Virus record (IMG/VR): IMGVR_UViG_3300032235_000428
Span: 38,461 to 102,460 of that record
Length of the DNA stretch: 64,000 bases
Reading direction: 5' to 3' (one strand)
From: a virus
Below are positions 1-64,000 of the stretch, in pieces; within the stretch, counting starts at the first letter, position 1; the number at the start of each line of letters is the position of its first letter. A program made the position numbers and the translations under genes. The notes beneath the pieces are model-generated. The model saw nothing but the letters and a program-made list of their open reading frames with translations, was not told where the DNA came from and made no database searches.

Positions 1-3000
1 AATTACCAATCTTAAAGTCACCCAATTCATTAGTTCCAGAACAATAAACTCGTCCACCAAGCTCCGAAAGTTGTTCGGTAGATGTAATAGTTTTTCCTCC
101 GTTTTCTGGTAACGCATTATAATCTATACCAGATCCAGAAAACTCCCATGTATGTGATGATGAGTTGATAATAGAAGGTCTGTGGAAGTGTAAATTATAT
201 GCTTCTGGTAAACCACCGACACCATTAATAACTGTATCTGGTATAGTTGCACCAACTTTACATTCAACTGTATAATAAGTATTAATACCAGCAACTCCAG
301 TAACGGCAATAGATACTGGACTTCCGCTATGATCATTAATTTTTAATGTAGATACATTATCTGTTACTCCAAATAATCTGGTAATACCACTAGATGATTC
401 TACGGAAACAACTAATTCTCTCTTGGTAGAATTGTAAGTATATGCATATCCAACTGCAGTTCCACCAGGAACTAATTGTGTAATTTGTCTACCAGAAACA
501 AAGTTTAATGTTGATGATGTACTTGCAAGAGAAACAACTTGATAATTATCGTGAGAATCTAAAATTTCTGAAGCAAAAAACTCTACGTTACCTTTTTGGA
601 ATGTGTTAATTCCTGTAGGTGTTGATCTAGTATCAACAACTCTTGTTAAAGCTTCGTCTTCGTATAATTGGAATGTATTTGAATCAATATATCCTAAGTA
701 ATATTGGTTTCCACTAACCATACCCTCAATAACTCTTTGAGGAGCAGAATTTTCATCTCCAATGTAAAGTACGGTATCTGCGTTTAAAAATGGGTGTGCA
801 GTTACCGTAAATCTATCAGTAGCAGTATTGAGACCTACTGTAGGTAAGAATGTTGCCTGCGTTACAACTGGTTTAAAATCTGCAGTATCATCATTTCCAG
901 CATTATCAAAAAATCTTAAAACATATAGATCTTGATCAGTTCTACCGAGACCAATCGTTCTTAATGTTTGAGAACCACTTGAAGTTCCTGTAGCAGCAAC
1001 TCTACCTCTATCAAATACGTAAGATCTTTGATTGAACCCAGATGATCTTAATGCATATAAACCAAAGTTAGTTGCTGAGTTTGTAATGGATAAGTATCCA
1101 CCAGACTGTGTTAAAGATCCATATTTGCAGAAAATTTGGAAGCACGAAACTACCTGTGCATATCCATCATTTATAGTTCTCCATCCAATACCACCAAAAG
1201 AAACCATGGTAAATGCTGCAGCAACCATGGACTTACCAAATTGTGGTTGAGGTCCTGATACAGGATTTTCTGCTTCTTCTGGTATAATTGTAGTATTTGG
1301 TGTTTGTATTTTAGAACCATCAACTAAAATACCATTTCCTGCTAAGAATGAAAGAATAGAGCAGTTTTGAATATACGGTGATCTACTAATTAAAGGCTTA
1401 TCTGTTTTAACAGCATATCCAATTCTACTTGTAAATGTATCTGCTGGATCGTCGAATGCAATTGCATAATCAAAAGTATATTGGGGAACACCTGCAAGAT
1501 CGACATAATCTTTCATTGCAAATCCAGTTACATAGCATCCATTTCTAACTCTGAAAAGATCTTTGCCAGCATTCTGTGGTCTAATAATGGTATTTCTTAA
1601 ATTATCACCAACAACAGCAACATCTTCGTATAACAGAATTGGATTGTCTTCTACATAATTTCCAGCTTCAACAAATATACAAATTGGTTTTGATTGTGTA
1701 GTTGGTAAGGATAGTGCTGGTGCTGCAGTAGTACCTATACCAATGATTGTTGTTACAATACCTACAGAGTTTACAATTGCAGATCTAACATTAGCACAAT
1801 CTGTTGTTGCTCCTATTCCAGTTGCTGGGACTGCAGAAAGATTACCGTTTGTAATTGCTGCTGTTAAAATTCCAACCAAACTATCAATATTTGATCTGAT
1901 ATTTGCACAAGAAGATGGACTAGTGTTGAATCCAGTAACAGGATCAGCAATTATGGTCCTATCTTGATAATTTAAATTGTTGGTGATTGCTAGTTTTGCA
2001 TAATCTCTCGCTGCCTGGAATGCTGTTACTGATTGGGATTGTTCACCCAATAAACCATTTGATATTGGGGCACCACCTCCATTAAAATATGCTTTTGTTG
2101 CATATACTATATGTTGATTAGAACCGTAAGAAACATCCTGAGCTATAGCATCAACAATATATCCAAGATCTCTAGCACATTTTCTGCCACCTATAATATT
2201 TGTTGATCCAATACCAATACTTCCACAAATAACATTACATGATGTTGTAATTCCAGCAAAATAACCACCATTATATGATGGTAAACCTGTTGTACTTCCA
2301 GCACCTATAACAGAGGTAACAATTCCTACAAGAGAAACAATATTAGTTTGTACATCAAAACATGAGTTGGCACTAGTATTTGGTGGTGATGTACCTATTC
2401 CACCATATATTGTTGCTCCTACAGAAACCGTTAAATCTTTAATTGGTAGACGATTTGTTATCGCCTCCCTCATTAAATCTCCAGCGTATCTAAATGCATA
2501 AATGGTTTGCTGTTCTTCTCCAGCAAGACTACCAATACCAACCCCAGTAAAATATTTTAATACAAATTCTCTTGCATAATTATTACCACCAGTAAATACG
2601 TCTGTGGAAACAGCATCAATAAAATATCCTAAATCTCTTTTGCATTTATTAGGATTTGGATTTACAAATGCTGGGTATGCTGTTGAAATTCCTGCATACG
2701 AATAATCAATGATTGTTTGTCTATTTTGTTGGATTAATCTATAAGAATCATAGTATCTAGATCTTGCGTTTGTGGAACTTTCATTAGGAAAATAAAAATC
2801 TGAATGTGCAATTGCCACAGCAGCAAGAGACTTGTCAATAATTTCTTGTCTATTATTAATAATTAAGTTTCTGGCATCCTTTGCTCTATGGAAACTATTT
2901 GCATTTACATTATTTGGATCTTGAGTTATAGTAAAGTCAAAAGTTTGAGTAATTACATTTTGATATAATGTTGGTGGAGTTTGATTATTAATTACATATT

Positions 3001-3784
3001 GGGCTAAGAATTTTATGTAATTATATGCAAACAGTGCTTCACTTTCTTCACCTTGAACATAAGATACTCCACCACTCCAATAGGCAAAACCCGCCTCTAA
3101 AGATTTACTGTTACCACCATAAGAAAGATCGTAAGTGATAGCATCTACAATATATCCAACATCCCTAATACAAATTGCCCTATCATAATCTGGTTTATCT
3201 GTATAGATGTTTGGGTAATTAAATTCTAAATATGAAACAACTTCTTCTTGAATAAATTGTCTATTGGCAGTTAATAAGTTTCCAGCATCTATGTATCTAC
3301 CACCTGGTAAAGAAAATGATCTAAATGATGCTGCTTGTGCTGCCTTTTTAAGAGTTTTAAATGGTTTTGATCTACCATCATTACTATCATCTCCATTTGC
3401 AGAAGATACATAATATCTATTTTCATACAGTCCATTAGTATTAAATCCTAAAACACCATCAGCACCATAAGTCAAAACCTGACCATCAGTTCCAGCTTTT
3501 GCAGGTAGAGTTAAAGTGTATGATGATACAAATCCTGATGTCTGACTTGGTGGTGTAATTGTTATTCTCTGTCCACCACTTTCGATGGCAATTTGAGATT
3601 GGAAAGTGACTATTCCCATACCACCAGCACCGTTGGTGGCGGAAATAATTCCTACTGTTGTAACTCCAGTTACTTTTGTATGTGTAAAAGTAGTAACACC
3701 AGCTACTATGTTCCTATTAACATCGACAAGTCTTTCGGTATCAATGTTAATACCGTGCTTTACCCTAAAATTTTTGTCAGCCAA
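1..3784 (-). CDS. Large virion structural/fibre protein (3' end truncated by window): beta-helix (pectin-lyase-like) body with inserted phycobiliprotein-like helical domains
   Basis: Hand-translated from a TTG start at 3784 (MADKNFRVKHGINID...), with GGGGA RBS and TATAAATA upstream. Motifs YYVSSANGDDSNDG..PFKTLKKAA, IFVEAGNYVE, VVGDNLRNTIIRP, SPYIQNCS. Absent from the ORF track, consistent with no stop codon before the window edge. Confidence 0.85.
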   Translation of the reverse strand, partial: MADKNFRVKHGINIDTERLVDVNRNIVAGVTTFTHTKVTGVTTVGIISATNGAGGMGIVTFQSQIAIESGGQRITITPPSQTSGFVSSYTLTLPAKAGTDGQVLTYGADGVLGFNTNGLYENRYYVSSANGDDSNDGRSKPFKTLKKAAQAASFRSFSLPGGRYIDAGNLLTANRQFIQEEVVSYLEFNYPNIYTDKPDYDRAICIRDVGYIVDAITYDLSYGGNSKSLEAGFAYWSGGVSYVQGEESEALFAYNYIKFLAQYVINNQTPPTLYQNVITQTFDFTITQDPNNVNANSFHRAKDARNLIINNRQEIIDKSLAAVAIAHSDFYFPNESSTNARSRYYDSYRLIQQNRQTIIDYSYAGISTAYPAFVNPNPNKCKRDLGYFIDAVSTDVFTGGNNYAREFVLKYFTGVGIGSLAGEEQQTIYAFRYAGDLMREAITNRLPIKDLTVSVGATIYGGIGTSPPNTSANSCFDVQTNIVSLVGIVTSVIGAGSTTGLPSYNGGYFAGITTSCNVICGSIGIGSTNIIGGRKCARDLGYIVDAIAQDVSYGSNQHIVYATKAYFNGGGAPISNGLLGEQSQSVTAFQAARDYAKLAITNNLNYQDRTIIADPVTGFNTSPSSCANIRSNIDSLVGILTAAITNGNLSAVPATGIGATTDCANVRSAIVNSVGIVTTIIGIGTTAAPALSLPTTQSKPICIFVEAGNYVEDNPILLYEDVAVVGDNLRNTIIRPQNAGKDLFRVRNGCYVTGFAMKDYVDLAGVPQYTFDYAIAFDDPADTFTSRIGYAVKTDKPLISRSPYIQNCSILSFLAGNGILVDGSKIQTPNTTIIPEEAENPVSGPQPQFGKSMVAAAFTMVSFGGIGWRTINDGYAQVVSCFQIFCKYGSLTQSGGYLSITNSATNFGLYALRSSGFNQRSYVFDRGRVAATGTSSGSQTLRTIGLGRTDQDLYVLRFFDNAGNDDTADFKPVVTQATFLPTVGLNTATDRFTVTAHPFLNADTVLYIGDENSAPQRVIEGMVSGNQYYLGYIDSNTFQLYEDEALTRVVDTRSTPTGINTFQKGNVEFFASEILDSHDNYQVVSLASTSSTLNFVSGRQITQLVPGGTAVGYAYTYNSTKRELVVSVESSSGITRLFGVTDNVSTLKINDHSGSPVSIAVTGVAGINTYYTVECKVGATIPDTVINGVGGLPEAYNLHFHRPSIINSSSHTWEFSGSGIDYNALPENGGKTITSTEQLSELGGRVYCSGTNELGDFKIGN

Positions 3785-3822
3785 GGTTCAGTATCCCCTT
3801 TGCGTAATTTTTTATCTTAGTT

Positions 3823-3830
3823 TATTTATA
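3823..3830 (-). promoter_or_regulatory. T4-type late promoter TATAAATA
   Basis: Exact T4 late consensus overlapping the stop of the upstream gene, 38 nt before the TTG start. Confidence 0.75.
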
Positions 3831-6800
3831 TTCTATTAGCTATGAAGTTCACAACAACTGTAGTCACACCAACATTAGATACTGGAGTTACTCTTAGTGC
3901 AATATATCCAGGTGGTAATGAGTTATCTATCACTACATCATAAGATGCAACATCAACACCAGTAGAAATATTTGAATATTCTGAGTTATAGCATGTTACT
4001 CCATCATGAATGGACAATATTTTAGTTATTTGGTGAGTATTTCCAATAGAAGTTTGAACTGTATATTCAACGGATCTAAAATCAGATCTTGCCAAAGCAG
4101 TATGAACTTGTGCTGTTGCATTTGATGTTAAAGTTGTTGAAATAGTTCCAACTAATGTATTTCCTCTTATCTGAATGTCGCCATACACATGAAGTGCTGA
4201 ATTTGGTGAAGCGGTATTAATACCAACCGATCCAATTCCAGATGTTGCGTCTGCAAGTAATATTGTTCCACCAACGCCAACACGTAGACGGCCAGTTGTT
4301 GTTACTCCAGTATTATGAATGTCTTGAGATCTAATGATTGGGAACGTACCTACACCAGTTATGTTGATATTAGTGGCATTAAAGAAGTTGAAGTTAGAAA
4401 CATTTGGTGAATCTAATCTTTGTGTAAATGTTGCAATACCAGCATATAATAAGTTAGAACCGAAAATATCAAGATCATTAATTTCTAAACTAGTTCCCTT
4501 AATTGCATTAAATGTTGAAATTCCTGTAAATACACAATCAGAACCAATAATATCATTAACTGTAGCAATACCAGTGCTAACTAAATTAACATTTCTGAGT
4601 GTGTTAATAGTAGATACACCAGAATAATTTAAATTAGTACCGCTTACAAAAGTAATAATACCAACGTTTGCTCTTAATGTTGTTATTGACGCTATTCCAG
4701 AAGCATAAATGTCAGTATTTGTTATGCTTGTTAATGTTATATCAGTTGCTAATATCTTACCTAATGTACTTATACCAAGATAAGATAAGTTAGTTCCTAC
4801 TAAGTTTGGAATAGTTCCTAAACCAGAATAATTTAAATTAGTACCTGTAATAAAGGTTACAATACCAACATTAGTTCTGAAGTTATTAAAACTTCCTATA
4901 CCAGTACTATAAATGTTTACATTATCTATATCTTGATAAGTTGCTCTTGTACCAGAAATAGTAGTAACTACACCTGTTACTGCAAATAATGAATTAAGTT
5001 GTCCAATAGTATATGATACATTAGTTCCAGAAAGAGTAGTTACAAATCCAGAATTGGTGTATAAAGTATTAATAGTACCAATTCCACTGTATGCTACATT
5101 AGTACCAGTTAAATTAGTTACAACACCAACATTAGTGTATAAAGTTATAATTGTACCAATTCCACTATATGCTACATTAGTACCAGAAAGATAAGTTACA
5201 AATCCAACATTAGTGTATAATGTATTATTATTAGTAATGTTATCTAAAAATAATGTAGATGCATTTACTGTTACTAATGTAGTAACTCCAGATACTGATA
5301 GATTTTGATTGGATAGATATGTTACGAAACCAACGTTAGCATATAAAGTATTTACAGTACCAATTCCACTATATGATACATTAGTACCAGAAAGATAAGT
5401 TACAAGTCCAACATTAGATTTTAATGTAGAAATACTTGCAATACCTGCAAGATTGTCTCTTGAGAAGAATGCAGTTTCCGTTACAAACCCAACATTATTG
5501 GATGGTTGTGAAATTGTAATAGTATTTGTTCCTAAACCTACAATTCTTGTTCCAGAAGATATTCCACTTGGGGAATAAACAAAATCATTAATTTGTAGTG
5601 ATAATATAAAGGATGTGGGAAGACCAACTACGGTAGTATTAATTCCAATAGATGCTTCAGTACTTCCAGTACCAATGATATAATTTGTAGAAAGAATATA
5701 ATCTGATGTTAAAGTTGTTACTAATCCAACATTACTCTTCAATTGAGTAATGGTTCCAAGACCAGTTGTATAAATGTTGGTATTGTCTACTAATGGAATA
5801 GTTCCTATTCCAGCAAAGAAATTTGTAACATTTAGTGCAGTGACAAATCCAACGTTAGCAAAGAAATCTGATACACTAGTAATACCACTAGAATAAATCC
5901 TATCAGATTCTAAGTTTTCTGCTCCAATAGTGGTAGTTTGGAAGTTATCACCAACTGCGGATGTAATAGCAACATTTTGAACATTAAGATTTGCAATTGT
6001 TGAAGTTCCAACAATGTTCAAATCTACCGAATTTAGAGCGATAGTTCCTATTCTATTAGCAATAATTTCAAGAACATTTAAAACATTTGTTATTTCAGCA
6101 TCGGTTGCTGATAAAACACCAACAGTTGCAATCCCAACATTTATTAAATTAGATCTTATATCATTAATAGTTCCAATTCCACTATAAGATAAATTGGTTC
6201 CTGTTAAGAAAGTTACAATACCAACATTAGTCCTTAAATTAGTAAAACTTGCAATTCCAGTATTATAGAGATTTGTATTATCAATGTCTGGATATGTTGC
6301 TCTTGTACCAGAAATAGTAGTTACAAATCCAGTATTAACTCTTATTGCTGGTGTGGTTGTTACCCCAGTAACTTCTATATCTCTACCATAAAATGTAGTA
6401 ACATATCCAACATTGGTTCTTAAAACATCAATAGTACCAATACCACTATATACAATATTAGTACCAGTTAAATATGTAACTATACCAACGTTGGTATTTA
6501 AAATTGGTAATGTTGAGATTCCAGAATACCAAAGGTTTGTACCTATTAAATTAGTGACAAATCCAATATTAGTTCTTAAAGTATTGATAGTACCAACACC
6601 AGTATATTGAATATTAGTTCCACTTAAGAATGTAACAAGACCAACGCGAGCTGTTACTGTCTCAGCAGAAGAAATACCTGGAGTGTAGATATCGGTATTT
6701 ACGTATAAACGTTGTGCTGTGGTTATTCCTGTTATATTTGCATTAACAGTATCAAAATTAGTTAAAATACCAATATGTGCTTTTAATTTTGAAATACTAG

Positions 6801-9800
6801 CAACACCAGCACGAGGATCATCAACAACAGTTATAGTAGATGTTGTTGTCTGTGCTGCATTAATAGATGATGGTGTAATAGTAATGATACCTGGGGCATC
6901 TATAGAAAGAATCGTCGTATTTGGTAATAGTTCAGTTCCTGTAGAATAAACTGTCATTTCTGGGTTTAACCCAGCAGTACTGATGGCAATTTTATTCGTA
7001 CTTGGACCAATTATAGAATTATTTTGTGTTGCAATTAAAGTTTCATTATTGGTTAAAGTAAAATAATCTGCTTTTAAATTAGTAACAATTCCAACAGCAA
7101 TATAAGATTGATTAAAACTAGATATTCCAGTATAATAGATATTACTACCTAAAAGATTACCAACAGTTGCTATAAAAGTAGATGAGTTGTTAACATTGAG
7201 TATTGGTAATGTTGCAACACCAGTAATATTAATGTTACTAATACTGAGTTGAGCAGAACTTAATAATTCTTGTCCGCCAATTTTATATGATTTTGATGGA
7301 ACTAAGTTAAAGTCCTCAGTTGAGCTCCATGTATTTTGTTGTCTATCATAGAAAATACGTTTATCTGTAGTTCCTCTAAGTATAATTCCACCTTGATCTG
7401 CAGTATAATCTGTAGCACCCCCAACATCAAATGTAATATCACCAGTTGTAAGGTGTACAGCATCAACAGTAAATACTGAAGATGAAACTATTGATAAAAT
7501 TCTAACTGTACCAGCAGCTATAGAACCAGTACCACCAGTTTGTGTTATTGTCTGTCCTGGTATTAATCCAGTTGTAGTGTATATGTTTGGATCTAAAGTG
7601 ACTGCGTTTGCACCACTAACTATTGCTCCCTGTAATCCTGTAATAACAGATACAACACCAAGTTCAATATTTACATCATCTACCTGTAAAACTGAGGAAT
7701 TAAACGATGTAACAGTTCCATCAACAGTAAGATTTCCACCTACATTTAAATCTCCACGTATTGTTGAAACTCCAGTAACATTTAATGATGGGGTATTTAC
7801 AGTCCCAGAATTGTATATGTTTACTGAATTTATATCATTAGAGAAATTAGTAATACCATTTAAAGTTGATACACCAGCAACTACTAATTCATTTAAGTTG
7901 GTAGTTCCAAATGGTTGAATAATATCTGTAAAAAATGTAGATATACCAAGAACTTGTACATTATCAACATCTATTGCTGGTACAACTAAATTATGTCTAA
8001 TTGTAGTAACGCCTACAGAATTTCCAATAACTATATTCGTCGCATCACCAAATGCATTTACTGATGTAAGTGCTGTGTTGAATAGTGTTAATGTTCCAGT
8101 GCTTGTTCCAGAAATAGTTGGGTTAGCACCATTAATTGCAAAAGAAGTTGCATTAGGTAGTGAGAATGTAGTATTTCTTACAGTTGCTATTCCTGTAGTA
8201 GCACCCCAAACAATTGCTGTTGCTGCACCAAATGCATTTATTGATGTTAATGCTGTATTGAATAGTGTTAATGTTCCAGTACTTGTTCCAGAGATAGTTG
8301 GGTTAGCACCATTAATTGCAAAAGAAGTTGCATTGGGTAACGAAAATGTAAGATTTCTTACTGTTGCTATTCCTGTAGTGGCACCGATTAATAAATCAGT
8401 AGCAACACCAAATACATTTATTCTTGTTGCAACTGTATTATATAAGTTTTGAGATACTTGAGTACCAACAACTGTTGGATTACCAATTGTTAATGTGCCG
8501 CTGTTAGCACCAATATTAAATGTAGATGCAGCACCAAAGGCGTTTATAGTTGTATTAGTATTAAATACAGTAAAACTGGATTGAGTTGCACTAATAGAAG
8601 TTGCATTTGATAGATTTACTGAAGCATTTCTTATCGTAGTAACTCCAGTATTTGCTCCAATCAGTAAGTCTGCAGCAGCACCAAATGCATTTACTCTTGT
8701 TGCAACACTATTGAAAACATCTTGTGTTACTTGAGTACCAACAACTGTTGGATTACCAATTGTTAATGTGCCGCTGTTAGCACCAATATTAATAGATGAT
8801 GCCTGACCAAAAGCATTTACAGTATTTGCAATTGTATTGTAAACGTTCTGTGTTGCACTTTGACCAATTAAAGTTGATGGTCTTAATGTTAACGTAGCGT
8901 TAGTTGAACCAATACCGATCGCTGTTGCTTGCCCAAAAGCATTAACAGTAGTTGTTCCAGTATTATAAAGATTTTGTGTTGTATTACCACCAACAATTGT
9001 TATCGGTCTTAATGTTAATGTTGCATTAGTTGAACCAATACCAATAGTTGTTGCTTCTCCGAAAGCATTAACAGTAGTTAGATTTGTATTGAATAGAGTT
9101 AATGTTCCAGTTGAAGAACCAGATATAGTTGGATTATTTCCATTTATATCAACTGTGGATGCATTAGGTAAAGAAAATACAGTGTTTCTTACTGTAGCAA
9201 ATCCACTTATTGCACCTAATAGAAGATTATTTGCTGCCCCAAATGCATTTACCGATGTTGCAATTGTATTGTAAACATTCTGTGTTGCATTAGTACCAAC
9301 TATTGTTGATGGTCTAGCCGTTAGGGTTGCATTGGTTGAACCAATACCAATAGATGTTGCTTGTCCAAATGCGGTAACTGTAGTTGCTACAGTATCATAA
9401 AGATTTTGGGTTACTTGAGTGCCAACAACTGTTGGATTACCTACAGTTAAAGTGCCCGAGTTTGCACCAATATTTAATGTTGTTGCTGCACCAAAAGCAT
9501 TAACTGTAGTTGCTACTGTATTATAAACATTTTGTGTTGCATTAGTACCAACTATTGTTGATGGTCTAGCCGTTAGGGTTGCATTGGTTGAACCAATACC
9601 AATAGATGTTGCTTGCCCAAAAGCATTAACTGTAGTTGTTACTATATTATACAGATTTTGGGTTGCTTGAGTACCAACTACTGTAGGATTACCGATTGTT
9701 AAAGTACCACTATTAGCACCAATATTCAATGTTGATGCTGCACCAAAAGCATTAACGGTGGTTGTTCCTGTATTATATAAATTTTGTGTTGAATTTCCTC

Positions 9801-12708
9801 CAACAATAGTTGTTGGTCTGAGAGTTAAAGTTGCATTAGTTGAACCAATACCAATAGTGGTTGCGTCACCGAATGCAGTAACTGTTGTTGTAGTAGTATC
9901 AATAAATCTATATGTAGATTGATCGGTAATGAATAATGAAGATCTATGACTAATTGTATTTTGGAATGTGGAAACACCAGCAACTCTTAGATTATTTTCT
10001 AGTTCTACATCACCACTAAGAGTTGAAATTCCAGTAACTCTAAATGTTGCTGTAGTGGTAACTCCAGTTATTTGAAGATTTCCAGTAACTTTTGTCCCAC
10101 TAGAATCAACTTTAACTCTTTCAGTGTTATCATAATTAGTAATTCTAACATCTCTTCCAGAAAGACTTAGATATCCAGAAGTATTAAGATGTTGTAAAAT
10201 ACCATTACTTGTATTATCTGCAAATCCTATTCTAAGACCAGTTCCTGAACTATTACCAAGATTTATATATTGGTCGCTTGTTCCAGAAAGTGCTGGTAAA
10301 TTAATATTTGATACGCTTAAAGAAGGAACGTAACCATTGTTAGGTCCTGTTATAATACCAACAAATGTTGATACTCCAGCAACATTTAAATTATTATCAA
10401 GACGAACATCTCCACTCAGTGTTGAGATTCCAGTAACTCTAAATGTTGATGTTGTGGTAATTCCAGTAACATTTAAGTTACTGTTTATCATGAATGAATT
10501 ACTAAATGTGGTGACACCAGCAACTCTTAGATTATTTCCTAGCTCTACATCACCACTAAGAGTTGAAATTCCTGTAACTTTTAATGTAGTTAGTGTTGTA
10601 ATTCCAGATACAAAGACATCTTTTCCAAATTGAGCACTATCAGTTAAGGTTGAAAACCCAGTAACTCTTAGATTTCCAATTGTACCAATTCCAGATACGC
10701 GAATATTATTGGTAAACTCAGTGTCTCCAGTTAATGTTGAAATACCAGTAACTCTAAATGTTGATGTTGTGGTAATTCCACCAACATTTAAGTTGTTAGT
10801 TAAATTAGTATCTCCAGTTAAAGTCGATACACCAGTAACTCTAAAGTTACCTACAGTCGCTATTCCAGATGCTAACAAGTTAGCATTGAACATTGAATCT
10901 GAAACAAATGTAGATACTCCAGCAACTCTAATTGAAGAATCTAATCTAACTGGTGATACAAATGTAGAAACACCAGAGACTTTAAAATCTTTCCCTACAT
11001 TTAAATTGCTACTAATTCCAACTCCACCTTGAACGACTAGGGTTCCATTTGAGGATGTGAATGAATCTTGACCACCAGTTAAGTTGAATCTATAATTTCT
11101 TACCGTGGTTACCCCACTAGTAGAACCAATGACTATATTTGTTGCATCTCCAGCAAAATTTACTCTATTTGCTACAGTATTAATTAAATTATAATCTGTT
11201 TGATCTGTTATAAAATCAGAATTATAATGTCTTATTGGATCATAAAATGTAGATACACCAATAACTTCAAGATGACTTGCCGTTAGGGTTCCAGTTAGTG
11301 TAATGTCACTTGTACTTGCAATAGAAACTAGTCCAGTTTCTTGATCAATTCTAAAAATTGATCCAATTCTAAAATTGCCAGCTTGGTCTACAGATTGAAA
11401 ATATACCCTACCACCATTCAATTGAATTGCTTCATTTTCAGGTAAAGATAGAGTTGGATCTTGTGTAAATGTTTTCCCAGATCCAACGCAACCAAAATTA
11501 AATCCAAAAAGTCTTAATTGTACACCTTTACCATCACCACGTACACCTACTGTACCAAAGTTTGTTGCAGATCCAATGGATCTCATATCGGCACCAAACT
11601 TTTGGTAATCTGCCCAAAGAATAGTGCTTGCAGTACCTACTTGAGTAGTTCCATTAGACTGGAAAATTCTAACATCTTGAGTTGAACCAATTCCAACAGA
11701 ATTGAAGATGCCAGAACCTTTACCTAGGATAGTTATATAATCACCTTCAACAGATACTACAGTTCCGATAGCAACTGGAGTTCCACTTTGATAATACTTT
11801 ACAACATAATTAGATGTAATTGATGTTGTAATTCCAGAAAGCTTTAATTGAGCATTTGCAGTACTTGCTATACCAACACTTCCAGAAATACCTTCAATAC
11901 CAACACTGGAGAAATAAGTAAAACAGTTTACCCATTCAGTTCTTGCCCCGTTGGTCATCTTCAGGGCAGTTTGATTTGGTGTAATAAAAGTACACTCATT
12001 AAAGAGCATTGCAGGCTCTAGTGTTGTTGATTGAACGACACTAGCATCTATTAAAACACCTCTACCAGCAACTTTTGCCGTTGGATAATTATCTACAGTA
12101 TCAAATCCATAGGGATCAGTTGGAGTTTGTGTTGACCCCCTATTAAGTACGGTAATTCTCTGAACATAAGGGCTCCTAGTGGTTGTAACCATATTAGGAG
12201 CAAATTTAAATCCATATCCAGTATCAGTTGAAGAATTATAATAAAAATTTCCTAATGCCAAATCTTCAATTGTGCTTTCTCCGTTTAAGAGAAATGCGTC
12301 ATTTCTTTCTGTACCAGAAGTTGGTTGAATAAATGTGGATCTTAAACCATTTCCGCGTACAGTAACCCCTTGTGGTATAGTTAACGGGAAAATTTCAGTA
12401 AAAGTTCCAGAAGAAATTAGAATAGTATCCCCAGAAACTGCTACAGTTAATGCTTTTTTTAACGTAGCAAATGCTGCAGATATATTTTGACCATCATTAG
12501 TGTCAAGACCAGTTTTGGTAACGTAGTATGTTTGACCTGGGTATCCTCCACCTAGATTTACAACAGTTTCTACACCACCTACATCTTTTTTTAGGTACGC
12601 CTTACCATCATGTGTATTTACAGCTAATTCTCCCAACTGTAGGTCTGAAGTGAGAGGAATTTTGCCTGGTGTTGAAGACCTTTTTAGTCTAATGATTGGA
12701 TCTGCCAT
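3826..12708 (-). CDS. Giant tail-fibre-like virion protein (2960 aa)
   Basis: N-terminal IRLKRS..GELAVNTHDGKAY fibre attachment motif, beta-helix region (YYVTKTGLDTNDG..SPYVQRIT), long Gly/Thr/Asn-rich repeat shaft, C-terminal GSVGINTASPNSALHVYG and FRSVEYTVQ domains. Confidence 0.8.
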   Translation of the reverse strand: MADPIIRLKRSSTPGKIPLTSDLQLGELAVNTHDGKAYLKKDVGGVETVVNLGGGYPGQTYYVTKTGLDTNDGQNISAAFATLKKALTVAVSGDTILISSGTFTEIFPLTIPQGVTVRGNGLRSTFIQPTSGTERNDAFLLNGESTIEDLALGNFYYNSSTDTGYGFKFAPNMVTTTRSPYVQRITVLNRGSTQTPTDPYGFDTVDNYPTAKVAGRGVLIDASVVQSTTLEPAMLFNECTFITPNQTALKMTNGARTEWVNCFTYFSSVGIEGISGSVGIASTANAQLKLSGITTSITSNYVVKYYQSGTPVAIGTVVSVEGDYITILGKGSGIFNSVGIGSTQDVRIFQSNGTTQVGTASTILWADYQKFGADMRSIGSATNFGTVGVRGDGKGVQLRLFGFNFGCVGSGKTFTQDPTLSLPENEAIQLNGGRVYFQSVDQAGNFRIGSIFRIDQETGLVSIASTSDITLTGTLTASHLEVIGVSTFYDPIRHYNSDFITDQTDYNLINTVANRVNFAGDATNIVIGSTSGVTTVRNYRFNLTGGQDSFTSSNGTLVVQGGVGISSNLNVGKDFKVSGVSTFVSPVRLDSSIRVAGVSTFVSDSMFNANLLASGIATVGNFRVTGVSTLTGDTNLTNNLNVGGITTTSTFRVTGISTLTGDTEFTNNIRVSGIGTIGNLRVTGFSTLTDSAQFGKDVFVSGITTLTTLKVTGISTLSGDVELGNNLRVAGVTTFSNSFMINSNLNVTGITTTSTFRVTGISTLSGDVRLDNNLNVAGVSTFVGIITGPNNGYVPSLSVSNINLPALSGTSDQYINLGNSSGTGLRIGFADNTSNGILQHLNTSGYLSLSGRDVRITNYDNTERVKVDSSGTKVTGNLQITGVTTTATFRVTGISTLSGDVELENNLRVAGVSTFQNTISHRSSLFITDQSTYRFIDTTTTTVTAFGDATTIGIGSTNATLTLRPTTIVGGNSTQNLYNTGTTTVNAFGAASTLNIGANSGTLTIGNPTVVGTQATQNLYNIVTTTVNAFGQATSIGIGSTNATLTARPSTIVGTNATQNVYNTVATTVNAFGAATTLNIGANSGTLTVGNPTVVGTQVTQNLYDTVATTVTAFGQATSIGIGSTNATLTARPSTIVGTNATQNVYNTIATSVNAFGAANNLLLGAISGFATVRNTVFSLPNASTVDINGNNPTISGSSTGTLTLFNTNLTTVNAFGEATTIGIGSTNATLTLRPITIVGGNTTQNLYNTGTTTVNAFGQATAIGIGSTNATLTLRPSTLIGQSATQNVYNTIANTVNAFGQASSINIGANSGTLTIGNPTVVGTQVTQDVFNSVATRVNAFGAAADLLIGANTGVTTIRNASVNLSNATSISATQSSFTVFNTNTTINAFGAASTFNIGANSGTLTIGNPTVVGTQVSQNLYNTVATRINVFGVATDLLIGATTGIATVRNLTFSLPNATSFAINGANPTISGTSTGTLTLFNTALTSINAFGAATAIVWGATTGIATVRNTTFSLPNATSFAINGANPTISGTSTGTLTLFNTALTSVNAFGDATNIVIGNSVGVTTIRHNLVVPAIDVDNVQVLGISTFFTDIIQPFGTTNLNELVVAGVSTLNGITNFSNDINSVNIYNSGTVNTPSLNVTGVSTIRGDLNVGGNLTVDGTVTSFNSSVLQVDDVNIELGVVSVITGLQGAIVSGANAVTLDPNIYTTTGLIPGQTITQTGGTGSIAAGTVRILSIVSSSVFTVDAVHLTTGDITFDVGGATDYTADQGGIILRGTTDKRIFYDRQQNTWSSTEDFNLVPSKSYKIGGQELLSSAQLSISNINITGVATLPILNVNNSSTFIATVGNLLGSNIYYTGISSFNQSYIAVGIVTNLKADYFTLTNNETLIATQNNSIIGPSTNKIAISTAGLNPEMTVYSTGTELLPNTTILSIDAPGIITITPSSINAAQTTTSTITVVDDPRAGVASISKLKAHIGILTNFDTVNANITGITTAQRLYVNTDIYTPGISSAETVTARVGLVTFLSGTNIQYTGVGTINTLRTNIGFVTNLIGTNLWYSGISTLPILNTNVGIVTYLTGTNIVYSGIGTIDVLRTNVGYVTTFYGRDIEVTGVTTTPAIRVNTGFVTTISGTRATYPDIDNTNLYNTGIASFTNLRTNVGIVTFLTGTNLSYSGIGTINDIRSNLINVGIATVGVLSATDAEITNVLNVLEIIANRIGTIALNSVDLNIVGTSTIANLNVQNVAITSAVGDNFQTTTIGAENLESDRIYSSGITSVSDFFANVGFVTALNVTNFFAGIGTIPLVDNTNIYTTGLGTITQLKSNVGLVTTLTSDYILSTNYIIGTGSTEASIGINTTVVGLPTSFILSLQINDFVYSPSGISSGTRIVGLGTNTITISQPSNNVGFVTETAFFSRDNLAGIASISTLKSNVGLVTYLSGTNVSYSGIGTVNTLYANVGFVTYLSNQNLSVSGVTTLVTVNASTLFLDNITNNNTLYTNVGFVTYLSGTNVAYSGIGTIITLYTNVGVVTNLTGTNVAYSGIGTINTLYTNSGFVTTLSGTNVSYTIGQLNSLFAVTGVVTTISGTRATYQDIDNVNIYSTGIGSFNNFRTNVGIVTFITGTNLNYSGLGTIPNLVGTNLSYLGISTLGKILATDITLTSITNTDIYASGIASITTLRANVGIITFVSGTNLNYSGVSTINTLRNVNLVSTGIATVNDIIGSDCVFTGISTFNAIKGTSLEINDLDIFGSNLLYAGIATFTQRLDSPNVSNFNFFNATNINITGVGTFPIIRSQDIHNTGVTTTGRLRVGVGGTILLADATSGIGSVGINTASPNSALHVYGDIQIRGNTLVGTISTTLTSNATAQVHTALARSDFRSVEYTVQTSIGNTHQITKILSIHDGVTCYNSEYSNISTGVDVASYDVVIDNSLPPGYIALRVTPVSNVGVTTVVVNFIANRI
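8040..9900 (-). repeat. Internal tandem repeats (~42 aa QNLYNTVATTVNAFG... units and 60-aa units) in the 2960-aa fibre gene
   Basis: Near-identical nucleotide copies, e.g. 9284-9363 vs 9536-9615 (252-nt period) and a 180-nt period around 8076-8400. Confidence 0.85.
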
Positions 12709-12765
12709 CTAACCTCATATCTGTATTTACAGCGATACCCGTAGGGGCACTGGATCGGTTTTATC

Positions 12766-12773
12766 TATTTATT
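12766..12773 (-). promoter_or_regulatory. Late promoter AATAAATA
   Basis: NATAAATA in the intergenic region upstream of the 2960-aa gene. Confidence 0.65.
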
Positions 12774-12784
12774 TAAGTAAAAAC

Positions 12785-15046
12785 TCAATAACTTCCACCA
12801 TCAATTGTGATATTCTCTAATCTTCTTTCACCACTAATACAAGTAACTGATTTTGATTGACCAGCACAATCATTAAACCATAATGCACCCATCTCAACTT
12901 CTGCCCAAGATACAGTAGATAAAATATTTACTGATTCGGTTACAACTGAAGCAATTCCAACTCTTTGAACGGAATGATCCCAGTAAAGTGCTGCTTTTTT
13001 AGCAGAAGTATCATAATAATGCATTATGAAACCAAGATCAATATTTGCATCTACTGATGGTGGAACTAAAATTCCAGATCCATCATCAACTAAACCAGCT
13101 TCAATTAAATTATCTTTTACTTTTAATGTTGTTGAATTTACTGAGGTTGTTTCACCATCAACATAAAGATCTCCTTTAATTCTAACTGATCCTGTATTTG
13201 TACCAATTCCTGCTGGGTCAATTACAATCGCAGATGGTCCTGTAATAATACCACTTCTAAATGTAAAATCTAAAATAGTTGTAACACCAACGACTTTAAG
13301 ATTTTGATTAAACTCTGCATCTAATTGGAAAGTCGATACTCCAGCAACTCTTAATTCATCTTCAATGCGAACACTATTGACTAAAGTTGATACACCAGCA
13401 ACATTAAGATTATTATTAAGTTGGACATCACCCATCAATGTTGAAATTCCAGTTACTCTAAATGTTGATGTTGTAGTGATTCCACCAACGTTTAAGTTGT
13501 TAGTTAAATTGGTATTACCAGTTAAAGTTGATACACCAGTAACTCTAAAGTTACCTGTAGTTGTAATGCCGAGAACATTTAAATTATTAGTTAAATTAGT
13601 ATCACCTGTTAAAGTTGATACACCAGTTACTCTAAAGTTTCCAGTTGTTGTTATTCCTAAAGTATTTAAATTATTAGTTAAATTTACATCACCAGTTAAA
13701 GTTGATACACCAGTTACTCTAAAGTTACCTGTAGTCGTAATGCCCGTGACATTTAAGTGGGCATTTATCATTGAGTCACTATTAAATGTGGATACCCCAG
13801 CAACTCTTAATTCATCTTCAATGCGAACACTATTGACTAAAGTTGATACACCAGCAACATTAAGATTATTGTTTAATTCTATGTCACCAACAAAAGTTGC
13901 TATACCAATAATATTAAAGTTGTTAACTGTTGTAATACCAGTAACATTCAAATTACCATTAATCATCATATGATCATTAAAAGTTGATACTCCAGCAACT
14001 CTTAATTCATCTTCAATTCTGACACTATTTACTAACGTTGATACACCAGCAACATTGAGGTTATTATCAAGACGTACATCACCCATTAAGGTAGAAATAC
14101 CAGTAACTCTAAATGTTGATGTCGTGGTAATTCCACCAACATTTAAGTTGTTAGTTAAATTAGTATCTCCAGTTAAAGTCGATACGCCAGTAACTCTAAA
14201 GTTACCTGTAGTTGTAATGCCAGTCACATTTAAGTGACCATTTACCATCATATTGTCATTAAAAGTTGATACTCCAACAACTCTTAATTCATCTTCAATG
14301 CGAACACTATTAATTAATGTAGAAACTCCAGCAACATTTAAGTTATTATTAATCTCAACATCACCCATTAAGGTCGAAATTCCTGTTACTCTCATTGTAG
14401 TGAGAGTTGTAATTCCAGAAACTCTTACATTTTTATTAAATTCACTATCTAATGTAAATGTTGATACACCAGCAACTCTTAATTGGGAGTTTAAACGTAC
14501 ATTATTAACAAATGTTGATAGTCCATTAACGTATAAATTTTCGGTGATTGAAACACCTAGTCCAACATTTATAGATTTTTCTACTCCAATTCCACCATCT
14601 ACTACAAGAGCACCAGTATCTTTACTCGTAGATTCGGTTGTACTTGTAAGACCAAGAGGGCCAGTTACTGTGGTAATACCACTCAATACTGCATTTAAAA
14701 ATCCACTATCCCAATATAAATTTCCAAATCCGTCGTTAGTTAATATTGATTGAACAATTCCTTGTGTTCCAGGAAGAGTGTATGTTACAACGCCTGCTAA
14801 AGTGTTGGGTGATTTTACTGAGATATAATTTGTACCATCTTTGTCAACCAGATTTAAACTGAGTGAAGCAGATCCATTTTCTCTGGTCCAATATCTATGA
14901 GATCCGAAAAATTTATTTCCGTTTGTTGTGCTGTTTAATCCAATAAAAAGATCATATTTATCGGTAGTAAATCCAGGCTCACCCGCTCTTAGTGCTGGTA
15001 GAGAATTGTATCCACCCCTTTTAAATTGTAGAATTGGTAATGGCAT
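12785..15046 (-). CDS. Fibre-like virion protein (753 aa) with VxGVST/GITT repeats
   Basis: N-terminal LQFKRG..LRAGEPGFTTD motif (Mtd-N-like fibre head), ~18/29-aa repeats, C-terminal IDGGSY. Confidence 0.8.
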   Translation of the reverse strand: MPLPILQFKRGGYNSLPALRAGEPGFTTDKYDLFIGLNSTTNGNKFFGSHRYWTRENGSASLSLNLVDKDGTNYISVKSPNTLAGVVTYTLPGTQGIVQSILTNDGFGNLYWDSGFLNAVLSGITTVTGPLGLTSTTESTSKDTGALVVDGGIGVEKSINVGLGVSITENLYVNGLSTFVNNVRLNSQLRVAGVSTFTLDSEFNKNVRVSGITTLTTMRVTGISTLMGDVEINNNLNVAGVSTLINSVRIEDELRVVGVSTFNDNMMVNGHLNVTGITTTGNFRVTGVSTLTGDTNLTNNLNVGGITTTSTFRVTGISTLMGDVRLDNNLNVAGVSTLVNSVRIEDELRVAGVSTFNDHMMINGNLNVTGITTVNNFNIIGIATFVGDIELNNNLNVAGVSTLVNSVRIEDELRVAGVSTFNSDSMINAHLNVTGITTTGNFRVTGVSTLTGDVNLTNNLNTLGITTTGNFRVTGVSTLTGDTNLTNNLNVLGITTTGNFRVTGVSTLTGNTNLTNNLNVGGITTTSTFRVTGISTLMGDVQLNNNLNVAGVSTLVNSVRIEDELRVAGVSTFQLDAEFNQNLKVVGVTTILDFTFRSGIITGPSAIVIDPAGIGTNTGSVRIKGDLYVDGETTSVNSTTLKVKDNLIEAGLVDDGSGILVPPSVDANIDLGFIMHYYDTSAKKAALYWDHSVQRVGIASVVTESVNILSTVSWAEVEMGALWFNDCAGQSKSVTCISGERRLENITIDGGSY

Positions 15047-15076
15047 GGACCTTACTTACACTTTTACTAGTACTAT

Positions 15077-15084
15077 TATTTATT
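15077..15084 (-). promoter_or_regulatory. Late promoter AATAAATA
   Basis: NATAAATA 30 nt upstream of the 753-aa gene. Confidence 0.6.
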
Positions 15085-15093
15085 TTTATATAA

Positions 15094-15309
15094 TTACCAG
15101 CTTCCACCATCTAAACTTACTTTATTATCCAAATCAACTTCTAACAAAGATAGAAAATCTGCTGGAAGACCTGGTTGTTGTGGTTCTGTTGCTGCTTTTG
15201 ATAAAACATAATCTGGATTGACAAATTTATACTTTAAATTTTCATAATCAAAAATTAAAACATAACCATCATTTAAATTTGAAGTGTCTATTGGATACTG
15301 TAGATCCAT
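15094..15309 (-). CDS. Small virion-associated protein, paralog of the C-terminus of the adjacent 206-aa protein
   Basis: Shares DGYVL.FD...FVNPD.VLSKAATEPQQPG with 15338-15958; has its own late promoter. Confidence 0.7.
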   Translation of the reverse strand: MDLQYPIDTSNLNDGYVLIFDYENLKYKFVNPDYVLSKAATEPQQPGLPADFLSLLEVDLDNKVSLDGGSW

Positions 15310-15330
15310 GTTAATAGAAATGTTATTAGT

Positions 15331-15338
15331 TATTTATC
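15331..15338 (-). promoter_or_regulatory. Late promoter GATAAATA
   Basis: NATAAATA directly upstream of the 71-aa ORF. Confidence 0.6.
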
Positions 15339-15958
15339 TACCAAGTACCAGCGTCAATATCAATCTTGTCATCAAGTTCTCTATCCAATTCATCCACAAA
15401 GTCTGAGGGAAATCCTGGTTGTTGTGGTTCTGTTGCTGCTTTAGATAAAACGTCATCAGGATTAACAAACCTGAATACTTGTGCATTACCATCAAACATT
15501 AATACGTATCCATCACCAGATCCAGCAGTGGTTCCAATTCCAGTTGTTGATCCTGCACCAATTGCTATATTTGAAGTATCTATTGTTCCTAGATCGGATA
15601 TTGATGAAGACCTCACAAATCCTACTGTAGAACTATCATTTACTAAAATACTTCCTTCTATTTTCTTTGTAGTAACTCCATCTGGATCTGTCAACATTAC
15701 ATCATAATAATTTCTACCAGATGCTAAAAGTAAAGTTTGATCTCTACTAATAAACAATCGTATTTGACCCTGTGACCTATCTGTAAAAATTACAGTAACT
15801 GTGTTGTAATATGGTGATGTTGGGTATTTTCTAATCTTTGCAGATCCACTATATCCAGTTAAATTTAATGGAGTTCGATCTGGATTTCTAAAAGTAATAT
15901 TTTGAATAAAATCTGCACCTTTTTCAAGTTCATAATTAGCAGAAATTACAACAGACAT
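15338..15958 (-). CDS. Putative virion protein (Ig-like/BppU-like N-terminal domain)
   Basis: LEKGADF...PLNLTGYSGSAKIRK...GRNYYDVML...KKIEGSILV pattern typical of cyanophage structural proteins near gp16. Confidence 0.65.
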   Translation of the reverse strand: MSVVISANYELEKGADFIQNITFRNPDRTPLNLTGYSGSAKIRKYPTSPYYNTVTVIFTDRSQGQIRLFISRDQTLLLASGRNYYDVMLTDPDGVTTKKIEGSILVNDSSTVGFVRSSSISDLGTIDTSNIAIGAGSTTGIGTTAGSGDGYVLMFDGNAQVFRFVNPDDVLSKAATEPQQPGFPSDFVDELDRELDDKIDIDAGTW

Positions 15959-15978
15959 TTTGCTAGTGAGTTTATTAG

Positions 15979-16407
15979 TTATTTATCCTGTAGTTGTTCT
16001 TTATTTGATTTTAAAAATTTCGATAGTTCTGCTGTAGATCCAATAAACAAAGCATTATTTGTAACACTTGTCGGTCCTTTTGATATTTTTTCAGTTTCTA
16101 TTTCTTTTAGTTTTTTTTGTAGATCTAATAATTTATCTGTAGCATCTGAAACATTCTTAATTAATTGTCCAACAACCTCATATGCTCTAGGTTGTCCACC
16201 ATCAACTGCTAACTCCAAAGCATTATCTAATGCCTCTTGTCCTTTTTCTATAATTGAATATAAATTACCTCTTGTATATTCATAATCTTTTTTTATATCA
16301 TCATCTGCACTTTTAACTTCAATCTTATTAGTTTCAATTTCTGTAGAAACTATTTCAGTATTTTCTAAATCAAAAGTACTATTTAAATTCTCATATTTAT
16401 TTTTCAT
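15979..16407 (-). CDS. gp16: Terminase small subunit
   Basis: DYEYTRGNLYSIIEKGQEAL...PRAYEVVGQLIK...NNALFIGSTAEL; follows gp15. Confidence 0.92.
   Translation of the reverse strand: MKNKYENLNSTFDLENTEIVSTEIETNKIEVKSADDDIKKDYEYTRGNLYSIIEKGQEALDNALELAVDGGQPRAYEVVGQLIKNVSDATDKLLDLQKKLKEIETEKISKGPTSVTNNALFIGSTAELSKFLKSNKEQLQDK
15980..15987 (-). promoter_or_regulatory. Late promoter GATAAATA
   Basis: NATAAATA overlapping the gp16 stop. Confidence 0.6.
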
Positions 16408-17402
16408 AATGATCCACTAAATCCAAAATCATCTCCAGCTGGAATTAATTCATCATCTGCAGAAGTTATCTTTTTAACTGGAGCACCTAAAACATGATTT
16501 AAAACCTTGGTGTTATATGCACCTCTTTCTACTATGAGTGTATTATTATTCTTAGATTTAATGTACATAGTTTCTTCATTTATCATTATATAAGTTTTAA
16601 TTGGAATATCTGATGAATCATCTACTATAATTTCCATATCAGTAAGATTTACATCTCTAGATAAATTGGTTTCAATATCACCAGTATAATTTTTAGTTGC
16701 TTTTGCTTCTGATGAATATGTGACTTGTCTTGACCCACTACTATCTCCAGCAGTATATCCAATAGTAACTTTTTTGATAATATCTTTTGATGTTTCTGGA
16801 CCAGAAATTGGACCAAAAAGATATGTTTTTGCTGTGAAGTTTAAAGTGTATATTAAAGCTCTCCTAGTATTAAAATCACCCTCATAATCATCTTGCATAG
16901 TAAGATTTTCGAGTGTTAATGGAACATCTCTTTTTTCACCAATCGTATCTACTAAATTAACACTTAAAACAAAAGAGGGTTGAAAATATGGCAATATTTG
17001 TTCGACTATTTGTAACATATCATCATTTAACTGTGTCATAATAGATAATTGAAAATCCATATTGTATGGAACTGGCATGTACGCCTTTCTAATATCTGTT
17101 CCGTCAGTTGTAATTGTAGTTGCAAATGATTGAGTTGGTGCTAATTTCCTACTACTATCATAAGATAACCCAACAAACTCAAAAGACATCCTAGGTAGAG
17201 TAATCTGGACTGGTTTATTGAGATCTGGAGATTGCTCTAACCTTGCCAAAAACTTTTGTGTTGGACCATATGCCAATGGAACCTTTGTTATCTCTAAAAT
17301 ATTTCCATCAGAATCTCTTTTCTGTATAGAAATATCATTAAACAAAGTTCCAAAAGAAACAATGGTTTTCCTTAAAATTTCGTGATAAAAATATTCAAAC
17401 AT
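16404..17402 (-). CDS. gp15: Tail sheath stabiliser/terminator
   Basis: YFYHEILRKTIVSFGTLFNDI, VPLAYGPTQKFLARL, LPRMSFE, QIVEQILPYFQP. Confidence 0.95.
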   Translation of the reverse strand: MFEYFYHEILRKTIVSFGTLFNDISIQKRDSDGNILEITKVPLAYGPTQKFLARLEQSPDLNKPVQITLPRMSFEFVGLSYDSSRKLAPTQSFATTITTDGTDIRKAYMPVPYNMDFQLSIMTQLNDDMLQIVEQILPYFQPSFVLSVNLVDTIGEKRDVPLTLENLTMQDDYEGDFNTRRALIYTLNFTAKTYLFGPISGPETSKDIIKKVTIGYTAGDSSGSRQVTYSSEAKATKNYTGDIETNLSRDVNLTDMEIIVDDSSDIPIKTYIMINEETMYIKSKNNNTLIVERGAYNTKVLNHVLGAPVKKITSADDELIPAGDDFGFSGSL

Positions 17403-17405
17403 TTT

Positions 17406-19835
17406 TTAAACTGTTCCAAATGGATTTGTTTCTGAAAAATCTATTATCTCAGATGCTTCTTGTTGAATTGTATAATTTTGAGCAAAAGGATCTTGAAGAT
17501 TATCTGTATTTATAAGTTTTATTTTGTAACTAGCTCCAGAGGTTTCTCCAACCAAATATTCATTATTTGAAAATTCTCCATTTATATTTGATAAAACTAA
17601 AGTTCTAGTAATACCATCCCAACTTTTAACTTTTCCTCTAGTACTACTTATTGTACCAACAACAATTTCATTAAAACTGAAAGATCCTATTCCCGTAGTA
17701 GGTGGTGCAGAAAAACTTATTGTTGGTGATTGAGTATACCCTAATCCAGCATTTATTATACTAATAGATGTTACTGTTCCTGAAGAATCTATATTAGCTC
17801 TTGCTTCAGCTCTTACTTTTTGGAATGATGTTGTAGCAATACTCACTTGAGGTGAAGTTGAATATCCAAAACCTGGATTAGTTACAAGTATTGATGTGAT
17901 ATATCCAGAATTATTAACTACTGGTCTTCCTTTTGCTGTTATTAGTTTTGTTGGTGCGTTTACTGTTGCAATAGGATTTCCACTATATCCAGATCCATTG
18001 TATGTTATATTGAGTGAAGATAATTTTCCATTTGAAATTATTGGTAAGGCAGTAGCATGTTCAAATGTGTGTAAAAATAGTGTGTTTGCTGTAGTAGTAA
18101 ACCCAATTACTGGTATATTTACGTCATAATTTTGACAATCATTTTCAATCCTGAATTCGTCAATATAGCAACTAGTGTTTACACTATGTTTTATCAGTAT
18201 TCCTTCTGAAGAAACATATAGATTTGGTTCCCCAGAACTTAAGACGTACTGATTTCCATCAACAACTATAAATGTGTTATATCCACTATATGGATTTTGT
18301 GTTTTTTGGAATGATATAAAGTGCCACTCATCATCATTTAAATTAATTGGAACCTCTAGAGTTTCAAGACCGTTTAAAATAGATACCTCTAATCTTGAAT
18401 TACTCTTTAAATCTATTTTCCATTCGTATGATCCATATAGTCCTTTGGAATATATTATAGTTCCTGGTTGAAATGTATTTTTTAATTTTAAGAAAAAGTC
18501 TACTCTACCATTTCTAAAAATATCAGATCCAATATTATTGCAAACTATATCCAAAGTTGTTCCATCTAGGTATCCACTTGAAGATCCAAATTTATACGTT
18601 GATGTTGTTAATCCACCTCCAGTAAATTTAATTGTATTTACTACAGTTGTAGTATATCCAGCTCCTGGATTTGTAATTGGGATATTTAAAATTCTAGTAT
18701 CAACATCAATTACTGGAGATAATAATGCATTAGTTAAAATTGGATTTGGGAAGTTAAATTCTCTGGTATTATCAAAGAAACCTTGCTGATCATTTATAGA
18801 TATTGAAGTAACAAATCCAGATGAATTAATATTTCCTGTTAAAGATGCTGTGGATGTTGAAGATGTTCCTGGAGCAGAAATTGTGACTACTGGTGGATCT
18901 ACGTATCCATAACCACCACTTAAAATAGTAACAATACCAACAATTCCATTTCCTATTACTGCCTTTGCTGCTGCGCCAGATCCTCCACCGCCGATAAACG
19001 TTACTGAAGGTGTCGTAGTGTACCCATATCCAGTTTTTGTTAATTCTACACCTTGAATTCTTAATAAAGAAGAATTTGGTTCACATAAATCTGTCAATCC
19101 TCCTATCATTGTAGCAATTCCAGAAGCGGTTCCATTTGGATCTGGTGATGATGAAATTGCTACAACGGGTGTTGATTTATATCCTTTACCTCTGTTTGTT
19201 AAATTGATATATCTAACACCACCAAACACTAATCCAGACGTTGCAACTGGTAAAGAACCAATGCCAATCATCTTGAAAGTTTGTGTGTATCCTTCATTCT
19301 GCACATTATCGTCTATAAATTCTATTCCAGTATCTATATTTTCATTATTGTATCTGAATAATTCACACTTTAATTCGTAAGTATAACTTCCTTTTAAAGA
19401 ATAAAAAGGTTTTTCGTGTTCGACGTATTTAATTTCAAATAATCTATCGCCTAATGGAAAATATACTAAATCACCTTCTTTTGGTCTACTGTATAATTTT
19501 ACATTAGGTAAATTTTCCAATAAAGGTTTTAAATATACCTCATACCTTTCTCTAGAAATAGTTAATGTTAAATCATCAAGTTCTTGAATTCCAAACTTGG
19601 ACATTAACGTGCCAACATTTCCATATCCATCATATGTTTCTACATATGCTTCTATTGGATATGCATATTTAAAATCTGAATTTATTACTTCTTCAATAAT
19701 AGTTTTTTCATTGAAATATAGTCTTGGAATATAATATATGTCAACACCATAAATTTTCAAGTGCTCATTTACAAGATCTTGTACAAGACCTCTTTCTGTC
19801 TGTGATCCTTGAAGAAAAAATGGATTGAGTGCCAT
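17406..19835 (-). CDS. gp14: Neck/head-completion protein gp14, extended with inserted domains
   Basis: N-terminal gp14 core (YGVDIYYIPR, SKFGI, RPKEGDLVYFP, FEIKYVEHEKPFY), C-terminal IIDFSETNPFG; internal GxGY repeats and a LamG-like segment. Confidence 0.9.
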   Translation of the reverse strand: MALNPFFLQGSQTERGLVQDLVNEHLKIYGVDIYYIPRLYFNEKTIIEEVINSDFKYAYPIEAYVETYDGYGNVGTLMSKFGIQELDDLTLTISRERYEVYLKPLLENLPNVKLYSRPKEGDLVYFPLGDRLFEIKYVEHEKPFYSLKGSYTYELKCELFRYNNENIDTGIEFIDDNVQNEGYTQTFKMIGIGSLPVATSGLVFGGVRYINLTNRGKGYKSTPVVAISSSPDPNGTASGIATMIGGLTDLCEPNSSLLRIQGVELTKTGYGYTTTPSVTFIGGGGSGAAAKAVIGNGIVGIVTILSGGYGYVDPPVVTISAPGTSSTSTASLTGNINSSGFVTSISINDQQGFFDNTREFNFPNPILTNALLSPVIDVDTRILNIPITNPGAGYTTTVVNTIKFTGGGLTTSTYKFGSSSGYLDGTTLDIVCNNIGSDIFRNGRVDFFLKLKNTFQPGTIIYSKGLYGSYEWKIDLKSNSRLEVSILNGLETLEVPINLNDDEWHFISFQKTQNPYSGYNTFIVVDGNQYVLSSGEPNLYVSSEGILIKHSVNTSCYIDEFRIENDCQNYDVNIPVIGFTTTANTLFLHTFEHATALPIISNGKLSSLNITYNGSGYSGNPIATVNAPTKLITAKGRPVVNNSGYITSILVTNPGFGYSTSPQVSIATTSFQKVRAEARANIDSSGTVTSISIINAGLGYTQSPTISFSAPPTTGIGSFSFNEIVVGTISSTRGKVKSWDGITRTLVLSNINGEFSNNEYLVGETSGASYKIKLINTDNLQDPFAQNYTIQQEASEIIDFSETNPFGTV

Positions 19836-19843
19836 AGAATTTC

Positions 19844-20683
19844 TTACCCTATCATGTCTAGTGGTGGTAATTCATATGTCGAAGACATTTTATTCATAAT
19901 TTCATCTATTTCTCTTTGGGCATCATCATATAATTGTCTTCCATTCAGTTCAATTCCACCTGGAAGTTTTACTCCTTGGAATTTAATTAAGTTTTGTCCC
20001 CATTGTCTTTTAATTAATGAAGTCAAATAGGGCTTTAAAAATGAATCGTTCCAAACTCTACTATAATCGTTTGGATCTAATGCTCTATAACAATCAATTA
20101 CTAGATATTGTCCAACAGTAACACTAGACCAATCAATATCTAGATACAATCTATCCATTCTTTGATTAAATCTTATTTGTTTTTGAGTTGTCAATAAAAA
20201 GTCAATATCTTCAAGATATCTTTTAACCATAGAATATGTTAAGAGTTCCGTTGATCCCCAATAGTAAATATCATTCAAGAATAGTTGATATTTTATACTA
20301 AACATACCACTTGAGATACTATTAGATCCTTCAAAAAGAAAAATCTTATTAATACCAATGATGGAAGGTGGAACTTGCAAATAATTAGAATTTTCAAAAT
20401 AATTAAATGTTGTTGGAGTTCCAGCTATTGAAGTAGTCGCACTCGTAGACGCAATACCAACCCCACCAAACGTAGCTCTGCCTCTAGAAATATCATCCTG
20501 TGTAATTTGATGCTTTAAATACATCTGAGAAACACCATCAAAATGCCTTTCTTGGAAAAATTGAATGGCATCATCAACTAGATCTTCAATTTGTTCTTCG
20601 GCAATGTTTATTTCTAAAACTGGTGCTCCAAGTTTCCTTAAGCAGTAATCTATTAGTTCTTGTCGTGAGGATGGTTTTGCCAT
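19844..20683 (-). CDS. gp13: Neck protein
   Basis: PSSRQELIDYCLRKLGAPVLEIN, ERHFDG, KRQWGQNLIKFQGVKLPGGIELNG, YELPPLDMIG. Confidence 0.95.
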   Translation of the reverse strand: MAKPSSRQELIDYCLRKLGAPVLEINIAEEQIEDLVDDAIQFFQERHFDGVSQMYLKHQITQDDISRGRATFGGVGIASTSATTSIAGTPTTFNYFENSNYLQVPPSIIGINKIFLFEGSNSISSGMFSIKYQLFLNDIYYWGSTELLTYSMVKRYLEDIDFLLTTQKQIRFNQRMDRLYLDIDWSSVTVGQYLVIDCYRALDPNDYSRVWNDSFLKPYLTSLIKRQWGQNLIKFQGVKLPGGIELNGRQLYDDAQREIDEIMNKMSSTYELPPLDMIG

Positions 20684-20686
20684 TTT

Positions 20687-20860
20687 TTATAACTGTCCTA
20701 AGTTAGAAATAACCTCTTGTTGCTGAAAATATAACTTAATGTAAGATTTAGTTAAATTTCTCAAAGCATTAATATCATCTATATTATCTATATCTCTAGA
20801 TAATTTCTCATATTCAAATGACTTTGAAATACTAGTTAATTCAATATCAGTGTGATCCAT
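20687..20860 (-). CDS. Small helical protein, NblA-like (tentative)
   Basis: MDHTDIELTSISKSFEYEKLSRDIDNIDDINALRNLTKSYIKLYFQQQEVISNL; two-helix pattern. Start chosen at the internal ATG (track gives 20875). Confidence 0.5.
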   Translation of the reverse strand: MDHTDIELTSISKSFEYEKLSRDIDNIDDINALRNLTKSYIKLYFQQQEVISNLGQL

Positions 20861-21101
20861 TGATAATCTTTCCAAGTAAATTTTTAATTTCGTTTAAATC
20901 TGACTTTAATTCATTAATATCAGATTTTAACTGATCGACTTCATTTTCAATGTTATAAATGGTACTATGTTCTCTTTTTTTAGCATTTTTTAAAGACAAG
21001 TATGCCTTATGTGATTGATCATCAGTATTGATGATTGCATTTGTTAGGACATCCCTAACCAAATGGGGATGTCCTTCAACGTTTAAATAACGCATTTCCA
21101 T
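20847..21101 (-). CDS. Conserved small coiled-coil protein of the T4-like cyanophage late module
   Basis: VEGHPHLVRD..TNAIINTD followed by a heptad coiled coil; lies between VrlC and gp13. Confidence 0.75.
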   Translation of the reverse strand: MEMRYLNVEGHPHLVRDVLTNAIINTDDQSHKAYLSLKNAKKREHSTIYNIENEVDQLKSDINELKSDLNEIKNLLGKIINGSH

Positions 21102-21103
21102 AA

Positions 21104-24100
21104 TTATGCTAATGCTATTGCTCTAAGGTCCCTTATTCTTGGTGGGAATGCCTGATTTGTAGACGTTCCTACCAATTTTATACTGAAATATTTAAATTCA
21201 GGTAAATTGTCTATAGAGAACTCATAATCAGCAAAGGTTAACTCTTTACTTTCAAACCCTAAAGTTGTATTTTTTGATACAAATTTATTTGATAGACCAT
21301 TGTTTCTAGAGATATCAATAATGTTTCCATTTACATCCAAATTAGAATATCCTGGGAATGGATAATAAATCATTTCACTCTCTAATGTATTAGAGATTGC
21401 ATAGAAAGCTCTTATTTCGCTAGTGTTATTAACATACGCTGCAAGAAGAACTTTAATGGAAGTTGCAGAATTTTCTAACCCAATCACATTGGTTGCATAA
21501 GAAAATGCCGTTGGATCTGTAAGAATTGATGAAGTTCTACCATCGTTGGCATAGTCTTCAATTATATCGTTAACTCTATTGGTAATAAGAATAAGACCCA
21601 CTCTATCTAAATCTATTACTGGAGAAACAAAGGAATCTTCAGTAGTTAGATTAAATGTTACTGACAACGACTTATTTCCAGGAGAAGTTAATAAATTGTT
21701 AGTTTCATTTACTCTAGATGCAATTAATCTAGGTGTGTTAAAATACGTATGAGTATTGAGATTTAATGGTGCAGAATCTGTCTCAATGAATGAGATTTCA
21801 TTACCACTTATACTAGTTGCCGTTGTCGTTTTAATAGTAGCAGTTATATTTGTTGATGGTAATATCATTGTTTGAACAATTGGTCTAACTGCCTCAAATT
21901 GTATATTTTGTGTTGCATTAATTAAATTACCACCACATGATTTAGTTTCTGGGATATACAATTTGGGGAATGATGTTCCAACAGATCTATTGACACCATT
22001 AGAAGACATATCAAGTTTAATATAATAGTAATCTAAACCAATTGGGTTCTCGACATTTGCATCTTGTAAGTAATGTGTCTTATTAATTCTCCTTAGAGAA
22101 ATACCATTTACTTCATATTTACTGACAACAGTACCACTTGGATATGTGAAAGATCTTGTACCATCTATACCCCTTACAATGCCAGTTAACTGACCATTTG
22201 TTACACCAGTGTACGAAATAATTTCATCTTCTATTATTACATATCCAGGATTAGTTGAAGCAACAGATACATTTTCAAATGTATTGAAATTAGCAGTGCT
22301 TGCAATGCTAATCGCTCCAGAATCTGAATTTGAATAATTTAGTGTTAATCTGGTAGGAATTTTATCACCTTTGATATTTGATAGTACTGCACGGTTTAAA
22401 TTGGAATGCATACCATGGTTTTTATGATTTACCTTGATATGTAAACCATCATTAACCAATGAATAAGTTTCAATTTGATTTATTAATGAATTAGATCCTG
22501 AAGTTGTAACTATGGTTGTTATTCCAGTTGTTGGACTTATATATTGTACAACTTTACTGCCACTAACTTCAAAATCACCTTGAACTTGATCTAGGATTAA
22601 TTCATTTACACCAGAAAGAGTAGATAATGAGAATTTCAAATTCCTACCTAATGACTGTGTACCAACTTGTTGTGCTGTTAATACATCACCAACTTGATAT
22701 CCAGATCCACCATTAACTATTGTAGCTGCAATAGCAACACCACCATTTATAGTAATATTTGCTGTAGCATTCTTACCATCTCCAGTTAGGGATGTTAAAG
22801 ATACATTATTAAATGTATAACCTGAAGCATTGGATGGAGTGTATCCAATTCCAGCATTTATTATGCCTAATGTTCCAGATGCAGAACCACCAGCACCAAC
22901 ATAATCAGCAGATGCATTTGTCCCAGATTGAATTATCGTGTTACCGAGAACTAATCCAGTTGTGTTAATAGTATTTGGGAAAGTGATTTTTATTTTTTTA
23001 GCATTAAAATCTAGAGAATCATTTAACAATTGTGCTACTTGGTTATTTCCAGTACTTAATTCTGGATTGTAGAAAGTAACAGAACCATTATTTTCCAAAA
23101 ATACTGCCGCATAAAGATTATATTTCAAGTCTTCATATTGGCTTGGTGTCCATGTAGAAGCATTTTGAGATTTAAATAGTGATCCTAATGTTGTTTGATT
23201 TGAAACCAATATCTGTCTTGATTCTGGTAGGCTGGCAGTAGAAATGTCAACTTCACCTAATCTAGAAATCCATAAAGTATATTCATTTGAATCTGTAAGT
23301 ATTACTACAGCATGTTCTTTAGAACCTTCTAAGTAAACTGGAGATGGGAAGTGTATCTGTGTTGCTTGAGATCCATCAAAGGTTTCAAAAATTTCGTCAG
23401 GTGTTAAAACTACACGACCAAATGGGTACACTTCTTCAGTAGGAACACCATTTCTCATTGAACGAAGTTCAACTACAACTGGAGCTACTGGATCTTTAGT
23501 CCTAAAAAATAACTCAACTGTAGTAACAAATCTTCCTGTAGGATTAGGTACAAAGAAAGACTGCGCCAGAGGGTCCTTCCCGCCTCTTGGTGGTGGTGGA
23601 TCGGGTCTCCTTGGTGGTGGAGGGTCTGGCCTTGGTGTAGGTGGCGGTGGCGCAGGTTGAGGCTGTGGTGCTGGTTGTGGTGGTGGAGGAGGGGGAGATG
23701 GTGGATTCCCTGGTCTTGGTGGTGAAGGTGGTGGACTTGGATTTGGTCTTGGTGGTGGGTTTGGTGCTGGTGGTGGTGGAGGTGGTGGTGGTGGTAGAGG
23801 TTGAGTACTAACAGTCTGACTATTGCTAACAACTTGTGTAGTTGATACGTCGGTTACATCTCTTGTCTCACTAGTTGATACATTAGTAAATCTAGGACTT
23901 CTTGTTGATCTTATTGTTTCTTGTAAGTTATTAATAGATCCTTGAGCAAAATATTGCTCTTCACCAGAAGTAGAAACTAATCCACCGATAGTCGTATTTA
24001 CAGAACTACTGGTCAACCTAAAAACTTTTATTCCAACTTCAAATCTTGGATTTGTTATTATATTTGGATTTGGAATAAAGAAAGAACCTATAATAGATCC

Positions 24101-27100
24101 AATTTGGTCAGTTACCAATCTAACACTTGTAATTATAGCTTCTCCTTGAGAACCTCTAATTCTCATCCCAGGTTGAATGAAACCACTGTATAATCCTTGA
24201 GTATTATCTGCTAATGAAGCCGTATCAACGTTTAATAAAATAGAAGAACTTGAGTAATCTGAAGGAATAGTGTAATTCTTATTATAAGGACTTACAGTAA
24301 AAACATCAGTTGGGTTGGAAATTGGTCCAAATTTATGATTGGATTTGGCAACTCTAAATGATATTGATGCTGTAGAAGAATTTGTTTCAGTTTCATTTCC
24401 CGTGGTCATTCTACCAACAACACGCTCACCAACCACAAATTGCCCACTTATCATATTAATTTCGATAAGTTTTGGAATAACAAATCTAGTAACCTCCACA
24501 CTATCGAAGAATCCATAAACTGTGGTGAATGGTCTAAATTTCTTTCCAGTAAATTCTATATTTCTAGACCTCATGAAAGGTATAACCGAGGTGCTTACTA
24601 CACGATCACCTTCACTCAGAATATTAATCTGCTCAGACAATCTTAATTGATTACCTTGTCTAGTTTGAGTACCAGTTCTGTTTACAGTAGTAGTTTCAGT
24701 ATTTTGGAAAGTGTTTGTGGTTACAATCGCATTACCAGTATTTTGAACTGATGAACCAGTTTGAACCGATTGATTTGTTACCGTTACAGTTCTACCAGTC
24801 CAAGTTGTTTCCCAAGCACCCCAAGTAACTGGACTTAATCCTGTTTGTGGATCATATCCACTAAAGACTAATTGATTTCTTGTTTCGGTATAATTATCAA
24901 CCTCAATGGTTTGTGCTGCCATACGCACTTGATCAATCCATATATCAGATGATGGGAAAAGATCAATTGTTCCTGTATATGAAGTTACTAGATATGGAGT
25001 TACATTCTCAACTCTTGTTGCAAACTGCTGTTGAAGTTCTAAACTTTCAAAATAATCTAGTGTTAATAGTTGTCCTGTTCTTCTTACATTAGTCCCAATC
25101 AAATCATTGGAGAACTTTACATCAGATAAAGGTGATGCTGATGTTCCTATTCCAATTAATGATTGAGATCCTAGTAATAAATCAACTTGAGTTACGAAAG
25201 GAGAAGGTCTCAGTTCTAAGTTAGATGGGTCAATACTATTAGTTACTGGTCCAATTTTTAGTTGATTTTTTGTATCTGAAAAATTATCTACAAAAATACC
25301 AGATTTAAATCTGTTTAATCCAGAACTATCTGGTATGTGTAAATTCTCAGTTTTTGTTTCTAATAGTGATAGTGCAGTATAATACTCTAGATTTTCTATT
25401 CTATTTTCTAATAAAGCAATATCAGACATTCTATAACGCTTATGCTCTTTCAGTCTGATACTCGAATTAACAGTATTGCACAAGTAAGGTGGATGACTGA
25501 TAGTAGCAACTTCTAGAGCATCATCAATATTGTTTGGTGTAGGTGGATTTTCATCAGGAGTACCTTTTACTAATTGGAATATTCCTGTTTTGGATAAAAA
25601 TAGTTTATCTATTCTTGGTAGATAGAATGAGTAATTTAATACAATTGATTCATCTGATGCTAGAATATTTTTCGATGAATTATCTAGCGAATTAAATGAT
25701 CTTGCATAAAATTCAAATGGAGAATATGAAGTTGTGTTTGCATCAAATTTAGAAACTCTTGGACGAATATCAATAACATCAGTCAATTTAATGTTATTCT
25801 TAATTTGTGGAAGAATACAATAGTCAAATTGATTGTACGACGATGCTGTAGTTATATCCCCATCATCAGTAGAGGAATAACTTCCACTTTCAAAAATAAT
25901 TTTTAATTTTCTTTTTGGTTCACCAGAATTATTATTTCTAATAATTCTTGCATAGTCACATATAGTTTCTCTTTGTCCACTATCAAGTGTATATCTGTTT
26001 GTAATATTGGATGAACCATCCGCAAATCCTTGGATTATACCGTTTATATTACTATCTGAAAACTTTATTCTTTCTCCAATTTTAAATCTAAGGTCATTCA
26101 AATATACAAATCCTAGATTTAAACTATCTACAAATTCTGAATAAATTCCTATGGCACCACTTTCTTCCCCTATAAACTCTTCACCTAATAACAAGTCATC
26201 AACTCTTCCAGTAGGACCATTCAGACCAATCATTGTTAATTCTGGTAACAATGGGTCTGAAATATCATTCGATTCGAAGATGCCATATATTTTAGTAACA
26301 TCTGGATATAATAGACATAGATCTCTATCCTGAACTCTTAGTCCATAACCATAGTTACCATATGATAATCCATCATTTAGAGTAGTTGATCCTATACCAG
26401 ATTGAGTGTATTGGGATTTATTTACAATAATTGAATTTACTCTAACTTTATTTTTAATTTTATTTTTTAAGTTTATTTTTTGTAATGTTGCAATTAATCT
26501 CCCAGTTCCAGAAGAAGTTTGTAAACCTTGTATTATTATTTCCTTATTTCCAGCAGAATACGTAAATTTATCACTAGATAAAGGTTCTACAATTCCAGTA
26601 GAAGTTATCAATACATATCTTTCTTCATCAAAAGGTAAAAATGTTTCCCCAGTATCTGCTTGTAAAGTATTTGTTGAATTTGCTGTGATGGTTATATTAT
26701 ATTCTTTTCTAATTGTTAGAGAAGAACCAGTTAGATCTACTTCAGATATCCATTCTTTAGGTAGAGGAGTATATAATGTATTATCAGTTGATGATTGATA
26801 TTTTGATCCAATAACTGAAAAGTCTACAGGATTAATTGAAGACGTTGGTAATCCACCATCATTTATAGAATTGACGGTATTAATTCCTACTATTACTATA
26901 GTATAATCTCCAGTTATAGACTGTACTTTAGCATAAGTTTTAACTTGAGAATTGCTTGATGTTGTATTAGTGAAAGAAACTAAATCACCAACTCTTACTC
27001 TATTTGTAAATTCTAAAGAATTTGAGGTGACAGTAGATACTCCTGGTGCTGTCCCAGACTTCCCTGTAATATTTACTTGACCTATTGTTAGTTTTGGATA

Positions 27101-28780
27101 TAGTTTAGTATCACCATTAAACGTAACACCAGTGCCAACTAAACTGTAAAGTGATTTAACATCACTAATACTATAAGAAGTTACTGCTGTTGATATTCTG
27201 TTATTTTCAACACCGTTGAAAATTAATTTTTCTCCAGATAAAAATGTTCCTTTTGTATTATAAGCTGTTAATATTCCAGTGGTTGTATTATATCTTAAAT
27301 GTCCAATTGCACCACTAGATCTTCCTTCAATATACGTGGGAACTGTTAATGATACTGTTTCATTTAGCGATATTTCCGTATATGTTTGAATATCATATAA
27401 AGAGATATCCCACTCGTTCAAATCATTATTAGATGCATATGATCCAGTTTCTAATGCATAATCGTATACTCTAGCGACACCTATTTCTTTACCAGATGCT
27501 ATGTGAGAATTTATACCAATTCTAGTGTCTCTTAAACTAATTGTAGATGTTGTAAATCCAATTTTAGGAGCACCTAAAACTCTATTTAAAGTGAGAGTTG
27601 GTCCAGTTATATAATTTACGCTTTGATTACTTAAAGTTTTTACTGTTCTTGTTTTTTCAAAATCTAAATATGAAGTTCCTGCGTACTCAACCTCATAACC
27701 TTTTACGTATGCCTTTCCTGGTGAAATTTTATAAACTCCAAGATTATCACTTGGAACTTTTCCACCATAAGTTAATTGATTACTCTCAAAAATACCTTGA
27801 TTTCCTTTTTTATTATTTAAAGATTCGTAAGCACTAATTGTAAATGGTCTTACGTAAAAATCACCTGATTGCTCATATGTTCTTCTGGCCAGTTCATCAC
27901 CAATAACATTATAAGTTGGATTTTGTTGTAATTTTGATACACTACCACTTCTAATTATTAATAACTCAATGAAATTTTCGTTTTTATCACTTTCTAGAGG
28001 ACGCTTTGCTAAAATTGCAGTAATTTTTAATCTATCTGCACCTGGAGCTGCATAGTTATTAAATCCTTTTGCATTATCAGATAAAGAAGCATCTTGTGAT
28101 GCTGTTATAATTTCTTCTTTTATTTCAAGACCTATTCTACAAGAAGGTGTTGTACTATAAGAATCTATAATTAATGTTTGTGATTCTACTCTAACGAATG
28201 TACCTCTAATAAAATATACACCTTCAGATAAAAATACACCAGACCCAACAGAAGAAGCATTACTTACCGAAGTTGTTAATACTGCTTGTCCTTTTTGGAA
28301 ATTTAATGCTGGATCTAATATATCATCATCTAAAATTAAATTTTCTTGGTTATCAAATTGTTTCTTTTGGTCGGAACCTTCTGAGATATAATTTATAAAA
28401 ATAGTAAAATAATCTCTAGAATTTTCCCAAGATGGGTTTGCAAAAAATATCTTTCCTCTTACATTTGATCTTTCACCACGAACTATTCTATTAGTTAGAT
28501 TTGGAAGATACGAAGTTATTGGAGATCCTAAAAAATTATTCTCTACACTAACGTTGAACAGTTCGTTAGTGTAATTTAATCTACCTGGAATTACTTGAGA
28601 TCCTTCTTTAAACAGATGATGCCCAAACGTCTCTAATTGATTTTGCAGTGTTGATTGTAAAGTTGTTAGTTCCCTAGCTTGAATTGGGAATCCTGGTTTA
28701 AACAGAACCCTATAGTAATTCTTTTTGGGATCAAAATCATCAAAATATGGGGAGACATTTAAATTTAGTTCCTGTGGCAT
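21104..28780 (-). CDS. VrlC-like (DUF4815) large virion structural protein
   Basis: LNVSPYFDDFD...RVLFKPG.PIQARELTTLQ, APGADRLKI, ELARRTYEQSGDF, RFKSGIFVDNF, DPLAQSF, C-terminal PRIRDLRAIALA. Confidence 0.88.
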   Translation of the reverse strand: MPQELNLNVSPYFDDFDPKKNYYRVLFKPGFPIQARELTTLQSTLQNQLETFGHHLFKEGSQVIPGRLNYTNELFNVSVENNFLGSPITSYLPNLTNRIVRGERSNVRGKIFFANPSWENSRDYFTIFINYISEGSDQKKQFDNQENLILDDDILDPALNFQKGQAVLTTSVSNASSVGSGVFLSEGVYFIRGTFVRVESQTLIIDSYSTTPSCRIGLEIKEEIITASQDASLSDNAKGFNNYAAPGADRLKITAILAKRPLESDKNENFIELLIIRSGSVSKLQQNPTYNVIGDELARRTYEQSGDFYVRPFTISAYESLNNKKGNQGIFESNQLTYGGKVPSDNLGVYKISPGKAYVKGYEVEYAGTSYLDFEKTRTVKTLSNQSVNYITGPTLTLNRVLGAPKIGFTTSTISLRDTRIGINSHIASGKEIGVARVYDYALETGSYASNNDLNEWDISLYDIQTYTEISLNETVSLTVPTYIEGRSSGAIGHLRYNTTTGILTAYNTKGTFLSGEKLIFNGVENNRISTAVTSYSISDVKSLYSLVGTGVTFNGDTKLYPKLTIGQVNITGKSGTAPGVSTVTSNSLEFTNRVRVGDLVSFTNTTSSNSQVKTYAKVQSITGDYTIVIVGINTVNSINDGGLPTSSINPVDFSVIGSKYQSSTDNTLYTPLPKEWISEVDLTGSSLTIRKEYNITITANSTNTLQADTGETFLPFDEERYVLITSTGIVEPLSSDKFTYSAGNKEIIIQGLQTSSGTGRLIATLQKINLKNKIKNKVRVNSIIVNKSQYTQSGIGSTTLNDGLSYGNYGYGLRVQDRDLCLLYPDVTKIYGIFESNDISDPLLPELTMIGLNGPTGRVDDLLLGEEFIGEESGAIGIYSEFVDSLNLGFVYLNDLRFKIGERIKFSDSNINGIIQGFADGSSNITNRYTLDSGQRETICDYARIIRNNNSGEPKRKLKIIFESGSYSSTDDGDITTASSYNQFDYCILPQIKNNIKLTDVIDIRPRVSKFDANTTSYSPFEFYARSFNSLDNSSKNILASDESIVLNYSFYLPRIDKLFLSKTGIFQLVKGTPDENPPTPNNIDDALEVATISHPPYLCNTVNSSIRLKEHKRYRMSDIALLENRIENLEYYTALSLLETKTENLHIPDSSGLNRFKSGIFVDNFSDTKNQLKIGPVTNSIDPSNLELRPSPFVTQVDLLLGSQSLIGIGTSASPLSDVKFSNDLIGTNVRRTGQLLTLDYFESLELQQQFATRVENVTPYLVTSYTGTIDLFPSSDIWIDQVRMAAQTIEVDNYTETRNQLVFSGYDPQTGLSPVTWGAWETTWTGRTVTVTNQSVQTGSSVQNTGNAIVTTNTFQNTETTTVNRTGTQTRQGNQLRLSEQINILSEGDRVVSTSVIPFMRSRNIEFTGKKFRPFTTVYGFFDSVEVTRFVIPKLIEINMISGQFVVGERVVGRMTTGNETETNSSTASISFRVAKSNHKFGPISNPTDVFTVSPYNKNYTIPSDYSSSSILLNVDTASLADNTQGLYSGFIQPGMRIRGSQGEAIITSVRLVTDQIGSIIGSFFIPNPNIITNPRFEVGIKVFRLTSSSVNTTIGGLVSTSGEEQYFAQGSINNLQETIRSTRSPRFTNVSTSETRDVTDVSTTQVVSNSQTVSTQPLPPPPPPPPPAPNPPPRPNPSPPPSPPRPGNPPSPPPPPPQPAPQPQPAPPPPTPRPDPPPPRRPDPPPPRGGKDPLAQSFFVPNPTGRFVTTVELFFRTKDPVAPVVVELRSMRNGVPTEEVYPFGRVVLTPDEIFETFDGSQATQIHFPSPVYLEGSKEHAVVILTDSNEYTLWISRLGEVDISTASLPESRQILVSNQTTLGSLFKSQNASTWTPSQYEDLKYNLYAAVFLENNGSVTFYNPELSTGNNQVAQLLNDSLDFNAKKIKITFPNTINTTGLVLGNTIIQSGTNASADYVGAGGSASGTLGIINAGIGYTPSNASGYTFNNVSLTSLTGDGKNATANITINGGVAIAATIVNGGSGYQVGDVLTAQQVGTQSLGRNLKFSLSTLSGVNELILDQVQGDFEVSGSKVVQYISPTTGITTIVTTSGSNSLINQIETYSLVNDGLHIKVNHKNHGMHSNLNRAVLSNIKGDKIPTRLTLNYSNSDSGAISIASTANFNTFENVSVASTNPGYVIIEDEIISYTGVTNGQLTGIVRGIDGTRSFTYPSGTVVSKYEVNGISLRRINKTHYLQDANVENPIGLDYYYIKLDMSSNGVNRSVGTSFPKLYIPETKSCGGNLINATQNIQFEAVRPIVQTMILPSTNITATIKTTTATSISGNEISFIETDSAPLNLNTHTYFNTPRLIASRVNETNNLLTSPGNKSLSVTFNLTTEDSFVSPVIDLDRVGLILITNRVNDIIEDYANDGRTSSILTDPTAFSYATNVIGLENSATSIKVLLAAYVNNTSEIRAFYAISNTLESEMIYYPFPGYSNLDVNGNIIDISRNNGLSNKFVSKNTTLGFESKELTFADYEFSIDNLPEFKYFSIKLVGTSTNQAFPPRIRDLRAIALA
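23580..23800 (-). repeat. Polyproline low-complexity linker in the VrlC-like protein
   Basis: (TGG)n-rich DNA encoding ~70 aa of mostly Pro immediately before KDPLAQSF. Confidence 0.9.
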
Positions 28781-28786
28781 AATTCT

Positions 28787-30370
28787 TTAAAATTGCAAAA
28801 TAACTTTGATGTCTTCTTTTTGGTTTACCGATCTTGTTATAGATGGTCTGTTATCAACGTATATTATATTTCCAGAATATTTTCTTACTTCTGGATTAGA
28901 TACCCCTTTTATAAAAGATTGTCCAAGGTAGTAAGTTCTATTATTTATGACAGTACTTATCCCAGGATTGTTTTGATTACCAAATCCACTATCAATATAT
29001 AAATCTTTTGTTCCACCAACAATTTTTAAAGATCCAGATCCAGTAACATCTGCAGTAAATCTATTTAATTTATATCCATATAAAGGAGAACTATTTTTTG
29101 TTCCATCAGTATTAAATCCAACTAATGATCTATCTTGCCAATATTTTAAAACACCAGTAGTAGGATCATATGAAACTACCTTACCTATAGCAGTTACTCC
29201 TGCACCAATTGTCTGAGAAATTATTGTATTGTAAGTGAATGATGTTGTTTTATAATCATTTTGATTGGGTGTTAATCCTTTCAATAGTAATGCATATACA
29301 CCACTTGCTCTACTATCATTTAATATTGCACTTGATTCGTATGATTGTGGGTTTTCAATTATTCCTATTCTTGATATTTTTGTTCCAGTTATAAAATCTG
29401 GGTTTTGGTCATCATTTTCAATTCTGCTGTAAATTAATACATTAGTTGCACCAAGTTCCCTGTAAATATCAAAACCATGACCATTTGGAGGTGGTATAAT
29501 TACATCAAATTGTGGTGTGACTGTACCTAAAGGAACATTTCCTAGTTGTAAATCTACTGTTCCATAAGTATATCCACTCCCACCATTAGTTATGGTTATA
29601 GATTCTACTTTAGAATCGTTATTAATAACAATAGTTGCTTCTGCCCCAATACCATCACCATTAATAGGAACTTTTGTATATGTGGTATCCGCTGGACCAA
29701 CTTCAAATCCACGATCTGTAATTGTTGCAACTTTTAATTGACCACTAGAAGTTGCATTATTTTTAATAGATTGGTATTCTAAATTTGTATCCCAGTCTAT
29801 GGGTACAGGAATGAAATCTACAGATTCAAATTTAATAACATCCGATGGGGAAATTGTGTAAAGATATTTCCAAATGTATCCATCACCACTAGTACCAGCT
29901 GATCTAGGTTCTAGGTCGGTAAATTTTGGTTCATCCAAAGATGGTTTTCCATCTGGATTTTCTGGGTCAACACCATTATTTAAACAAATATAAACTCTAT
30001 ATTCACTGTTTAAGATATAAAAATTTGCATTATATAAACTTGTTTTATTTGATGGTTTTGATAAATTAGTTCTTGTTACGTCATGACGATACATGTCATA
30101 AATTGTTGATGAAGACCATGTGATTTTTCTAATCACTGGTTTTATATCATTAGAAGATATTTTTTTTAGTGCAATTATAGTATCCCAGTAATTATTTTCT
30201 TCGTTTAAACTGTCTTTAGGTGATGGTGGATTTGTATCCCAAGTAGATGAAACATCTGTTGGATTTGGTAACCCTAAAAATGCATAGTAAGAATTATCCG
30301 AAGAAGTTATCTCGGATATGAAATTTTTTACATTTCTTATTCTTAATTGATCCGTTATAATAGCAGACAT
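28787..30370 (-). CDS. gp8: Baseplate wedge subunit
   Basis: MSAIITDQLRI, YDMYRHD, YRVYICLNN, DGYIWKYLYTI, YSGNIIYVDNR..ITRS.NQKEDIKVILQF. Confidence 0.92.
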   Translation of the reverse strand: MSAIITDQLRIRNVKNFISEITSSDNSYYAFLGLPNPTDVSSTWDTNPPSPKDSLNEENNYWDTIIALKKISSNDIKPVIRKITWSSSTIYDMYRHDVTRTNLSKPSNKTSLYNANFYILNSEYRVYICLNNGVDPENPDGKPSLDEPKFTDLEPRSAGTSGDGYIWKYLYTISPSDVIKFESVDFIPVPIDWDTNLEYQSIKNNATSSGQLKVATITDRGFEVGPADTTYTKVPINGDGIGAEATIVINNDSKVESITITNGGSGYTYGTVDLQLGNVPLGTVTPQFDVIIPPPNGHGFDIYRELGATNVLIYSRIENDDQNPDFITGTKISRIGIIENPQSYESSAILNDSRASGVYALLLKGLTPNQNDYKTTSFTYNTIISQTIGAGVTAIGKVVSYDPTTGVLKYWQDRSLVGFNTDGTKNSSPLYGYKLNRFTADVTGSGSLKIVGGTKDLYIDSGFGNQNNPGISTVINNRTYYLGQSFIKGVSNPEVRKYSGNIIYVDNRPSITRSVNQKEDIKVILQF

Positions 30371-30387
30371 TTTAAAAAATTTTTAGT

Positions 30388-30395
30388 TATTTATT
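30388..30395 (-). promoter_or_regulatory. Late promoter AATAAATA
   Basis: NATAAATA 17 nt upstream of gp8. Confidence 0.65.
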
Positions 30396-30400
30396 ATAGA

Positions 30401-33400
30401 TTACAAGTAATTATCAAATGCCAGTGGATTTTTTCTACGTACAATTGGATTTGTAGATATACCAGAGAAACGATTTGTTTTAACTGTAAATTGTTTTGGT
30501 GTAGATCTATTGCTGAAAAGAATTTTACCCCAACTGTATGCCCCATAATAAGCAGTAGAAGCTATTCCAACAACAGTATTCAATCCATTATATCTAGAAA
30601 CACTGGTAACAACTCTAATTACTGTCGAAATTCCAACAGAAGGTATTGACCTATTAATTTGAGATGTGCTGTAAACTTCATACACATTATCTAAGTTTTC
30701 TGTACTTATTCCTAGAATAGATCCACTTCTTGTTAATGTTGTTATTCCGAATCCAACTGAAGAACTTGTGACAACAAAATAATCACCAGTTCTTATACCA
30801 CTCTTAGTAATTCCATGCCCATCGGTCATCAAAGGAGATCCTTGTGGGATATAAAAATCAAATATAATACCAGTTGTAACACCAACATTAGTAGTTCCAA
30901 TACCAACAATTAATCCATAATCACCCTCATAAGAAACATCTGAAATTTCCTCTATCTGCATTATGGGTGGAGATATTAAAACATTTGGACCTTTAATACC
31001 AGTAACTGAAAATACCAATGGGGATGCTAATGTAGTTCTTCTATAAGTTGTTGCAAGACCAACACTGTCATAAGAATCTATGAATAATAAGTCTCCAATT
31101 TTATAATTTGTACCACCTTCAGTTATTGTTGTTGAGAAAACTGTGTTATTTAAAATATTAATCTCAATAGTGGCTGTTGCACCTCTACCAAATCCTGTTA
31201 AAGTTTTTAATCTAGCATTTGTAAATATGTTAGATGATGATGATAATGGTGGATATCCAATTCCTTGTTGGTTAACTACTAGTCCTGTAAGTGGTCCTGT
31301 AGTGTATCCAAATCCAGGATTAGTTATAGTAAATGAAGTTATAACTCCACTTGTTACATTTGCAGTTGCTGAAGCAATACCAGTTATTCCTATTCCTGGG
31401 CGTTGGATTGATACTGTTGGATTTGATGTATAACCAGAACCAGGATTTACTATATTCAACGATGTAATTGTACTTGATATAGAAACTGTTGCTGTAACAA
31501 TACCAGATGACAGAGAATCATTTGATATAATTTCTACAATTTTTGCTTTACTAACTTGAATACCTTCTTTTGGATTATCAAATAGTGATTTAACAGTTGT
31601 TACATAAACAACTGTTGATCCAATACCAACATTGCTAAGAATTATAGATTGACTATGAATATTTGGTTCATAGTACTTTCTATCTTTACCAACTTCTATT
31701 TCATCAATAATTTTATCTGATGTTTGTTTTATCCAATTGATAGGTCTTTCTAATAATTCAGTATCACTAACTCCTTGACCAGCATAAGTATTAGTTACAA
31801 CAGTATCTGCCGAATTTATGTCTACAACTATTCTCTTATCTTGATTTAATGTTATATCCAAGTCACTAAAGAATTGGACATCATCCCCAATTTTTAAAGT
31901 CTCTATGACATCAACTTCATTAACGTCAATTGATTCAGTTCCTGTATAAATTAATAATTTGCAAGTGTCTCCAGGAGTTGTATATCCAGCAAGTCTTGGT
32001 TTAGGTGGTTCATTAAACCTAACCGTGCTTCCTCCATTAAATGTATAAGATTCTCCTGGAACTTGTAAAATATCATTAATAAAAACAAGTAGGTTATATT
32101 GTAAATCAATTCCAGAGGATCTTCTTGGGAAGAATGATATTCTTTCACCATTTCTAGATAATGGGAATATTCTTCTTCTACCATTAAAATATTGTTCAAT
32201 ATTATCCAATACCAATATGTCACCGACGCTCCATCCAGAGAATTTGGAATTAAATGTTTTATCAATAGTTAATTGGAATTCTTCAAATGCATATAAAGTA
32301 AATGTGGATGAATCTGTAGGTATCCCAGTGGTCCCACCCATTGGTACAGTTAATATATCACCTTGTCCATATCCGTATCCAAGATTTTTAAGTTCAAAAT
32401 TAATAACACTTGATCCTTGACCAACTGTTATATCTACTGTTGCGCCAGTACCAATACCTGATGGTGACTTTGATGAATATATTAGGGGTATATCCGAATA
32501 ATTTAATGGTGGATCTATAACAACTTTAGGTGGATTGGATCTAGTATACCCTATTCCTGCATTTGTAATGACAACATTAGTTATTTTTCCATTAGCAGCA
32601 TTTGCATATCCTACATATGTGATCTTAGGAGTTCCAGAACTATAGGTTTGTACACCAACTCTAATATATGTCTGCACACCAACTCTATATCCAGATCCAG
32701 AGTTTCCAACAGATACTGATTGAATTGTTCCAGCGGCGGATACTATTGCAGTTCCACCCGCACCAATTAAAGGTTGATATCTCAATCCATTGGTAGATCC
32801 AACAGAAACTATTATTCCACCTCTTGGAACTGTAGATGTGTTTATATCATTAGTTACTTGGAAATTTGCTGGATTACCTGTAAATGATATATTTGTTTGT
32901 CCAGAAATTTCGGATAATTTGTAGTCACCGTTTATATTTGTTAATGGTGAACCCAATCTTTGTGGTCCTTGGAATACATCATCTATTAAAATTATAGCAT
33001 TTGATGTACTAAATCCAGTAACATTTGATTTATTTTGTTTTAATGTATAACTTGTAGTTATACCGTTAAAAGATTGTGATATGTCATCAAAAATATAATT
33101 TGTATTATAAGCTTTATCGTAAGTACTTGTAAATCCTTGTTTTAATGCTGATCTAATGAAAACTCTACCATCAAACCTAGTAGAAGTACTTATACCAAGG
33201 TAATCAACATCATTTGGGCCATTAGATGTTGTACCTATAGGTGTCAATCCTCTAATTGGTTCCGAAAAATGTATTTTATTTCCAACTATATTATAAGATC
33301 CAGATATTTTTGTCACTAAAGAACTACTTGAATGTGAACTTTCTGTTGTTCCCACCCAACTTCTGAAAACTGTAATTGAATTTGTGCTTGCCACCCCAAC

Positions 33401-36400
33401 AGATGTGACAAACATAATTTCATTGTTAATTTTAATCAGATCTCCACTAAAAATAGAAGATATTCCACTTAGCGGGAATATAGTACTCCCAATCCCAACT
33501 GTAGAAACAATTGTTGAAGTTACTGCAGTAGAAACAACTGGGGATTGTATAATACCATTTATACTAACCAACGCTCTGGTAGTTACATTTTTCGATCTCA
33601 ATGTATGAGTACTTCCAATTCCAACAGAAGTTAAAGATAATGGTATAGGATTAAACAGTAAAGCATTTTGTGCAGATGATGCTAATTGTATTCTTCTAGA
33701 ATCTATTCTAATAACATAAACTGATGATGGTAATTTTGATGTAGTTCCAACACCAACAAAAAATGTTGTCCCTATACCAATAGCATTTGATGTAATACTA
33801 TTAAATGGAATATATTCAATTTCTTCACCACTAACAAAAAAGTGATTTGGTAGATATATTGTATTATCAGTTAGACCAACTACAGAACCAACAGAAGCAT
33901 TAAAATCAATGCTAAAAATTGGTTCTCCTTTATGATTAAGTTCAAAAGATCTAGTAGAACTATCAAATTGTGAGCTAATATCATCTATTTTTAAAACCCT
34001 ATTCCCAATAAATTCTAGATAACTCTGTAAAAATGGAGTGTTAAACAATATTTCATTAGAAACATATCTATCATCGACTATTATTGGCTTTTCTCTGGAA
34101 ATATCAAAATCTTTATATAAATTAATATCAACATTACTATCAAGAGTTGCTAATGAAGTTAAAGTTGTTAGTTGCTGTGCTGCAGTAACTAATCCCACTC
34201 TATCCTCAGCATCAAAAGCGTAAGATTCTATAGAAAGATCACTAAACTTTTTAAATCCTAAAGTATGATTTAAGTCACTAACTAATGAATTCCAATTTTC
34301 AATAGAAATATTAGATTTAATAGAATATGAAAAATATTGGTAATAATCATTATCATGTAATCTTTGTAAATTATCACCCAAAACTCCTATATTATTTTTC
34401 CAACCCTTCGATAAGATAGCACTACCATCTATATTGTGTTTTGTTTCGAAAAGTATAATTTGTGATATTAATCCCCTATTCTTTGTAGATTCTCCAGTTA
34501 CTAAATCACCAACTTTAAAGTTTTCTGTAGTATTAATTTTTAAATATTCATTTTTAAAATCATATGACTGGGCAATACCTTCAACTCCACTTTCAGAGAT
34601 TATTTTTTCACCAGAAATAAATCTATCTTTAACTAAAGTTATTTCAAAAATTGGAAAATATTTTTTAGGAGTAACAGTTCCTATAGATTCAAATGTATCA
34701 AATGTTCCAGGATTTGGATTTGGTAAGTCACCAATATTGTATGTTATAGTTGGATTTTCTCCCCCAACATCTGGATTAATATTTGTTAATGTGAATAATT
34801 TGTACCCATAATTTGCAGAATTATAGCCATTTCCACCTTCAACAATGTCAATATTGGTATTTTCTACAATAACTTCATCACCAACTTCAAAAGGAAAATC
34901 ATTTATACTACTATAGCTTATTGCAAGACCAACAGTAACATCGTATGTTCCTGAATTATATGAAATAGAACTAATTCTAGTTCCATTTGGATTATTTGTT
35001 GGTAAAATTACAGGACTAATGTTATAAACACCAGTAGTGTTTCTTACAATGTTTACTTCATAATCTCCAATTTCATATCTTAAATCAACCTCATCATTTA
35101 CTCTTCCAGTTAAACCATCCAATACCACTAACTGAGGAGATACAAAATAATTAACACCTGGAGATAGTATTTTAATTCTTTCAAATTTTGATAATGGTTC
35201 AATTTTAAATATTTTTGGTAAAAGTGTGGAAGGACTTAAAGTTTTATCAGTTGGATAATCAAATCCAATATCGTTTAGTTTATATTTGTAAACTTTTCCT
35301 ATGTTATCGCTAAATGGTAATAATAAAGCATCAGTTCCTAAACCACTTCTAACTTTTGCTATATTTGGTAATTTTTTATACCCAAAACCACCAGATTGGA
35401 TTGTTATTTTACTAATTTCACCTAAAGCTGAAAGTGATTTTGTAAAATATTTAATCTCAGATTCATTTAAATTGTAACTATTTCTTTCTGGAGGATTTGT
35501 TAAAATATATGTGAAAGATGTTGAACCAATTCCAGATACTGGATATAGTCCATTATACAAACTTTCTAAGATATTTAATAAATTATTATTTGTTATATTG
35601 TAATTATCATCTATAAGTTCTTCTTTTGCTAGTCCAAGACCGTCAAAAAGTATTGGTGTTAACTTATAGAATAATTTTTCGGGAGTATTTTCATCTATAA
35701 TCAACGACACTGAAGCATTATTATCTACACCAATAGATCCAAACTTCCTTACCGAGAAAGATTTTGTATTATCGGTGTAGAATTTATTTTTAAATTCAGA
35801 ATCTAGATAAAAATCGAAAGAGAACGCTGGTCTTCCACCAGAAGATAGTGAAAGATCTGATAAATTAAAAATAACTGTAGAATTTTTATATACGTTTAAC
35901 TCTGGATTTATTAATGATAATGCTCCTGTTGCCGCAGGAGAAACTAAATCAATATAATCTACATTAAGTATATTGTTGAGAGATTTGTAATAATTATTTG
36001 ATAGTCTTATTCTATTTTCATCTAAAACAATGACGTAATAAATTTCATCATTTAAAAGTCCACCCGTAGGTGATTGTGATGTATGTAAAACTTTTTGACC
36101 AGTTTTATAACCATGATTTTGAATGGTAATTATATCATTAGTTGTATCTACATCTAATATACCAAAACTAGATGGATTTATAACCATTCTTCTAATAGTA
36201 TCATTATACTTAACTATAAAAGTTGTTTGTATTCCAGATCTAACATCAATATCCACAACATCATTAACTGTTAAATTATGATTTGTAAGTGTTGTGACTG
36301 TAGAGGTTAATTTTAATATATCACCAACTATAGTATTACTATTATTAGTTGTAAATTTATGATTAAAACCACTACCATGATCAATAAATGATAATAAAAC

Positions 36401-39400
36401 ATTTTTATTTGTAGATCCCAATTGTACAAATCCGCCAGTACTACCAACACCTATAGGGAAAGTTGAAATTCCTATAAGATCATTAGAAATTTTTCCAACA
36501 TAAAATTTAGAATAGTCTTGGACAGGATATGATGTTGATCCAGTAGAAACTTTTATAGGAGTATTACCAGAGCTTGTATATGTAATCAGATCTCCAGTTT
36601 GTAATCCATGATCTCTTAAATATATGGACTGATATGGAATTATTTTTGAAGTTACTCCATAAGCAACATGAGAGAAAAATATTGTTGTCCCTATACCAAC
36701 TCCACTACCCTTACCTAAACTTTCAAGAGGATTGAAATAAATATCACTATTAATTTTATATTGAATTGAAGATGTATACCCAACATTAATAGTAAATTTC
36801 CTAGGAACTTCATACATGACAGATCCTTCACTGTGAGCAACTCCAGATGTTCCCCCATATGATCTTAATATTTTTATCTTAGATAATTCCTTATCTATTT
36901 CTAAAATCTGTATCTTTTCATTGTCTACTTTGTAAATATCATTTACTTGTACATTTGGATAATTTAAATTACCATAAACATCAATAAAAGTAGTAACTCC
37001 AGTAAATGTTTGGGCATTTAAATTTTTAGTTAGAATTAATTTACTTGTAAGTATACCAACAGAAAAACTATTGGATATATTTAACTCATAATTGTTTAAA
37101 TTATTAATGGTAATTACATCATTAGCAGACAAGTATGAAGGCACACTACATATTCCAAGTATTACTCCAGTGTTTGAATATGGTATGAATTGAACATTAC
37201 TTATTTTATAAGATGTACATGCTATAGATACAATATTTTTTCCAACTATTTCTGATACATTTGCAAATGCATTAGATCCCCCAGCATCACTATTATCAAA
37301 TACAACTTCATCATTTACTTTATAATTTTTTCCAGGTGAAACTATGGAAATATTTGTAATAGATCCTGGGAAAGTTGTATCAATTCTATTGTATTCTTTT
37401 GTATACTTATTTGGTTCTAATATAACATCATATCCACTATTTTTATTCAGTAATCCATAGTAATAAGTATTTCTTAACCATCCTGTTGAATTTATATTAA
37501 TTTTATCTTGATTTGAGTTTTGATCATAGTTAAAATCTATTATTTTAGAATTAAATTTATCACCTATGATATATGGGAACACTGGTTTTAAGAATGATCT
37601 GAAAGGACCATCAGATTCTTCTGTATTATTAATTGTTGAAAAATACGCATAAATTCCTTCTGGAAAATCTGGAGTTTTACAGTATCTTCCATTATATTCA
37701 TCCAAATCACCAGTTCCGTCATAAAAATAATCTTCAATAAAAAATCCAACTGGATATAGTGAAGGTCTTATTGGAGAATTGATGATTCTATATCCAGATT
37801 TCATTCTGGTTACAACTCCACCTTCTGGATCTGCATATCCATAAGGGCCATAAATTGGATTTCCATCATAGGCCCAACCTATTAATGGTGAATGGTATTT
37901 AATTGATGATGTATCATTTAAGGAATCTTCTCTGTAAATAGTTGTTCCATCAACACCAATTGAAGTTGAAAGTAAAGATTGTCTTAACTTTCTTGGTGCA
38001 TATGCATGACAATACTCTAATTCATATTTTTTATTGATCGCATTATAAATTATCCCATCATCATCTGTTATTTGATCTGTTGTTATAAGCCTCTCCACCA
38101 AGTTTATATTCCATGATTTTATATAAGTTTCAAATTTAACACCAAATCCAGATGATGAAACTCGTATTCTTGTGTTACTTTGAGTATAATTTGAACCAGA
38201 TTTACTAATAATTACATCAATAATTTTTCCATCACTAAGAATAGGTAGTAATTCTGCTCCAGAACCATCTCCTTCAACTATTAAATCTGGAATTGAATTA
38301 TATTCTAGTCCAACATTATTAATTAAAATACCAACTATTTTACCATTAGAAATAATTGGTGATATACTTGCATCCTTTCCACTTGAAACATACACTGATG
38401 GTTGTTTTCTATAATTAATAATTTCTTGGTCACCATACTGTTGTCCATAATTGCTTAAAGAAACTGATTCTATTCTTCCCCTAAAAATAGGTCTTATTTT
38501 AACTGAAGAATCTTGCCCAGAAAAAGTTATTATTCCTACTGGATTTTCAATTTTTACTGAAATTGGTAGATAATTTAACTCATGTACTCCAGATCCAATA
38601 GATATTAAATTACTGAAAATATTATTATCATAGTAATAATTTTCAGAAATGGATCCAACTCCTACTGGAGATAATTTAATAGTATCAACATCAATGACTT
38701 TTACATAATAATTTGTAGATGAAGAAAGACCTGATATTAAAGTCTCATTAGAATCATATGTAACTACTTCCTTTCCTTTATAACCATGGTCTTTTATTCT
38801 AATAATATCGGAATAAATGTTAACATGTTCTGGTAAGAAGAACACTCTTTTATTCTCATATCCAGATCCACTTTCTACGACATCGATAGAAGATATTATA
38901 TTTTTGGGGTCAAAAGTTGTAAATTTATGTACTCCAGATCCAAAAGATGTAATATTTACGGTATTTAATCCTGCAACAGCATTTTCATATGTTGAATATA
39001 GTTTTATATTTGATGCATCAGTTGGTATTGCATAATATACTGAATTATCAAATAATCCACCTACAGGAGTTTGATTATTTGAACTGTAAATTATTTTTTC
39101 AAATTTATTAAATCTATGGTAAGTTGTAAATCCTATGGTATTATTAGTTAAATCAATCAATCCAGATGTTGAGTATGCACCAAATTCAACTGAAGTGTAT
39201 ATTTTAGATACTTTACATTCTGCTATTGCACCAGACCCATTTCCACCAGAAATAGTTACTTTTGGTATACCATTAGTAAAGGAATAATTATTTTCTAGTA
39301 TTTCAATTCTTTTTAATGATCCATTAACATGACAAACACCAGTAGCACCTATCCCAGTAGTGTCTTCAATAGTTAAAATTGGTGGATTAATAACATCATA

Positions 39401-41524
39401 ATTTTCATCACCAAAAGAAGAAACTATTATTTTATCTATTGGGCCATAATTAATAAAATCTCCAGTTTTGTAACTTAAAAGTTCAACACCATTAAGTAAC
39501 ATTCCAATTTGTCCAGGAACAACTTTAGTTTTTACACTAGAATTTATTGTTGGGACGAAATTTCTAATTAAAGGTTGAGGTTGAATACTTTGATTTGCAA
39601 ATTTAGTTATTTGGAATATGTTATCAACAACTTCTCCACTCACAAAAGTATAATTTTCTGTGTAAATATTTGATCTACTTGTACAAATGCGTATTACATT
39701 ATCGTTTATTTTTTTAACATAATATGTTCCTTCTGGGATATTTAATTTATTATTAACACCACCATTGGTATATGATATAGAATCTCCAGTAAAGAATGGA
39801 TGTTTTCCAATATTTAATTCATATCCATCATAAAATCCACTAAATTTAACTGAAAAATCTTTAAATTTGAGAGGAACATTTAAATAATTTGGTAATGATG
39901 GTGATGTGACATATACCCCATCATTTTTATCGATATAAACATTACTAACATTAGATGATATTATTTTTATACTTTCATTTTCATCAGTATTAACTTTGTT
40001 AATATTTTTAATAGCAATATAGGTCAGATTAACATTTATTGAATCATTTAACTGAATATCAAAAGAATTTTTGTTGGCAATTTTTATAACAAGAGATGTA
40101 TAACTATTTCCATTATTACTCTTTAATGTAACAGTATCACCCAAGGTAATTGTATTTTGATCTTTAGTAATTACTCTATATCTAAATCCAGAAAGTTGTT
40201 GAACTGTTAATACAGTAAAATATGGAGAACAATTTACTAACCAATTAGAACTTAAAGTATTATTACGATTGATACCTAGAGAAACTATATCAAGCCTGTC
40301 GTTGTCCTCATAGAAATAACTTTCATCTAAACTATCAATATCAGATAAAACACCACTTATTCTTACTTTAATTATTTCATCATTATAATAAGAATATGCA
40401 TAAAATGGAGAATAAATTTCAAATGATCTATCAAGTTCTATTACACCACTACAACCAAGAAACTGAGTTAATGTTTTAGATGTGTATTCAATGGTAAAAA
40501 TATTAAATTCATCAAATCTTACCTGTAAAGTTCCAGAATCTGGAAATCCTAATGTTGAATCCACATCAAGATATGTTTGACCTTCTAATGTATTAGAAGT
40601 TAAATATGTTTTGGGGTGGTATTGAAAAACATCTGTATTAATTCCTTCAGAAAAATCTAAACTTACTTTATAATATGATCTATTATTTCTAATTATTTTC
40701 TCTACATTAGTTACTGTTCCAGATGCATAATTAATTAAACCTGGAACTTCATCTTGGAATAAAGTTAAGTTTATTAACTTTTCAACTTCACCTGTTAACT
40801 TTTCTACTACCAAATCTCTTGTTATGCGATAATCTGTATCTGATGCCTGTATTACATAATCTCTTGGTTTGATAACTTTTGCACCTATTCCAAAAATAGA
40901 TTTAAATAGTAAATCAAAAGAAACATCAGACCCTTTTGAGGAATAAAAATCTTTAAGTTTGTATAAAAGATTTTTTTCATTTATAGATTCGTATAAATCA
41001 ACACCTTCAAATCCTGGAGCAAATTGGTACTTATATTTTTTAAAGAATTCCTTTAAAAATAATACACTAAGATTATATACTATAGAACCACTTTTATGTT
41101 CTGAAGATACTGAGGTTTCAAACAATAATTGATCTTTTATTTCTGTTCTATATGATGTTATTCCACTAAAAGACCTTGTACACTCTCGGAAAGAGTTTTC
41201 TGTGGAATATTTGTATGATATTATCTCATCATTTATTTTTACTAATCCATTTTCTTTTGGGAAATCTTTGGTTGAAGATATGAAGATTTCTGTATCAGTA
41301 AAAGATATATCTTCTAATAATTCTGTGGTAAAAAATAGTTCAGATATATTATCTAGTTTTACATATTGATCTATATTATTTAAAATATCTAGTGGACCAC
41401 CCTGATATTCTGCTGAGTTATAATATTCCTGTAAAAATTCTAAAATACGTGGAGATTCCTCAAACAAAAATTCGGGAATTTGAGACTTGATTAAATTTTT
41501 TGTTTTTATTCTAGAATTTAACAT
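30401..41524 (-). CDS. gp7: Baseplate wedge initiator, giant cyanophage form (3707 aa)
   Basis: Between gp6 and gp8; SQIPEF..FLQEYY, KDFYSSKGS, HSPLIGWAYDGNPIYGPYGY, LHDNDYYQYFSYSIKS, NHTLGFKKFSDL. Confidence 0.85.
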   Translation of the reverse strand: MLNSRIKTKNLIKSQIPEFLFEESPRILEFLQEYYNSAEYQGGPLDILNNIDQYVKLDNISELFFTTELLEDISFTDTEIFISSTKDFPKENGLVKINDEIISYKYSTENSFRECTRSFSGITSYRTEIKDQLLFETSVSSEHKSGSIVYNLSVLFLKEFFKKYKYQFAPGFEGVDLYESINEKNLLYKLKDFYSSKGSDVSFDLLFKSIFGIGAKVIKPRDYVIQASDTDYRITRDLVVEKLTGEVEKLINLTLFQDEVPGLINYASGTVTNVEKIIRNNRSYYKVSLDFSEGINTDVFQYHPKTYLTSNTLEGQTYLDVDSTLGFPDSGTLQVRFDEFNIFTIEYTSKTLTQFLGCSGVIELDRSFEIYSPFYAYSYYNDEIIKVRISGVLSDIDSLDESYFYEDNDRLDIVSLGINRNNTLSSNWLVNCSPYFTVLTVQQLSGFRYRVITKDQNTITLGDTVTLKSNNGNSYTSLVIKIANKNSFDIQLNDSINVNLTYIAIKNINKVNTDENESIKIISSNVSNVYIDKNDGVYVTSPSLPNYLNVPLKFKDFSVKFSGFYDGYELNIGKHPFFTGDSISYTNGGVNNKLNIPEGTYYVKKINDNVIRICTSRSNIYTENYTFVSGEVVDNIFQITKFANQSIQPQPLIRNFVPTINSSVKTKVVPGQIGMLLNGVELLSYKTGDFINYGPIDKIIVSSFGDENYDVINPPILTIEDTTGIGATGVCHVNGSLKRIEILENNYSFTNGIPKVTISGGNGSGAIAECKVSKIYTSVEFGAYSTSGLIDLTNNTIGFTTYHRFNKFEKIIYSSNNQTPVGGLFDNSVYYAIPTDASNIKLYSTYENAVAGLNTVNITSFGSGVHKFTTFDPKNIISSIDVVESGSGYENKRVFFLPEHVNIYSDIIRIKDHGYKGKEVVTYDSNETLISGLSSSTNYYVKVIDVDTIKLSPVGVGSISENYYYDNNIFSNLISIGSGVHELNYLPISVKIENPVGIITFSGQDSSVKIRPIFRGRIESVSLSNYGQQYGDQEIINYRKQPSVYVSSGKDASISPIISNGKIVGILINNVGLEYNSIPDLIVEGDGSGAELLPILSDGKIIDVIISKSGSNYTQSNTRIRVSSSGFGVKFETYIKSWNINLVERLITTDQITDDDGIIYNAINKKYELEYCHAYAPRKLRQSLLSTSIGVDGTTIYREDSLNDTSSIKYHSPLIGWAYDGNPIYGPYGYADPEGGVVTRMKSGYRIINSPIRPSLYPVGFFIEDYFYDGTGDLDEYNGRYCKTPDFPEGIYAYFSTINNTEESDGPFRSFLKPVFPYIIGDKFNSKIIDFNYDQNSNQDKININSTGWLRNTYYYGLLNKNSGYDVILEPNKYTKEYNRIDTTFPGSITNISIVSPGKNYKVNDEVVFDNSDAGGSNAFANVSEIVGKNIVSIACTSYKISNVQFIPYSNTGVILGICSVPSYLSANDVITINNLNNYELNISNSFSVGILTSKLILTKNLNAQTFTGVTTFIDVYGNLNYPNVQVNDIYKVDNEKIQILEIDKELSKIKILRSYGGTSGVAHSEGSVMYEVPRKFTINVGYTSSIQYKINSDIYFNPLESLGKGSGVGIGTTIFFSHVAYGVTSKIIPYQSIYLRDHGLQTGDLITYTSSGNTPIKVSTGSTSYPVQDYSKFYVGKISNDLIGISTFPIGVGSTGGFVQLGSTNKNVLLSFIDHGSGFNHKFTTNNSNTIVGDILKLTSTVTTLTNHNLTVNDVVDIDVRSGIQTTFIVKYNDTIRRMVINPSSFGILDVDTTNDIITIQNHGYKTGQKVLHTSQSPTGGLLNDEIYYVIVLDENRIRLSNNYYKSLNNILNVDYIDLVSPAATGALSLINPELNVYKNSTVIFNLSDLSLSSGGRPAFSFDFYLDSEFKNKFYTDNTKSFSVRKFGSIGVDNNASVSLIIDENTPEKLFYKLTPILFDGLGLAKEELIDDNYNITNNNLLNILESLYNGLYPVSGIGSTSFTYILTNPPERNSYNLNESEIKYFTKSLSALGEISKITIQSGGFGYKKLPNIAKVRSGLGTDALLLPFSDNIGKVYKYKLNDIGFDYPTDKTLSPSTLLPKIFKIEPLSKFERIKILSPGVNYFVSPQLVVLDGLTGRVNDEVDLRYEIGDYEVNIVRNTTGVYNISPVILPTNNPNGTRISSISYNSGTYDVTVGLAISYSSINDFPFEVGDEVIVENTNIDIVEGGNGYNSANYGYKLFTLTNINPDVGGENPTITYNIGDLPNPNPGTFDTFESIGTVTPKKYFPIFEITLVKDRFISGEKIISESGVEGIAQSYDFKNEYLKINTTENFKVGDLVTGESTKNRGLISQIILFETKHNIDGSAILSKGWKNNIGVLGDNLQRLHDNDYYQYFSYSIKSNISIENWNSLVSDLNHTLGFKKFSDLSIESYAFDAEDRVGLVTAAQQLTTLTSLATLDSNVDINLYKDFDISREKPIIVDDRYVSNEILFNTPFLQSYLEFIGNRVLKIDDISSQFDSSTRSFELNHKGEPIFSIDFNASVGSVVGLTDNTIYLPNHFFVSGEEIEYIPFNSITSNAIGIGTTFFVGVGTTSKLPSSVYVIRIDSRRIQLASSAQNALLFNPIPLSLTSVGIGSTHTLRSKNVTTRALVSINGIIQSPVVSTAVTSTIVSTVGIGSTIFPLSGISSIFSGDLIKINNEIMFVTSVGVASTNSITVFRSWVGTTESSHSSSSLVTKISGSYNIVGNKIHFSEPIRGLTPIGTTSNGPNDVDYLGISTSTRFDGRVFIRSALKQGFTSTYDKAYNTNYIFDDISQSFNGITTSYTLKQNKSNVTGFSTSNAIILIDDVFQGPQRLGSPLTNINGDYKLSEISGQTNISFTGNPANFQVTNDINTSTVPRGGIIVSVGSTNGLRYQPLIGAGGTAIVSAAGTIQSVSVGNSGSGYRVGVQTYIRVGVQTYSSGTPKITYVGYANAANGKITNVVITNAGIGYTRSNPPKVVIDPPLNYSDIPLIYSSKSPSGIGTGATVDITVGQGSSVINFELKNLGYGYGQGDILTVPMGGTTGIPTDSSTFTLYAFEEFQLTIDKTFNSKFSGWSVGDILVLDNIEQYFNGRRRIFPLSRNGERISFFPRRSSGIDLQYNLLVFINDILQVPGESYTFNGGSTVRFNEPPKPRLAGYTTPGDTCKLLIYTGTESIDVNEVDVIETLKIGDDVQFFSDLDITLNQDKRIVVDINSADTVVTNTYAGQGVSDTELLERPINWIKQTSDKIIDEIEVGKDRKYYEPNIHSQSIILSNVGIGSTVVYVTTVKSLFDNPKEGIQVSKAKIVEIISNDSLSSGIVTATVSISSTITSLNIVNPGSGYTSNPTVSIQRPGIGITGIASATANVTSGVITSFTITNPGFGYTTGPLTGLVVNQQGIGYPPLSSSSNIFTNARLKTLTGFGRGATATIEINILNNTVFSTTITEGGTNYKIGDLLFIDSYDSVGLATTYRRTTLASPLVFSVTGIKGPNVLISPPIMQIEEISDVSYEGDYGLIVGIGTTNVGVTTGIIFDFYIPQGSPLMTDGHGITKSGIRTGDYFVVTSSSVGFGITTLTRSGSILGISTENLDNVYEVYSTSQINRSIPSVGISTVIRVVTSVSRYNGLNTVVGIASTAYYGAYSWGKILFSNRSTPKQFTVKTNRFSGISTNPIVRRKNPLAFDNYL

Positions 41525-41528
41525 ACAA

Positions 41529-43436
41529 TTAATTTCTTATTAGATTTCCATTTAAGTAACTTGATGATACTATATATTGAGATCCCGATACGTCTCTCCC
41601 AGACGATATTGAATCTTCAATTAAATCAATATTAGACTTTGAATTGTCTAATTGCAAATACAAATCTTGTTTTCCAATAATATCATTTGACTTTGGGATC
41701 ACCGAAAATTCTATGATATTAATACCATCAACTTTTTTTGAATTTATTATGTTAATAGTTGATATTTTTATCTCACCTTTAACATAATCTATGACACCAA
41801 CATCAGATCTAACTAAAACTGGTTCTGAAGAAGACCCCAATTTAAATAAAAATAATCTTCCAGTCAAAAGATCTGGATTTGGTACATCTGAAAAGTACAC
41901 TGTATCACTAACACCAGGTATATTTAATCCAGAAGATTTTATGTTATAACCTTTTTGACTTTTAACATAAAATTCATTACCGAAACATACTTCATATTCT
42001 GCAAATTTTGAAATTTCAACCCGTAAATCTCTTCGCATAGAGATTTTAGTGATGTTTGATGTTATAGAATCATCTGAATCATCTATTAATTTTAGAAATT
42101 TACTATATTTAAATCTTGAAGAGTATCTATTTAATTCAGTAGATTTTGCATATTTTGTAAGATTATCTAAAACTCTATTTTTAACAACACTCACAGACCT
42201 AGTTAAATTTGTATTAAAGTAGACTTGAGAATCGTATTCAATATAAACATATTTTAAGTCAACAAATTCTGGAACTATTCCCGCAACTGCGTATTTTCTA
42301 AGTTTAAATTTTAAGTTATCTTTAACATTATTAGGAATGTATGCACCATTTTTAGGCTTTACAGCAATAAAAACTTTTCCAAATTTTGGAGGATCCAATT
42401 CTTCACCACCAAATACTGATATTGATTCTACTTCTGGGTATATTGATGGTATTAATGCTTCATAATCGGCAGAAGTTACTGCTCTATTTTGTGATGCATA
42501 TACTCTTGGAGCAAACTTTTTTATTGATGCTACTTCTTCTATTGGTTTACCACCAGTTGATGCCTGAATAGTTGTTATAAATGGTGTTGGTATTTGTAAT
42601 TCGTCACCATTATTATCTACAAATGATCCAGAAAAAGTAAATTCGGATATTCCATTAGAACTTGGACCCGATGTAACGATATACGATGCTTCTATATAAT
42701 TTTTATCGTCCAAAGGTGTTCCAAAAGTACCATCACCGAATATTAATTCATACCTCTGATCTGCTATTTCACTTAAGAAGAAAATTTTATCAGTGGACTT
42801 TACTTCACTTATATTATTAACAAAATTAAATATTCTGGAAATAGAACTTTGAATGGAATCTCTTACTACAACTCTTAATGTTGAAGTGTCTATATTGATA
42901 TTATCTAGGACAAAATTTTGGTTTTTGTTTAATGAATCTACTATAAAATTACTTGATAATAATGTTCCTTCAAGAACTTCTATATCATCGAAGGATGCTA
43001 TTCCATTTATAACTGGAACAGTAATATCATCAGCAATAGAAAATACGTAGCTTTGTGCCCCGAAAGAACGTGTTGTTGTACAAACTGGGCCTTTCTTTAA
43101 TGTAACTGTAATTGCATTATCTGCAATTCCAATAACATCTACGAAAAAAGATATTTTTGCTTTAGAGCATGTGGTAGATCTTGGTAAATATCCAACATGC
43201 TTCGCTAATGAAACTACATTTTCCCTTAGAGTAGCAGAATCTAAAAATACTTCATTACTCAACATATTAGCATTATATGAAGAGATATAAGTATTATATG
43301 CTAGTATGTCTATTAAAATAGATAAATTGGAACCTTCAAAATCATAATCCGTGAAGGTTGAATTTGATCTTAAATAATCTTTTATTGAAGTCTTTATCTG
43401 CTCAAAATCTAAGTTTGAGAAATTTACTAATGCCAT
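41529..43436 (-). CDS. gp6: Baseplate wedge subunit
   Basis: LDFEQIKTSIKDYL, DYDFEGSNLSILIDILAYNTY, FLDSATLRENVVSLAK, QNRAVTSADY. Confidence 0.95.
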   Translation of the reverse strand: MALVNFSNLDFEQIKTSIKDYLRSNSTFTDYDFEGSNLSILIDILAYNTYISSYNANMLSNEVFLDSATLRENVVSLAKHVGYLPRSTTCSKAKISFFVDVIGIADNAITVTLKKGPVCTTTRSFGAQSYVFSIADDITVPVINGIASFDDIEVLEGTLLSSNFIVDSLNKNQNFVLDNINIDTSTLRVVVRDSIQSSISRIFNFVNNISEVKSTDKIFFLSEIADQRYELIFGDGTFGTPLDDKNYIEASYIVTSGPSSNGISEFTFSGSFVDNNGDELQIPTPFITTIQASTGGKPIEEVASIKKFAPRVYASQNRAVTSADYEALIPSIYPEVESISVFGGEELDPPKFGKVFIAVKPKNGAYIPNNVKDNLKFKLRKYAVAGIVPEFVDLKYVYIEYDSQVYFNTNLTRSVSVVKNRVLDNLTKYAKSTELNRYSSRFKYSKFLKLIDDSDDSITSNITKISMRRDLRVEISKFAEYEVCFGNEFYVKSQKGYNIKSSGLNIPGVSDTVYFSDVPNPDLLTGRLFLFKLGSSSEPVLVRSDVGVIDYVKGEIKISTINIINSKKVDGINIIEFSVIPKSNDIIGKQDLYLQLDNSKSNIDLIEDSISSGRDVSGSQYIVSSSYLNGNLIRN

Positions 43437-43838
43437 TTATCTAGTTGGTAGTAATACAAATGATAGTTGTTGAGGTAAAGCATCAATGCCAACTATATTA
43501 TAGAATATCGATATATTAAAAGCATTATTTGAATAATCTGGATTAACAATCACATCTGTTAAAATTACTCTTGGTTCGTAATTTTCGATAGTATCACGTA
43601 TTTCAGATCTTATAAGATCTGCTGTAGATTCATCCATATTTTCAAATAAAAGTCTTGAAACTTTAGATCCAAGATTTCTTTGAAAAAATCTTTCCCCTCT
43701 ATTAGTCAAAACTAAATTTCTTATGGAACGTGCTATGGCAGTTTCATTAGTAATTATTGCAATATCTTTAGATAAAGGATTGAGTAATAAAGAATTACTA
43801 ATGTCTTTAAAACCTATACTAACACGTTCTAAAGGCAT
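43437..43838 (-). CDS. gp25: Baseplate wedge subunit / sheath initiator
   Basis: AIARSIRNLVLTNRGERFF, LLFE, IENYEPRV. Confidence 0.93.
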   Translation of the reverse strand: MPLERVSIGFKDISNSLLLNPLSKDIAIITNETAIARSIRNLVLTNRGERFFQRNLGSKVSRLLFENMDESTADLIRSEIRDTIENYEPRVILTDVIVNPDYSNNAFNISIFYNIVGIDALPQQLSFVLLPTR

Positions 43839-43871
43839 AATTTTTTAATGTAATTAAAATAATTTATACAT

Positions 43872-43879
43872 TATTTATT
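43872..43879 (-). promoter_or_regulatory. Late promoter AATAAATA
   Basis: NATAAATA upstream of gp25. Confidence 0.65.
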
Positions 43880-43882
43880 ACA

Positions 43883-44140
43883 TTAAATCCATTTCTTTGA
43901 TGGGATTGGTTCTGTACCATAACCCCAGTCATCATAGTCTTCATCATTCCTTATTTTTTCATGAATTTCATTTTGTAATTCAAAGTTGTGCTTCTTTGGT
44001 GTAATGTCATCATTATTAATTTCTCTCAGCATTTTTGGTTGTTGATCTAAATTATCTAATGATCCATAATCAGTCACTAATTTATCAGTACCCCACATAG
44101 AATGCATGTAGTTTGGATCTCTGTCTGGTTGCTTGTTCAT
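43883..44140 (-). CDS. Hypothetical protein (conserved cyanophage type)
   Basis: MWGT..LVTDY, HEKIRNDEDYDDWGYGTEP; located upstream of gp25. Confidence 0.7.
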   Translation of the reverse strand: MNKQPDRDPNYMHSMWGTDKLVTDYGSLDNLDQQPKMLREINNDDITPKKHNFELQNEIHEKIRNDEDYDDWGYGTEPIPSKKWI

Positions 44141-44172
44141 TGTTTACTATTTGATAAGTTAACACAGAACTT

Positions 44173-44196
44173 TTTAAGGGGTTTCTATCCCTTAAA
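44173..44196. other. Stem-loop in the 5' leader of the 85-aa ORF
   Basis: TTTAAGGG (44173-44180) / CCCTTAAA (44189-44196) perfect 8-bp inverted repeat. Confidence 0.5.
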
Positions 44197-44211
44197 TTAA
44201 AATTTTATGAA

Positions 44212-44991
44212 CTAATATATAAACTTCACAACTTTATCCACAAAAAGTTCTGATGTTTGTATCCCATAATGATGGCCATCTCTAGCATAATCAACTTTAT
44301 CAATAAAAGGTATATAATGTTTAGCGATACTTTCTACTGAATTGTGGATTGTTTTTCTTGTTGGAAATGGATAAGAATTAATTTCATCATTAATTATTGA
44401 ATGAATAACTTTATGATGATTTAAAGATTCTACTTTTTTTATACATCTCAAAGTATTTTTTAAATTTTCAGATAACACTTTGATATTTTTATTAGATTGA
44501 TAATCTTTATTACTTAACAAAGAAATCCTTCTGTCTTCATCTATTAATGATGTATCTGGATCTTCTCTTCTATCAAAATAACTCCAATGAATTACTACAA
44601 ATTTTGGGGATATTTGTTTAATAATACTTATAACTTTTCTTGATATCCATTCATTACTTGCACCATCCATACTTATATTAATTGTTCTTATCCCAGTAAG
44701 TTTTTCTAATTTTTTTGTCCATATAGAATCGTATGGGCATCCCATACCAACAGTAAAACTATCACCAAAACACCAAATACAATTTCTTAGTTCTTCAACT
44801 GTTTCTGGCCATTCTTCATCACGAAATCCTCTACTATTAAATTTATAAGATACTTCATAAGGATAATGATTAAAAAATGATTTAGATACACATTCTTCTA
44901 AGGAATCTAGTCCACTAGTACTCCATACTTGATTTTGTCTTGTTGTGAGAACAAAATTAGGTAAAATCATACTTGGGTCAACCGAAACCAT
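44212..44991 (-). CDS. SGNH/GDSL-fold hydrolase or acyltransferase
   Basis: Block I WCFGDSFTVG, block II INISMDGASN, block V DGHHYG. Confidence 0.75.
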   Translation of the reverse strand: MVSVDPSMILPNFVLTTRQNQVWSTSGLDSLEECVSKSFFNHYPYEVSYKFNSRGFRDEEWPETVEELRNCIWCFGDSFTVGMGCPYDSIWTKKLEKLTGIRTINISMDGASNEWISRKVISIIKQISPKFVVIHWSYFDRREDPDTSLIDEDRRISLLSNKDYQSNKNIKVLSENLKNTLRCIKKVESLNHHKVIHSIINDEINSYPFPTRKTIHNSVESIAKHYIPFIDKVDYARDGHHYGIQTSELFVDKVVKFIY

Positions 44992-45014
44992 ATTTAAATT
45001 ATCATCATTAAAAA

Positions 45015-45022
45015 TATTTATT
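45015..45022 (-). promoter_or_regulatory. Late promoter AATAAATA
   Basis: NATAAATA overlapping the amidinotransferase stop, 23 nt upstream of the SGNH start. Confidence 0.5.
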
Positions 45023-46274
45023 TGATAACTGGTTTATCTGTTTTCTTCTCGTAAATATAAATCTGGTTTTTTCTATCTGGGAAAAAGTCTTTTTGTTCTC
45101 CTTCTCTATCTAAGTCACTTGTGATGCAATGTAATCCACCATCCCAAAAATATCTATGTCTAAAATTAACAATGTGTGGAGTTATATTGTGTCTTTCAAA
45201 GGCATCAAAAACATCCTTATTATAGTTATTACAAACTACATTATGCTCATCAATGACTAATATATTTACATCAAAAACTGTTTCTTCAACATAATAAACC
45301 CATTTATTCAACCAAGATTCCACAAAATCTGTGAAATCATCATTATACTCTTCACCAGGAACCCACCATTTACCTTTGTTTTTTTCTTTTAAATCTAAAA
45401 ATGGTTTAACTCTGTTCCAACTTTGATCTGGTAATGATACTACCTCCCAACCAGGAAAAGTCTTATTATGACTATAAGGTTTATTTAAACTTATAATTAA
45501 ACCTGGTTTTACTGGACAAAAAGATGAATCGGTGTGACCAGAAATCTCTTTAATAATGTGACATCTATAATCAGTAAAATGTTTTTTTATTGTGTAATTA
45601 TAAATGATAGATAAATTACTTTGTGAATGAACACTACCAAAAATTAAATCTTTACCTATTCTTGTTATAACCGCAGTATTTTCACCATCACTAGATATTA
45701 CTTCGTTTCCACAACTTGTAACATATTCTTTTGCAGTTTTAAAAGAATCAAAATTACTATTTGCTGAGAAATGAGACAATGAATTAACTTTTAGTGTGCT
45801 ATAATAATCTAATAAAAATATTTCTATCTCTTCTTTTGTTTTGAATCTTTTAATTTTACCTTGAAGTTTAAAGGTGTGTAATAGTTCCAAAAAATCTTCA
45901 CTATCAAATTCTTTATTTTCTAATACTTGTTCATATAATTTCATTAATTGTCCAAACTTTTTGTCTGGTGCAAAAAATCTATTACCAAACATGCCAGTAT
46001 AGTCTCTAGGACACATTGGTGGGGGATAATATTTCTTGGTTTTCTTATCGAGATATATTTCAAAATCATCAGATACATCAGTTCTTATTACCTTTACTTT
46101 AAATTTTTCTAATAAAGTAATTAATTTCTGATAATCTTCTTCAGTCTCTATAGCAATTCTCTCCATTACGGAGCGAACTTTTGGATTTTCTATGAAACTA
46201 TAGAATTCTGGTGGATAACTTTTTCCTACTAGGCATACTTTTAATGGATCCCAATGTTGATGAACAGATAGCAT
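45018..46274 (-). CDS. Amidinotransferase (glycine/inosamine-phosphate amidinotransferase-like, pentein fold)
   Basis: HQHWDPLKVCLVG, CPRD, GHTDSSFCPVKPGLII, FDVNILVID, FRHRYFWDGGLHCITSDL (catalytic His/Cys motifs). Confidence 0.85.
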   Translation of the reverse strand: MLSVHQHWDPLKVCLVGKSYPPEFYSFIENPKVRSVMERIAIETEEDYQKLITLLEKFKVKVIRTDVSDDFEIYLDKKTKKYYPPPMCPRDYTGMFGNRFFAPDKKFGQLMKLYEQVLENKEFDSEDFLELLHTFKLQGKIKRFKTKEEIEIFLLDYYSTLKVNSLSHFSANSNFDSFKTAKEYVTSCGNEVISSDGENTAVITRIGKDLIFGSVHSQSNLSIIYNYTIKKHFTDYRCHIIKEISGHTDSSFCPVKPGLIISLNKPYSHNKTFPGWEVVSLPDQSWNRVKPFLDLKEKNKGKWWVPGEEYNDDFTDFVESWLNKWVYYVEETVFDVNILVIDEHNVVCNNYNKDVFDAFERHNITPHIVNFRHRYFWDGGLHCITSDLDREGEQKDFFPDRKNQIYIYEKKTDKPVIK

Positions 46275-46275
46275 A

Positions 46276-47094
46276 TTATTTGTTAACCCATTTTACATGA
46301 ATAATTTTCTCTAAAATTTTACTAGCAAGAAGAAAATTTGTATTAATTCCATAGTGATTACCATCTCTTGCCAGATCAACTTTTTCTTGAAATATAATAT
46401 AATTTTTACATATGGATTTAATACTATTATGTATTGATCTAGATGTTGCATATGGATAAAAATTAATTTCATCACAAATCACGGAATGAATTATCGTACC
46501 TGAATGATTTGAATTTTCAACTTTTTTGATACATTTTAAGGTATTCTTTAAATTAACGTGTAGATCTTGGTGATGTTTATTATCTTGATAATCTCCATCA
46601 CTTAATAAAGAAATCCTTCTGTCTTCATCTATTAATGATGTATCTGGATCTTCTCTTCTATCAAAATAACTCCAATGTATAATCATGAGTTTTGGATCTA
46701 TTTCTTCAATGACACGTAAGACTTTTCTTGATATCCATTCATTACTTGCACCATCCATACTTATATTAATTGTTCTGACATTAACATCTTTATTCAATGT
46801 AACTGATATTGCTTTTGTGTATTGTTGCTCTAAAGATTTTACCCATATAGAATCATATGGACATCCCATACCAGTAGTAAAACTATCACCAAAACACCAA
46901 ATACATTTTTTTAATTTTTCTATATCTTCTAACCACTCTTCATCACGAAATCCTCTAGAATTGTATTTGTAAGATACTTCATGTGGATAATTTTCAAAGT
47001 ATGATTTAGATAGGCAGAATTCTTCCGTATCTAAACCATGATAATCCCACAATTGATTTGCTCTAGTAGTAAGCACAAAATCTGGTAAAATCAT
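46276..47094 (-). CDS. SGNH/GDSL-fold protein, paralog of 44212-44991
   Basis: WCFGDSFTTG, INISMDGASN, DGNHYG; long identical stretches with the paralog. Confidence 0.75.
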   Translation of the reverse strand: MILPDFVLTTRANQLWDYHGLDTEEFCLSKSYFENYPHEVSYKYNSRGFRDEEWLEDIEKLKKCIWCFGDSFTTGMGCPYDSIWVKSLEQQYTKAISVTLNKDVNVRTINISMDGASNEWISRKVLRVIEEIDPKLMIIHWSYFDRREDPDTSLIDEDRRISLLSDGDYQDNKHHQDLHVNLKNTLKCIKKVENSNHSGTIIHSVICDEINFYPYATSRSIHNSIKSICKNYIIFQEKVDLARDGNHYGINTNFLLASKILEKIIHVKWVNK

Positions 47095-47118
47095 ATCCTA
47101 CATTACTTTCAATGAAGA

Positions 47119-47126
47119 TATTTATC
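47119..47126 (-). promoter_or_regulatory. Late promoter GATAAATA
   Basis: NATAAATA 24 nt upstream of the SGNH-amidinotransferase-SGNH cassette. Confidence 0.6.
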
Positions 47127-47134
47127 CTACACCT

Positions 47135-47593
47135 TTAAGAATTTTTTATAAGTAAATTGTAATCTTCTTCTAGTATTTCTTTTAAATATTCATCATCCCA
47201 GTATTTGTAGTAGTCAGTTTCTAATAATTTTTTTCTAAATTTTGCCAACTTCTCTTTTGGTTGAGATAAAATTAAATTATATCTACCATTATTAGTCTGA
47301 ACACCATTGATATAAGTATTTCTCCCTGCAGTATCCTCAAAAAACTTATAGTCTTGATGTTGATTGTTATAAAAAGAAACCCATTCTAGTATTCTTTCTA
47401 ATGTTATATCTTCTTCTAATATAAAAATAGCGACATCATACCCAGGAACAGGTACAATATCGCTACATGAACATTCTTTTATGTAAGTTTTTGATTTGGA
47501 AGCAAAAGGACAGATTGAAAAGTTACCCAATTCGGGTCTTTGTTTTGAAACTTTCTTTATCCATTCTTTGATGTATGCTTCCTTATCACTCAT
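47135..47593 (-). CDS. Hypothetical protein with W..(x)n..CPFA motif (DUF1415-like)
   Basis: YIKEWIKKV...ICPFA. Confidence 0.65.
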   Translation of the reverse strand: MSDKEAYIKEWIKKVSKQRPELGNFSICPFASKSKTYIKECSCSDIVPVPGYDVAIFILEEDITLERILEWVSFYNNQHQDYKFFEDTAGRNTYINGVQTNNGRYNLILSQPKEKLAKFRKKLLETDYYKYWDDEYLKEILEEDYNLLIKNS

Positions 47594-47596
47594 ATA

Positions 47597-47752
47597 TTAC
47601 TTTCCTTGTCCCCTGTAAGGCTTACGAGCACCATTGCGAGACGAAGCGGCATATTTGGTCCCATTACCTTGTCCTTGTCGAGACTTTTTCGGTGGTCCAG
47701 GGCTATAAGTCTTTGCTTTATAAGAACCAGTAGATTTTGCTTTAGCAGCCAT
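47597..47752 (-). CDS. Small very basic protein (51 aa)
   Basis: Hand-translated MAAKAKSTGSYKAKTYSPGPPKKSRQGQGNGTKYAASSRNGARKPYRGQGK; start overlaps the upstream stop. Confidence 0.75.
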   Translation of the reverse strand: MAAKAKSTGSYKAKTYSPGPPKKSRQGQGNGTKYAASSRNGARKPYRGQGK

Positions 47753-47904
47753 CAGTCAATTTCCTCCATTTGTATATCGTCTGGGTTAATCTTTTCGTTA
47801 TTGTAATACTTTAATGCCAGTTCATGAAGGGCATCAGCGGTTTCGTCATAATTTAAATTATCACGAAAAACTTCACCCTTATAAGTAACTCTAAACCTTT
47901 TCAT
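47752..47904 (-). CDS. Hypothetical protein (50 aa)
   Basis: MKRFRVTYKGEVFRDNL...; TGATG stop/start coupling on both sides. Confidence 0.65.
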   Translation of the reverse strand: MKRFRVTYKGEVFRDNLNYDETADALHELALKYYNNEKINPDDIQMEEID

Positions 47905-48671
47905 CAGATAACGCGAGTTTTTTCGTGACCAACTCTGATACGAGGATCGCACCAGGTTTCCATACCTGCCTCTTTTGCATCGAGACAGAACGAAACGTCT
48001 TCTCCGCACATATCTTGAACGTTACCAGATTCGAAGACTTGCATCTTAGGAGCAAACCATGGGTACTCTAGACGCTCAAAGACACCTTTGCGGATCATTA
48101 CCCAACCAAATCCAGTGTAATCCACTGTGAAGGGTTTACGACGCTTAGAGATGCTATCTACGGTCTCGTGGTTCATTACACCACCGTTTCTGCGGAAATC
48201 TTCTTCATCTAACCAGTGTGCAACGGAAGTGGTGTGACCATCTTCTGTAGCATACCATCCACAAGCGATTTCTTTTTCATCACCCTCTTCTGGAACTGCA
48301 AGATCGCACAGTTGCCAGAACTTTTCAGAGTTAAACACAATATCATTATCAATCCAGAGTTGATAATCATACTGAAGTTTTCCATCCCAAGGTACTTGAT
48401 TTGGACCACGAAGAACATTTGCACCTAAACACTTGCAACGTGCAAAGTTAACCATAGACGAGTAATCTTGAGAGATCTGAATGCTCATCTGGTTTTGTAC
48501 CATGTCAAAGCAAAGTTGTACAAAACTCTTGAGGAACGCATAAGAGCATCCACGACCAGGTAAGCAGAATACAATCGACTTACCTTTCATTCTTTCTTTA
48601 ATTGCATCATAGTCCCACTCTTCCTTCGGTTTCGTTGGAGCAGTGGCTTTAACAGTAAATCCTTTTGCCAT
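47904..48671 (-). CDS. Glycosyltransferase family 2-like (GT-A fold) protein
   Basis: NFARCK, YDYQLWIDNDIVF (DxD), TGFGWVMIRKGVFE, GEDVSFC, RVGHEK. Confidence 0.75.
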   Translation of the reverse strand: MAKGFTVKATAPTKPKEEWDYDAIKERMKGKSIVFCLPGRGCSYAFLKSFVQLCFDMVQNQMSIQISQDYSSMVNFARCKCLGANVLRGPNQVPWDGKLQYDYQLWIDNDIVFNSEKFWQLCDLAVPEEGDEKEIACGWYATEDGHTTSVAHWLDEEDFRRNGGVMNHETVDSISKRRKPFTVDYTGFGWVMIRKGVFERLEYPWFAPKMQVFESGNVQDMCGEDVSFCLDAKEAGMETWCDPRIRVGHEKTRVI

Positions 48672-48720
48672 AAGTTGAAATAACCTTCAATGTCAATTTT
48701 ATCGTTCTATTTAGCGTTTG

Positions 48721-48888
48721 TCAATAGGAAGCATTCTGAGAAATTTCGGGATTTTGCTCTAATTCTTCATACTCATATTCTTCTTTTTCCCCTGTGAGAT
48801 GATTCCACTTCACTCTGAATTCTTCCTCAGATAAGCATGGAGACACACACTGATTTGTTTTATCATAAATGTGATAAATTTTATCCAT
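48721..48888 (-). CDS. Hypothetical protein
   Basis: MDKIYHIYDK..C...LSEEEF...SY; internal ATG chosen. Confidence 0.65.
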   Translation of the reverse strand: MDKIYHIYDKTNQCVSPCLSEEEFRVKWNHLTGEKEEYEYEELEQNPEISQNASY

Positions 48889-48895
48889 AAACGTA

Positions 48896-49078
48896 TCATC
48901 TACTACTAACAACATTATATATCATCGCTAGTAAAAATCCAAGGGGTAGAAAAACGATCTTTGGATATCGGATAACCCACCCTGCTAAAACTACTCTCCA
49001 AAAATTCCAATAAGGTCTTGGACGACCCTTATAACCATAAGCAGAGACGTTCATAGAGGAACTCGAAAAATTTTTCAT
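48896..49078 (-). CDS. Small membrane protein
   Basis: PYWNFWRVVLAGWVIRYPK followed by a hydrophobic helix; start uncertain. Confidence 0.6.
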   Translation of the reverse strand: MKNFSSSSMNVSAYGYKGRPRPYWNFWRVVLAGWVIRYPKIVFLPLGFLLAMIYNVVSSR

Positions 49079-49400
49079 AAACGTTTAAAAACAAAATCCT
49101 AGTAGTTTCTCGGAGACATATCCAAATGTAGTATACCTCATCTATGGGAGTTATGGTAGTCCCATAGCGATTATAGTACAGAAACCTTATGGGAGCAAAA
49201 ATTTTCTGGGGAAATTTTTTTATGAACATGGAATCACTCACTCGAATTGTCACCTCTGTAGGTTAGGGTAGTTAGGCATTTTAGCTAAGGGGGGCATCAC
49301 GCCCGCCGCCATCACGATACCGTTATACCGTATAACTGCTGTTCGCCACGCACGAATAGGGGTGCTAAGTATAAAGAACTCAGCACCCGCTAAGTGTTAA

Positions 49401-49571
49401 TCAGGGCAGACAACCGCTGGCGTCAAGCATACCAATGCTGAGAACATTGTTATACAAACCAACGTAAAACCTGCCGATTGATAACCCAAACTGTTCATCA
49501 TCTTTGCCCGCCTTAGTATCAACACCAAGGTAGAAGAATTCGATGAATTTGTGAGAAGTTGCGAATTTCAT
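49401..49571 (-). CDS. Hypothetical early protein (56 aa)
   Basis: Hand-translated MKFATSHKFIEFFYLGVD... Confidence 0.55.
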   Translation of the reverse strand: MKFATSHKFIEFFYLGVDTKAGKDDEQFGLSIGRFYVGLYNNVLSIGMLDASGCLP

Positions 49572-49596
49572 TGTTGTGGTGATGATGTTAACGAAG

Positions 49597-49615
49597 GGGG
49601 GAGATTGTCTCCCCC
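49597..49615 (-). terminator. GC hairpin, probable intrinsic terminator
   Basis: GGGGGAGA-TTG-TCTCCCCC just after the stop of 49623-49862. Confidence 0.55.
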
Positions 49616-49622
49616 GTTGTGA

Positions 49623-49862
49623 TCACATAGCGTCGTTGAATGCCCTCTCTTTAATGTACTCTAGAAGTGTATCCCATCGGCGGAGATCTGCCGATTGTAG
49701 TTTACCTTCCTGACACATGTAGCGATCGGATTCAATCAACGCATCACACATTAACTTAAGTTCGCGGGGGGAAACTTTCAGGTTAACGGTGCCATCATTG
49801 ATGAAATCATAGTGGGGGATTTCATCAATCTGCTGGCGGTCGGTGAAAGCGTAGGCGGTCAT
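49623..49862 (-). CDS. Hypothetical early protein
   Basis: ORF preceded by the repeated promoter/leader cassette. Confidence 0.65.
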   Translation of the reverse strand: MTAYAFTDRQQIDEIPHYDFINDGTVNLKVSPRELKLMCDALIESDRYMCQEGKLQSADLRRWDTLLEYIKERAFNDAM

Positions 49863-49864
49863 TT

Positions 49865-49902
49865 GGGGTGTCCCGTGTTGACTTTTAAATTCTACAGGGT
49901 GG
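49865..49902 (-). repeat. 38-bp promoter/leader cassette, copy 1 (-10 TAGAAT at 49889-49894)
   Basis: Identical to 50847-50884; a diverged copy lies near 53676-53706. Confidence 0.85.
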
Positions 49903-49934
49903 GGGCACCCTATCGCGCCCCCGTTAACAATTGT

Positions 49935-50198
49935 TCACACTCCAGAGAGGGCAGCGATGATACGATCCCGCTTGCGAATCTGATTAGTACGAATGAACCA
50001 CACGTCCCGCTTGCCTGTGGCATCGTTGCGGGTTGCGTCTAGAACGCCTGCAGTCTCAAGATCAACCATGAGGGCGTGAATCGTGCCCTTATGGCGGCGA
50101 GGATCCAAACCCATAGCCCGCACCAAGTCGCTGCAGGTCTGGGGGCCGTTCTGAATCAGGTGGGAGCGGACGGAAGCGCGGATGATGGATGCGAGCAT
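49935..50198 (-). CDS. Winged-helix DNA-binding protein
   Basis: VRSHLIQNGPQTCSDLVRAMGL...TIHALMVDLETAGVL...VWFI helix-turn-helix-wing pattern. Confidence 0.65.
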   Translation of the reverse strand: MLASIIRASVRSHLIQNGPQTCSDLVRAMGLDPRRHKGTIHALMVDLETAGVLDATRNDATGKRDVWFIRTNQIRKRDRIIAALSGV

Positions 50199-50260
50199 GA
50201 TCTTAGAAAGGTGAGGCGGGATCTCTGTCCCGCTTGAATGTATCCTAGACGGTCGGGGGG

Positions 50261-50428
50261 TCAGACCGTGATCAGATCGGGCGTTTCGTTACAATCCGAA
50301 ATAGTATAAACATCTAGCAGCAATTGCATCATTTCATCAGTAGTTAGAATTGTGCAATTCTTTTCAACCAACTCAGCGATTCTTTCAGCGGGAAGTTTAA
50401 ACCGAAGGCGGGAAGGATAGTGAGTCAT
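50261..50428 (-). CDS. Hypothetical protein (55 aa)
   Basis: Hand-translated MTHYPSRLRFKLPAE...; coupled to the upstream ORF. Confidence 0.45.
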   Translation of the reverse strand: MTHYPSRLRFKLPAERIAELVEKNCTILTTDEMMQLLLDVYTISDCNETPDLITV

Positions 50429-50592
50429 TTGTTGGAATTGTTGGTGTTGAAAGTAACAACCTCAGCAGGAGATCCACAGGATTTGTAGAATTCCACCATA
50501 CGGTTTGCCTCATCAATTGTGGGGAAAGTTTGCGTCCGCCACTCACACTGATTGTAGGGAGTTTGGAAGCGGATAGTGATTCCGAGTGCCAT
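50425..50592 (-). CDS. Small early protein (55 aa)
   Basis: MALGITIRFQTPYNQCEWRTQTFPTIDEANRMVEFYKSCGSPAE. Confidence 0.65.
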   Translation of the reverse strand: MALGITIRFQTPYNQCEWRTQTFPTIDEANRMVEFYKSCGSPAEVVTFNTNNSNK

Positions 50593-50620
50593 GATGTTAG
50601 GGTGTTGGTGGTGAAGAATT

Positions 50621-50639
50621 GGGGGAGTTTTTCTCCCCC
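50621..50639 (-). terminator. GC hairpin, probable terminator
   Basis: GGGGGAG-TTTTT-CTCCCCC after the stop of 50651-50845. Confidence 0.5.
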
Positions 50640-50650
50640 TTAAGTGTTAA

Positions 50651-50845
50651 TCAGAACAGCAGATCTGCGATCCCTTGAATCACATCACCATACTCTCCCA
50701 CAATGTTACCCGCACCGTCGCGGATGTAAGCGTAGGAGTCACTTTCCTGATGCATCGAAAAACAGAGATCAGTGGCACGATCATAGTCGGTCACAGTCTC
50801 ACCCTCACCAAGGGCAGGGCAGGCAACGTAGAAGGTGTTGATCAT
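50651..50845 (-). CDS. Hypothetical early protein
   Basis: ORF directly after promoter cassette copy 2. Confidence 0.65.
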   Translation of the reverse strand: MINTFYVACPALGEGETVTDYDRATDLCFSMHQESDSYAYIRDGAGNIVGEYGDVIQGIADLLF

Positions 50846-50846
50846 G

Positions 50847-50884
50847 GGGGTGTCCCGTGTTGACTTTTAAATTCTACAGGGTGG
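50847..50884 (-). repeat. 38-bp promoter/leader cassette, copy 2 (-10 TAGAAT at 50871-50876)
   Basis: Identical to 49865-49902. Confidence 0.85.
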
Positions 50885-50917
50885 AAGGGCAGCACCCGCT
50901 GCCCCTGTTACAAAGGT

Positions 50918-51532
50918 TCACACTAGACCTTTGTGTATCCTACGATACGCGACCCATGTGATCGCTTGCACTTGTGCCGCTGAATGATAAGATCCCGACA
51001 CCTTTGAGATAATTTTAGCGGCGTCACGGTAGGAGTCTTGAATGTGCTGGAAAGTTTTAATACTTAAAGTGGGCACCTCTTTAAGATTAGAAACTGTGCC
51101 GTTCCAGATGTTGTAAGCATGTCCATCAATGCAGGGGGTGTCGCTATCACCATCCGATGCAATGCAAAGGAAGAATGCAATAGTTTTGTTGCCACGCAAA
51201 ACTTTAACAATCTGATCGCGATTCAGTTGGCAATCGAGAATAGTTGCCGCTTTGTCTTTGTTGTTAGAATAGGTGGAGACTTTCACCTGAGAATAATCAA
51301 TCTCCGCTGCCCATGCTCTCAGCATTGTTTCAGCATCGATGATGTTAGATTCCCATTTGTTGTTAGGTGAAAGTGCAGCGATGATGCCTGCCACGATGTC
51401 AGAATGCACACCGTACTTTTCACCTAAAGTATAACAAACCTGGAAGGCATTGTTGTACCATTGCAGACCTACCTGCCGATCGTAGGCATTGCTCTGGAAG
51501 TAGGTTGCCAGGATGGAATCGGTGTGTGCCAT
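50918..51532 (-). CDS. Conserved phage protein, possibly HhH-GPD glycosylase-like fold
   Basis: GLQWY...IIAALSPNNKWESN...KTIAFF.CI...CIDGHA...QVQAITW motif set seen in phage early proteins; function inferred. Confidence 0.55.
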   Translation of the reverse strand: MAHTDSILATYFQSNAYDRQVGLQWYNNAFQVCYTLGEKYGVHSDIVAGIIAALSPNNKWESNIIDAETMLRAWAAEIDYSQVKVSTYSNNKDKAATILDCQLNRDQIVKVLRGNKTIAFFLCIASDGDSDTPCIDGHAYNIWNGTVSNLKEVPTLSIKTFQHIQDSYRDAAKIISKVSGSYHSAAQVQAITWVAYRRIHKGLV

Positions 51533-51640
51533 GGGGTTGGTTGGCGATGTGCAAATCCTACAGCATCGTGGGCACCCTGCAACGGGTTTTATGATCAGTC
51601 TCGCTTATGGGTCTCATCAAAAATACTTATGAGCCAGGTC

Positions 51641-51669
51641 TTGACTTTTAGGGGCACTGCCCCTAACCT
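51641..51669 (+). promoter_or_regulatory. Sigma70-type promoter on the + (antisense) strand
   Basis: TTGACT-17 nt-TAACCT. Confidence 0.5.
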
Positions 51670-51710
51670 AGAGGGCGGGAGGGGAGGGAAGCATAGATTA
51701 CTTAAGTATA

Positions 51711-51733
51711 AAAAAACCCCGCTAGTTGCGGGG
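51711..51733 (-). terminator. Intrinsic terminator
   Basis: CCCCGC-TAGTT-GCGGGG hairpin followed by a T-run on the minus strand. Confidence 0.75.
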
Positions 51734-51745
51734 TGTGGTATAATC

Positions 51746-51949
51746 TTAGAACTCTACGATCCAGTCTGGATCTTTGTTAAGATTTACCCAGAAATGGTTT
51801 TTACCATTTACACTGGTGAGAAAAACTTTATCACCTTTGTGTTGCTCTATGATACATTCATCAATTCCATCCATCATGTTAGCAAATCGGTTCTTTGCTT
51901 TCTTAGATACAGGCGTGACGAATGCGGTTTCCATAGTATCAGAAATCAA
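51746..51949 (-). CDS. Small early protein
   Basis: VTPVSKKAKNRFANMM...FWVNLNKDPDW. Confidence 0.7.
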   Translation of the reverse strand: MISDTMETAFVTPVSKKAKNRFANMMDGIDECIIEQHKGDKVFLTSVNGKNHFWVNLNKDPDWIVEF

Positions 51950-52070
51950 TGAGTTCTAGAGTAGGTTCACCAGCATCATCGCTGCTAGTGATAGTTTCAA
52001 GAATTTGCAGGATTTCTTCGCCAGTTTGACCTTTGCGAAGCATCGAAAGCATGAGCGAACGGTTTTCCAT
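51939..52070 (-). CDS. Small hypothetical protein (43 aa)
   Basis: MENRSLMLSMLRKGQTGEEILQILETI; internal ATG chosen. Confidence 0.6.
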   Translation of the reverse strand: MENRSLMLSMLRKGQTGEEILQILETITSSDDAGEPTLELIDF

Positions 52071-52108
52071 GATAAAGAAAAGAATTTCACGTAATGGTTT
52101 GTGTGTGT

Positions 52109-52166
52109 ATCTCGTCGAGATTTTATGTATATCTCGACTAGATTTAATTGATACTCTAGTCGAGAT
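52109..52166. repeat. Three copies of the 13-bp near-palindrome ATCT(A/C)GTCGAGAT
   Basis: Copies at 52109, 52131 (inverted) and 52154. Confidence 0.85.
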
Positions 52167-52377
52167 CAATCATAATCGAAATCAGTTGAACTTTCTGAAT
52201 AATCATCATACTGTTCAACTTGGTTTAGCATTTGCCTTGCCTCAGGGGAAAGTTCCTCATAAGGTTGGCATTCATCAACTAGATCAAAGGGGGAAAAGTC
52301 TTCGGTTTCGAAAAATTCCATGGTTCTTTGTGTTGATTGTGAAGGGGAGGGGTTGCCTCCTCCCCCGTATTGTACTA

Positions 52378-52605
52378 TCAGGCGGCAGTCACTGCAAGCA
52401 GTTGCTCAGTCTTGATAGCATTGTTTACAAAACGACCCACGGATTGTTGCTGAGAGATGACGCTGCTCAGTTGAGTCACAAACTGCTCAACATCTTGCAC
52501 ACCGTAGGTATAATCACGACCACCGTTGAAGGTGATGGTCACTTTACCATCTTGCACATCAGAGATGTTTTCGATGGCGCTGGAAGTAAAAGTGAACTGA
52601 GACAT
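52378..52605 (-). CDS. KTSC-domain-like protein
   Basis: TSSAIENI...ITFNGGRDYTY.V...SVGRFVN. Confidence 0.65.
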   Translation of the reverse strand: MSQFTFTSSAIENISDVQDGKVTITFNGGRDYTYGVQDVEQFVTQLSSVISQQQSVGRFVNNAIKTEQLLAVTAA

Positions 52606-52678
52606 AATGAATTCAAAAATGAATAAGTGGAAAGTGAAGTGTTTTGAGCGGGATGCTTCACCCCCGCTTGTTGTTCTT

Positions 52679-52723
52679 AGATTAAGCGATCTCTGGCAGC
52701 ATGTCAAGTGGTATGTGCCAGTT
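52679..52723 (-). promoter_or_regulatory. Early promoter TTGACA-17-TAATCT with upstream AACTGGCACA box
   Basis: -10 at 52679-52684, -35 at 52702-52707, box at 52714-52723. Confidence 0.7.
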
Positions 52724-52812
52724 GTAAAAGTGGTTAGGATGGGAAGCACTCAGTAGAGTTTTATGGTATCAATGACAATCAAGATACCAACCATCCTGTA
52801 ATAATTTATACT

Positions 52813-52995
52813 TTAGGCATTTTCTAGAAGTTCAGGGTTATACTCCTTCACTTCGTTAATCAATTCCTCATCAGTATAAGATGCAAGATTGTCCTGCAAA
52901 GTTTCATAAACAAAGCATTCCATTGTCTTCATGTCCATTGAATCTAGGATCTGCTGAGCATAATCAGCAATCAGAGAATCACGATCAATTTGCAT
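52813..52995 (-). CDS. Small acidic early protein
   Basis: DYAQQILDSMDMKTM...YTDEELINEVKEYNPELLE. Confidence 0.7.
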   Translation of the reverse strand: MQIDRDSLIADYAQQILDSMDMKTMECFVYETLQDNLASYTDEELINEVKEYNPELLENA

Positions 52996-53125
52996 TAGGA
53001 ACCTCTTGGATTACTTCAGTTACAGTGATGATTTGTTTGTCTTCGTTGATGTAATTAGTTTGGATCATGTTAGGTCCAACTTGAACCTGACCGATCATGT
53101 AAGCAGCAGCAAGAAGTTCAAACAT
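52985..53125 (-). CDS. Hypothetical protein (46 aa)
   Basis: Hand-translated MFELLAAYMIGQVQVGPN... Confidence 0.5.
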   Translation of the reverse strand: MFELLAAAYMIGQVQVGPNMIQTNYINEDKQIITVTEVIQEVPNAN

Positions 53126-53128
53126 GAT

Positions 53129-53269
53129 TCAATAATGATGACGGGACATTACAGAGTTGGGATCATTGTACCAATCAGAATCCTCATAATCTTTGTATTC
53201 AGATTCTTTATAATCTTCCTCTGCCATGTTGGGCATAGGAACATCATCGATCCAGATCATTTCAGGCAT
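53129..53269 (-). CDS. Hypothetical protein (46 aa)
   Basis: MPEMIWIDD...WYNDPNSVMSRHHY after a promoter cassette. Confidence 0.55.
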   Translation of the reverse strand: MPEMIWIDDVPMPNMAEEDYKESEYKDYEDSDWYNDPNSVMSRHHY

Positions 53270-53339
53270 TGGTGGTTCAGTGGTGAACGAAGTAATCTTA
53301 GAGGATGGTGGGGAGCATTGCTGCCCCCCTTGTGCCAGT

Positions 53340-53519
53340 TTAGATGGCGGATTTTTGATTGCGTGACCACAGAGCAAGTCGCATGGTGCTAGCTTTGCGG
53401 GCAGCAGTTTCTTTGCGACCGTTTGCAATTGCAATATTGATCAATACTTTGCGATCAATACGCTTCACCTTTGCACTCAGAATGTCGCGGGAAAGTTGCA
53501 AAATTTCTTGGTGTTTCAT
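53340..53519 (-). CDS. Basic hypothetical protein (59 aa)
   Basis: Hand-translated MKHQEILQLSRDILSAKVKRIDRK... Confidence 0.55.
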   Translation of the reverse strand: MKHQEILQLSRDILSAKVKRIDRKVLINIAIANGRKETAARKASTMRLALWSRNQKSAI

Positions 53520-53543
53520 GATGGGTGGTTCAGTGGTGAACTA

Positions 53544-53675
53544 TCAAATCATACCACGGCGACCGAGATCTGCCCATACATGGGACGGTGCTGCAGCTGG
53601 CACACCAGTGGCGGTGTTGTTCTTCACCCACACCAGTTGGCGGGTGGCGATGTCAGAGGCGCAAACCAAAGTCAT
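53544..53675 (-). CDS. Hypothetical protein (43 aa)
   Basis: MTLVCASDIATRQLVWV...; follows the third promoter/leader copy. Confidence 0.5.
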   Translation of the reverse strand: MTLVCASDIATRQLVWVKNNTATGVPAAAPSHVWADLGRRGMI

Positions 53676-53745
53676 GGGGATCTCCCGTGTTGACCCTCAA
53701 ATCATACCACACCCTCAGCGGCATCTGTGGCATGTTACAAAACAT

Positions 53746-53775
53746 AAAAAAAGACCTGGGCACCACCCCAGGTCT
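53746..53775 (-). terminator. Intrinsic terminator
   Basis: AGACCTGGG-CACCAC-CCCAGGTCT 9-bp stem plus a T-run on the minus strand. Confidence 0.75.
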
Positions 53776-53858
53776 GTTAACCCTATTCTCTATCTCACTA
53801 TGAACCAAGGAATATGAACGCAAACAGTGTAACTTTTAGGGCAAACACCTTCCCCTTA

Positions 53859-53999
53859 TCACATAAACTCTGCCATATAATAGTCTACTGTGATCTCAAG
53901 TTTAGATGCTTCTTCCTCCATTGCAAGCATAAATGCATTGTCAATATCCAAATCGTCGTTATCATGAGAGCAGAACATATCAAGCGTGGATTCGTGCAT
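53859..53999 (-). CDS. Small acidic protein (46 aa)
   Basis: MHESTLDMF...EEEASKLEITVDYYMAEFM. Confidence 0.55.
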   Translation of the reverse strand: MHESTLDMFCSHDNDDLDIDNAFMLAMEEEASKLEITVDYYMAEFM

Positions 54000-54059
54000 G
54001 AGTGCCTCTAGAAGGAGAGTTTGGACCTCTTATGGTACATTATACCATTGAAGAGGTAA

Positions 54060-54143
54060 TAGGGCGAGGGAGACTTGAACTCCCACGGGCATAAGCCCAA
54101 CAGATTTTAAGTCTGGTGTGTCTACCGATTCCACCACCGCCCC
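54060..54143 (-). tRNA. tRNA-Leu(UAA), intronless, CCA not encoded
   Basis: GGGGCGG/TCGCCCT acceptor stem, D-loop TGGAATCGGTAGAC, anticodon loop CTTAAAA, long variable arm, GTTCAAGTC T-loop. Confidence 0.95.
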
Positions 54144-54156
54144 GTGGTATGATCAT

Positions 54157-54185
54157 ATTATAGCATATGATCGAGATGATGTCAC
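54157..54185 (-). promoter_or_regulatory. Sigma70-type promoter of the tRNA
   Basis: GTGACA-17-TATAAT with extended TGc. Confidence 0.7.
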
Positions 54186-54233
54186 GTATCTAGTCGAGAT
54201 TGATTTGATACGTGACGCGCATCTAGTCGAGAT
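54165..54233. repeat. 13-bp near-palindrome copies around the tRNA promoter
   Basis: ATCTAGTCGAGAT at 54188 and 54221, partial copy at 54165. Confidence 0.8.
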
Positions 54234-54444
54234 CTGTGTATGGTTTCATACCAATTCGATCTGCGACACACATAATCAGTTCTCCTAGAACTTCATCATC
54301 AACTTCACCAAGTTTATCGGTGATAATTCCACCAATGTTAGTATGGAGGAAATCTAACCATGCACCAGTCTCAACAAGTTCTTCAGCAACTTCTTCAACG
54401 AGTGCAGCAGCAATTCTGTTGATTGAATTGTTTGAGAGTGCCAT
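54223..54444 (-). CDS. Small acidic early protein
   Basis: MALSNNSINRIAAALVEEV...; upstream -10 TATACT and TGTGACAGTT box. Confidence 0.7.
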   Translation of the reverse strand: MALSNNSINRIAAALVEEVAEELVETGAWLDFLHTNIGGIITDKLGEVDDEVLGELIMCVADRIGMKPYTDLD

Positions 54445-54508
54445 GTGTTTGTTTGAACTGAATGAAGTATAAGGCAGTTTAGCGTCTTGCCTAGGACCAG
54501 TGTGACAG

Positions 54509-54970
54509 TTATGCTGCTGTCACATAGTTGGGAATTTCAATACGCTCTACAGGACCCCAACCGATCTTGTATGCTTTCCAGTTACCATTGAGATCATACA
54601 GGTAAGAATACTCTTCAGCAGAGTTACCTGATACAAACTCATCGAAACTGGTGTGCTGGACAGAGACTTCTTCACCACGTTCAGTGTGATAAAGTGGTTG
54701 AGCATCACGGGTTGGGGACATAACCCAACTACCATCAGGGTTCTCTACAATGTTACCATCTGCATCACGTACTGCTGCAGTCTCCCACAGATAAGTTGTA
54801 CGCAGAGATGACATTGAACCACCATCGATGAGTTCCATAACATCATCGCGGTTCTGATAATGCTCTACCAGAGTGCGACCATTGTTCTCTACATAACCAT
54901 CATAGTGGCAATAAACACTGACCACGGTGTGATCAGGGAGTTCATAACCGATGCGTGAGCGAGTTCCCAT
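54509..54970 (-). CDS. Conserved phage protein of the MGTRSRIG...YCHYDGY family
   Basis: MGTRSRIG, SVYCHYDGY, EEYSYLY motifs; ATG at 54970 follows a promoter. Confidence 0.75.
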   Translation of the reverse strand: MGTRSRIGYELPDHTVVSVYCHYDGYVENNGRTLVEHYQNRDDVMELIDGGSMSSLRTTYLWETAAVRDADGNIVENPDGSWVMSPTRDAQPLYHTERGEEVSVQHTSFDEFVSGNSAEEYSYLYDLNGNWKAYKIGWGPVERIEIPNYVTAA

Positions 54971-54995
54971 GGTGTTGTGAGTGGTGAACGAAAGT

Positions 54996-55040
54996 AATTT
55001 AACCGATTGTGGGGGTCTTGTCAACCCCCTTGTGCCAGTT
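54996..55040 (-). promoter_or_regulatory. Early promoter TTGACA-17-TAAATT with AACTGGCACA box
   Basis: -10 at 54996-55001, -35 at 55019-55024, box at 55031-55040. Confidence 0.7.
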
Positions 55041-55243
55041 CAAATATTGGACATGGCAACCAAGCGGTTACGGATATCGTACACCTCCATGTCGTCCATG
55101 TCAAGGGCATCCATATCCACAGGAGCGAACTCCTCCAGATTAATAGTTCCATTTGCATAGATGGGTGCAAAATACAACTCATCACCATCCTCTTGAGAAA
55201 GAGTGTATACACAACCGTGATTGGTGGAAGTAACAAAAATCAT
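55040..55243 (-). CDS. Small early protein
   Basis: MIFVTSTNHGCVYTLSQEDGDELYFAPIYANG. Confidence 0.7.
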   Translation of the reverse strand: MIFVTSTNHGCVYTLSQEDGDELYFAPIYANGTINLEEFAPVDMDALDMDDMEVYDIRNRLVAMSNI

Positions 55244-55267
55244 TGGTCGAATTGCGTTTGCCCCACA

Positions 55268-55327
55268 AATATAACCGTTGGGATCTCTCCTGTCAACTGG
55301 TCCTTGTGCCAGTTCTCTTAGTGTCCT
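55268..55327 (-). promoter_or_regulatory. Early promoter TTGACA-17-TATATT with GGACAC-N-AACTGGCACA box
   Basis: -10 at 55268-55273, -35 at 55291-55296, box at 55305-55327. Confidence 0.7.
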
Positions 55328-55362
55328 TATAGTTGATTATAAGAGGTTCTTATGGTATAATG

Positions 55363-55533
55363 CTACCAATTGTAATCCAAGTCTTCCACATAAGATTTGA
55401 CAGTCTCTGAGGGATTAAGATCAAACAACTTCTCCCAGTTGATGTTACGAGGATCAAAATCTCCGAGAACGTCGAGTTCCAGAGTGACCCTATACTTGTG
55501 CTTCTGTGCTTCGTGATAGACGGTGTTACCCAT
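55363..55533 (-). CDS. Small early protein (56 aa)
   Basis: Hand-translated MGNTVYHEAQKHKYRVTLELDVLGDFDPRNINWEKLF...SYVEDL. Confidence 0.65.
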   Translation of the reverse strand: MGNTVYHEAQKHKYRVTLELDVLGDFDPRNINWEKLFDLNPSETVKSYVEDLDYNW

Positions 55534-55559
55534 GAGAACTTTATGTGTGAACTGTGTTT

Positions 55560-55588
55560 ATTCTACATGACAGTGCATAAGATGTCAA
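55560..55588 (-). promoter_or_regulatory. Sigma70 promoter TTGACA-17-TAGAAT
   Basis: Near-consensus; divergent from the + strand promoter pair. Confidence 0.75.
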
Positions 55589-55598
55589 GGGATGCACG

Positions 55599-55786
55599 AT
55601 CTTGTCGAGATCACATCATGTATCTAGTCGAGATGTGTATTATAATGATACTGTTATATTATGATATCATGACATGCACATCTCGTCGAGATCTTATGAT
55701 AGTATCGTCGAGATCTTATGATATAATGATATCGTTATATGATTGTGTAATCTCGTCGAGATATAACCGTGCAGTCTCGTCGAGAT
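55599..55786. repeat. Array of six 13-bp near-palindromes (consensus ATCTNGTCGAGAT)
   Basis: Starts at 55599, 55622, 55680, 55702, 55750, 55774. Confidence 0.9.
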
Positions 55787-55794
55787 CCTGGGAG

Positions 55795-55883
55795 TTGACA
55801 AACGGGGGCGTGTGTGGTAAAATGCCGCGTCCTTATATTTTTATGGCGGGGGTCTTGACATTTTTTCGCGGTTGTGCTATAAT
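55795..55883 (+). promoter_or_regulatory. Tandem + strand sigma70 promoters
   Basis: TTGACA-17-TAAAAT (55795-55823) and TTGACA-17-TATAAT (55855-55883), both with an extended TGn. Confidence 0.85.
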
Positions 55884-55914
55884 ACGCAGTCTAAGATCAC
55901 AAGGATCTGGCACG

Positions 55915-55963
55915 ATTATAAGGAATTATAAGAGATATAAGAGAGATTATAAGAGAGATATAA
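55915..55963 (+). repeat. Tandem TATAAG(AG)n repeats at the start of an AT-rich non-coding tract
   Basis: GATTATAAGGAATTATAAGAGATATAAGAGAGATTATAAGAGAGATATAA. Confidence 0.75.
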
Positions 55964-56067
55964 ACTCTACAATACTATCATATAACACTACTGTAATACA
56001 ATACTATAAGAGAAACAAAACACACATATATGTTTTTTAATACATTTTTTAATATAAAAAACAATAA

Positions 56068-56616
56068 TTAAACACTATATTGGTTATTTTCCTCATAACT
56101 ATCATAACCACAGTGACCTCTTACTTGCTCACTATCAACACTATCATCAATCATTAGATCATTCATTGTAAGAGTATTAGGATCATAGTCTTTTACTGAA
56201 TTAAAAGTAAAAACACTTTGTTCATCATTAACATCATACTCTTCATATGCTTTCTTTACATAATCAAGATATTGATCAAATAACTCTTTATCAGTCATAG
56301 ATGTAAATTGATGATTATGATCAATAACCTTTTTAATTAACTTACATCTTGTTTCCCATGAGATCTTTTCAGTTTTTAGTGTATTGAACTTATCTCTATC
56401 AGTTAGACTATTATCCTCTACAACACTTTTAATATAAGCAATATCTTTCTTTACCATCATATCACATTGATGGCAATATGATATTTTAATCTCATCTAAT
56501 TGATTTTGCATATGAATTAGATACTCACGAATTAGAACTGATTCTCTTTCTTTTGAGAGATCAAACATAATATCATTAGTTAAATCATCAACAATTTTAA
56601 GTCTATCTAATTTCAT
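56068..56616 (-). CDS. Hypothetical protein
   Basis: 182-aa ORF, AT-rich, no motif recognised. Confidence 0.6.
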   Translation of the reverse strand: MKLDRLKIVDDLTNDIMFDLSKERESVLIREYLIHMQNQLDEIKISYCHQCDMMVKKDIAYIKSVVEDNSLTDRDKFNTLKTEKISWETRCKLIKKVIDHNHQFTSMTDKELFDQYLDYVKKAYEEYDVNDEQSVFTFNSVKDYDPNTLTMNDLMIDDSVDSEQVRGHCGYDSYEENNQYSV

Positions 56617-56647
56617 AATTGAATGAATGTACTACTGATTACTTATA

Positions 56648-57130
56648 CTATTTCTCCAATTCAATTGTATAATGCGTTGTTGATCCACCTAGATCATGAC
56701 TAATTGTTTCACTATAAGATTTAATTCTAACCTCACCTTTTTTAACCTTTTCTAATACATTAATAACTGATTTTGTTTGACTATCAGTAATCTCACGATA
56801 CTCTTTTATTTGTCTTTCTACTTCCTCTTTGATTACATCCTTAATATCCTTACCATCGATCATAAGAGATGATTTAATTGATGGATTAGATGTAACGTAA
56901 ATATGATCATCATCACCACCTTCACCATAACAATATCCAGAAGGAAATGGTGTTCCTAATGAGATAGTATCATTACTTGCACTACCATAGATATAAGATG
57001 CTGTTGATGATGCACCAATGATTGTATCATTATTATAAAACTCAAGATATTCTGCTTTAATATCTTTCTCTTCTTTTGGTTCTATTTTAGGACCATAGAG
57101 TTCATCATACTTTTCTAATAATGGATTCAT
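56648..57130 (-). CDS. Hypothetical protein
   Basis: 160-aa ORF, MNPLLEKYDELYG. Confidence 0.65.
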   Translation of the reverse strand: MNPLLEKYDELYGPKIEPKEEKDIKAEYLEFYNNDTIIGASSTASYIYGSASNDTISLGTPFPSGYCYGEGGDDDHIYVTSNPSIKSSLMIDGKDIKDVIKEEVERQIKEYREITDSQTKSVINVLEKVKKGEVRIKSYSETISHDLGGSTTHYTIELEK

Positions 57131-57131
57131 A

Positions 57132-57299
57132 TCAATCAGGAGTTAGATGTTTGTACTGTAGTTTATCCATATAATCATAAAGAGTTTGATCATTATAAAA
57201 CTCATAAAACCTTTGTGGATTATATGCTTTTAATTTAAGAAGTAGATTAACCCATTGATAATCACAATCTACTTCATAACCATAATGTCTTTCATTCAT
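57132..57299 (-). CDS. Hypothetical protein (55 aa)
   Basis: Hand-translated MNERHYGYEVDCDYQWVNLL...NPQRFYEFY. Confidence 0.55.
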   Translation of the reverse strand: MNERHYGYEVDCDYQWVNLLLKLKAYNPQRFYEFYNDQTLYDYMDKLQYKHLTPD

Positions 57300-57330
57300 A
57301 TGAGTTAATATTTTCGATCATTATAACAGA

Positions 57331-58116
57331 CTAAGTTCTTCTTGGCAAATTAAACTTGTCAATGATTTTATTTGCTGTAACATTATAAGTCTCTCTTCCT
57401 GGATGAGCAATGTAAACCCCATCATCACATTCTCTCATATCTCTACCATTATCAATTTGTGCAATGAAATCACACTTTAAAATATCTTTAACATCTTTAA
57501 AAAAAGTAAATTCATAATATTGTGTTCTTTCCTTCCACAACTCATTTGTGATCTTTACTGTAAATTTGAAATGAGTAAGGTTATTATATGGATTGTCATT
57601 CCATTCCTTAACTAAGGTCTCATATTTTCCAGTTGTCCAATCTCCCAAATTAAAAACATAATCTCTATTATAATATGCAAATCTTGATGGTGTACTCCAC
57701 ATTGATACAATATACTTCGGTGCAGGGAATGACTGTATTAATAACATTGAATTATGTAATGTTAATATTGGTGATGCTCCACTTATACCAAGATTAATTG
57801 TTGGAATTCCAGTCATTCTTTCTATTTGAGAGGATATAGTCTCTTCTTCACTTACACCAACACCAAATACCATTGAATCACCAAAGATAACGATTGAATT
57901 TTCCCAATCAATCTCATTCAATTCTTTAGTTCGATATCCTAAACTATTCAGATCATATTTAACATGATGAGTTCGATAATGCCAATCTCTTGGTTGTTTC
58001 ATGATGTTCTTTTTATACAAATCATGACTATCTGGTTCATACCACAAACCAGATGTAATGTTCGCAGGAAGTAACGTATTATAAGTATCAATTGTTTCAA
58101 ATATACTTCTTTTCAT
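57331..58116 (-). CDS. SGNH/GDSL-fold protein (third, divergent copy)
   Basis: YDLNSLGYR, VIFGDSMVFGVGV, INLGISGAS, AHPG. Confidence 0.7.
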   Translation of the reverse strand: MKRSIFETIDTYNTLLPANITSGLWYEPDSHDLYKKNIMKQPRDWHYRTHHVKYDLNSLGYRTKELNEIDWENSIVIFGDSMVFGVGVSEEETISSQIERMTGIPTINLGISGASPILTLHNSMLLIQSFPAPKYIVSMWSTPSRFAYYNRDYVFNLGDWTTGKYETLVKEWNDNPYNNLTHFKFTVKITNELWKERTQYYEFTFFKDVKDILKCDFIAQIDNGRDMRECDDGVYIAHPGRETYNVTANKIIDKFNLPRRT

Positions 58117-58924
58117 TCGTTATAACTCCATATGCTCTGATATTTGTCATATTTGCATTTGTAAGATTAGAACCTGTTAAATCTGTGACATACAGTTTTG
58201 CACTCATTAGATTTGCACCACTTAGATTAGCATTTGTTAAATTAGTATTTGTAAGATTTGTATACTCCAAATTCACATTATTTAACTCAGCATTCATTAG
58301 ATTGACATCTTCTAACACTGCTCCATTTAAATTAACACCAGTAAGATTTGCACCATTTAGATCTGCATTTGTTAGATTGACACTAAACAAATATGCATTA
58401 CATAACTTCGCATTCTCTAAATTGGCATTCTTTAATATGGCATCATCTAAATGTGCATACTGTAAATCAACATTTGGTAATTGTGCATTTTCTAAATTAG
58501 CACCATCTAAATTAGTACCCTTTAGAATAGCATCAATAAAATAGCAATTCTTAAACACAGTATACTGTAACCTGGCACCATATAAATTAGCATCCGATAA
58601 ATTGGAATTGGATACATCAGCAAATGTAAGATCAATACCAACCATATTAGCACCACGCAAATCTACGCCACGCATCACTGCATCACGACTATCACATGCA
58701 CTTAGATTAATATCCTTTAAATTTGCACCATCAAAGATTGTATAACGAAGGCGAGCACCATATAAATTTGCATGGCACAAATTTGCAGATGATAGATCTG
58801 TGTTTCTCAGATCAGCACCCACAAGATTTGCACCTTTTAAATTAATTCCTTTTAAATCTAAACCAGATAGATCAGCATTGACTAAATTAGCATCTGGTTT
58901 TAATTCATATCCATTGATATTCAT
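58097..58924 (-). CDS. Pentapeptide repeat protein
   Basis: Dozens of A(N/D)Lxx repeats. Confidence 0.92.
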   Translation of the reverse strand: MNINGYELKPDANLVNADLSGLDLKGINLKGANLVGADLRNTDLSSANLCHANLYGARLRYTIFDGANLKDINLSACDSRDAVMRGVDLRGANMVGIDLTFADVSNSNLSDANLYGARLQYTVFKNCYFIDAILKGTNLDGANLENAQLPNVDLQYAHLDDAILKNANLENAKLCNAYLFSVNLTNADLNGANLTGVNLNGAVLEDVNLMNAELNNVNLEYTNLTNTNLTNANLSGANLMSAKLYVTDLTGSNLTNANMTNIRAYGVITNEKKYI

Positions 58925-59106
58925 TAGTTTAAAAATCTTCTCTTTTCCGTATCAAATTGTGCCCATCTAGCATCTTTCATATTCAGACACATTAAGATTG
59001 TTTCATGTTCTCTGTGCTCTCGTGGCGTGTTACGATACATATGTCTTCGCTGATAAGCACAACACCATACATTACGATAAATCTTTGCCTTCTCCGTCAG
59101 TTCCAT
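58924..59106 (-). CDS. Hypothetical protein
   Basis: KAKIYRNVWCCAYQRR...EHETILMCL. Confidence 0.65.
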   Translation of the reverse strand: MELTEKAKIYRNVWCCAYQRRHMYRNTPREHREHETILMCLNMKDARWAQFDTEKRRFLN

Positions 59107-59251
59107 TCTCTTTCAGTTCTTTTAAATAATCACTAATTAAATTTTGAAAATCACTCTCTGTCCAGTCATTAAAAACGCTTTCTGTTGGATCATTCTCATC
59201 CCATGAAATATCAAATGATCCGTCATCTCTTTGTGTTACTTCAATAGTCAT
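59072..59251 (-). CDS. Small acidic protein (59 aa)
   Basis: Hand-translated MTIEVTQRDDGSFDISWDENDPTES.FNDWTE.DF. Confidence 0.65.
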   Translation of the reverse strand: MTIEVTQRDDGSFDISWDENDPTESVFNDWTESDFQNLISDYLKELKENGTDGEGKDLS

Positions 59252-59252
59252 T

Positions 59253-59444
59253 TTATTCTAATACCTCAAAATCTTCAAATTGATCAGATGATACTTCGTG
59301 CTTACCATCAATAAGATACCAATGAGTTCCATCACGTTCACCAAGATATTTCATTTGATCTTTACTGAAAGTATTTTCTCTCATTGCTGCTTGAATTTTA
59401 TAATGAATTAATTCTGATTTATTTGGTACATTCATAATCATCAT
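59253..59444 (-). CDS. Hypothetical protein
   Basis: ELIHYKIQAAMREN.F...HWYLIDG.HEV. Confidence 0.65.
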   Translation of the reverse strand: MMIMNVPNKSELIHYKIQAAMRENTFSKDQMKYLGERDGTHWYLIDGKHEVSSDQFEDFEVLE

Positions 59445-59769
59445 CCCATGGTGCTTTTTTGTTTAATATCTCACGAAATCTTTCTTGTACTTTTGGATCT
59501 GGTGGTTCGTTCAAGCGTTCTACAAGTGCATCAAAGTTTTCTTTTGGTAATACAATACGCTCAGGTGGATAAGAACCCTTGCCCCAATACTCTTCAAAGT
59601 TATACACATATTCCATGTGTTGCCATCCATGATTCAGAGAATGCCAGAACTCTCCCCATACATGATAATCATCAAAGCGAAATCCTTCATGAGAGATTAA
59701 TCGATACCACCACCAGAATGGTGTATACTTAATCGGTTTAAATCCGATTATCCACTTGTTTAAGACCAT
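59419..59769 (-). CDS. Hypothetical protein with DUF1778-like C-terminus
   Basis: PERIVLPKENFDALVERLNEPP...KAPWD. Confidence 0.6.
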   Translation of the reverse strand: MVLNKWIIGFKPIKYTPFWWWYRLISHEGFRFDDYHVWGEFWHSLNHGWQHMEYVYNFEEYWGKGSYPPERIVLPKENFDALVERLNEPPDPKVQERFREILNKKAPWDDDYECTK

Positions 59770-59990
59770 CTACCTAACCTCAATTTACGTTCAGGTGAAA
59801 TCCATGGATTATAAGGATCATCATAAGGATAGATATACTCACACATCCAACCCCACGATAATGCCTCCCAGAAGTCATCATAACCATAAGGTTCTGGAGT
59901 ATTATAACATGACATGATATATGAGATGTTACAAAAACCTTCAATAAACCATTCCCATTTGGTCATCTGCCAGTATTCTTTCCAGGTCAT
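59760..59990 (-). CDS. Trp-rich hypothetical protein
   Basis: Overlapping gene chain. Confidence 0.6.
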   Translation of the reverse strand: MTWKEYWQMTKWEWFIEGFCNISYIMSCYNTPEPYGYDDFWEALSWGWMCEYIYPYDDPYNPWISPERKLRLGRWS

Positions 59991-60175
59991 GGCGTTTCAT
60001 CACTCCAATAGTATCTCAATTGATCACCAGTGATATTTAAATGATAAATCTTACCATCTTGTCCATAAACACCAATCCACAGTGCTCGTTCATTCATACT
60101 TTCCAGGTGAAACAACTTCACCTCTTCCAGTACAATTTCATCTGGGTTTTCAGTCCAATTTACTAATTTAGTCAT
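59987..60175 (-). CDS. Hypothetical protein
   Basis: ENPDEIVLEEV.LFHLESMNER.LWIGVY. Confidence 0.65.
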   Translation of the reverse strand: MTKLVNWTENPDEIVLEEVKLFHLESMNERALWIGVYGQDGKIYHLNITGDQLRYYWSDETP

Positions 60176-60614
60176 TTTCTTTTTGTAAATAATTTACTAA
60201 TTTCATTACACCATCTAAATTATCTCCCAACCTTGCTAGAGCACTATTACAACCAGAACATAACCAACCACGAAACTTTCCAGTTTCATGGTCATGATCA
60301 CAAAATAGTTTTTGATCTTTTCTGTCACATAGTTCACATGCAGTTCCTATAGGAGGTCTTTTCAAACCTTCCTTTTTCATCAACATTCCAGCAGCAGAAG
60401 AGTTTGCAGGACCATCTTTAGATCTACACTTGGCACATTCACTTCTATACCCATCAACATATCTCGGGTGTCTCTTTCCTTTCCATCCAGGTTTTTCACC
60501 AGATTTATGAAACTCTACAATAGGTTTTGTTTTTCCACACAATCTACATGTTTTTGTTGGTACATTATTTACTGAATTATTAGTTTCAATATCCAATAAT
60601 GTAAAAATGTTCAT
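60168..60614 (-). CDS. Endonuclease VII-type His-Me nuclease (possible free-standing homing endonuclease)
   Basis: N-terminal CRLC...ECAKC zinc finger; CELC...DHDHETGKFRGWLCSGCNSALARLGDN. Confidence 0.85.
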   Translation of the reverse strand: MNIFTLLDIETNNSVNNVPTKTCRLCGKTKPIVEFHKSGEKPGWKGKRHPRYVDGYRSECAKCRSKDGPANSSAAGMLMKKEGLKRPPIGTACELCDRKDQKLFCDHDHETGKFRGWLCSGCNSALARLGDNLDGVMKLVNYLQKEND

Positions 60615-60781
60615 AACAATTCGTGTTTCATTCCCATCAGTTTACCATAGATTTTAGCATAGAACAAATGAATAAACTTATCGTTGTCATCCCGTAACAT
60701 TTGACCTTTGACCAGTGCCATCAATGCTTCAATCTCATGATGGTTCCAATCACCATCTACATTATGTTCAGTGACTTCCAT
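60611..60781 (-). CDS. Hypothetical protein
   Basis: MEVTEHNVDG...YAKIYGKLMGMK; internal ATG coupled to the upstream stop. Confidence 0.6.
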   Translation of the reverse strand: MEVTEHNVDGDWNHHEIEALMALVKGQMLRDDNDKFIHLFYAKIYGKLMGMKHELL

Positions 60782-61083
60782 TATGAGTAATTGAAATGTA
60801 AATGTGTTTCCCAAGTAAATGCTGGTTGGTCTCTATGAGAAATCATTTCTGCAACAAAATATGGAATGAACCTTGTATATTTGTCTAGAAACTCTCTCTC
60901 TGTAAGTTCATCAAATCCGTGCATATAATGATCACAATCAACAAACTTTGCAAACTTTTCATATTCACGGTCTCTATCATCAACTCTTTGATAGTTGCGA
61001 CAGATCTTCAACCAGAATGAACGACCTTCACCAGTCGCACAATAATCAATCGCAAAGAAACGATAGAATGGTTTGTCACTCAT
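60781..61083 (-). CDS. Hypothetical protein
   Basis: FFAIDYCATGEGRSFWL...LHFNYS. Confidence 0.65.
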   Translation of the reverse strand: MSDKPFYRFFAIDYCATGEGRSFWLKICRNYQRVDDRDREYEKFAKFVDCDHYMHGFDELTEREFLDKYTRFIPYFVAEMISHRDQPAFTWETHLHFNYS

Positions 61084-61597
61084 TGTTCTTCCTCACTCTT
61101 GCAAGAAACTCATTACTCTGTTGATACAATCCTGCAATCAAATCCTTGATGTCATCAATTGCAATCACAGTATACTCCACATTCATATTTTCACAGATGA
61201 GTGCGTCAACCATACATTCCAATGCCATTGCTTGCATATGCTCTGGTGTGATTGGTGTGCCATGTGGCATCCCAGAGCATTCATCATTGTAAAATGCATT
61301 ATATCGTCGAAGAACAGTTTCACTTCGTTCTTTGCGTTCCCATTCTTCTTTTTCAATTGCTGCAAGTTGTTGAAGTGCATCACCATTTTCATCATAAAGT
61401 TTATCAAGAGCATCAAGTGCCTTGCGTTCTTTCTCACGACGCTCTGCTTCTTCAAACATAGCATCAGGATAGGGTTCTTGGTTTCTCATAAGTTCTTTTA
61501 ACCTTTGTTTACCATACTCTGTAAGTTCATGTTTCTTGGTGCGAAGTTCATCAACTTCCTCTTGTGTGAGATTTACCCATGGCATGTCTTCATTCAT
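61076..61597 (-). CDS. Hypothetical protein
   Basis: 173-aa ORF in an overlapping chain. Confidence 0.65.
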   Translation of the reverse strand: MNEDMPWVNLTQEEVDELRTKKHELTEYGKQRLKELMRNQEPYPDAMFEEAERREKERKALDALDKLYDENGDALQQLAAIEKEEWERKERSETVLRRYNAFYNDECSGMPHGTPITPEHMQAMALECMVDALICENMNVEYTVIAIDDIKDLIAGLYQQSNEFLARVRKNNE

Positions 61598-61851
61598 TTG
61601 TTCTTCTCACAATACAGGAAATACTTGTACTCTGCAACTTGATGTGGTGCATATCTTACGACATCACACTCTTTATACTTATCAACCACTTCAAATGATG
61701 CAGAGTTGATTGGGTTATCCCCAGAGGCAAAGTAAGCAAGTGCAATCAGAATAATGATGAATACAGCAGAGGCACCAAGAAATACACCAACACCACGCAG
61801 AAACTCTTTGAGAGCATACTTATCTTCTTCAGTCATTTTGCTCCACAGCAT
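61594..61851 (-). CDS. Small membrane protein
   Basis: One TM helix, then FEVVDKYKECDVVRY...YFLYC. Confidence 0.65.
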   Translation of the reverse strand: MLWSKMTEEDKYALKEFLRGVGVFLGASAVFIIILIALAYFASGDNPINSASFEVVDKYKECDVVRYAPHQVAEYKYFLYCEKNK

Positions 61852-62017
61852 ACTCTTCCTGCTGTTCTAACTTTCTTTCAAGTTTCTCAATTCTATCACA
61901 CAACTCGGTGATAATACAAATCAAAGAAGGATAGCAAATAGTTTCAGTATCATTCCCATCCTCCATATCAATATATCGGTGATGGCAAAGTTCTTTGGCA
62001 AAGTTGCGTTCAGTCAT
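61829..62017 (-). CDS. Hypothetical protein
   Basis: Overlapping chain. Confidence 0.55.
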   Translation of the reverse strand: MTERNFAKELCHHRYIDMEDGNDTETICYPSLICIITELCDRIEKLERKLEQQEEYAVEQND

Positions 62018-62724
62018 CGTAGCATCCCCTTAATTTTTTCAAGACAATGATTAAATCCATCCACAAGTAATTCAGTATCTACATTCTGACTTCCTGCTGC
62101 TGATTGTTCTTTCGGCAACCATTCTTCTACTGCGGATACAATATCATCACAAGTTGCTGAAATATAATCATATTTGTTTGACAAAATATTCCAGAGTTTT
62201 TGAGATTTATGTTTCTCAATTAACCTATTCACAACCTCATCCATAGGTTTTAGATTGTCTTTCTCATCCCAATATGCTCTCACATTCTTATAAGGTTCAT
62301 CAACTACATCATCATACTTACCTTTTTTTACATCATTAAACCACACACCTTCAAGCAAACGACTAGTTTCACCATCAGTAATCTGCACCAACATTATACC
62401 ATCACCAGTATGCTTTCTCTTATACCAAGTATGACTTTCATCATTAAATTCAAGACGATAATAATTCTCATTATTATAAAAGACAATCTCAAACTTTCCA
62501 CCAAGTTCAAAGTTCATTCTTGGTTGAGATTTATGTGTCTCAATCTCTTTGAGGAGTTCCAGTTTCTTTTGAAGCACTTTGATTTCTGCTTCTGTTTTTT
62601 CAATATCAGTCATTTCACGAATGTGTAGTTGTGTTTTAGGTGCTACTGTTCCCAATCTACCACTTGCTTCAAGTTTTATGGTAGTTTCTCCACTTGGTGA
62701 TGTGATTTTAAGGTCAGTCATCAT
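62014..62724 (-). CDS. Hypothetical protein
   Basis: IEKTEAEIKVLQKKLELLKEIE coiled coil; C-terminal VEEWLPKEQSAAGSQ. Confidence 0.65.
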   Translation of the reverse strand: MMTDLKITSPSGETTIKLEASGRLGTVAPKTQLHIREMTDIEKTEAEIKVLQKKLELLKEIETHKSQPRMNFELGGKFEIVFYNNENYYRLEFNDESHTWYKRKHTGDGIMLVQITDGETSRLLEGVWFNDVKKGKYDDVVDEPYKNVRAYWDEKDNLKPMDEVVNRLIEKHKSQKLWNILSNKYDYISATCDDIVSAVEEWLPKEQSAAGSQNVDTELLVDGFNHCLEKIKGMLR

Positions 62725-62786
62725 CAGAACTCCAAGTATTCATTTTGGTGCTTACATTACTACTTTCCCAACCTTCATCAAGTGTC

Positions 62787-63113
62787 CTACATACCCAAGA
62801 GTTTTTTGTCGGCATCACTCAAAGAAGCAAGGTCTTTCTTGAGTTTTTCAAGTTTTAGTTCCTTTGCCTTTGCTTTTACTGCCTTTTCTTTCTCCAGTTG
62901 TTTCATTCTCTTATTGTATTCTTTGTCGTTTTCTTCACGATGCTTGTAAAGATAATACTCTACAGCACCATCATAACCATAATGTTCTACTTCTATACCT
63001 TCCCAACCAGCATCCAAATCTTTTTGGAGTGAAGCAATAATACTCTCAAGAGAACCTTCAAAGTCCCCCCAATACCTTTGAGTTTCTTTGACTTTGATGC
63101 GTTTGATAGTCAT
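62787..63113 (-). CDS. Hypothetical early protein
   Basis: ORF after an early promoter; REENDKEYNKRM coiled coil. Confidence 0.7.
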   Translation of the reverse strand: MTIKRIKVKETQRYWGDFEGSLESIIASLQKDLDAGWEGIEVEHYGYDGAVEYYLYKHREENDKEYNKRMKQLEKEKAVKAKAKELKLEKLKKDLASLSDADKKLLGM

Positions 63114-63138
63114 AAGAAGTTTCTGTGTGTATGAAAGT

Positions 63139-63196
63139 ATTATAAGGCAAAAAGGGCACCTGTGAAGTGCCCTTGTGACGGTTTCTCAAGTGTCCT
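63139..63196 (-). promoter_or_regulatory. Early promoter (-10 TATAAT, hairpin over -35, GGACACTT-N-AACCGTCACA box)
   Basis: -10 at 63139-63144, inverted repeat AAGGGCAC/GTGCCCTT, box at 63174-63196. Confidence 0.7.
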
Positions 63197-63452
63197 CAAT
63201 AATCAAACAATAACGACACTGAAAAATAAAAGTTTCTTTTTGCCAGGTTTTCTTCACACCATTTTCTTCCCAAGAATACACAACTTCGTGCCAAGGGTCT
63301 GTTTCTCCATAAGAATTAAAACCCTCAACGGTCACATAACCCTTGGAACCATCTGCCCGTGCCCAACGAGAACCAACTTGGATTTCGTGTGGTTCAAAGA
63401 AATGACGGACAACTGCTTTGTGCCCATCTATGATTTCAGTTTCGTAGTTCAT
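63186..63452 (-). CDS. Hypothetical early protein
   Basis: HEIQVGSRW...FIFQCRYCLI. Confidence 0.7.
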   Translation of the reverse strand: MNYETEIIDGHKAVVRHFFEPHEIQVGSRWARADGSKGYVTVEGFNSYGETDPWHEVVYSWEENGVKKTWQKETFIFQCRYCLIIEDT

Positions 63453-63474
63453 CGGTTTGGTTGCTTATGAAAGT

Positions 63475-63532
63475 ATTATAAGGCATCCAGAGGCATCCAG
63501 AGCATCCCCTGTGCCAGTTCGTCAAGTGTCCT
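63475..63532 (-). promoter_or_regulatory. Early promoter (-10 TATAAT, GGACACTT-N-AACTGGCACA box)
   Basis: Shares ATGAAAGTATTATAAGGCA (+ strand) with 63131; box at 63510-63532. Confidence 0.7.
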
Positions 63533-63625
63533 TACACCGATGTAATGGAATACGAAGAAACTGAAAGAACCTTCCAATATATCCTATCTGTGCTCCACAT
63601 TTTTGACAACGATAAGATGCATAAG

Positions 63626-64000
63626 TCATTTCTCATCCACCCATCTAAAAGAAAGACATTTATCCATAAACCAACGAGTAATAGCATTCGGTTTAGTTGT
63701 CATATAAAACCTCAAATAACCATTTCCAATCGTATAATAACCTTCGTGTTTATTTCCTTGTTTGATTACAAAACTGGAAGTAATATTACTACCAGTCGCA
63801 ATAAGGTTAGAATATGTAAGTTTAGGTGGAAATTGTCCGTGTTCCTTCGCATACTTAAAGTCCTCAATAATTCTATTGAACCTTTGATTGTAAAGATACT
63901 CTTGATGACATTTGAGTTCAGCAAACTTATGCTTGATACTCTCAATTCGTTTATCAATCTTCTCATCAAACTCTTGTGAGATTTCTTCCAGAGTTTTAGG
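63626..64000 (-). CDS. Hypothetical protein, 5' end outside the window
   Basis: Open frame from 64000 (PKTLEEISQEFDEK...) to the TGA at 63626. Confidence 0.6.
   Translation of the reverse strand, partial: PKTLEEISQEFDEKIDKRIESIKHKFAELKCHQEYLYNQRFNRIIEDFKYAKEHGQFPPKLTYSNLIATGSNITSSFVIKQGNKHEGYYTIGNGYLRFYMTTKPNAITRWFMDKCLSFRWVDEK

What the first reader, a model, noticed from the sequence alone, without database searches (positions are those of the whole stretch)
1690..3330. Virion protein with three phycobiliprotein-like domains keeping both bilin-attachment cysteine motifs: a candidate pigmented or light-sensing phage appendage
Seen: the late-promoter gene starting at 3784 contains RYIDAGNLLTANRQFIQEEVVSYLEFNYP...AICIRDVGYIVDAITYDLSYGGNS...EESEALFAYNYIK. 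It has two further copies of the core, NKCKRDLGYFIDAVSTDVFTGGN and RKCARDLGYIVDAIAQDVSYGSN (Cys205, 381, 536; codons 3170-72, 2642-44, 2177-79). There are also three closing helices that each start with Cys: SCFDVQTNI, SCANIRSNI, DCANVRSAI (Cys475, 626, 663). Knowledge (recalled from memory): phycocyanin subunits run RLDAVNRITSNA..P, then the Cys84 site [23 protein letters not shown] (Cys84/Arg86/Asp87 bind the bilin), then ..IEALKYIK. Beta subunits have a second site GDCS (Cys153/155) at the start of the last helix. Order and spacing match across the whole globin-type fold, not just one motif. T4-like cyanophages often carry ho1, pcyA/pebS and a CpeT/CpcT-type lyase (host T-type lyases target Cys155), and adsorption of several cyanophages is light dependent. 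Inference: the virion may carry covalently bound bilins (up to 6 per chain) for light-gated adsorption, photoprotection or host mimicry, which would give viral bilin genes a phage-encoded substrate.
Basis: partly seen in the sequence, partly recalled or inferred. Interest (0 to 1): 0.92.

Follow-up and report, generated by a model that had tools for sequence, protein, structure and literature searches.

The report
Phycobiliprotein-like domains in cyanophage tail fibre
A giant tail-fibre protein of a T4-like virus of cyanobacteria carries three domains that are true relatives of its host's light-harvesting pigment proteins and keep the pigment-attachment residues, which makes it testable whether the virus particle carries pigment and senses light; pigment binding itself is not shown.

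Summary
All quoted motifs and all six cysteines lie at the stated codons in a minus-strand gene that starts at 3784 behind a T4-type late promoter box. The gene runs beyond the window: 3113 aa, ending in a tail-fibre chaperone domain. Residues 161-685 are real phycobiliprotein (PBP) relatives. Pfam PF00502 scores above its curated cut-off. A domain profile finds only PBPs among solved structures. AlphaFold models have PBP beta subunits as every top structural match (Z 16.3, TM 0.70). The array is inserted into the cap of a beta-helix that is uninterrupted in the neighbouring paralogue and in a P-SSM2 homologue.

The family is large (1517 representatives) and, among 50,697 phage records, occurs only in cyanophages. 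K-C-x-R-D and the second Cys are 94-100% conserved, but so are about 20 other positions.

Bilin binding is unproven. ho1 and bilin reductase genes do not co-occur with the domain. cpeT does (13 of 13), but one clade explains that. New here: S-PM2 and P-HM2, whose adsorption needs light, have the domain. P-SSM2 and P-SSP7, which adsorb in the dark, lack it (n=4).

The scan found the same domain type before in other cyanophages. I found no published report.

The parts
2..3784 (-). N-terminal 1261 aa of a 3113-aa tail-fibre gene (TTG start at 3784). The rest lies left of the window, at G000:C1:32903-38461.
   Evidence: PHROG tail-fibre families, best E 2e-166. C-terminal Peptidase_S74 intramolecular chaperone, E 4e-16, outside the window. 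The DSL-LC03 orthologue is a 3161-aa CDS with a start at the same position.
3823..3830 (-). T4-type late promoter box TATAAATA
   Evidence: Read directly. It overlaps the stop codon of the upstream gene.
3329..3430 (-). Cap of a right-handed beta-helix (aa 119-152; ...NGDDSNDG..KPFKTLKKAAQAA)
   Evidence: Aligns with aa 51-90 of the neighbouring paralogue, where the first beta-rung follows after 4 residues. The P-SSM2 homologue likewise has no insertion here.
2888..3304 (-). PBP-like unit D1: helices A, B, E, F, G (aa 161-299), Cys205-x-Arg-Asp; no H helix of its own
   Evidence: Domain HMM positions 3-134, E 5e-28. PF00502 16.5 bits over profile positions 21-139. phmmer aligns it with C-phycocyanin alpha residues 34-105, Cys on Cys84.
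2768..2896 (-). Extra A-B helical hairpin (aa 297-339)
   Evidence: Domain HMM positions 3-41, E 3e-9. Two helices in the AF2 model.
2294..2767 (-). PBP-like unit D2, complete (A, B, E, F, G, H; aa 340-497), Lys-Cys381-x-Arg-Asp and Cys475
   Evidence: PF00502 23.1 bits, above the cut-off. AF2 pLDDT 86, pTM 0.84. Foldseek TM 0.70-0.72 with all listed hits PBPs. VIA Z 16.3 and rmsd 2.1 A over 137 residues to phycoerythrin beta.
1841..2239 (-). PBP-like core D3: helices E-H (aa 516-648), Lys-Cys536-x-Arg-Asp and Cys626; no A-B hairpin of its own
   Evidence: Domain HMM positions 33-158, E 1e-44. BLASTP against D2, E 3e-21.
1730..1834 (-). Extra H-type helix with Cys663 (aa 651-685)
   Evidence: Domain HMM positions 132-157, E 4e-5. 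It would complete D1 if the units are nested.
2..1687 (-). Resumption of the beta-helix (from aa 700, ...ICIFVEAGNYVEDNPI...) and later fibre domains
   Evidence: Aligns with aa 95-270 of the neighbouring paralogue and at 39% identity with the P-SSM2 beta-helix protein.
3826..12708 (-). Neighbouring 2960-aa paralogue with an uninterrupted beta-helix cap (comparison only; no PBP-like domain)
   Evidence: The A2 profile finds no match outside the fibre gene on the 102-kb contig.

Best explanation
Shown: the gene encodes a 3113-aa trimeric-type tail fibre of a T4-like cyanophage (Kyanoviridae relative). About 550 residues are inserted between the cap and the first rung of its N-proximal beta-helix. 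The insert consists of three domains homologous to phycobiliproteins (globin-type helices A, B, E, F, G, H, without the X-Y hairpin).

Consistent with the data but not shown: the pieces are nested. D2 would sit in the B-E loop of the middle unit, and that unit would sit in the G-H loop of D1.

Inferred: the domains were captured from the phycobiliprotein lineage and kept under selection as ligand-binding modules. Each reconstructed unit keeps Lys83-Cys84-x-Arg86-Asp87, the residues that hold the bilin in phycobiliproteins. Each also keeps a Cys directly before helix H, where beta subunits carry their second bilin. The most likely ligand is therefore a host-made bilin. It would be attached in the infected cell before assembly, by host S/U- or T-type lyases, by phage CpeT where present, or autocatalytically as in ApcE.

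Speculative: the chromophorylated modules sit near the baseplate end of the fibre (in relatives also in gp7). They would make fibre or baseplate deployment respond to light, giving the light-dependent adsorption known for S-PM2 and P-HM2.

My odds: PBP homology 0.97; bilin (or other tetrapyrrole) binding about 0.45; light-gated adsorption through these domains about 0.2-0.25. The confidence given for this explanation is the odds of the bilin-binding step.
For: Homology: PF00502 above its gathering score. The domain profile finds only PBPs among PDB sequences, with the alignment centred on helix A/B and the K-C-x-R-D-I-G-Y segment.

Fold: all of the roughly 50 listed Foldseek hits are PBPs, for both the array model and the D2 model. 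The VIA ranking is phycoerythrin beta Z 16.3, far-red allophycocyanin 15.1 and the ApcE bilin domain 14.8. Non-bilin globins score 12.3 or lower.

Conservation in 894 domain pieces of 121 proteins: Cys1 94%, Arg 97%, Asp 99%, Cys2 100%, together with many conserved polar residues.

The two cysteines are not strictly coupled. Some domains have Cys1 without Cys2 (L028, L039, L043), and one has Cys2 without Cys1 (L025).

End-point arithmetic of the structural alignment is compatible with Cys2 being the beta-155-type site. Model residue 155 is the last aligned residue and chain residue 184 is the last in the 184-residue chain, so Cys136 lies 19 residues before the end, as Cys153 does in the 172-residue C-phycocyanin beta subunit (plus recalled numbering).

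Distribution: 351 of 50,697 phage records have a match and all are cyanophages.

Phenotype: S-PM2 has 12 matches and P-HM2/P-HM1 have 5 each; these need light to adsorb. P-SSM2 and P-SSP7 have none, by both the A2 profile and PF00502, and they adsorb in the dark (Liu et al. 2019, PMC6628666). That paper names light-sensitive tail fibres as one open possibility and cites evidence that host photosynthesis is not required.
Against: No chromophore has been observed, and I know of no report of coloured cyanophage particles.

The B-E connection that forms part of the bilin pocket in PBPs is about 10 residues shorter here, so the pocket may be open or absent.

About 20 positions are as conserved as C-x-R-D, so conservation alone does not single out the bilin residues.

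Some relatives carry up to 37 matched stretches in one chain. That looks like a structural building block.

ho1 and bilin reductase genes show no association with the domain. The phage with the fullest bilin gene set (P-SSM2) lacks it.

The window phage, DSL-LC03 and a complete 243-kb relative have no lyase gene.

The cpeT association and the cpeT adjacency each reduce to one clade.

The adsorption correlation rests on four phages, and P-SSM2 adsorption is still enhanced by light.

I could not read model coordinates, so the Cys1-Cys2 distance was not measured.
Confidence: 0.45

Rival explanations
1. Chromophore-free structural exaptation. A phycobiliprotein-fold domain was captured once and is now used as a rigid helical building block that decorates or spaces beta-helix and fibre modules, much as Ig-like domains are used. 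The conserved Cys, Arg and Asp would serve folding, inter-domain contacts or post-lysis disulfides.
For: The domains occur in arrays of up to 37 matched stretches per chain in giant virion proteins. They are a facultative insertion, absent from the paralogue and from the P-SSM2 homologue. They were gained or lost between close relatives: the window phage has them and its gp6 sister S-SM2 does not. About 20 other positions are equally conserved. The B-E pocket loop is shortened. Cys1 and Cys2 are nearly always present together once nesting is allowed for. There is no link to ho1 or bilin reductase genes.
Against: The best-preserved similarity to PBPs is exactly the bilin-contact segment K-C-x-R-D-x-G-Y. 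In PBPs these are polar residues facing the pocket, not core residues. Single-Cys variants exist in both directions. If Cys2 is the beta-155-type position, the two Cys are far apart in the PBP fold (recalled structure knowledge; not measured here). Virion proteins fold in a reducing cytoplasm.
Confidence: 0.4
2. Binding module for a ligand other than a bilin, for example a host surface glycan or protein, or another small molecule. The old bilin cleft would be re-used.
For: The domains sit in adsorption-apparatus proteins (fibres, gp7). Many polar residues are conserved. The pocket is altered by the shortened B-E loop.
Against: The domains lie in the N-proximal part of a 3113-aa fibre, and receptor binding is usually at the C-terminal tip (inference from fibre architecture). 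A conserved ligand site would be odd in host-range proteins, which normally diversify. Nothing points to a specific alternative ligand.
Confidence: 0.12
3. Chance or convergent resemblance: an unrelated helical repeat that happens to contain C-x-R-D.
For: Overall identity to PBPs is only 12-17%. Helical folds easily give middling structural scores (note).
Against: The Pfam gathering score is passed. Profile hits in the PDB are exclusively PBPs. PBPs outrank all other globins in two independent structure aligners and cover the whole domain. Order and spacing of helices and motifs match.
Confidence: 0.03

Closest known systems
Phycobiliprotein beta subunits (CpeB, CpcB, cryptophyte beta chains; Pfam PF00502)
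   Same: Same globin-type fold A-B-E-F-G-H (Z 16.3, rmsd 2.1 A over 137 residues; TM 0.70). Same Lys-Cys84-x-Arg86-Asp87-x-Gly-Tyr segment. A long G-H loop ending in a Cys directly before helix H, as at the beta-155 bilin site.
   Different: No X-Y hairpin. The B-E loop is about 10 residues shorter. Only 12-17% identity. The domains are embedded, probably nested, in a 3113-aa virion fibre rather than a free 170-aa subunit of a phycobilisome. No chromophore has been shown.
ApcE (core-membrane linker) bilin-binding domain
   Same: A PBP-fold domain that is one module of a large multidomain protein. It tolerates a large insertion in the B-E loop and, from recalled literature, attaches its bilin without a lyase. 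VIA Z 14.8 (4xxi), 13.0 and 12.8 to full-length ApcE chains.
   Different: ApcE uses a different Cys position (recalled) and sits in the phycobilisome core. Its other modules are linker REP domains, not beta-helix or fibre domains.
Non-photosynthetic PBP relatives: BBAGs (Rockwell et al. 2023, PMC10151467) and the photocobilin bilin-binding globin domain (8j2w)
   Same: These show that PBP-like globins outside phycobilisomes can bind bilins for sensing. Photocobilin scores Z 12.8.
   Different: They are cellular, small or fused to B12 domains. None is a virion protein. The PNAS paper mentions phages only for bilin reductases.
Phage tail fibres and spikes with a pectate-lyase-like beta-helix and a C-terminal Peptidase_S74 chaperone
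   Same: The overall chassis of this protein: the GxxxxPFKTLxxA cap, the beta-helix, fibre repeats and the S74 chaperone.
   Different: Known examples have no globin-fold insertion in the cap.

Membership tests
Phycobiliprotein family (Pfam PF00502) | Sequence match to the family model above the curated gathering score | tested here: met
   30.2 bits against 22.2 for the whole protein; D2 alone 23.1; D1 16.5 (below the cut-off); D3 none. Many homologues carry precomputed PF00502.
Phycobiliprotein family (Pfam PF00502) | Globin-type fold with PBPs as nearest structural neighbours | tested here: met
   D2 model pLDDT 86. All listed Foldseek hits are PBPs, TM 0.70-0.72. VIA Z 16.3, 15.1, 14.8 and 14.5 to PE beta, allophycocyanin, ApcE and an allophycocyanin-like chain, above sensor globins at 12.3 or lower.
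Phycobiliprotein family (Pfam PF00502) | Cys84 with Arg86 and Asp87 in helix E | tested here: met
   All three window units have it. HMMER aligns Cys on Cys84 of C-phycocyanin alpha. Conservation is 94%, 97% and 99%.
Phycobiliprotein family (Pfam PF00502) | N-terminal X-Y helical hairpin that makes the alpha-beta monomer | tested here: not met
   Structural alignments start at PBP residue 30-34 and sequence alignments at residue 38-39. The domain begins with helix A. Extra A-B hairpins exist, but they are copies of A-B.
Phycobiliprotein family (Pfam PF00502) | Covalently bound bilin | not testable with these tools
   Needs virion or recombinant protein biochemistry.
Phycobiliprotein family (Pfam PF00502) | Second bilin site of beta subunits (Cys153/155/158 before helix H) | tested here: inconclusive
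   A Cys directly precedes helix H in all 523 pieces that have that helix. End points of the VIA alignment are compatible with equivalence. HMMER's sequence alignment to R-PE beta is offset by about 11 residues. No residue-level structural alignment or coordinates were available.
Trimeric phage tail fibre/spike with intramolecular chaperone | C-terminal Peptidase_S74 chaperone domain | tested here: met
   PF13884, E 4e-16, at aa 3019-3071 of the full protein, outside the window.
Trimeric phage tail fibre/spike with intramolecular chaperone | Similarity to known tail-fibre families and a location in the structural module | tested here: met
   phrog_5342 tail fibre E 2e-166 and phrog_4527 E 3e-95. 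Neighbours are gp6-, gp8-, gp13/14- and gp15-like genes.

The most novel reading that the evidence does not exclude
The PBP-like modules carry covalently bound host bilins in the mature virion and act as a photoreceptor that gates fibre or baseplate deployment. That would make this the first light sensor built into a virus particle. It would also be the molecular basis of the light-dependent adsorption of cyanomyoviruses (unexplained since 1979) and a candidate substrate for the phage T-type lyase CpeT.
Probability: 0.22. Interest if true: 0.97.

Novelty: new variant of a known kind. Interest (0 to 1): 0.84.

Why it matters
Phycobiliproteins are regarded as antenna proteins of cyanobacteria and algae. 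A large family of relatives (1517 representatives at 50% identity) inside cyanophage fibres and baseplates is not in the literature I could search.

It gives a concrete, cheap test for an old open question: why several cyanomyoviruses adsorb only in the light, independently of host photosynthesis. The tests are Zn-blots, re-searching existing virion proteomes for bilin mass shifts, action spectra of adsorption, and comparing domain-free phages such as S-SM2 and S-SSM7.

It also offers a possible substrate for phage CpeT. From memory of Gasper et al. 2017 (not held in the library), that protein binds PEB tightly but did not transfer it to the host beta subunit.

Even if the domains are colourless, host antenna proteins captured and nested into a beta-helix as a virion module would be an unusual case of host-to-virus exaptation.

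Tried and rejected
- **Pfam on D3 alone** gave no hit. Its membership rests on similarity to D2.
- **phmmer of the whole protein against the PDB** gave only weak hits, E 0.2-2. A profile was needed.
- **Foldseek E-values** stayed above 1e-3. I rely on the exclusivity of the hits, coverage, TM and the independent VIA Z-scores.
- **Co-occurrence with ho1 and bilin reductase genes** showed no association.
- **Co-occurrence with cpeT**: Fisher p 0.007. I rejected it as independent evidence because all cpeT-less genomes that also lack the domain fall with the window phage and DSL-LC03 in one gp6 clade. The adjacency of cpeT to PBP-like fibre genes is likewise confined to one clade.
- **CpeS-type lyase**: none in 5 records.
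- **Search for small stand-alone forms** found 24 short proteins, mostly fragments on short contigs. No cellular donor lineage was found.
- **Cys1/Cys2 coupling as a disulfide test** was inconclusive. The apparent uncoupling in this protein disappears if the units are nested, and only a few true single-Cys variants remain.
- **Model coordinates** could not be read, so there are no Cys-Cys distances and no pocket volume.
- **Literature searches** found no prior report: PF00502; cyanophage with phycobilisome and tail fibre; BBAG; CpeT. Jia et al. 2010 and Gasper et al. 2017 are not held; they are used only as cited by others or from memory. One search for the adsorption phenotypes of other S- phages gave nothing.
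- **S-SM2 and S-SSM7** have no close homologue of the beta-helix part, so an orthologue without the insert could be shown only for P-SSM2 and the in-window paralogue.


Full report
**Observation**

The minus-strand ORF that starts with TTG at window 3784 is open to the left end of the window. The three cores with Cys205, Cys381 and Cys536 and the three closing helices with Cys475, Cys626 and Cys663 lie at exactly the stated codons. A TATAAATA box lies at 3823-3830 on the coding strand, about 40 nt upstream.

The window is the right-hand 64 kb of a 102,460-bp IMG/VR virus contig, estimated 52% complete. In the whole contig the ORF is 3113 aa, at G000:C1:32903-42244. The nearest isolate is Synechococcus phage DSL-LC03 (Kyanoviridae). 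Its 3161-aa 'hypothetical protein' is 77% identical over this region.

**What the protein is**

PHROG tail-fibre families match strongly (E 2e-166). The C-terminus, outside the window, carries the Peptidase_S74 intramolecular chaperone typical of trimeric fibres and spikes (E 4e-16). The neighbours are gp6-, gp8-, gp13/14- and gp15-like genes.

Residues 119-152 form the cap of a right-handed beta-helix, and the helix resumes at residue 700. The neighbouring 2960-aa paralogue (3826-12708) has only four residues between cap and first rung. A P-SSM2 homologue of the beta-helix (39% identity) is also uninterrupted. The finding's 1690-3330 is therefore a roughly 550-residue insertion into a beta-helix cap.

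**Anatomy of the insert**

An iterated domain HMM parses the insert into five pieces:
- D1, aa 161-299: helices A, B, E, F, G
- an extra A-B hairpin, aa 297-339
- D2, aa 340-497: complete
- D3, aa 516-648: helices E-H
- an extra H-type helix, aa 651-685

That makes three A-B hairpins, three E-G cores and three H helices. This fits nesting, an idea also raised by other first-stage notes on this stretch. D2 would lie in the B-E loop of the middle unit, which would lie in the G-H loop of D1. The B-E loop is where, as I recall, ApcE carries its large insertion. The G-H loop is where beta subunits are longer than alpha subunits.

I could not verify nesting in 3D. The array model has low confidence for D1 and the last helix.

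**Homology to phycobiliproteins**

- *Pfam.* PF00502 scores 30.2 bits (cut-off 22.2) on the whole protein and 23.1 on D2 alone.
- *Profile against the PDB.* I built a 29-sequence alignment of the domain (A2) from the window and from IMG/VR loci. Its profile hits 97 distinct PDB sequences at E<=1, and the 60 listed are all phycobiliproteins, best E 1.2e-4. The alignment runs from helix A through the K-C-x-R-D-I-G-Y...GG segment, with Cys on Cys84.
- *Structure.* AlphaFold2 gives an all-helical array (pLDDT 71, with D2 above 90) and a confident D2 model (pLDDT 86, pTM 0.84). All listed Foldseek hits for both models are phycobiliproteins, mostly beta subunits, with TM 0.70-0.72 for D2.
- *Second aligner.* The Foldseek-independent VIA search ranks phycoerythrin beta first (Z 16.3, rmsd 2.1 A over 137 residues). 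Next come far-red allophycocyanin (15.1), the ApcE bilin domain (14.8) and another allophycocyanin-type chain (14.5). Stressosome and sensor globins score 12.3 or lower.

The X-Y hairpin of true subunits is absent. The B-E connection is about 10 residues shorter than in PBPs.

**Conservation**

In 894 domain pieces from 121 homologues, Cys1 is Cys in 520 of 554, Arg in 512 of 528, Asp in 522 of 528 and Cys2 in 523 of 523. This needs context: about 20 positions are at least 95% conserved, many of them polar. C-x-R-D is therefore not uniquely conserved within the family. What is notable is that the segment shared with PBPs is the bilin-contact segment.

Co-presence of the two cysteines is the rule, and nesting removes the apparent exceptions in this protein. 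Variants with only one do exist: L025 has Tyr...Cys, and L028, L039 and L043 have Cys...Ser/Ala. The VIA end points place Cys2 19 residues before the aligned C-terminus, as at the beta-153/158/165 sites by recalled numbering. HMMER's sequence alignment is offset by about 11 residues. I call this equivalence inconclusive.

**Distribution**

- tblastn of the array against 50,697 phage records hits 351 records. All are Synechococcus or Prochlorococcus phages or are named cyanophages (one is named 'Marine'), and there are often several places per genome, in proteins annotated as tail fibre, short tail fibre, gp7 or structural protein.
- The exhaustive profile search finds 1517 representatives at E<=1e-3. 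The top 150 are almost all giant proteins, with up to 37 matched stretches in one chain.
- Short stand-alone forms are essentially absent.
- On this contig only the fibre gene has the domain.

**Link to bilin genes**

The contig, DSL-LC03 and a complete 243-kb relative have no heme oxygenase, bilin reductase, CpeT or CpeS. I searched 20 complete isolate genomes with the profile and the four families:
- 16 have the domain.
- All 13 cpeT-positive genomes have it (Fisher p 0.007).
- Bilin reductase (5 of 16 against 2 of 4) and heme oxygenase (2 of 16 against 2 of 4) show no association. P-SSM2 and S-SSM7 have both genes but no domain.

A gp6 tree shows that the three myoviruses lacking both cpeT and the domain (S-SM2, S-SSM7, P-SSM2), plus the window phage and DSL-LC03, form one clade with 96/99 support (P-SSM7 and S-ShM2, also without a passing cpeT match, lie elsewhere). 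Within that clade the domain is present or absent among close relatives: the window phage is sister to S-SM2, which lacks it. The cpeT association is therefore largely one historical event and is not independent evidence.

In S-PM2, S-RSM4, Syn1, S-CAM1 and one IMG/VR genome, cpeT lies within about 3 kb upstream of, and co-oriented with, a PBP-like giant tail gene. The four isolates are one clade.

**Link to light-dependent adsorption**

Liu et al. 2019 (PMC6628666) report:
- P-HM2 and P-HM1 do not adsorb in the dark.
- P-SSM2 adsorbs in the dark, though less than in light.
- The podovirus P-SSP7 adsorbs in the dark.
- S-PM2 adsorption is light-dependent and independent of host photosynthesis (citing Jia et al. 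2010).

The profile finds 12 matches in S-PM2 and 5 each in P-HM2 and P-HM1. It finds none in P-SSM2 or P-SSP7, and PF00502 at E<=10 also finds none in those two. That is four phenotypes out of four in separate lineages. The sample is small and not decisive, but it points the way the photoreceptor reading predicts.

**Verdict**

Observation confirmed. Homology and fold confirmed. Virion location well supported. Bilin binding is plausible but unshown. I commit to bilin-binding modules as the single most likely function (about 0.45), with chromophore-free structural exaptation close behind (about 0.4).

I found no published description. Earlier follow-ups in this scan reached the same core conclusion on other cyanophage genomes.
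- the insertion and nesting anatomy, checked against uninterrupted homologues;
- the negative co-occurrence with ho1 and bilin reductase genes;
- the phylogenetic deflation of the cpeT link;
- the family size;
- the adsorption-phenotype correlation.

Noticed in passing
S-PM2 NC_006820 163961-170382; S-RSM4 NC_013085 169882-177038; Syn1 NC_015288 19950-26288; S-CAM1 KU686192 18265-30947 (L049); L027/L044: The T-type lyase gene cpeT lies within about 3 kb upstream of, and on the same strand as, a giant tail protein that carries PBP-like domains. In S-CAM1 only tRNA genes and a 2OG-Fe(II) oxygenase lie between them. The four isolates form one gp6 clade, so this is a single conserved arrangement.
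   Followed up: partly
window 48700-56000: A 7-kb island with 42-47% GC in a phage of about 30% GC. It has only small ORFs, among them a DUF7178 protein (50918-51532, E 3e-39), and a tRNA-Leu(TAA) at 54060-54143. No Rfam family other than the tRNA matched. It looks like a horizontally acquired or hypervariable block.
   Followed up: partly
window 3826-12708 (-): A 2960-aa paralogous fibre with the same beta-helix cap and first rungs but no insertion. It is followed by long runs of 'VTGISTL'-type repeats.
   Followed up: partly
P0150 (6382 aa), P0151 (5984 aa), P0152 (4799 aa): Metagenomic giant proteins with 30-37 matched stretches of the PBP-like profile in one chain, far more copies than in the window protein.
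   Followed up: no
window 41529-43436 (gp6) against S-SM2 NC_015279: By gp6 the window phage is sister to S-SM2 (58% identity, 100/100 support). S-SM2 has neither a PBP-like domain nor a close homologue of this beta-helix, so the fibre module is exchanged between close relatives.
   Followed up: partly
G000:C1:32903-38460 (left of the window): The remainder of the fibre: long Gly/Thr-rich repeats of the type 'NNINQTAGTAxLNRLTV(A/T)GVSTF', repeated 'GxGLDADLLDG' motifs, and the S74 chaperone at the C-terminus.
   Followed up: no
L088 (P-SSM2 NC_006883 15006-18623): The P-SSM2 beta-helix protein and the consensus of the window protein's homologues end in a shared '...TP(L/F)ILAL(R/GG)' tail. Another scan note (e1-5653039) suspected this tail of being a docking code.
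   Followed up: no
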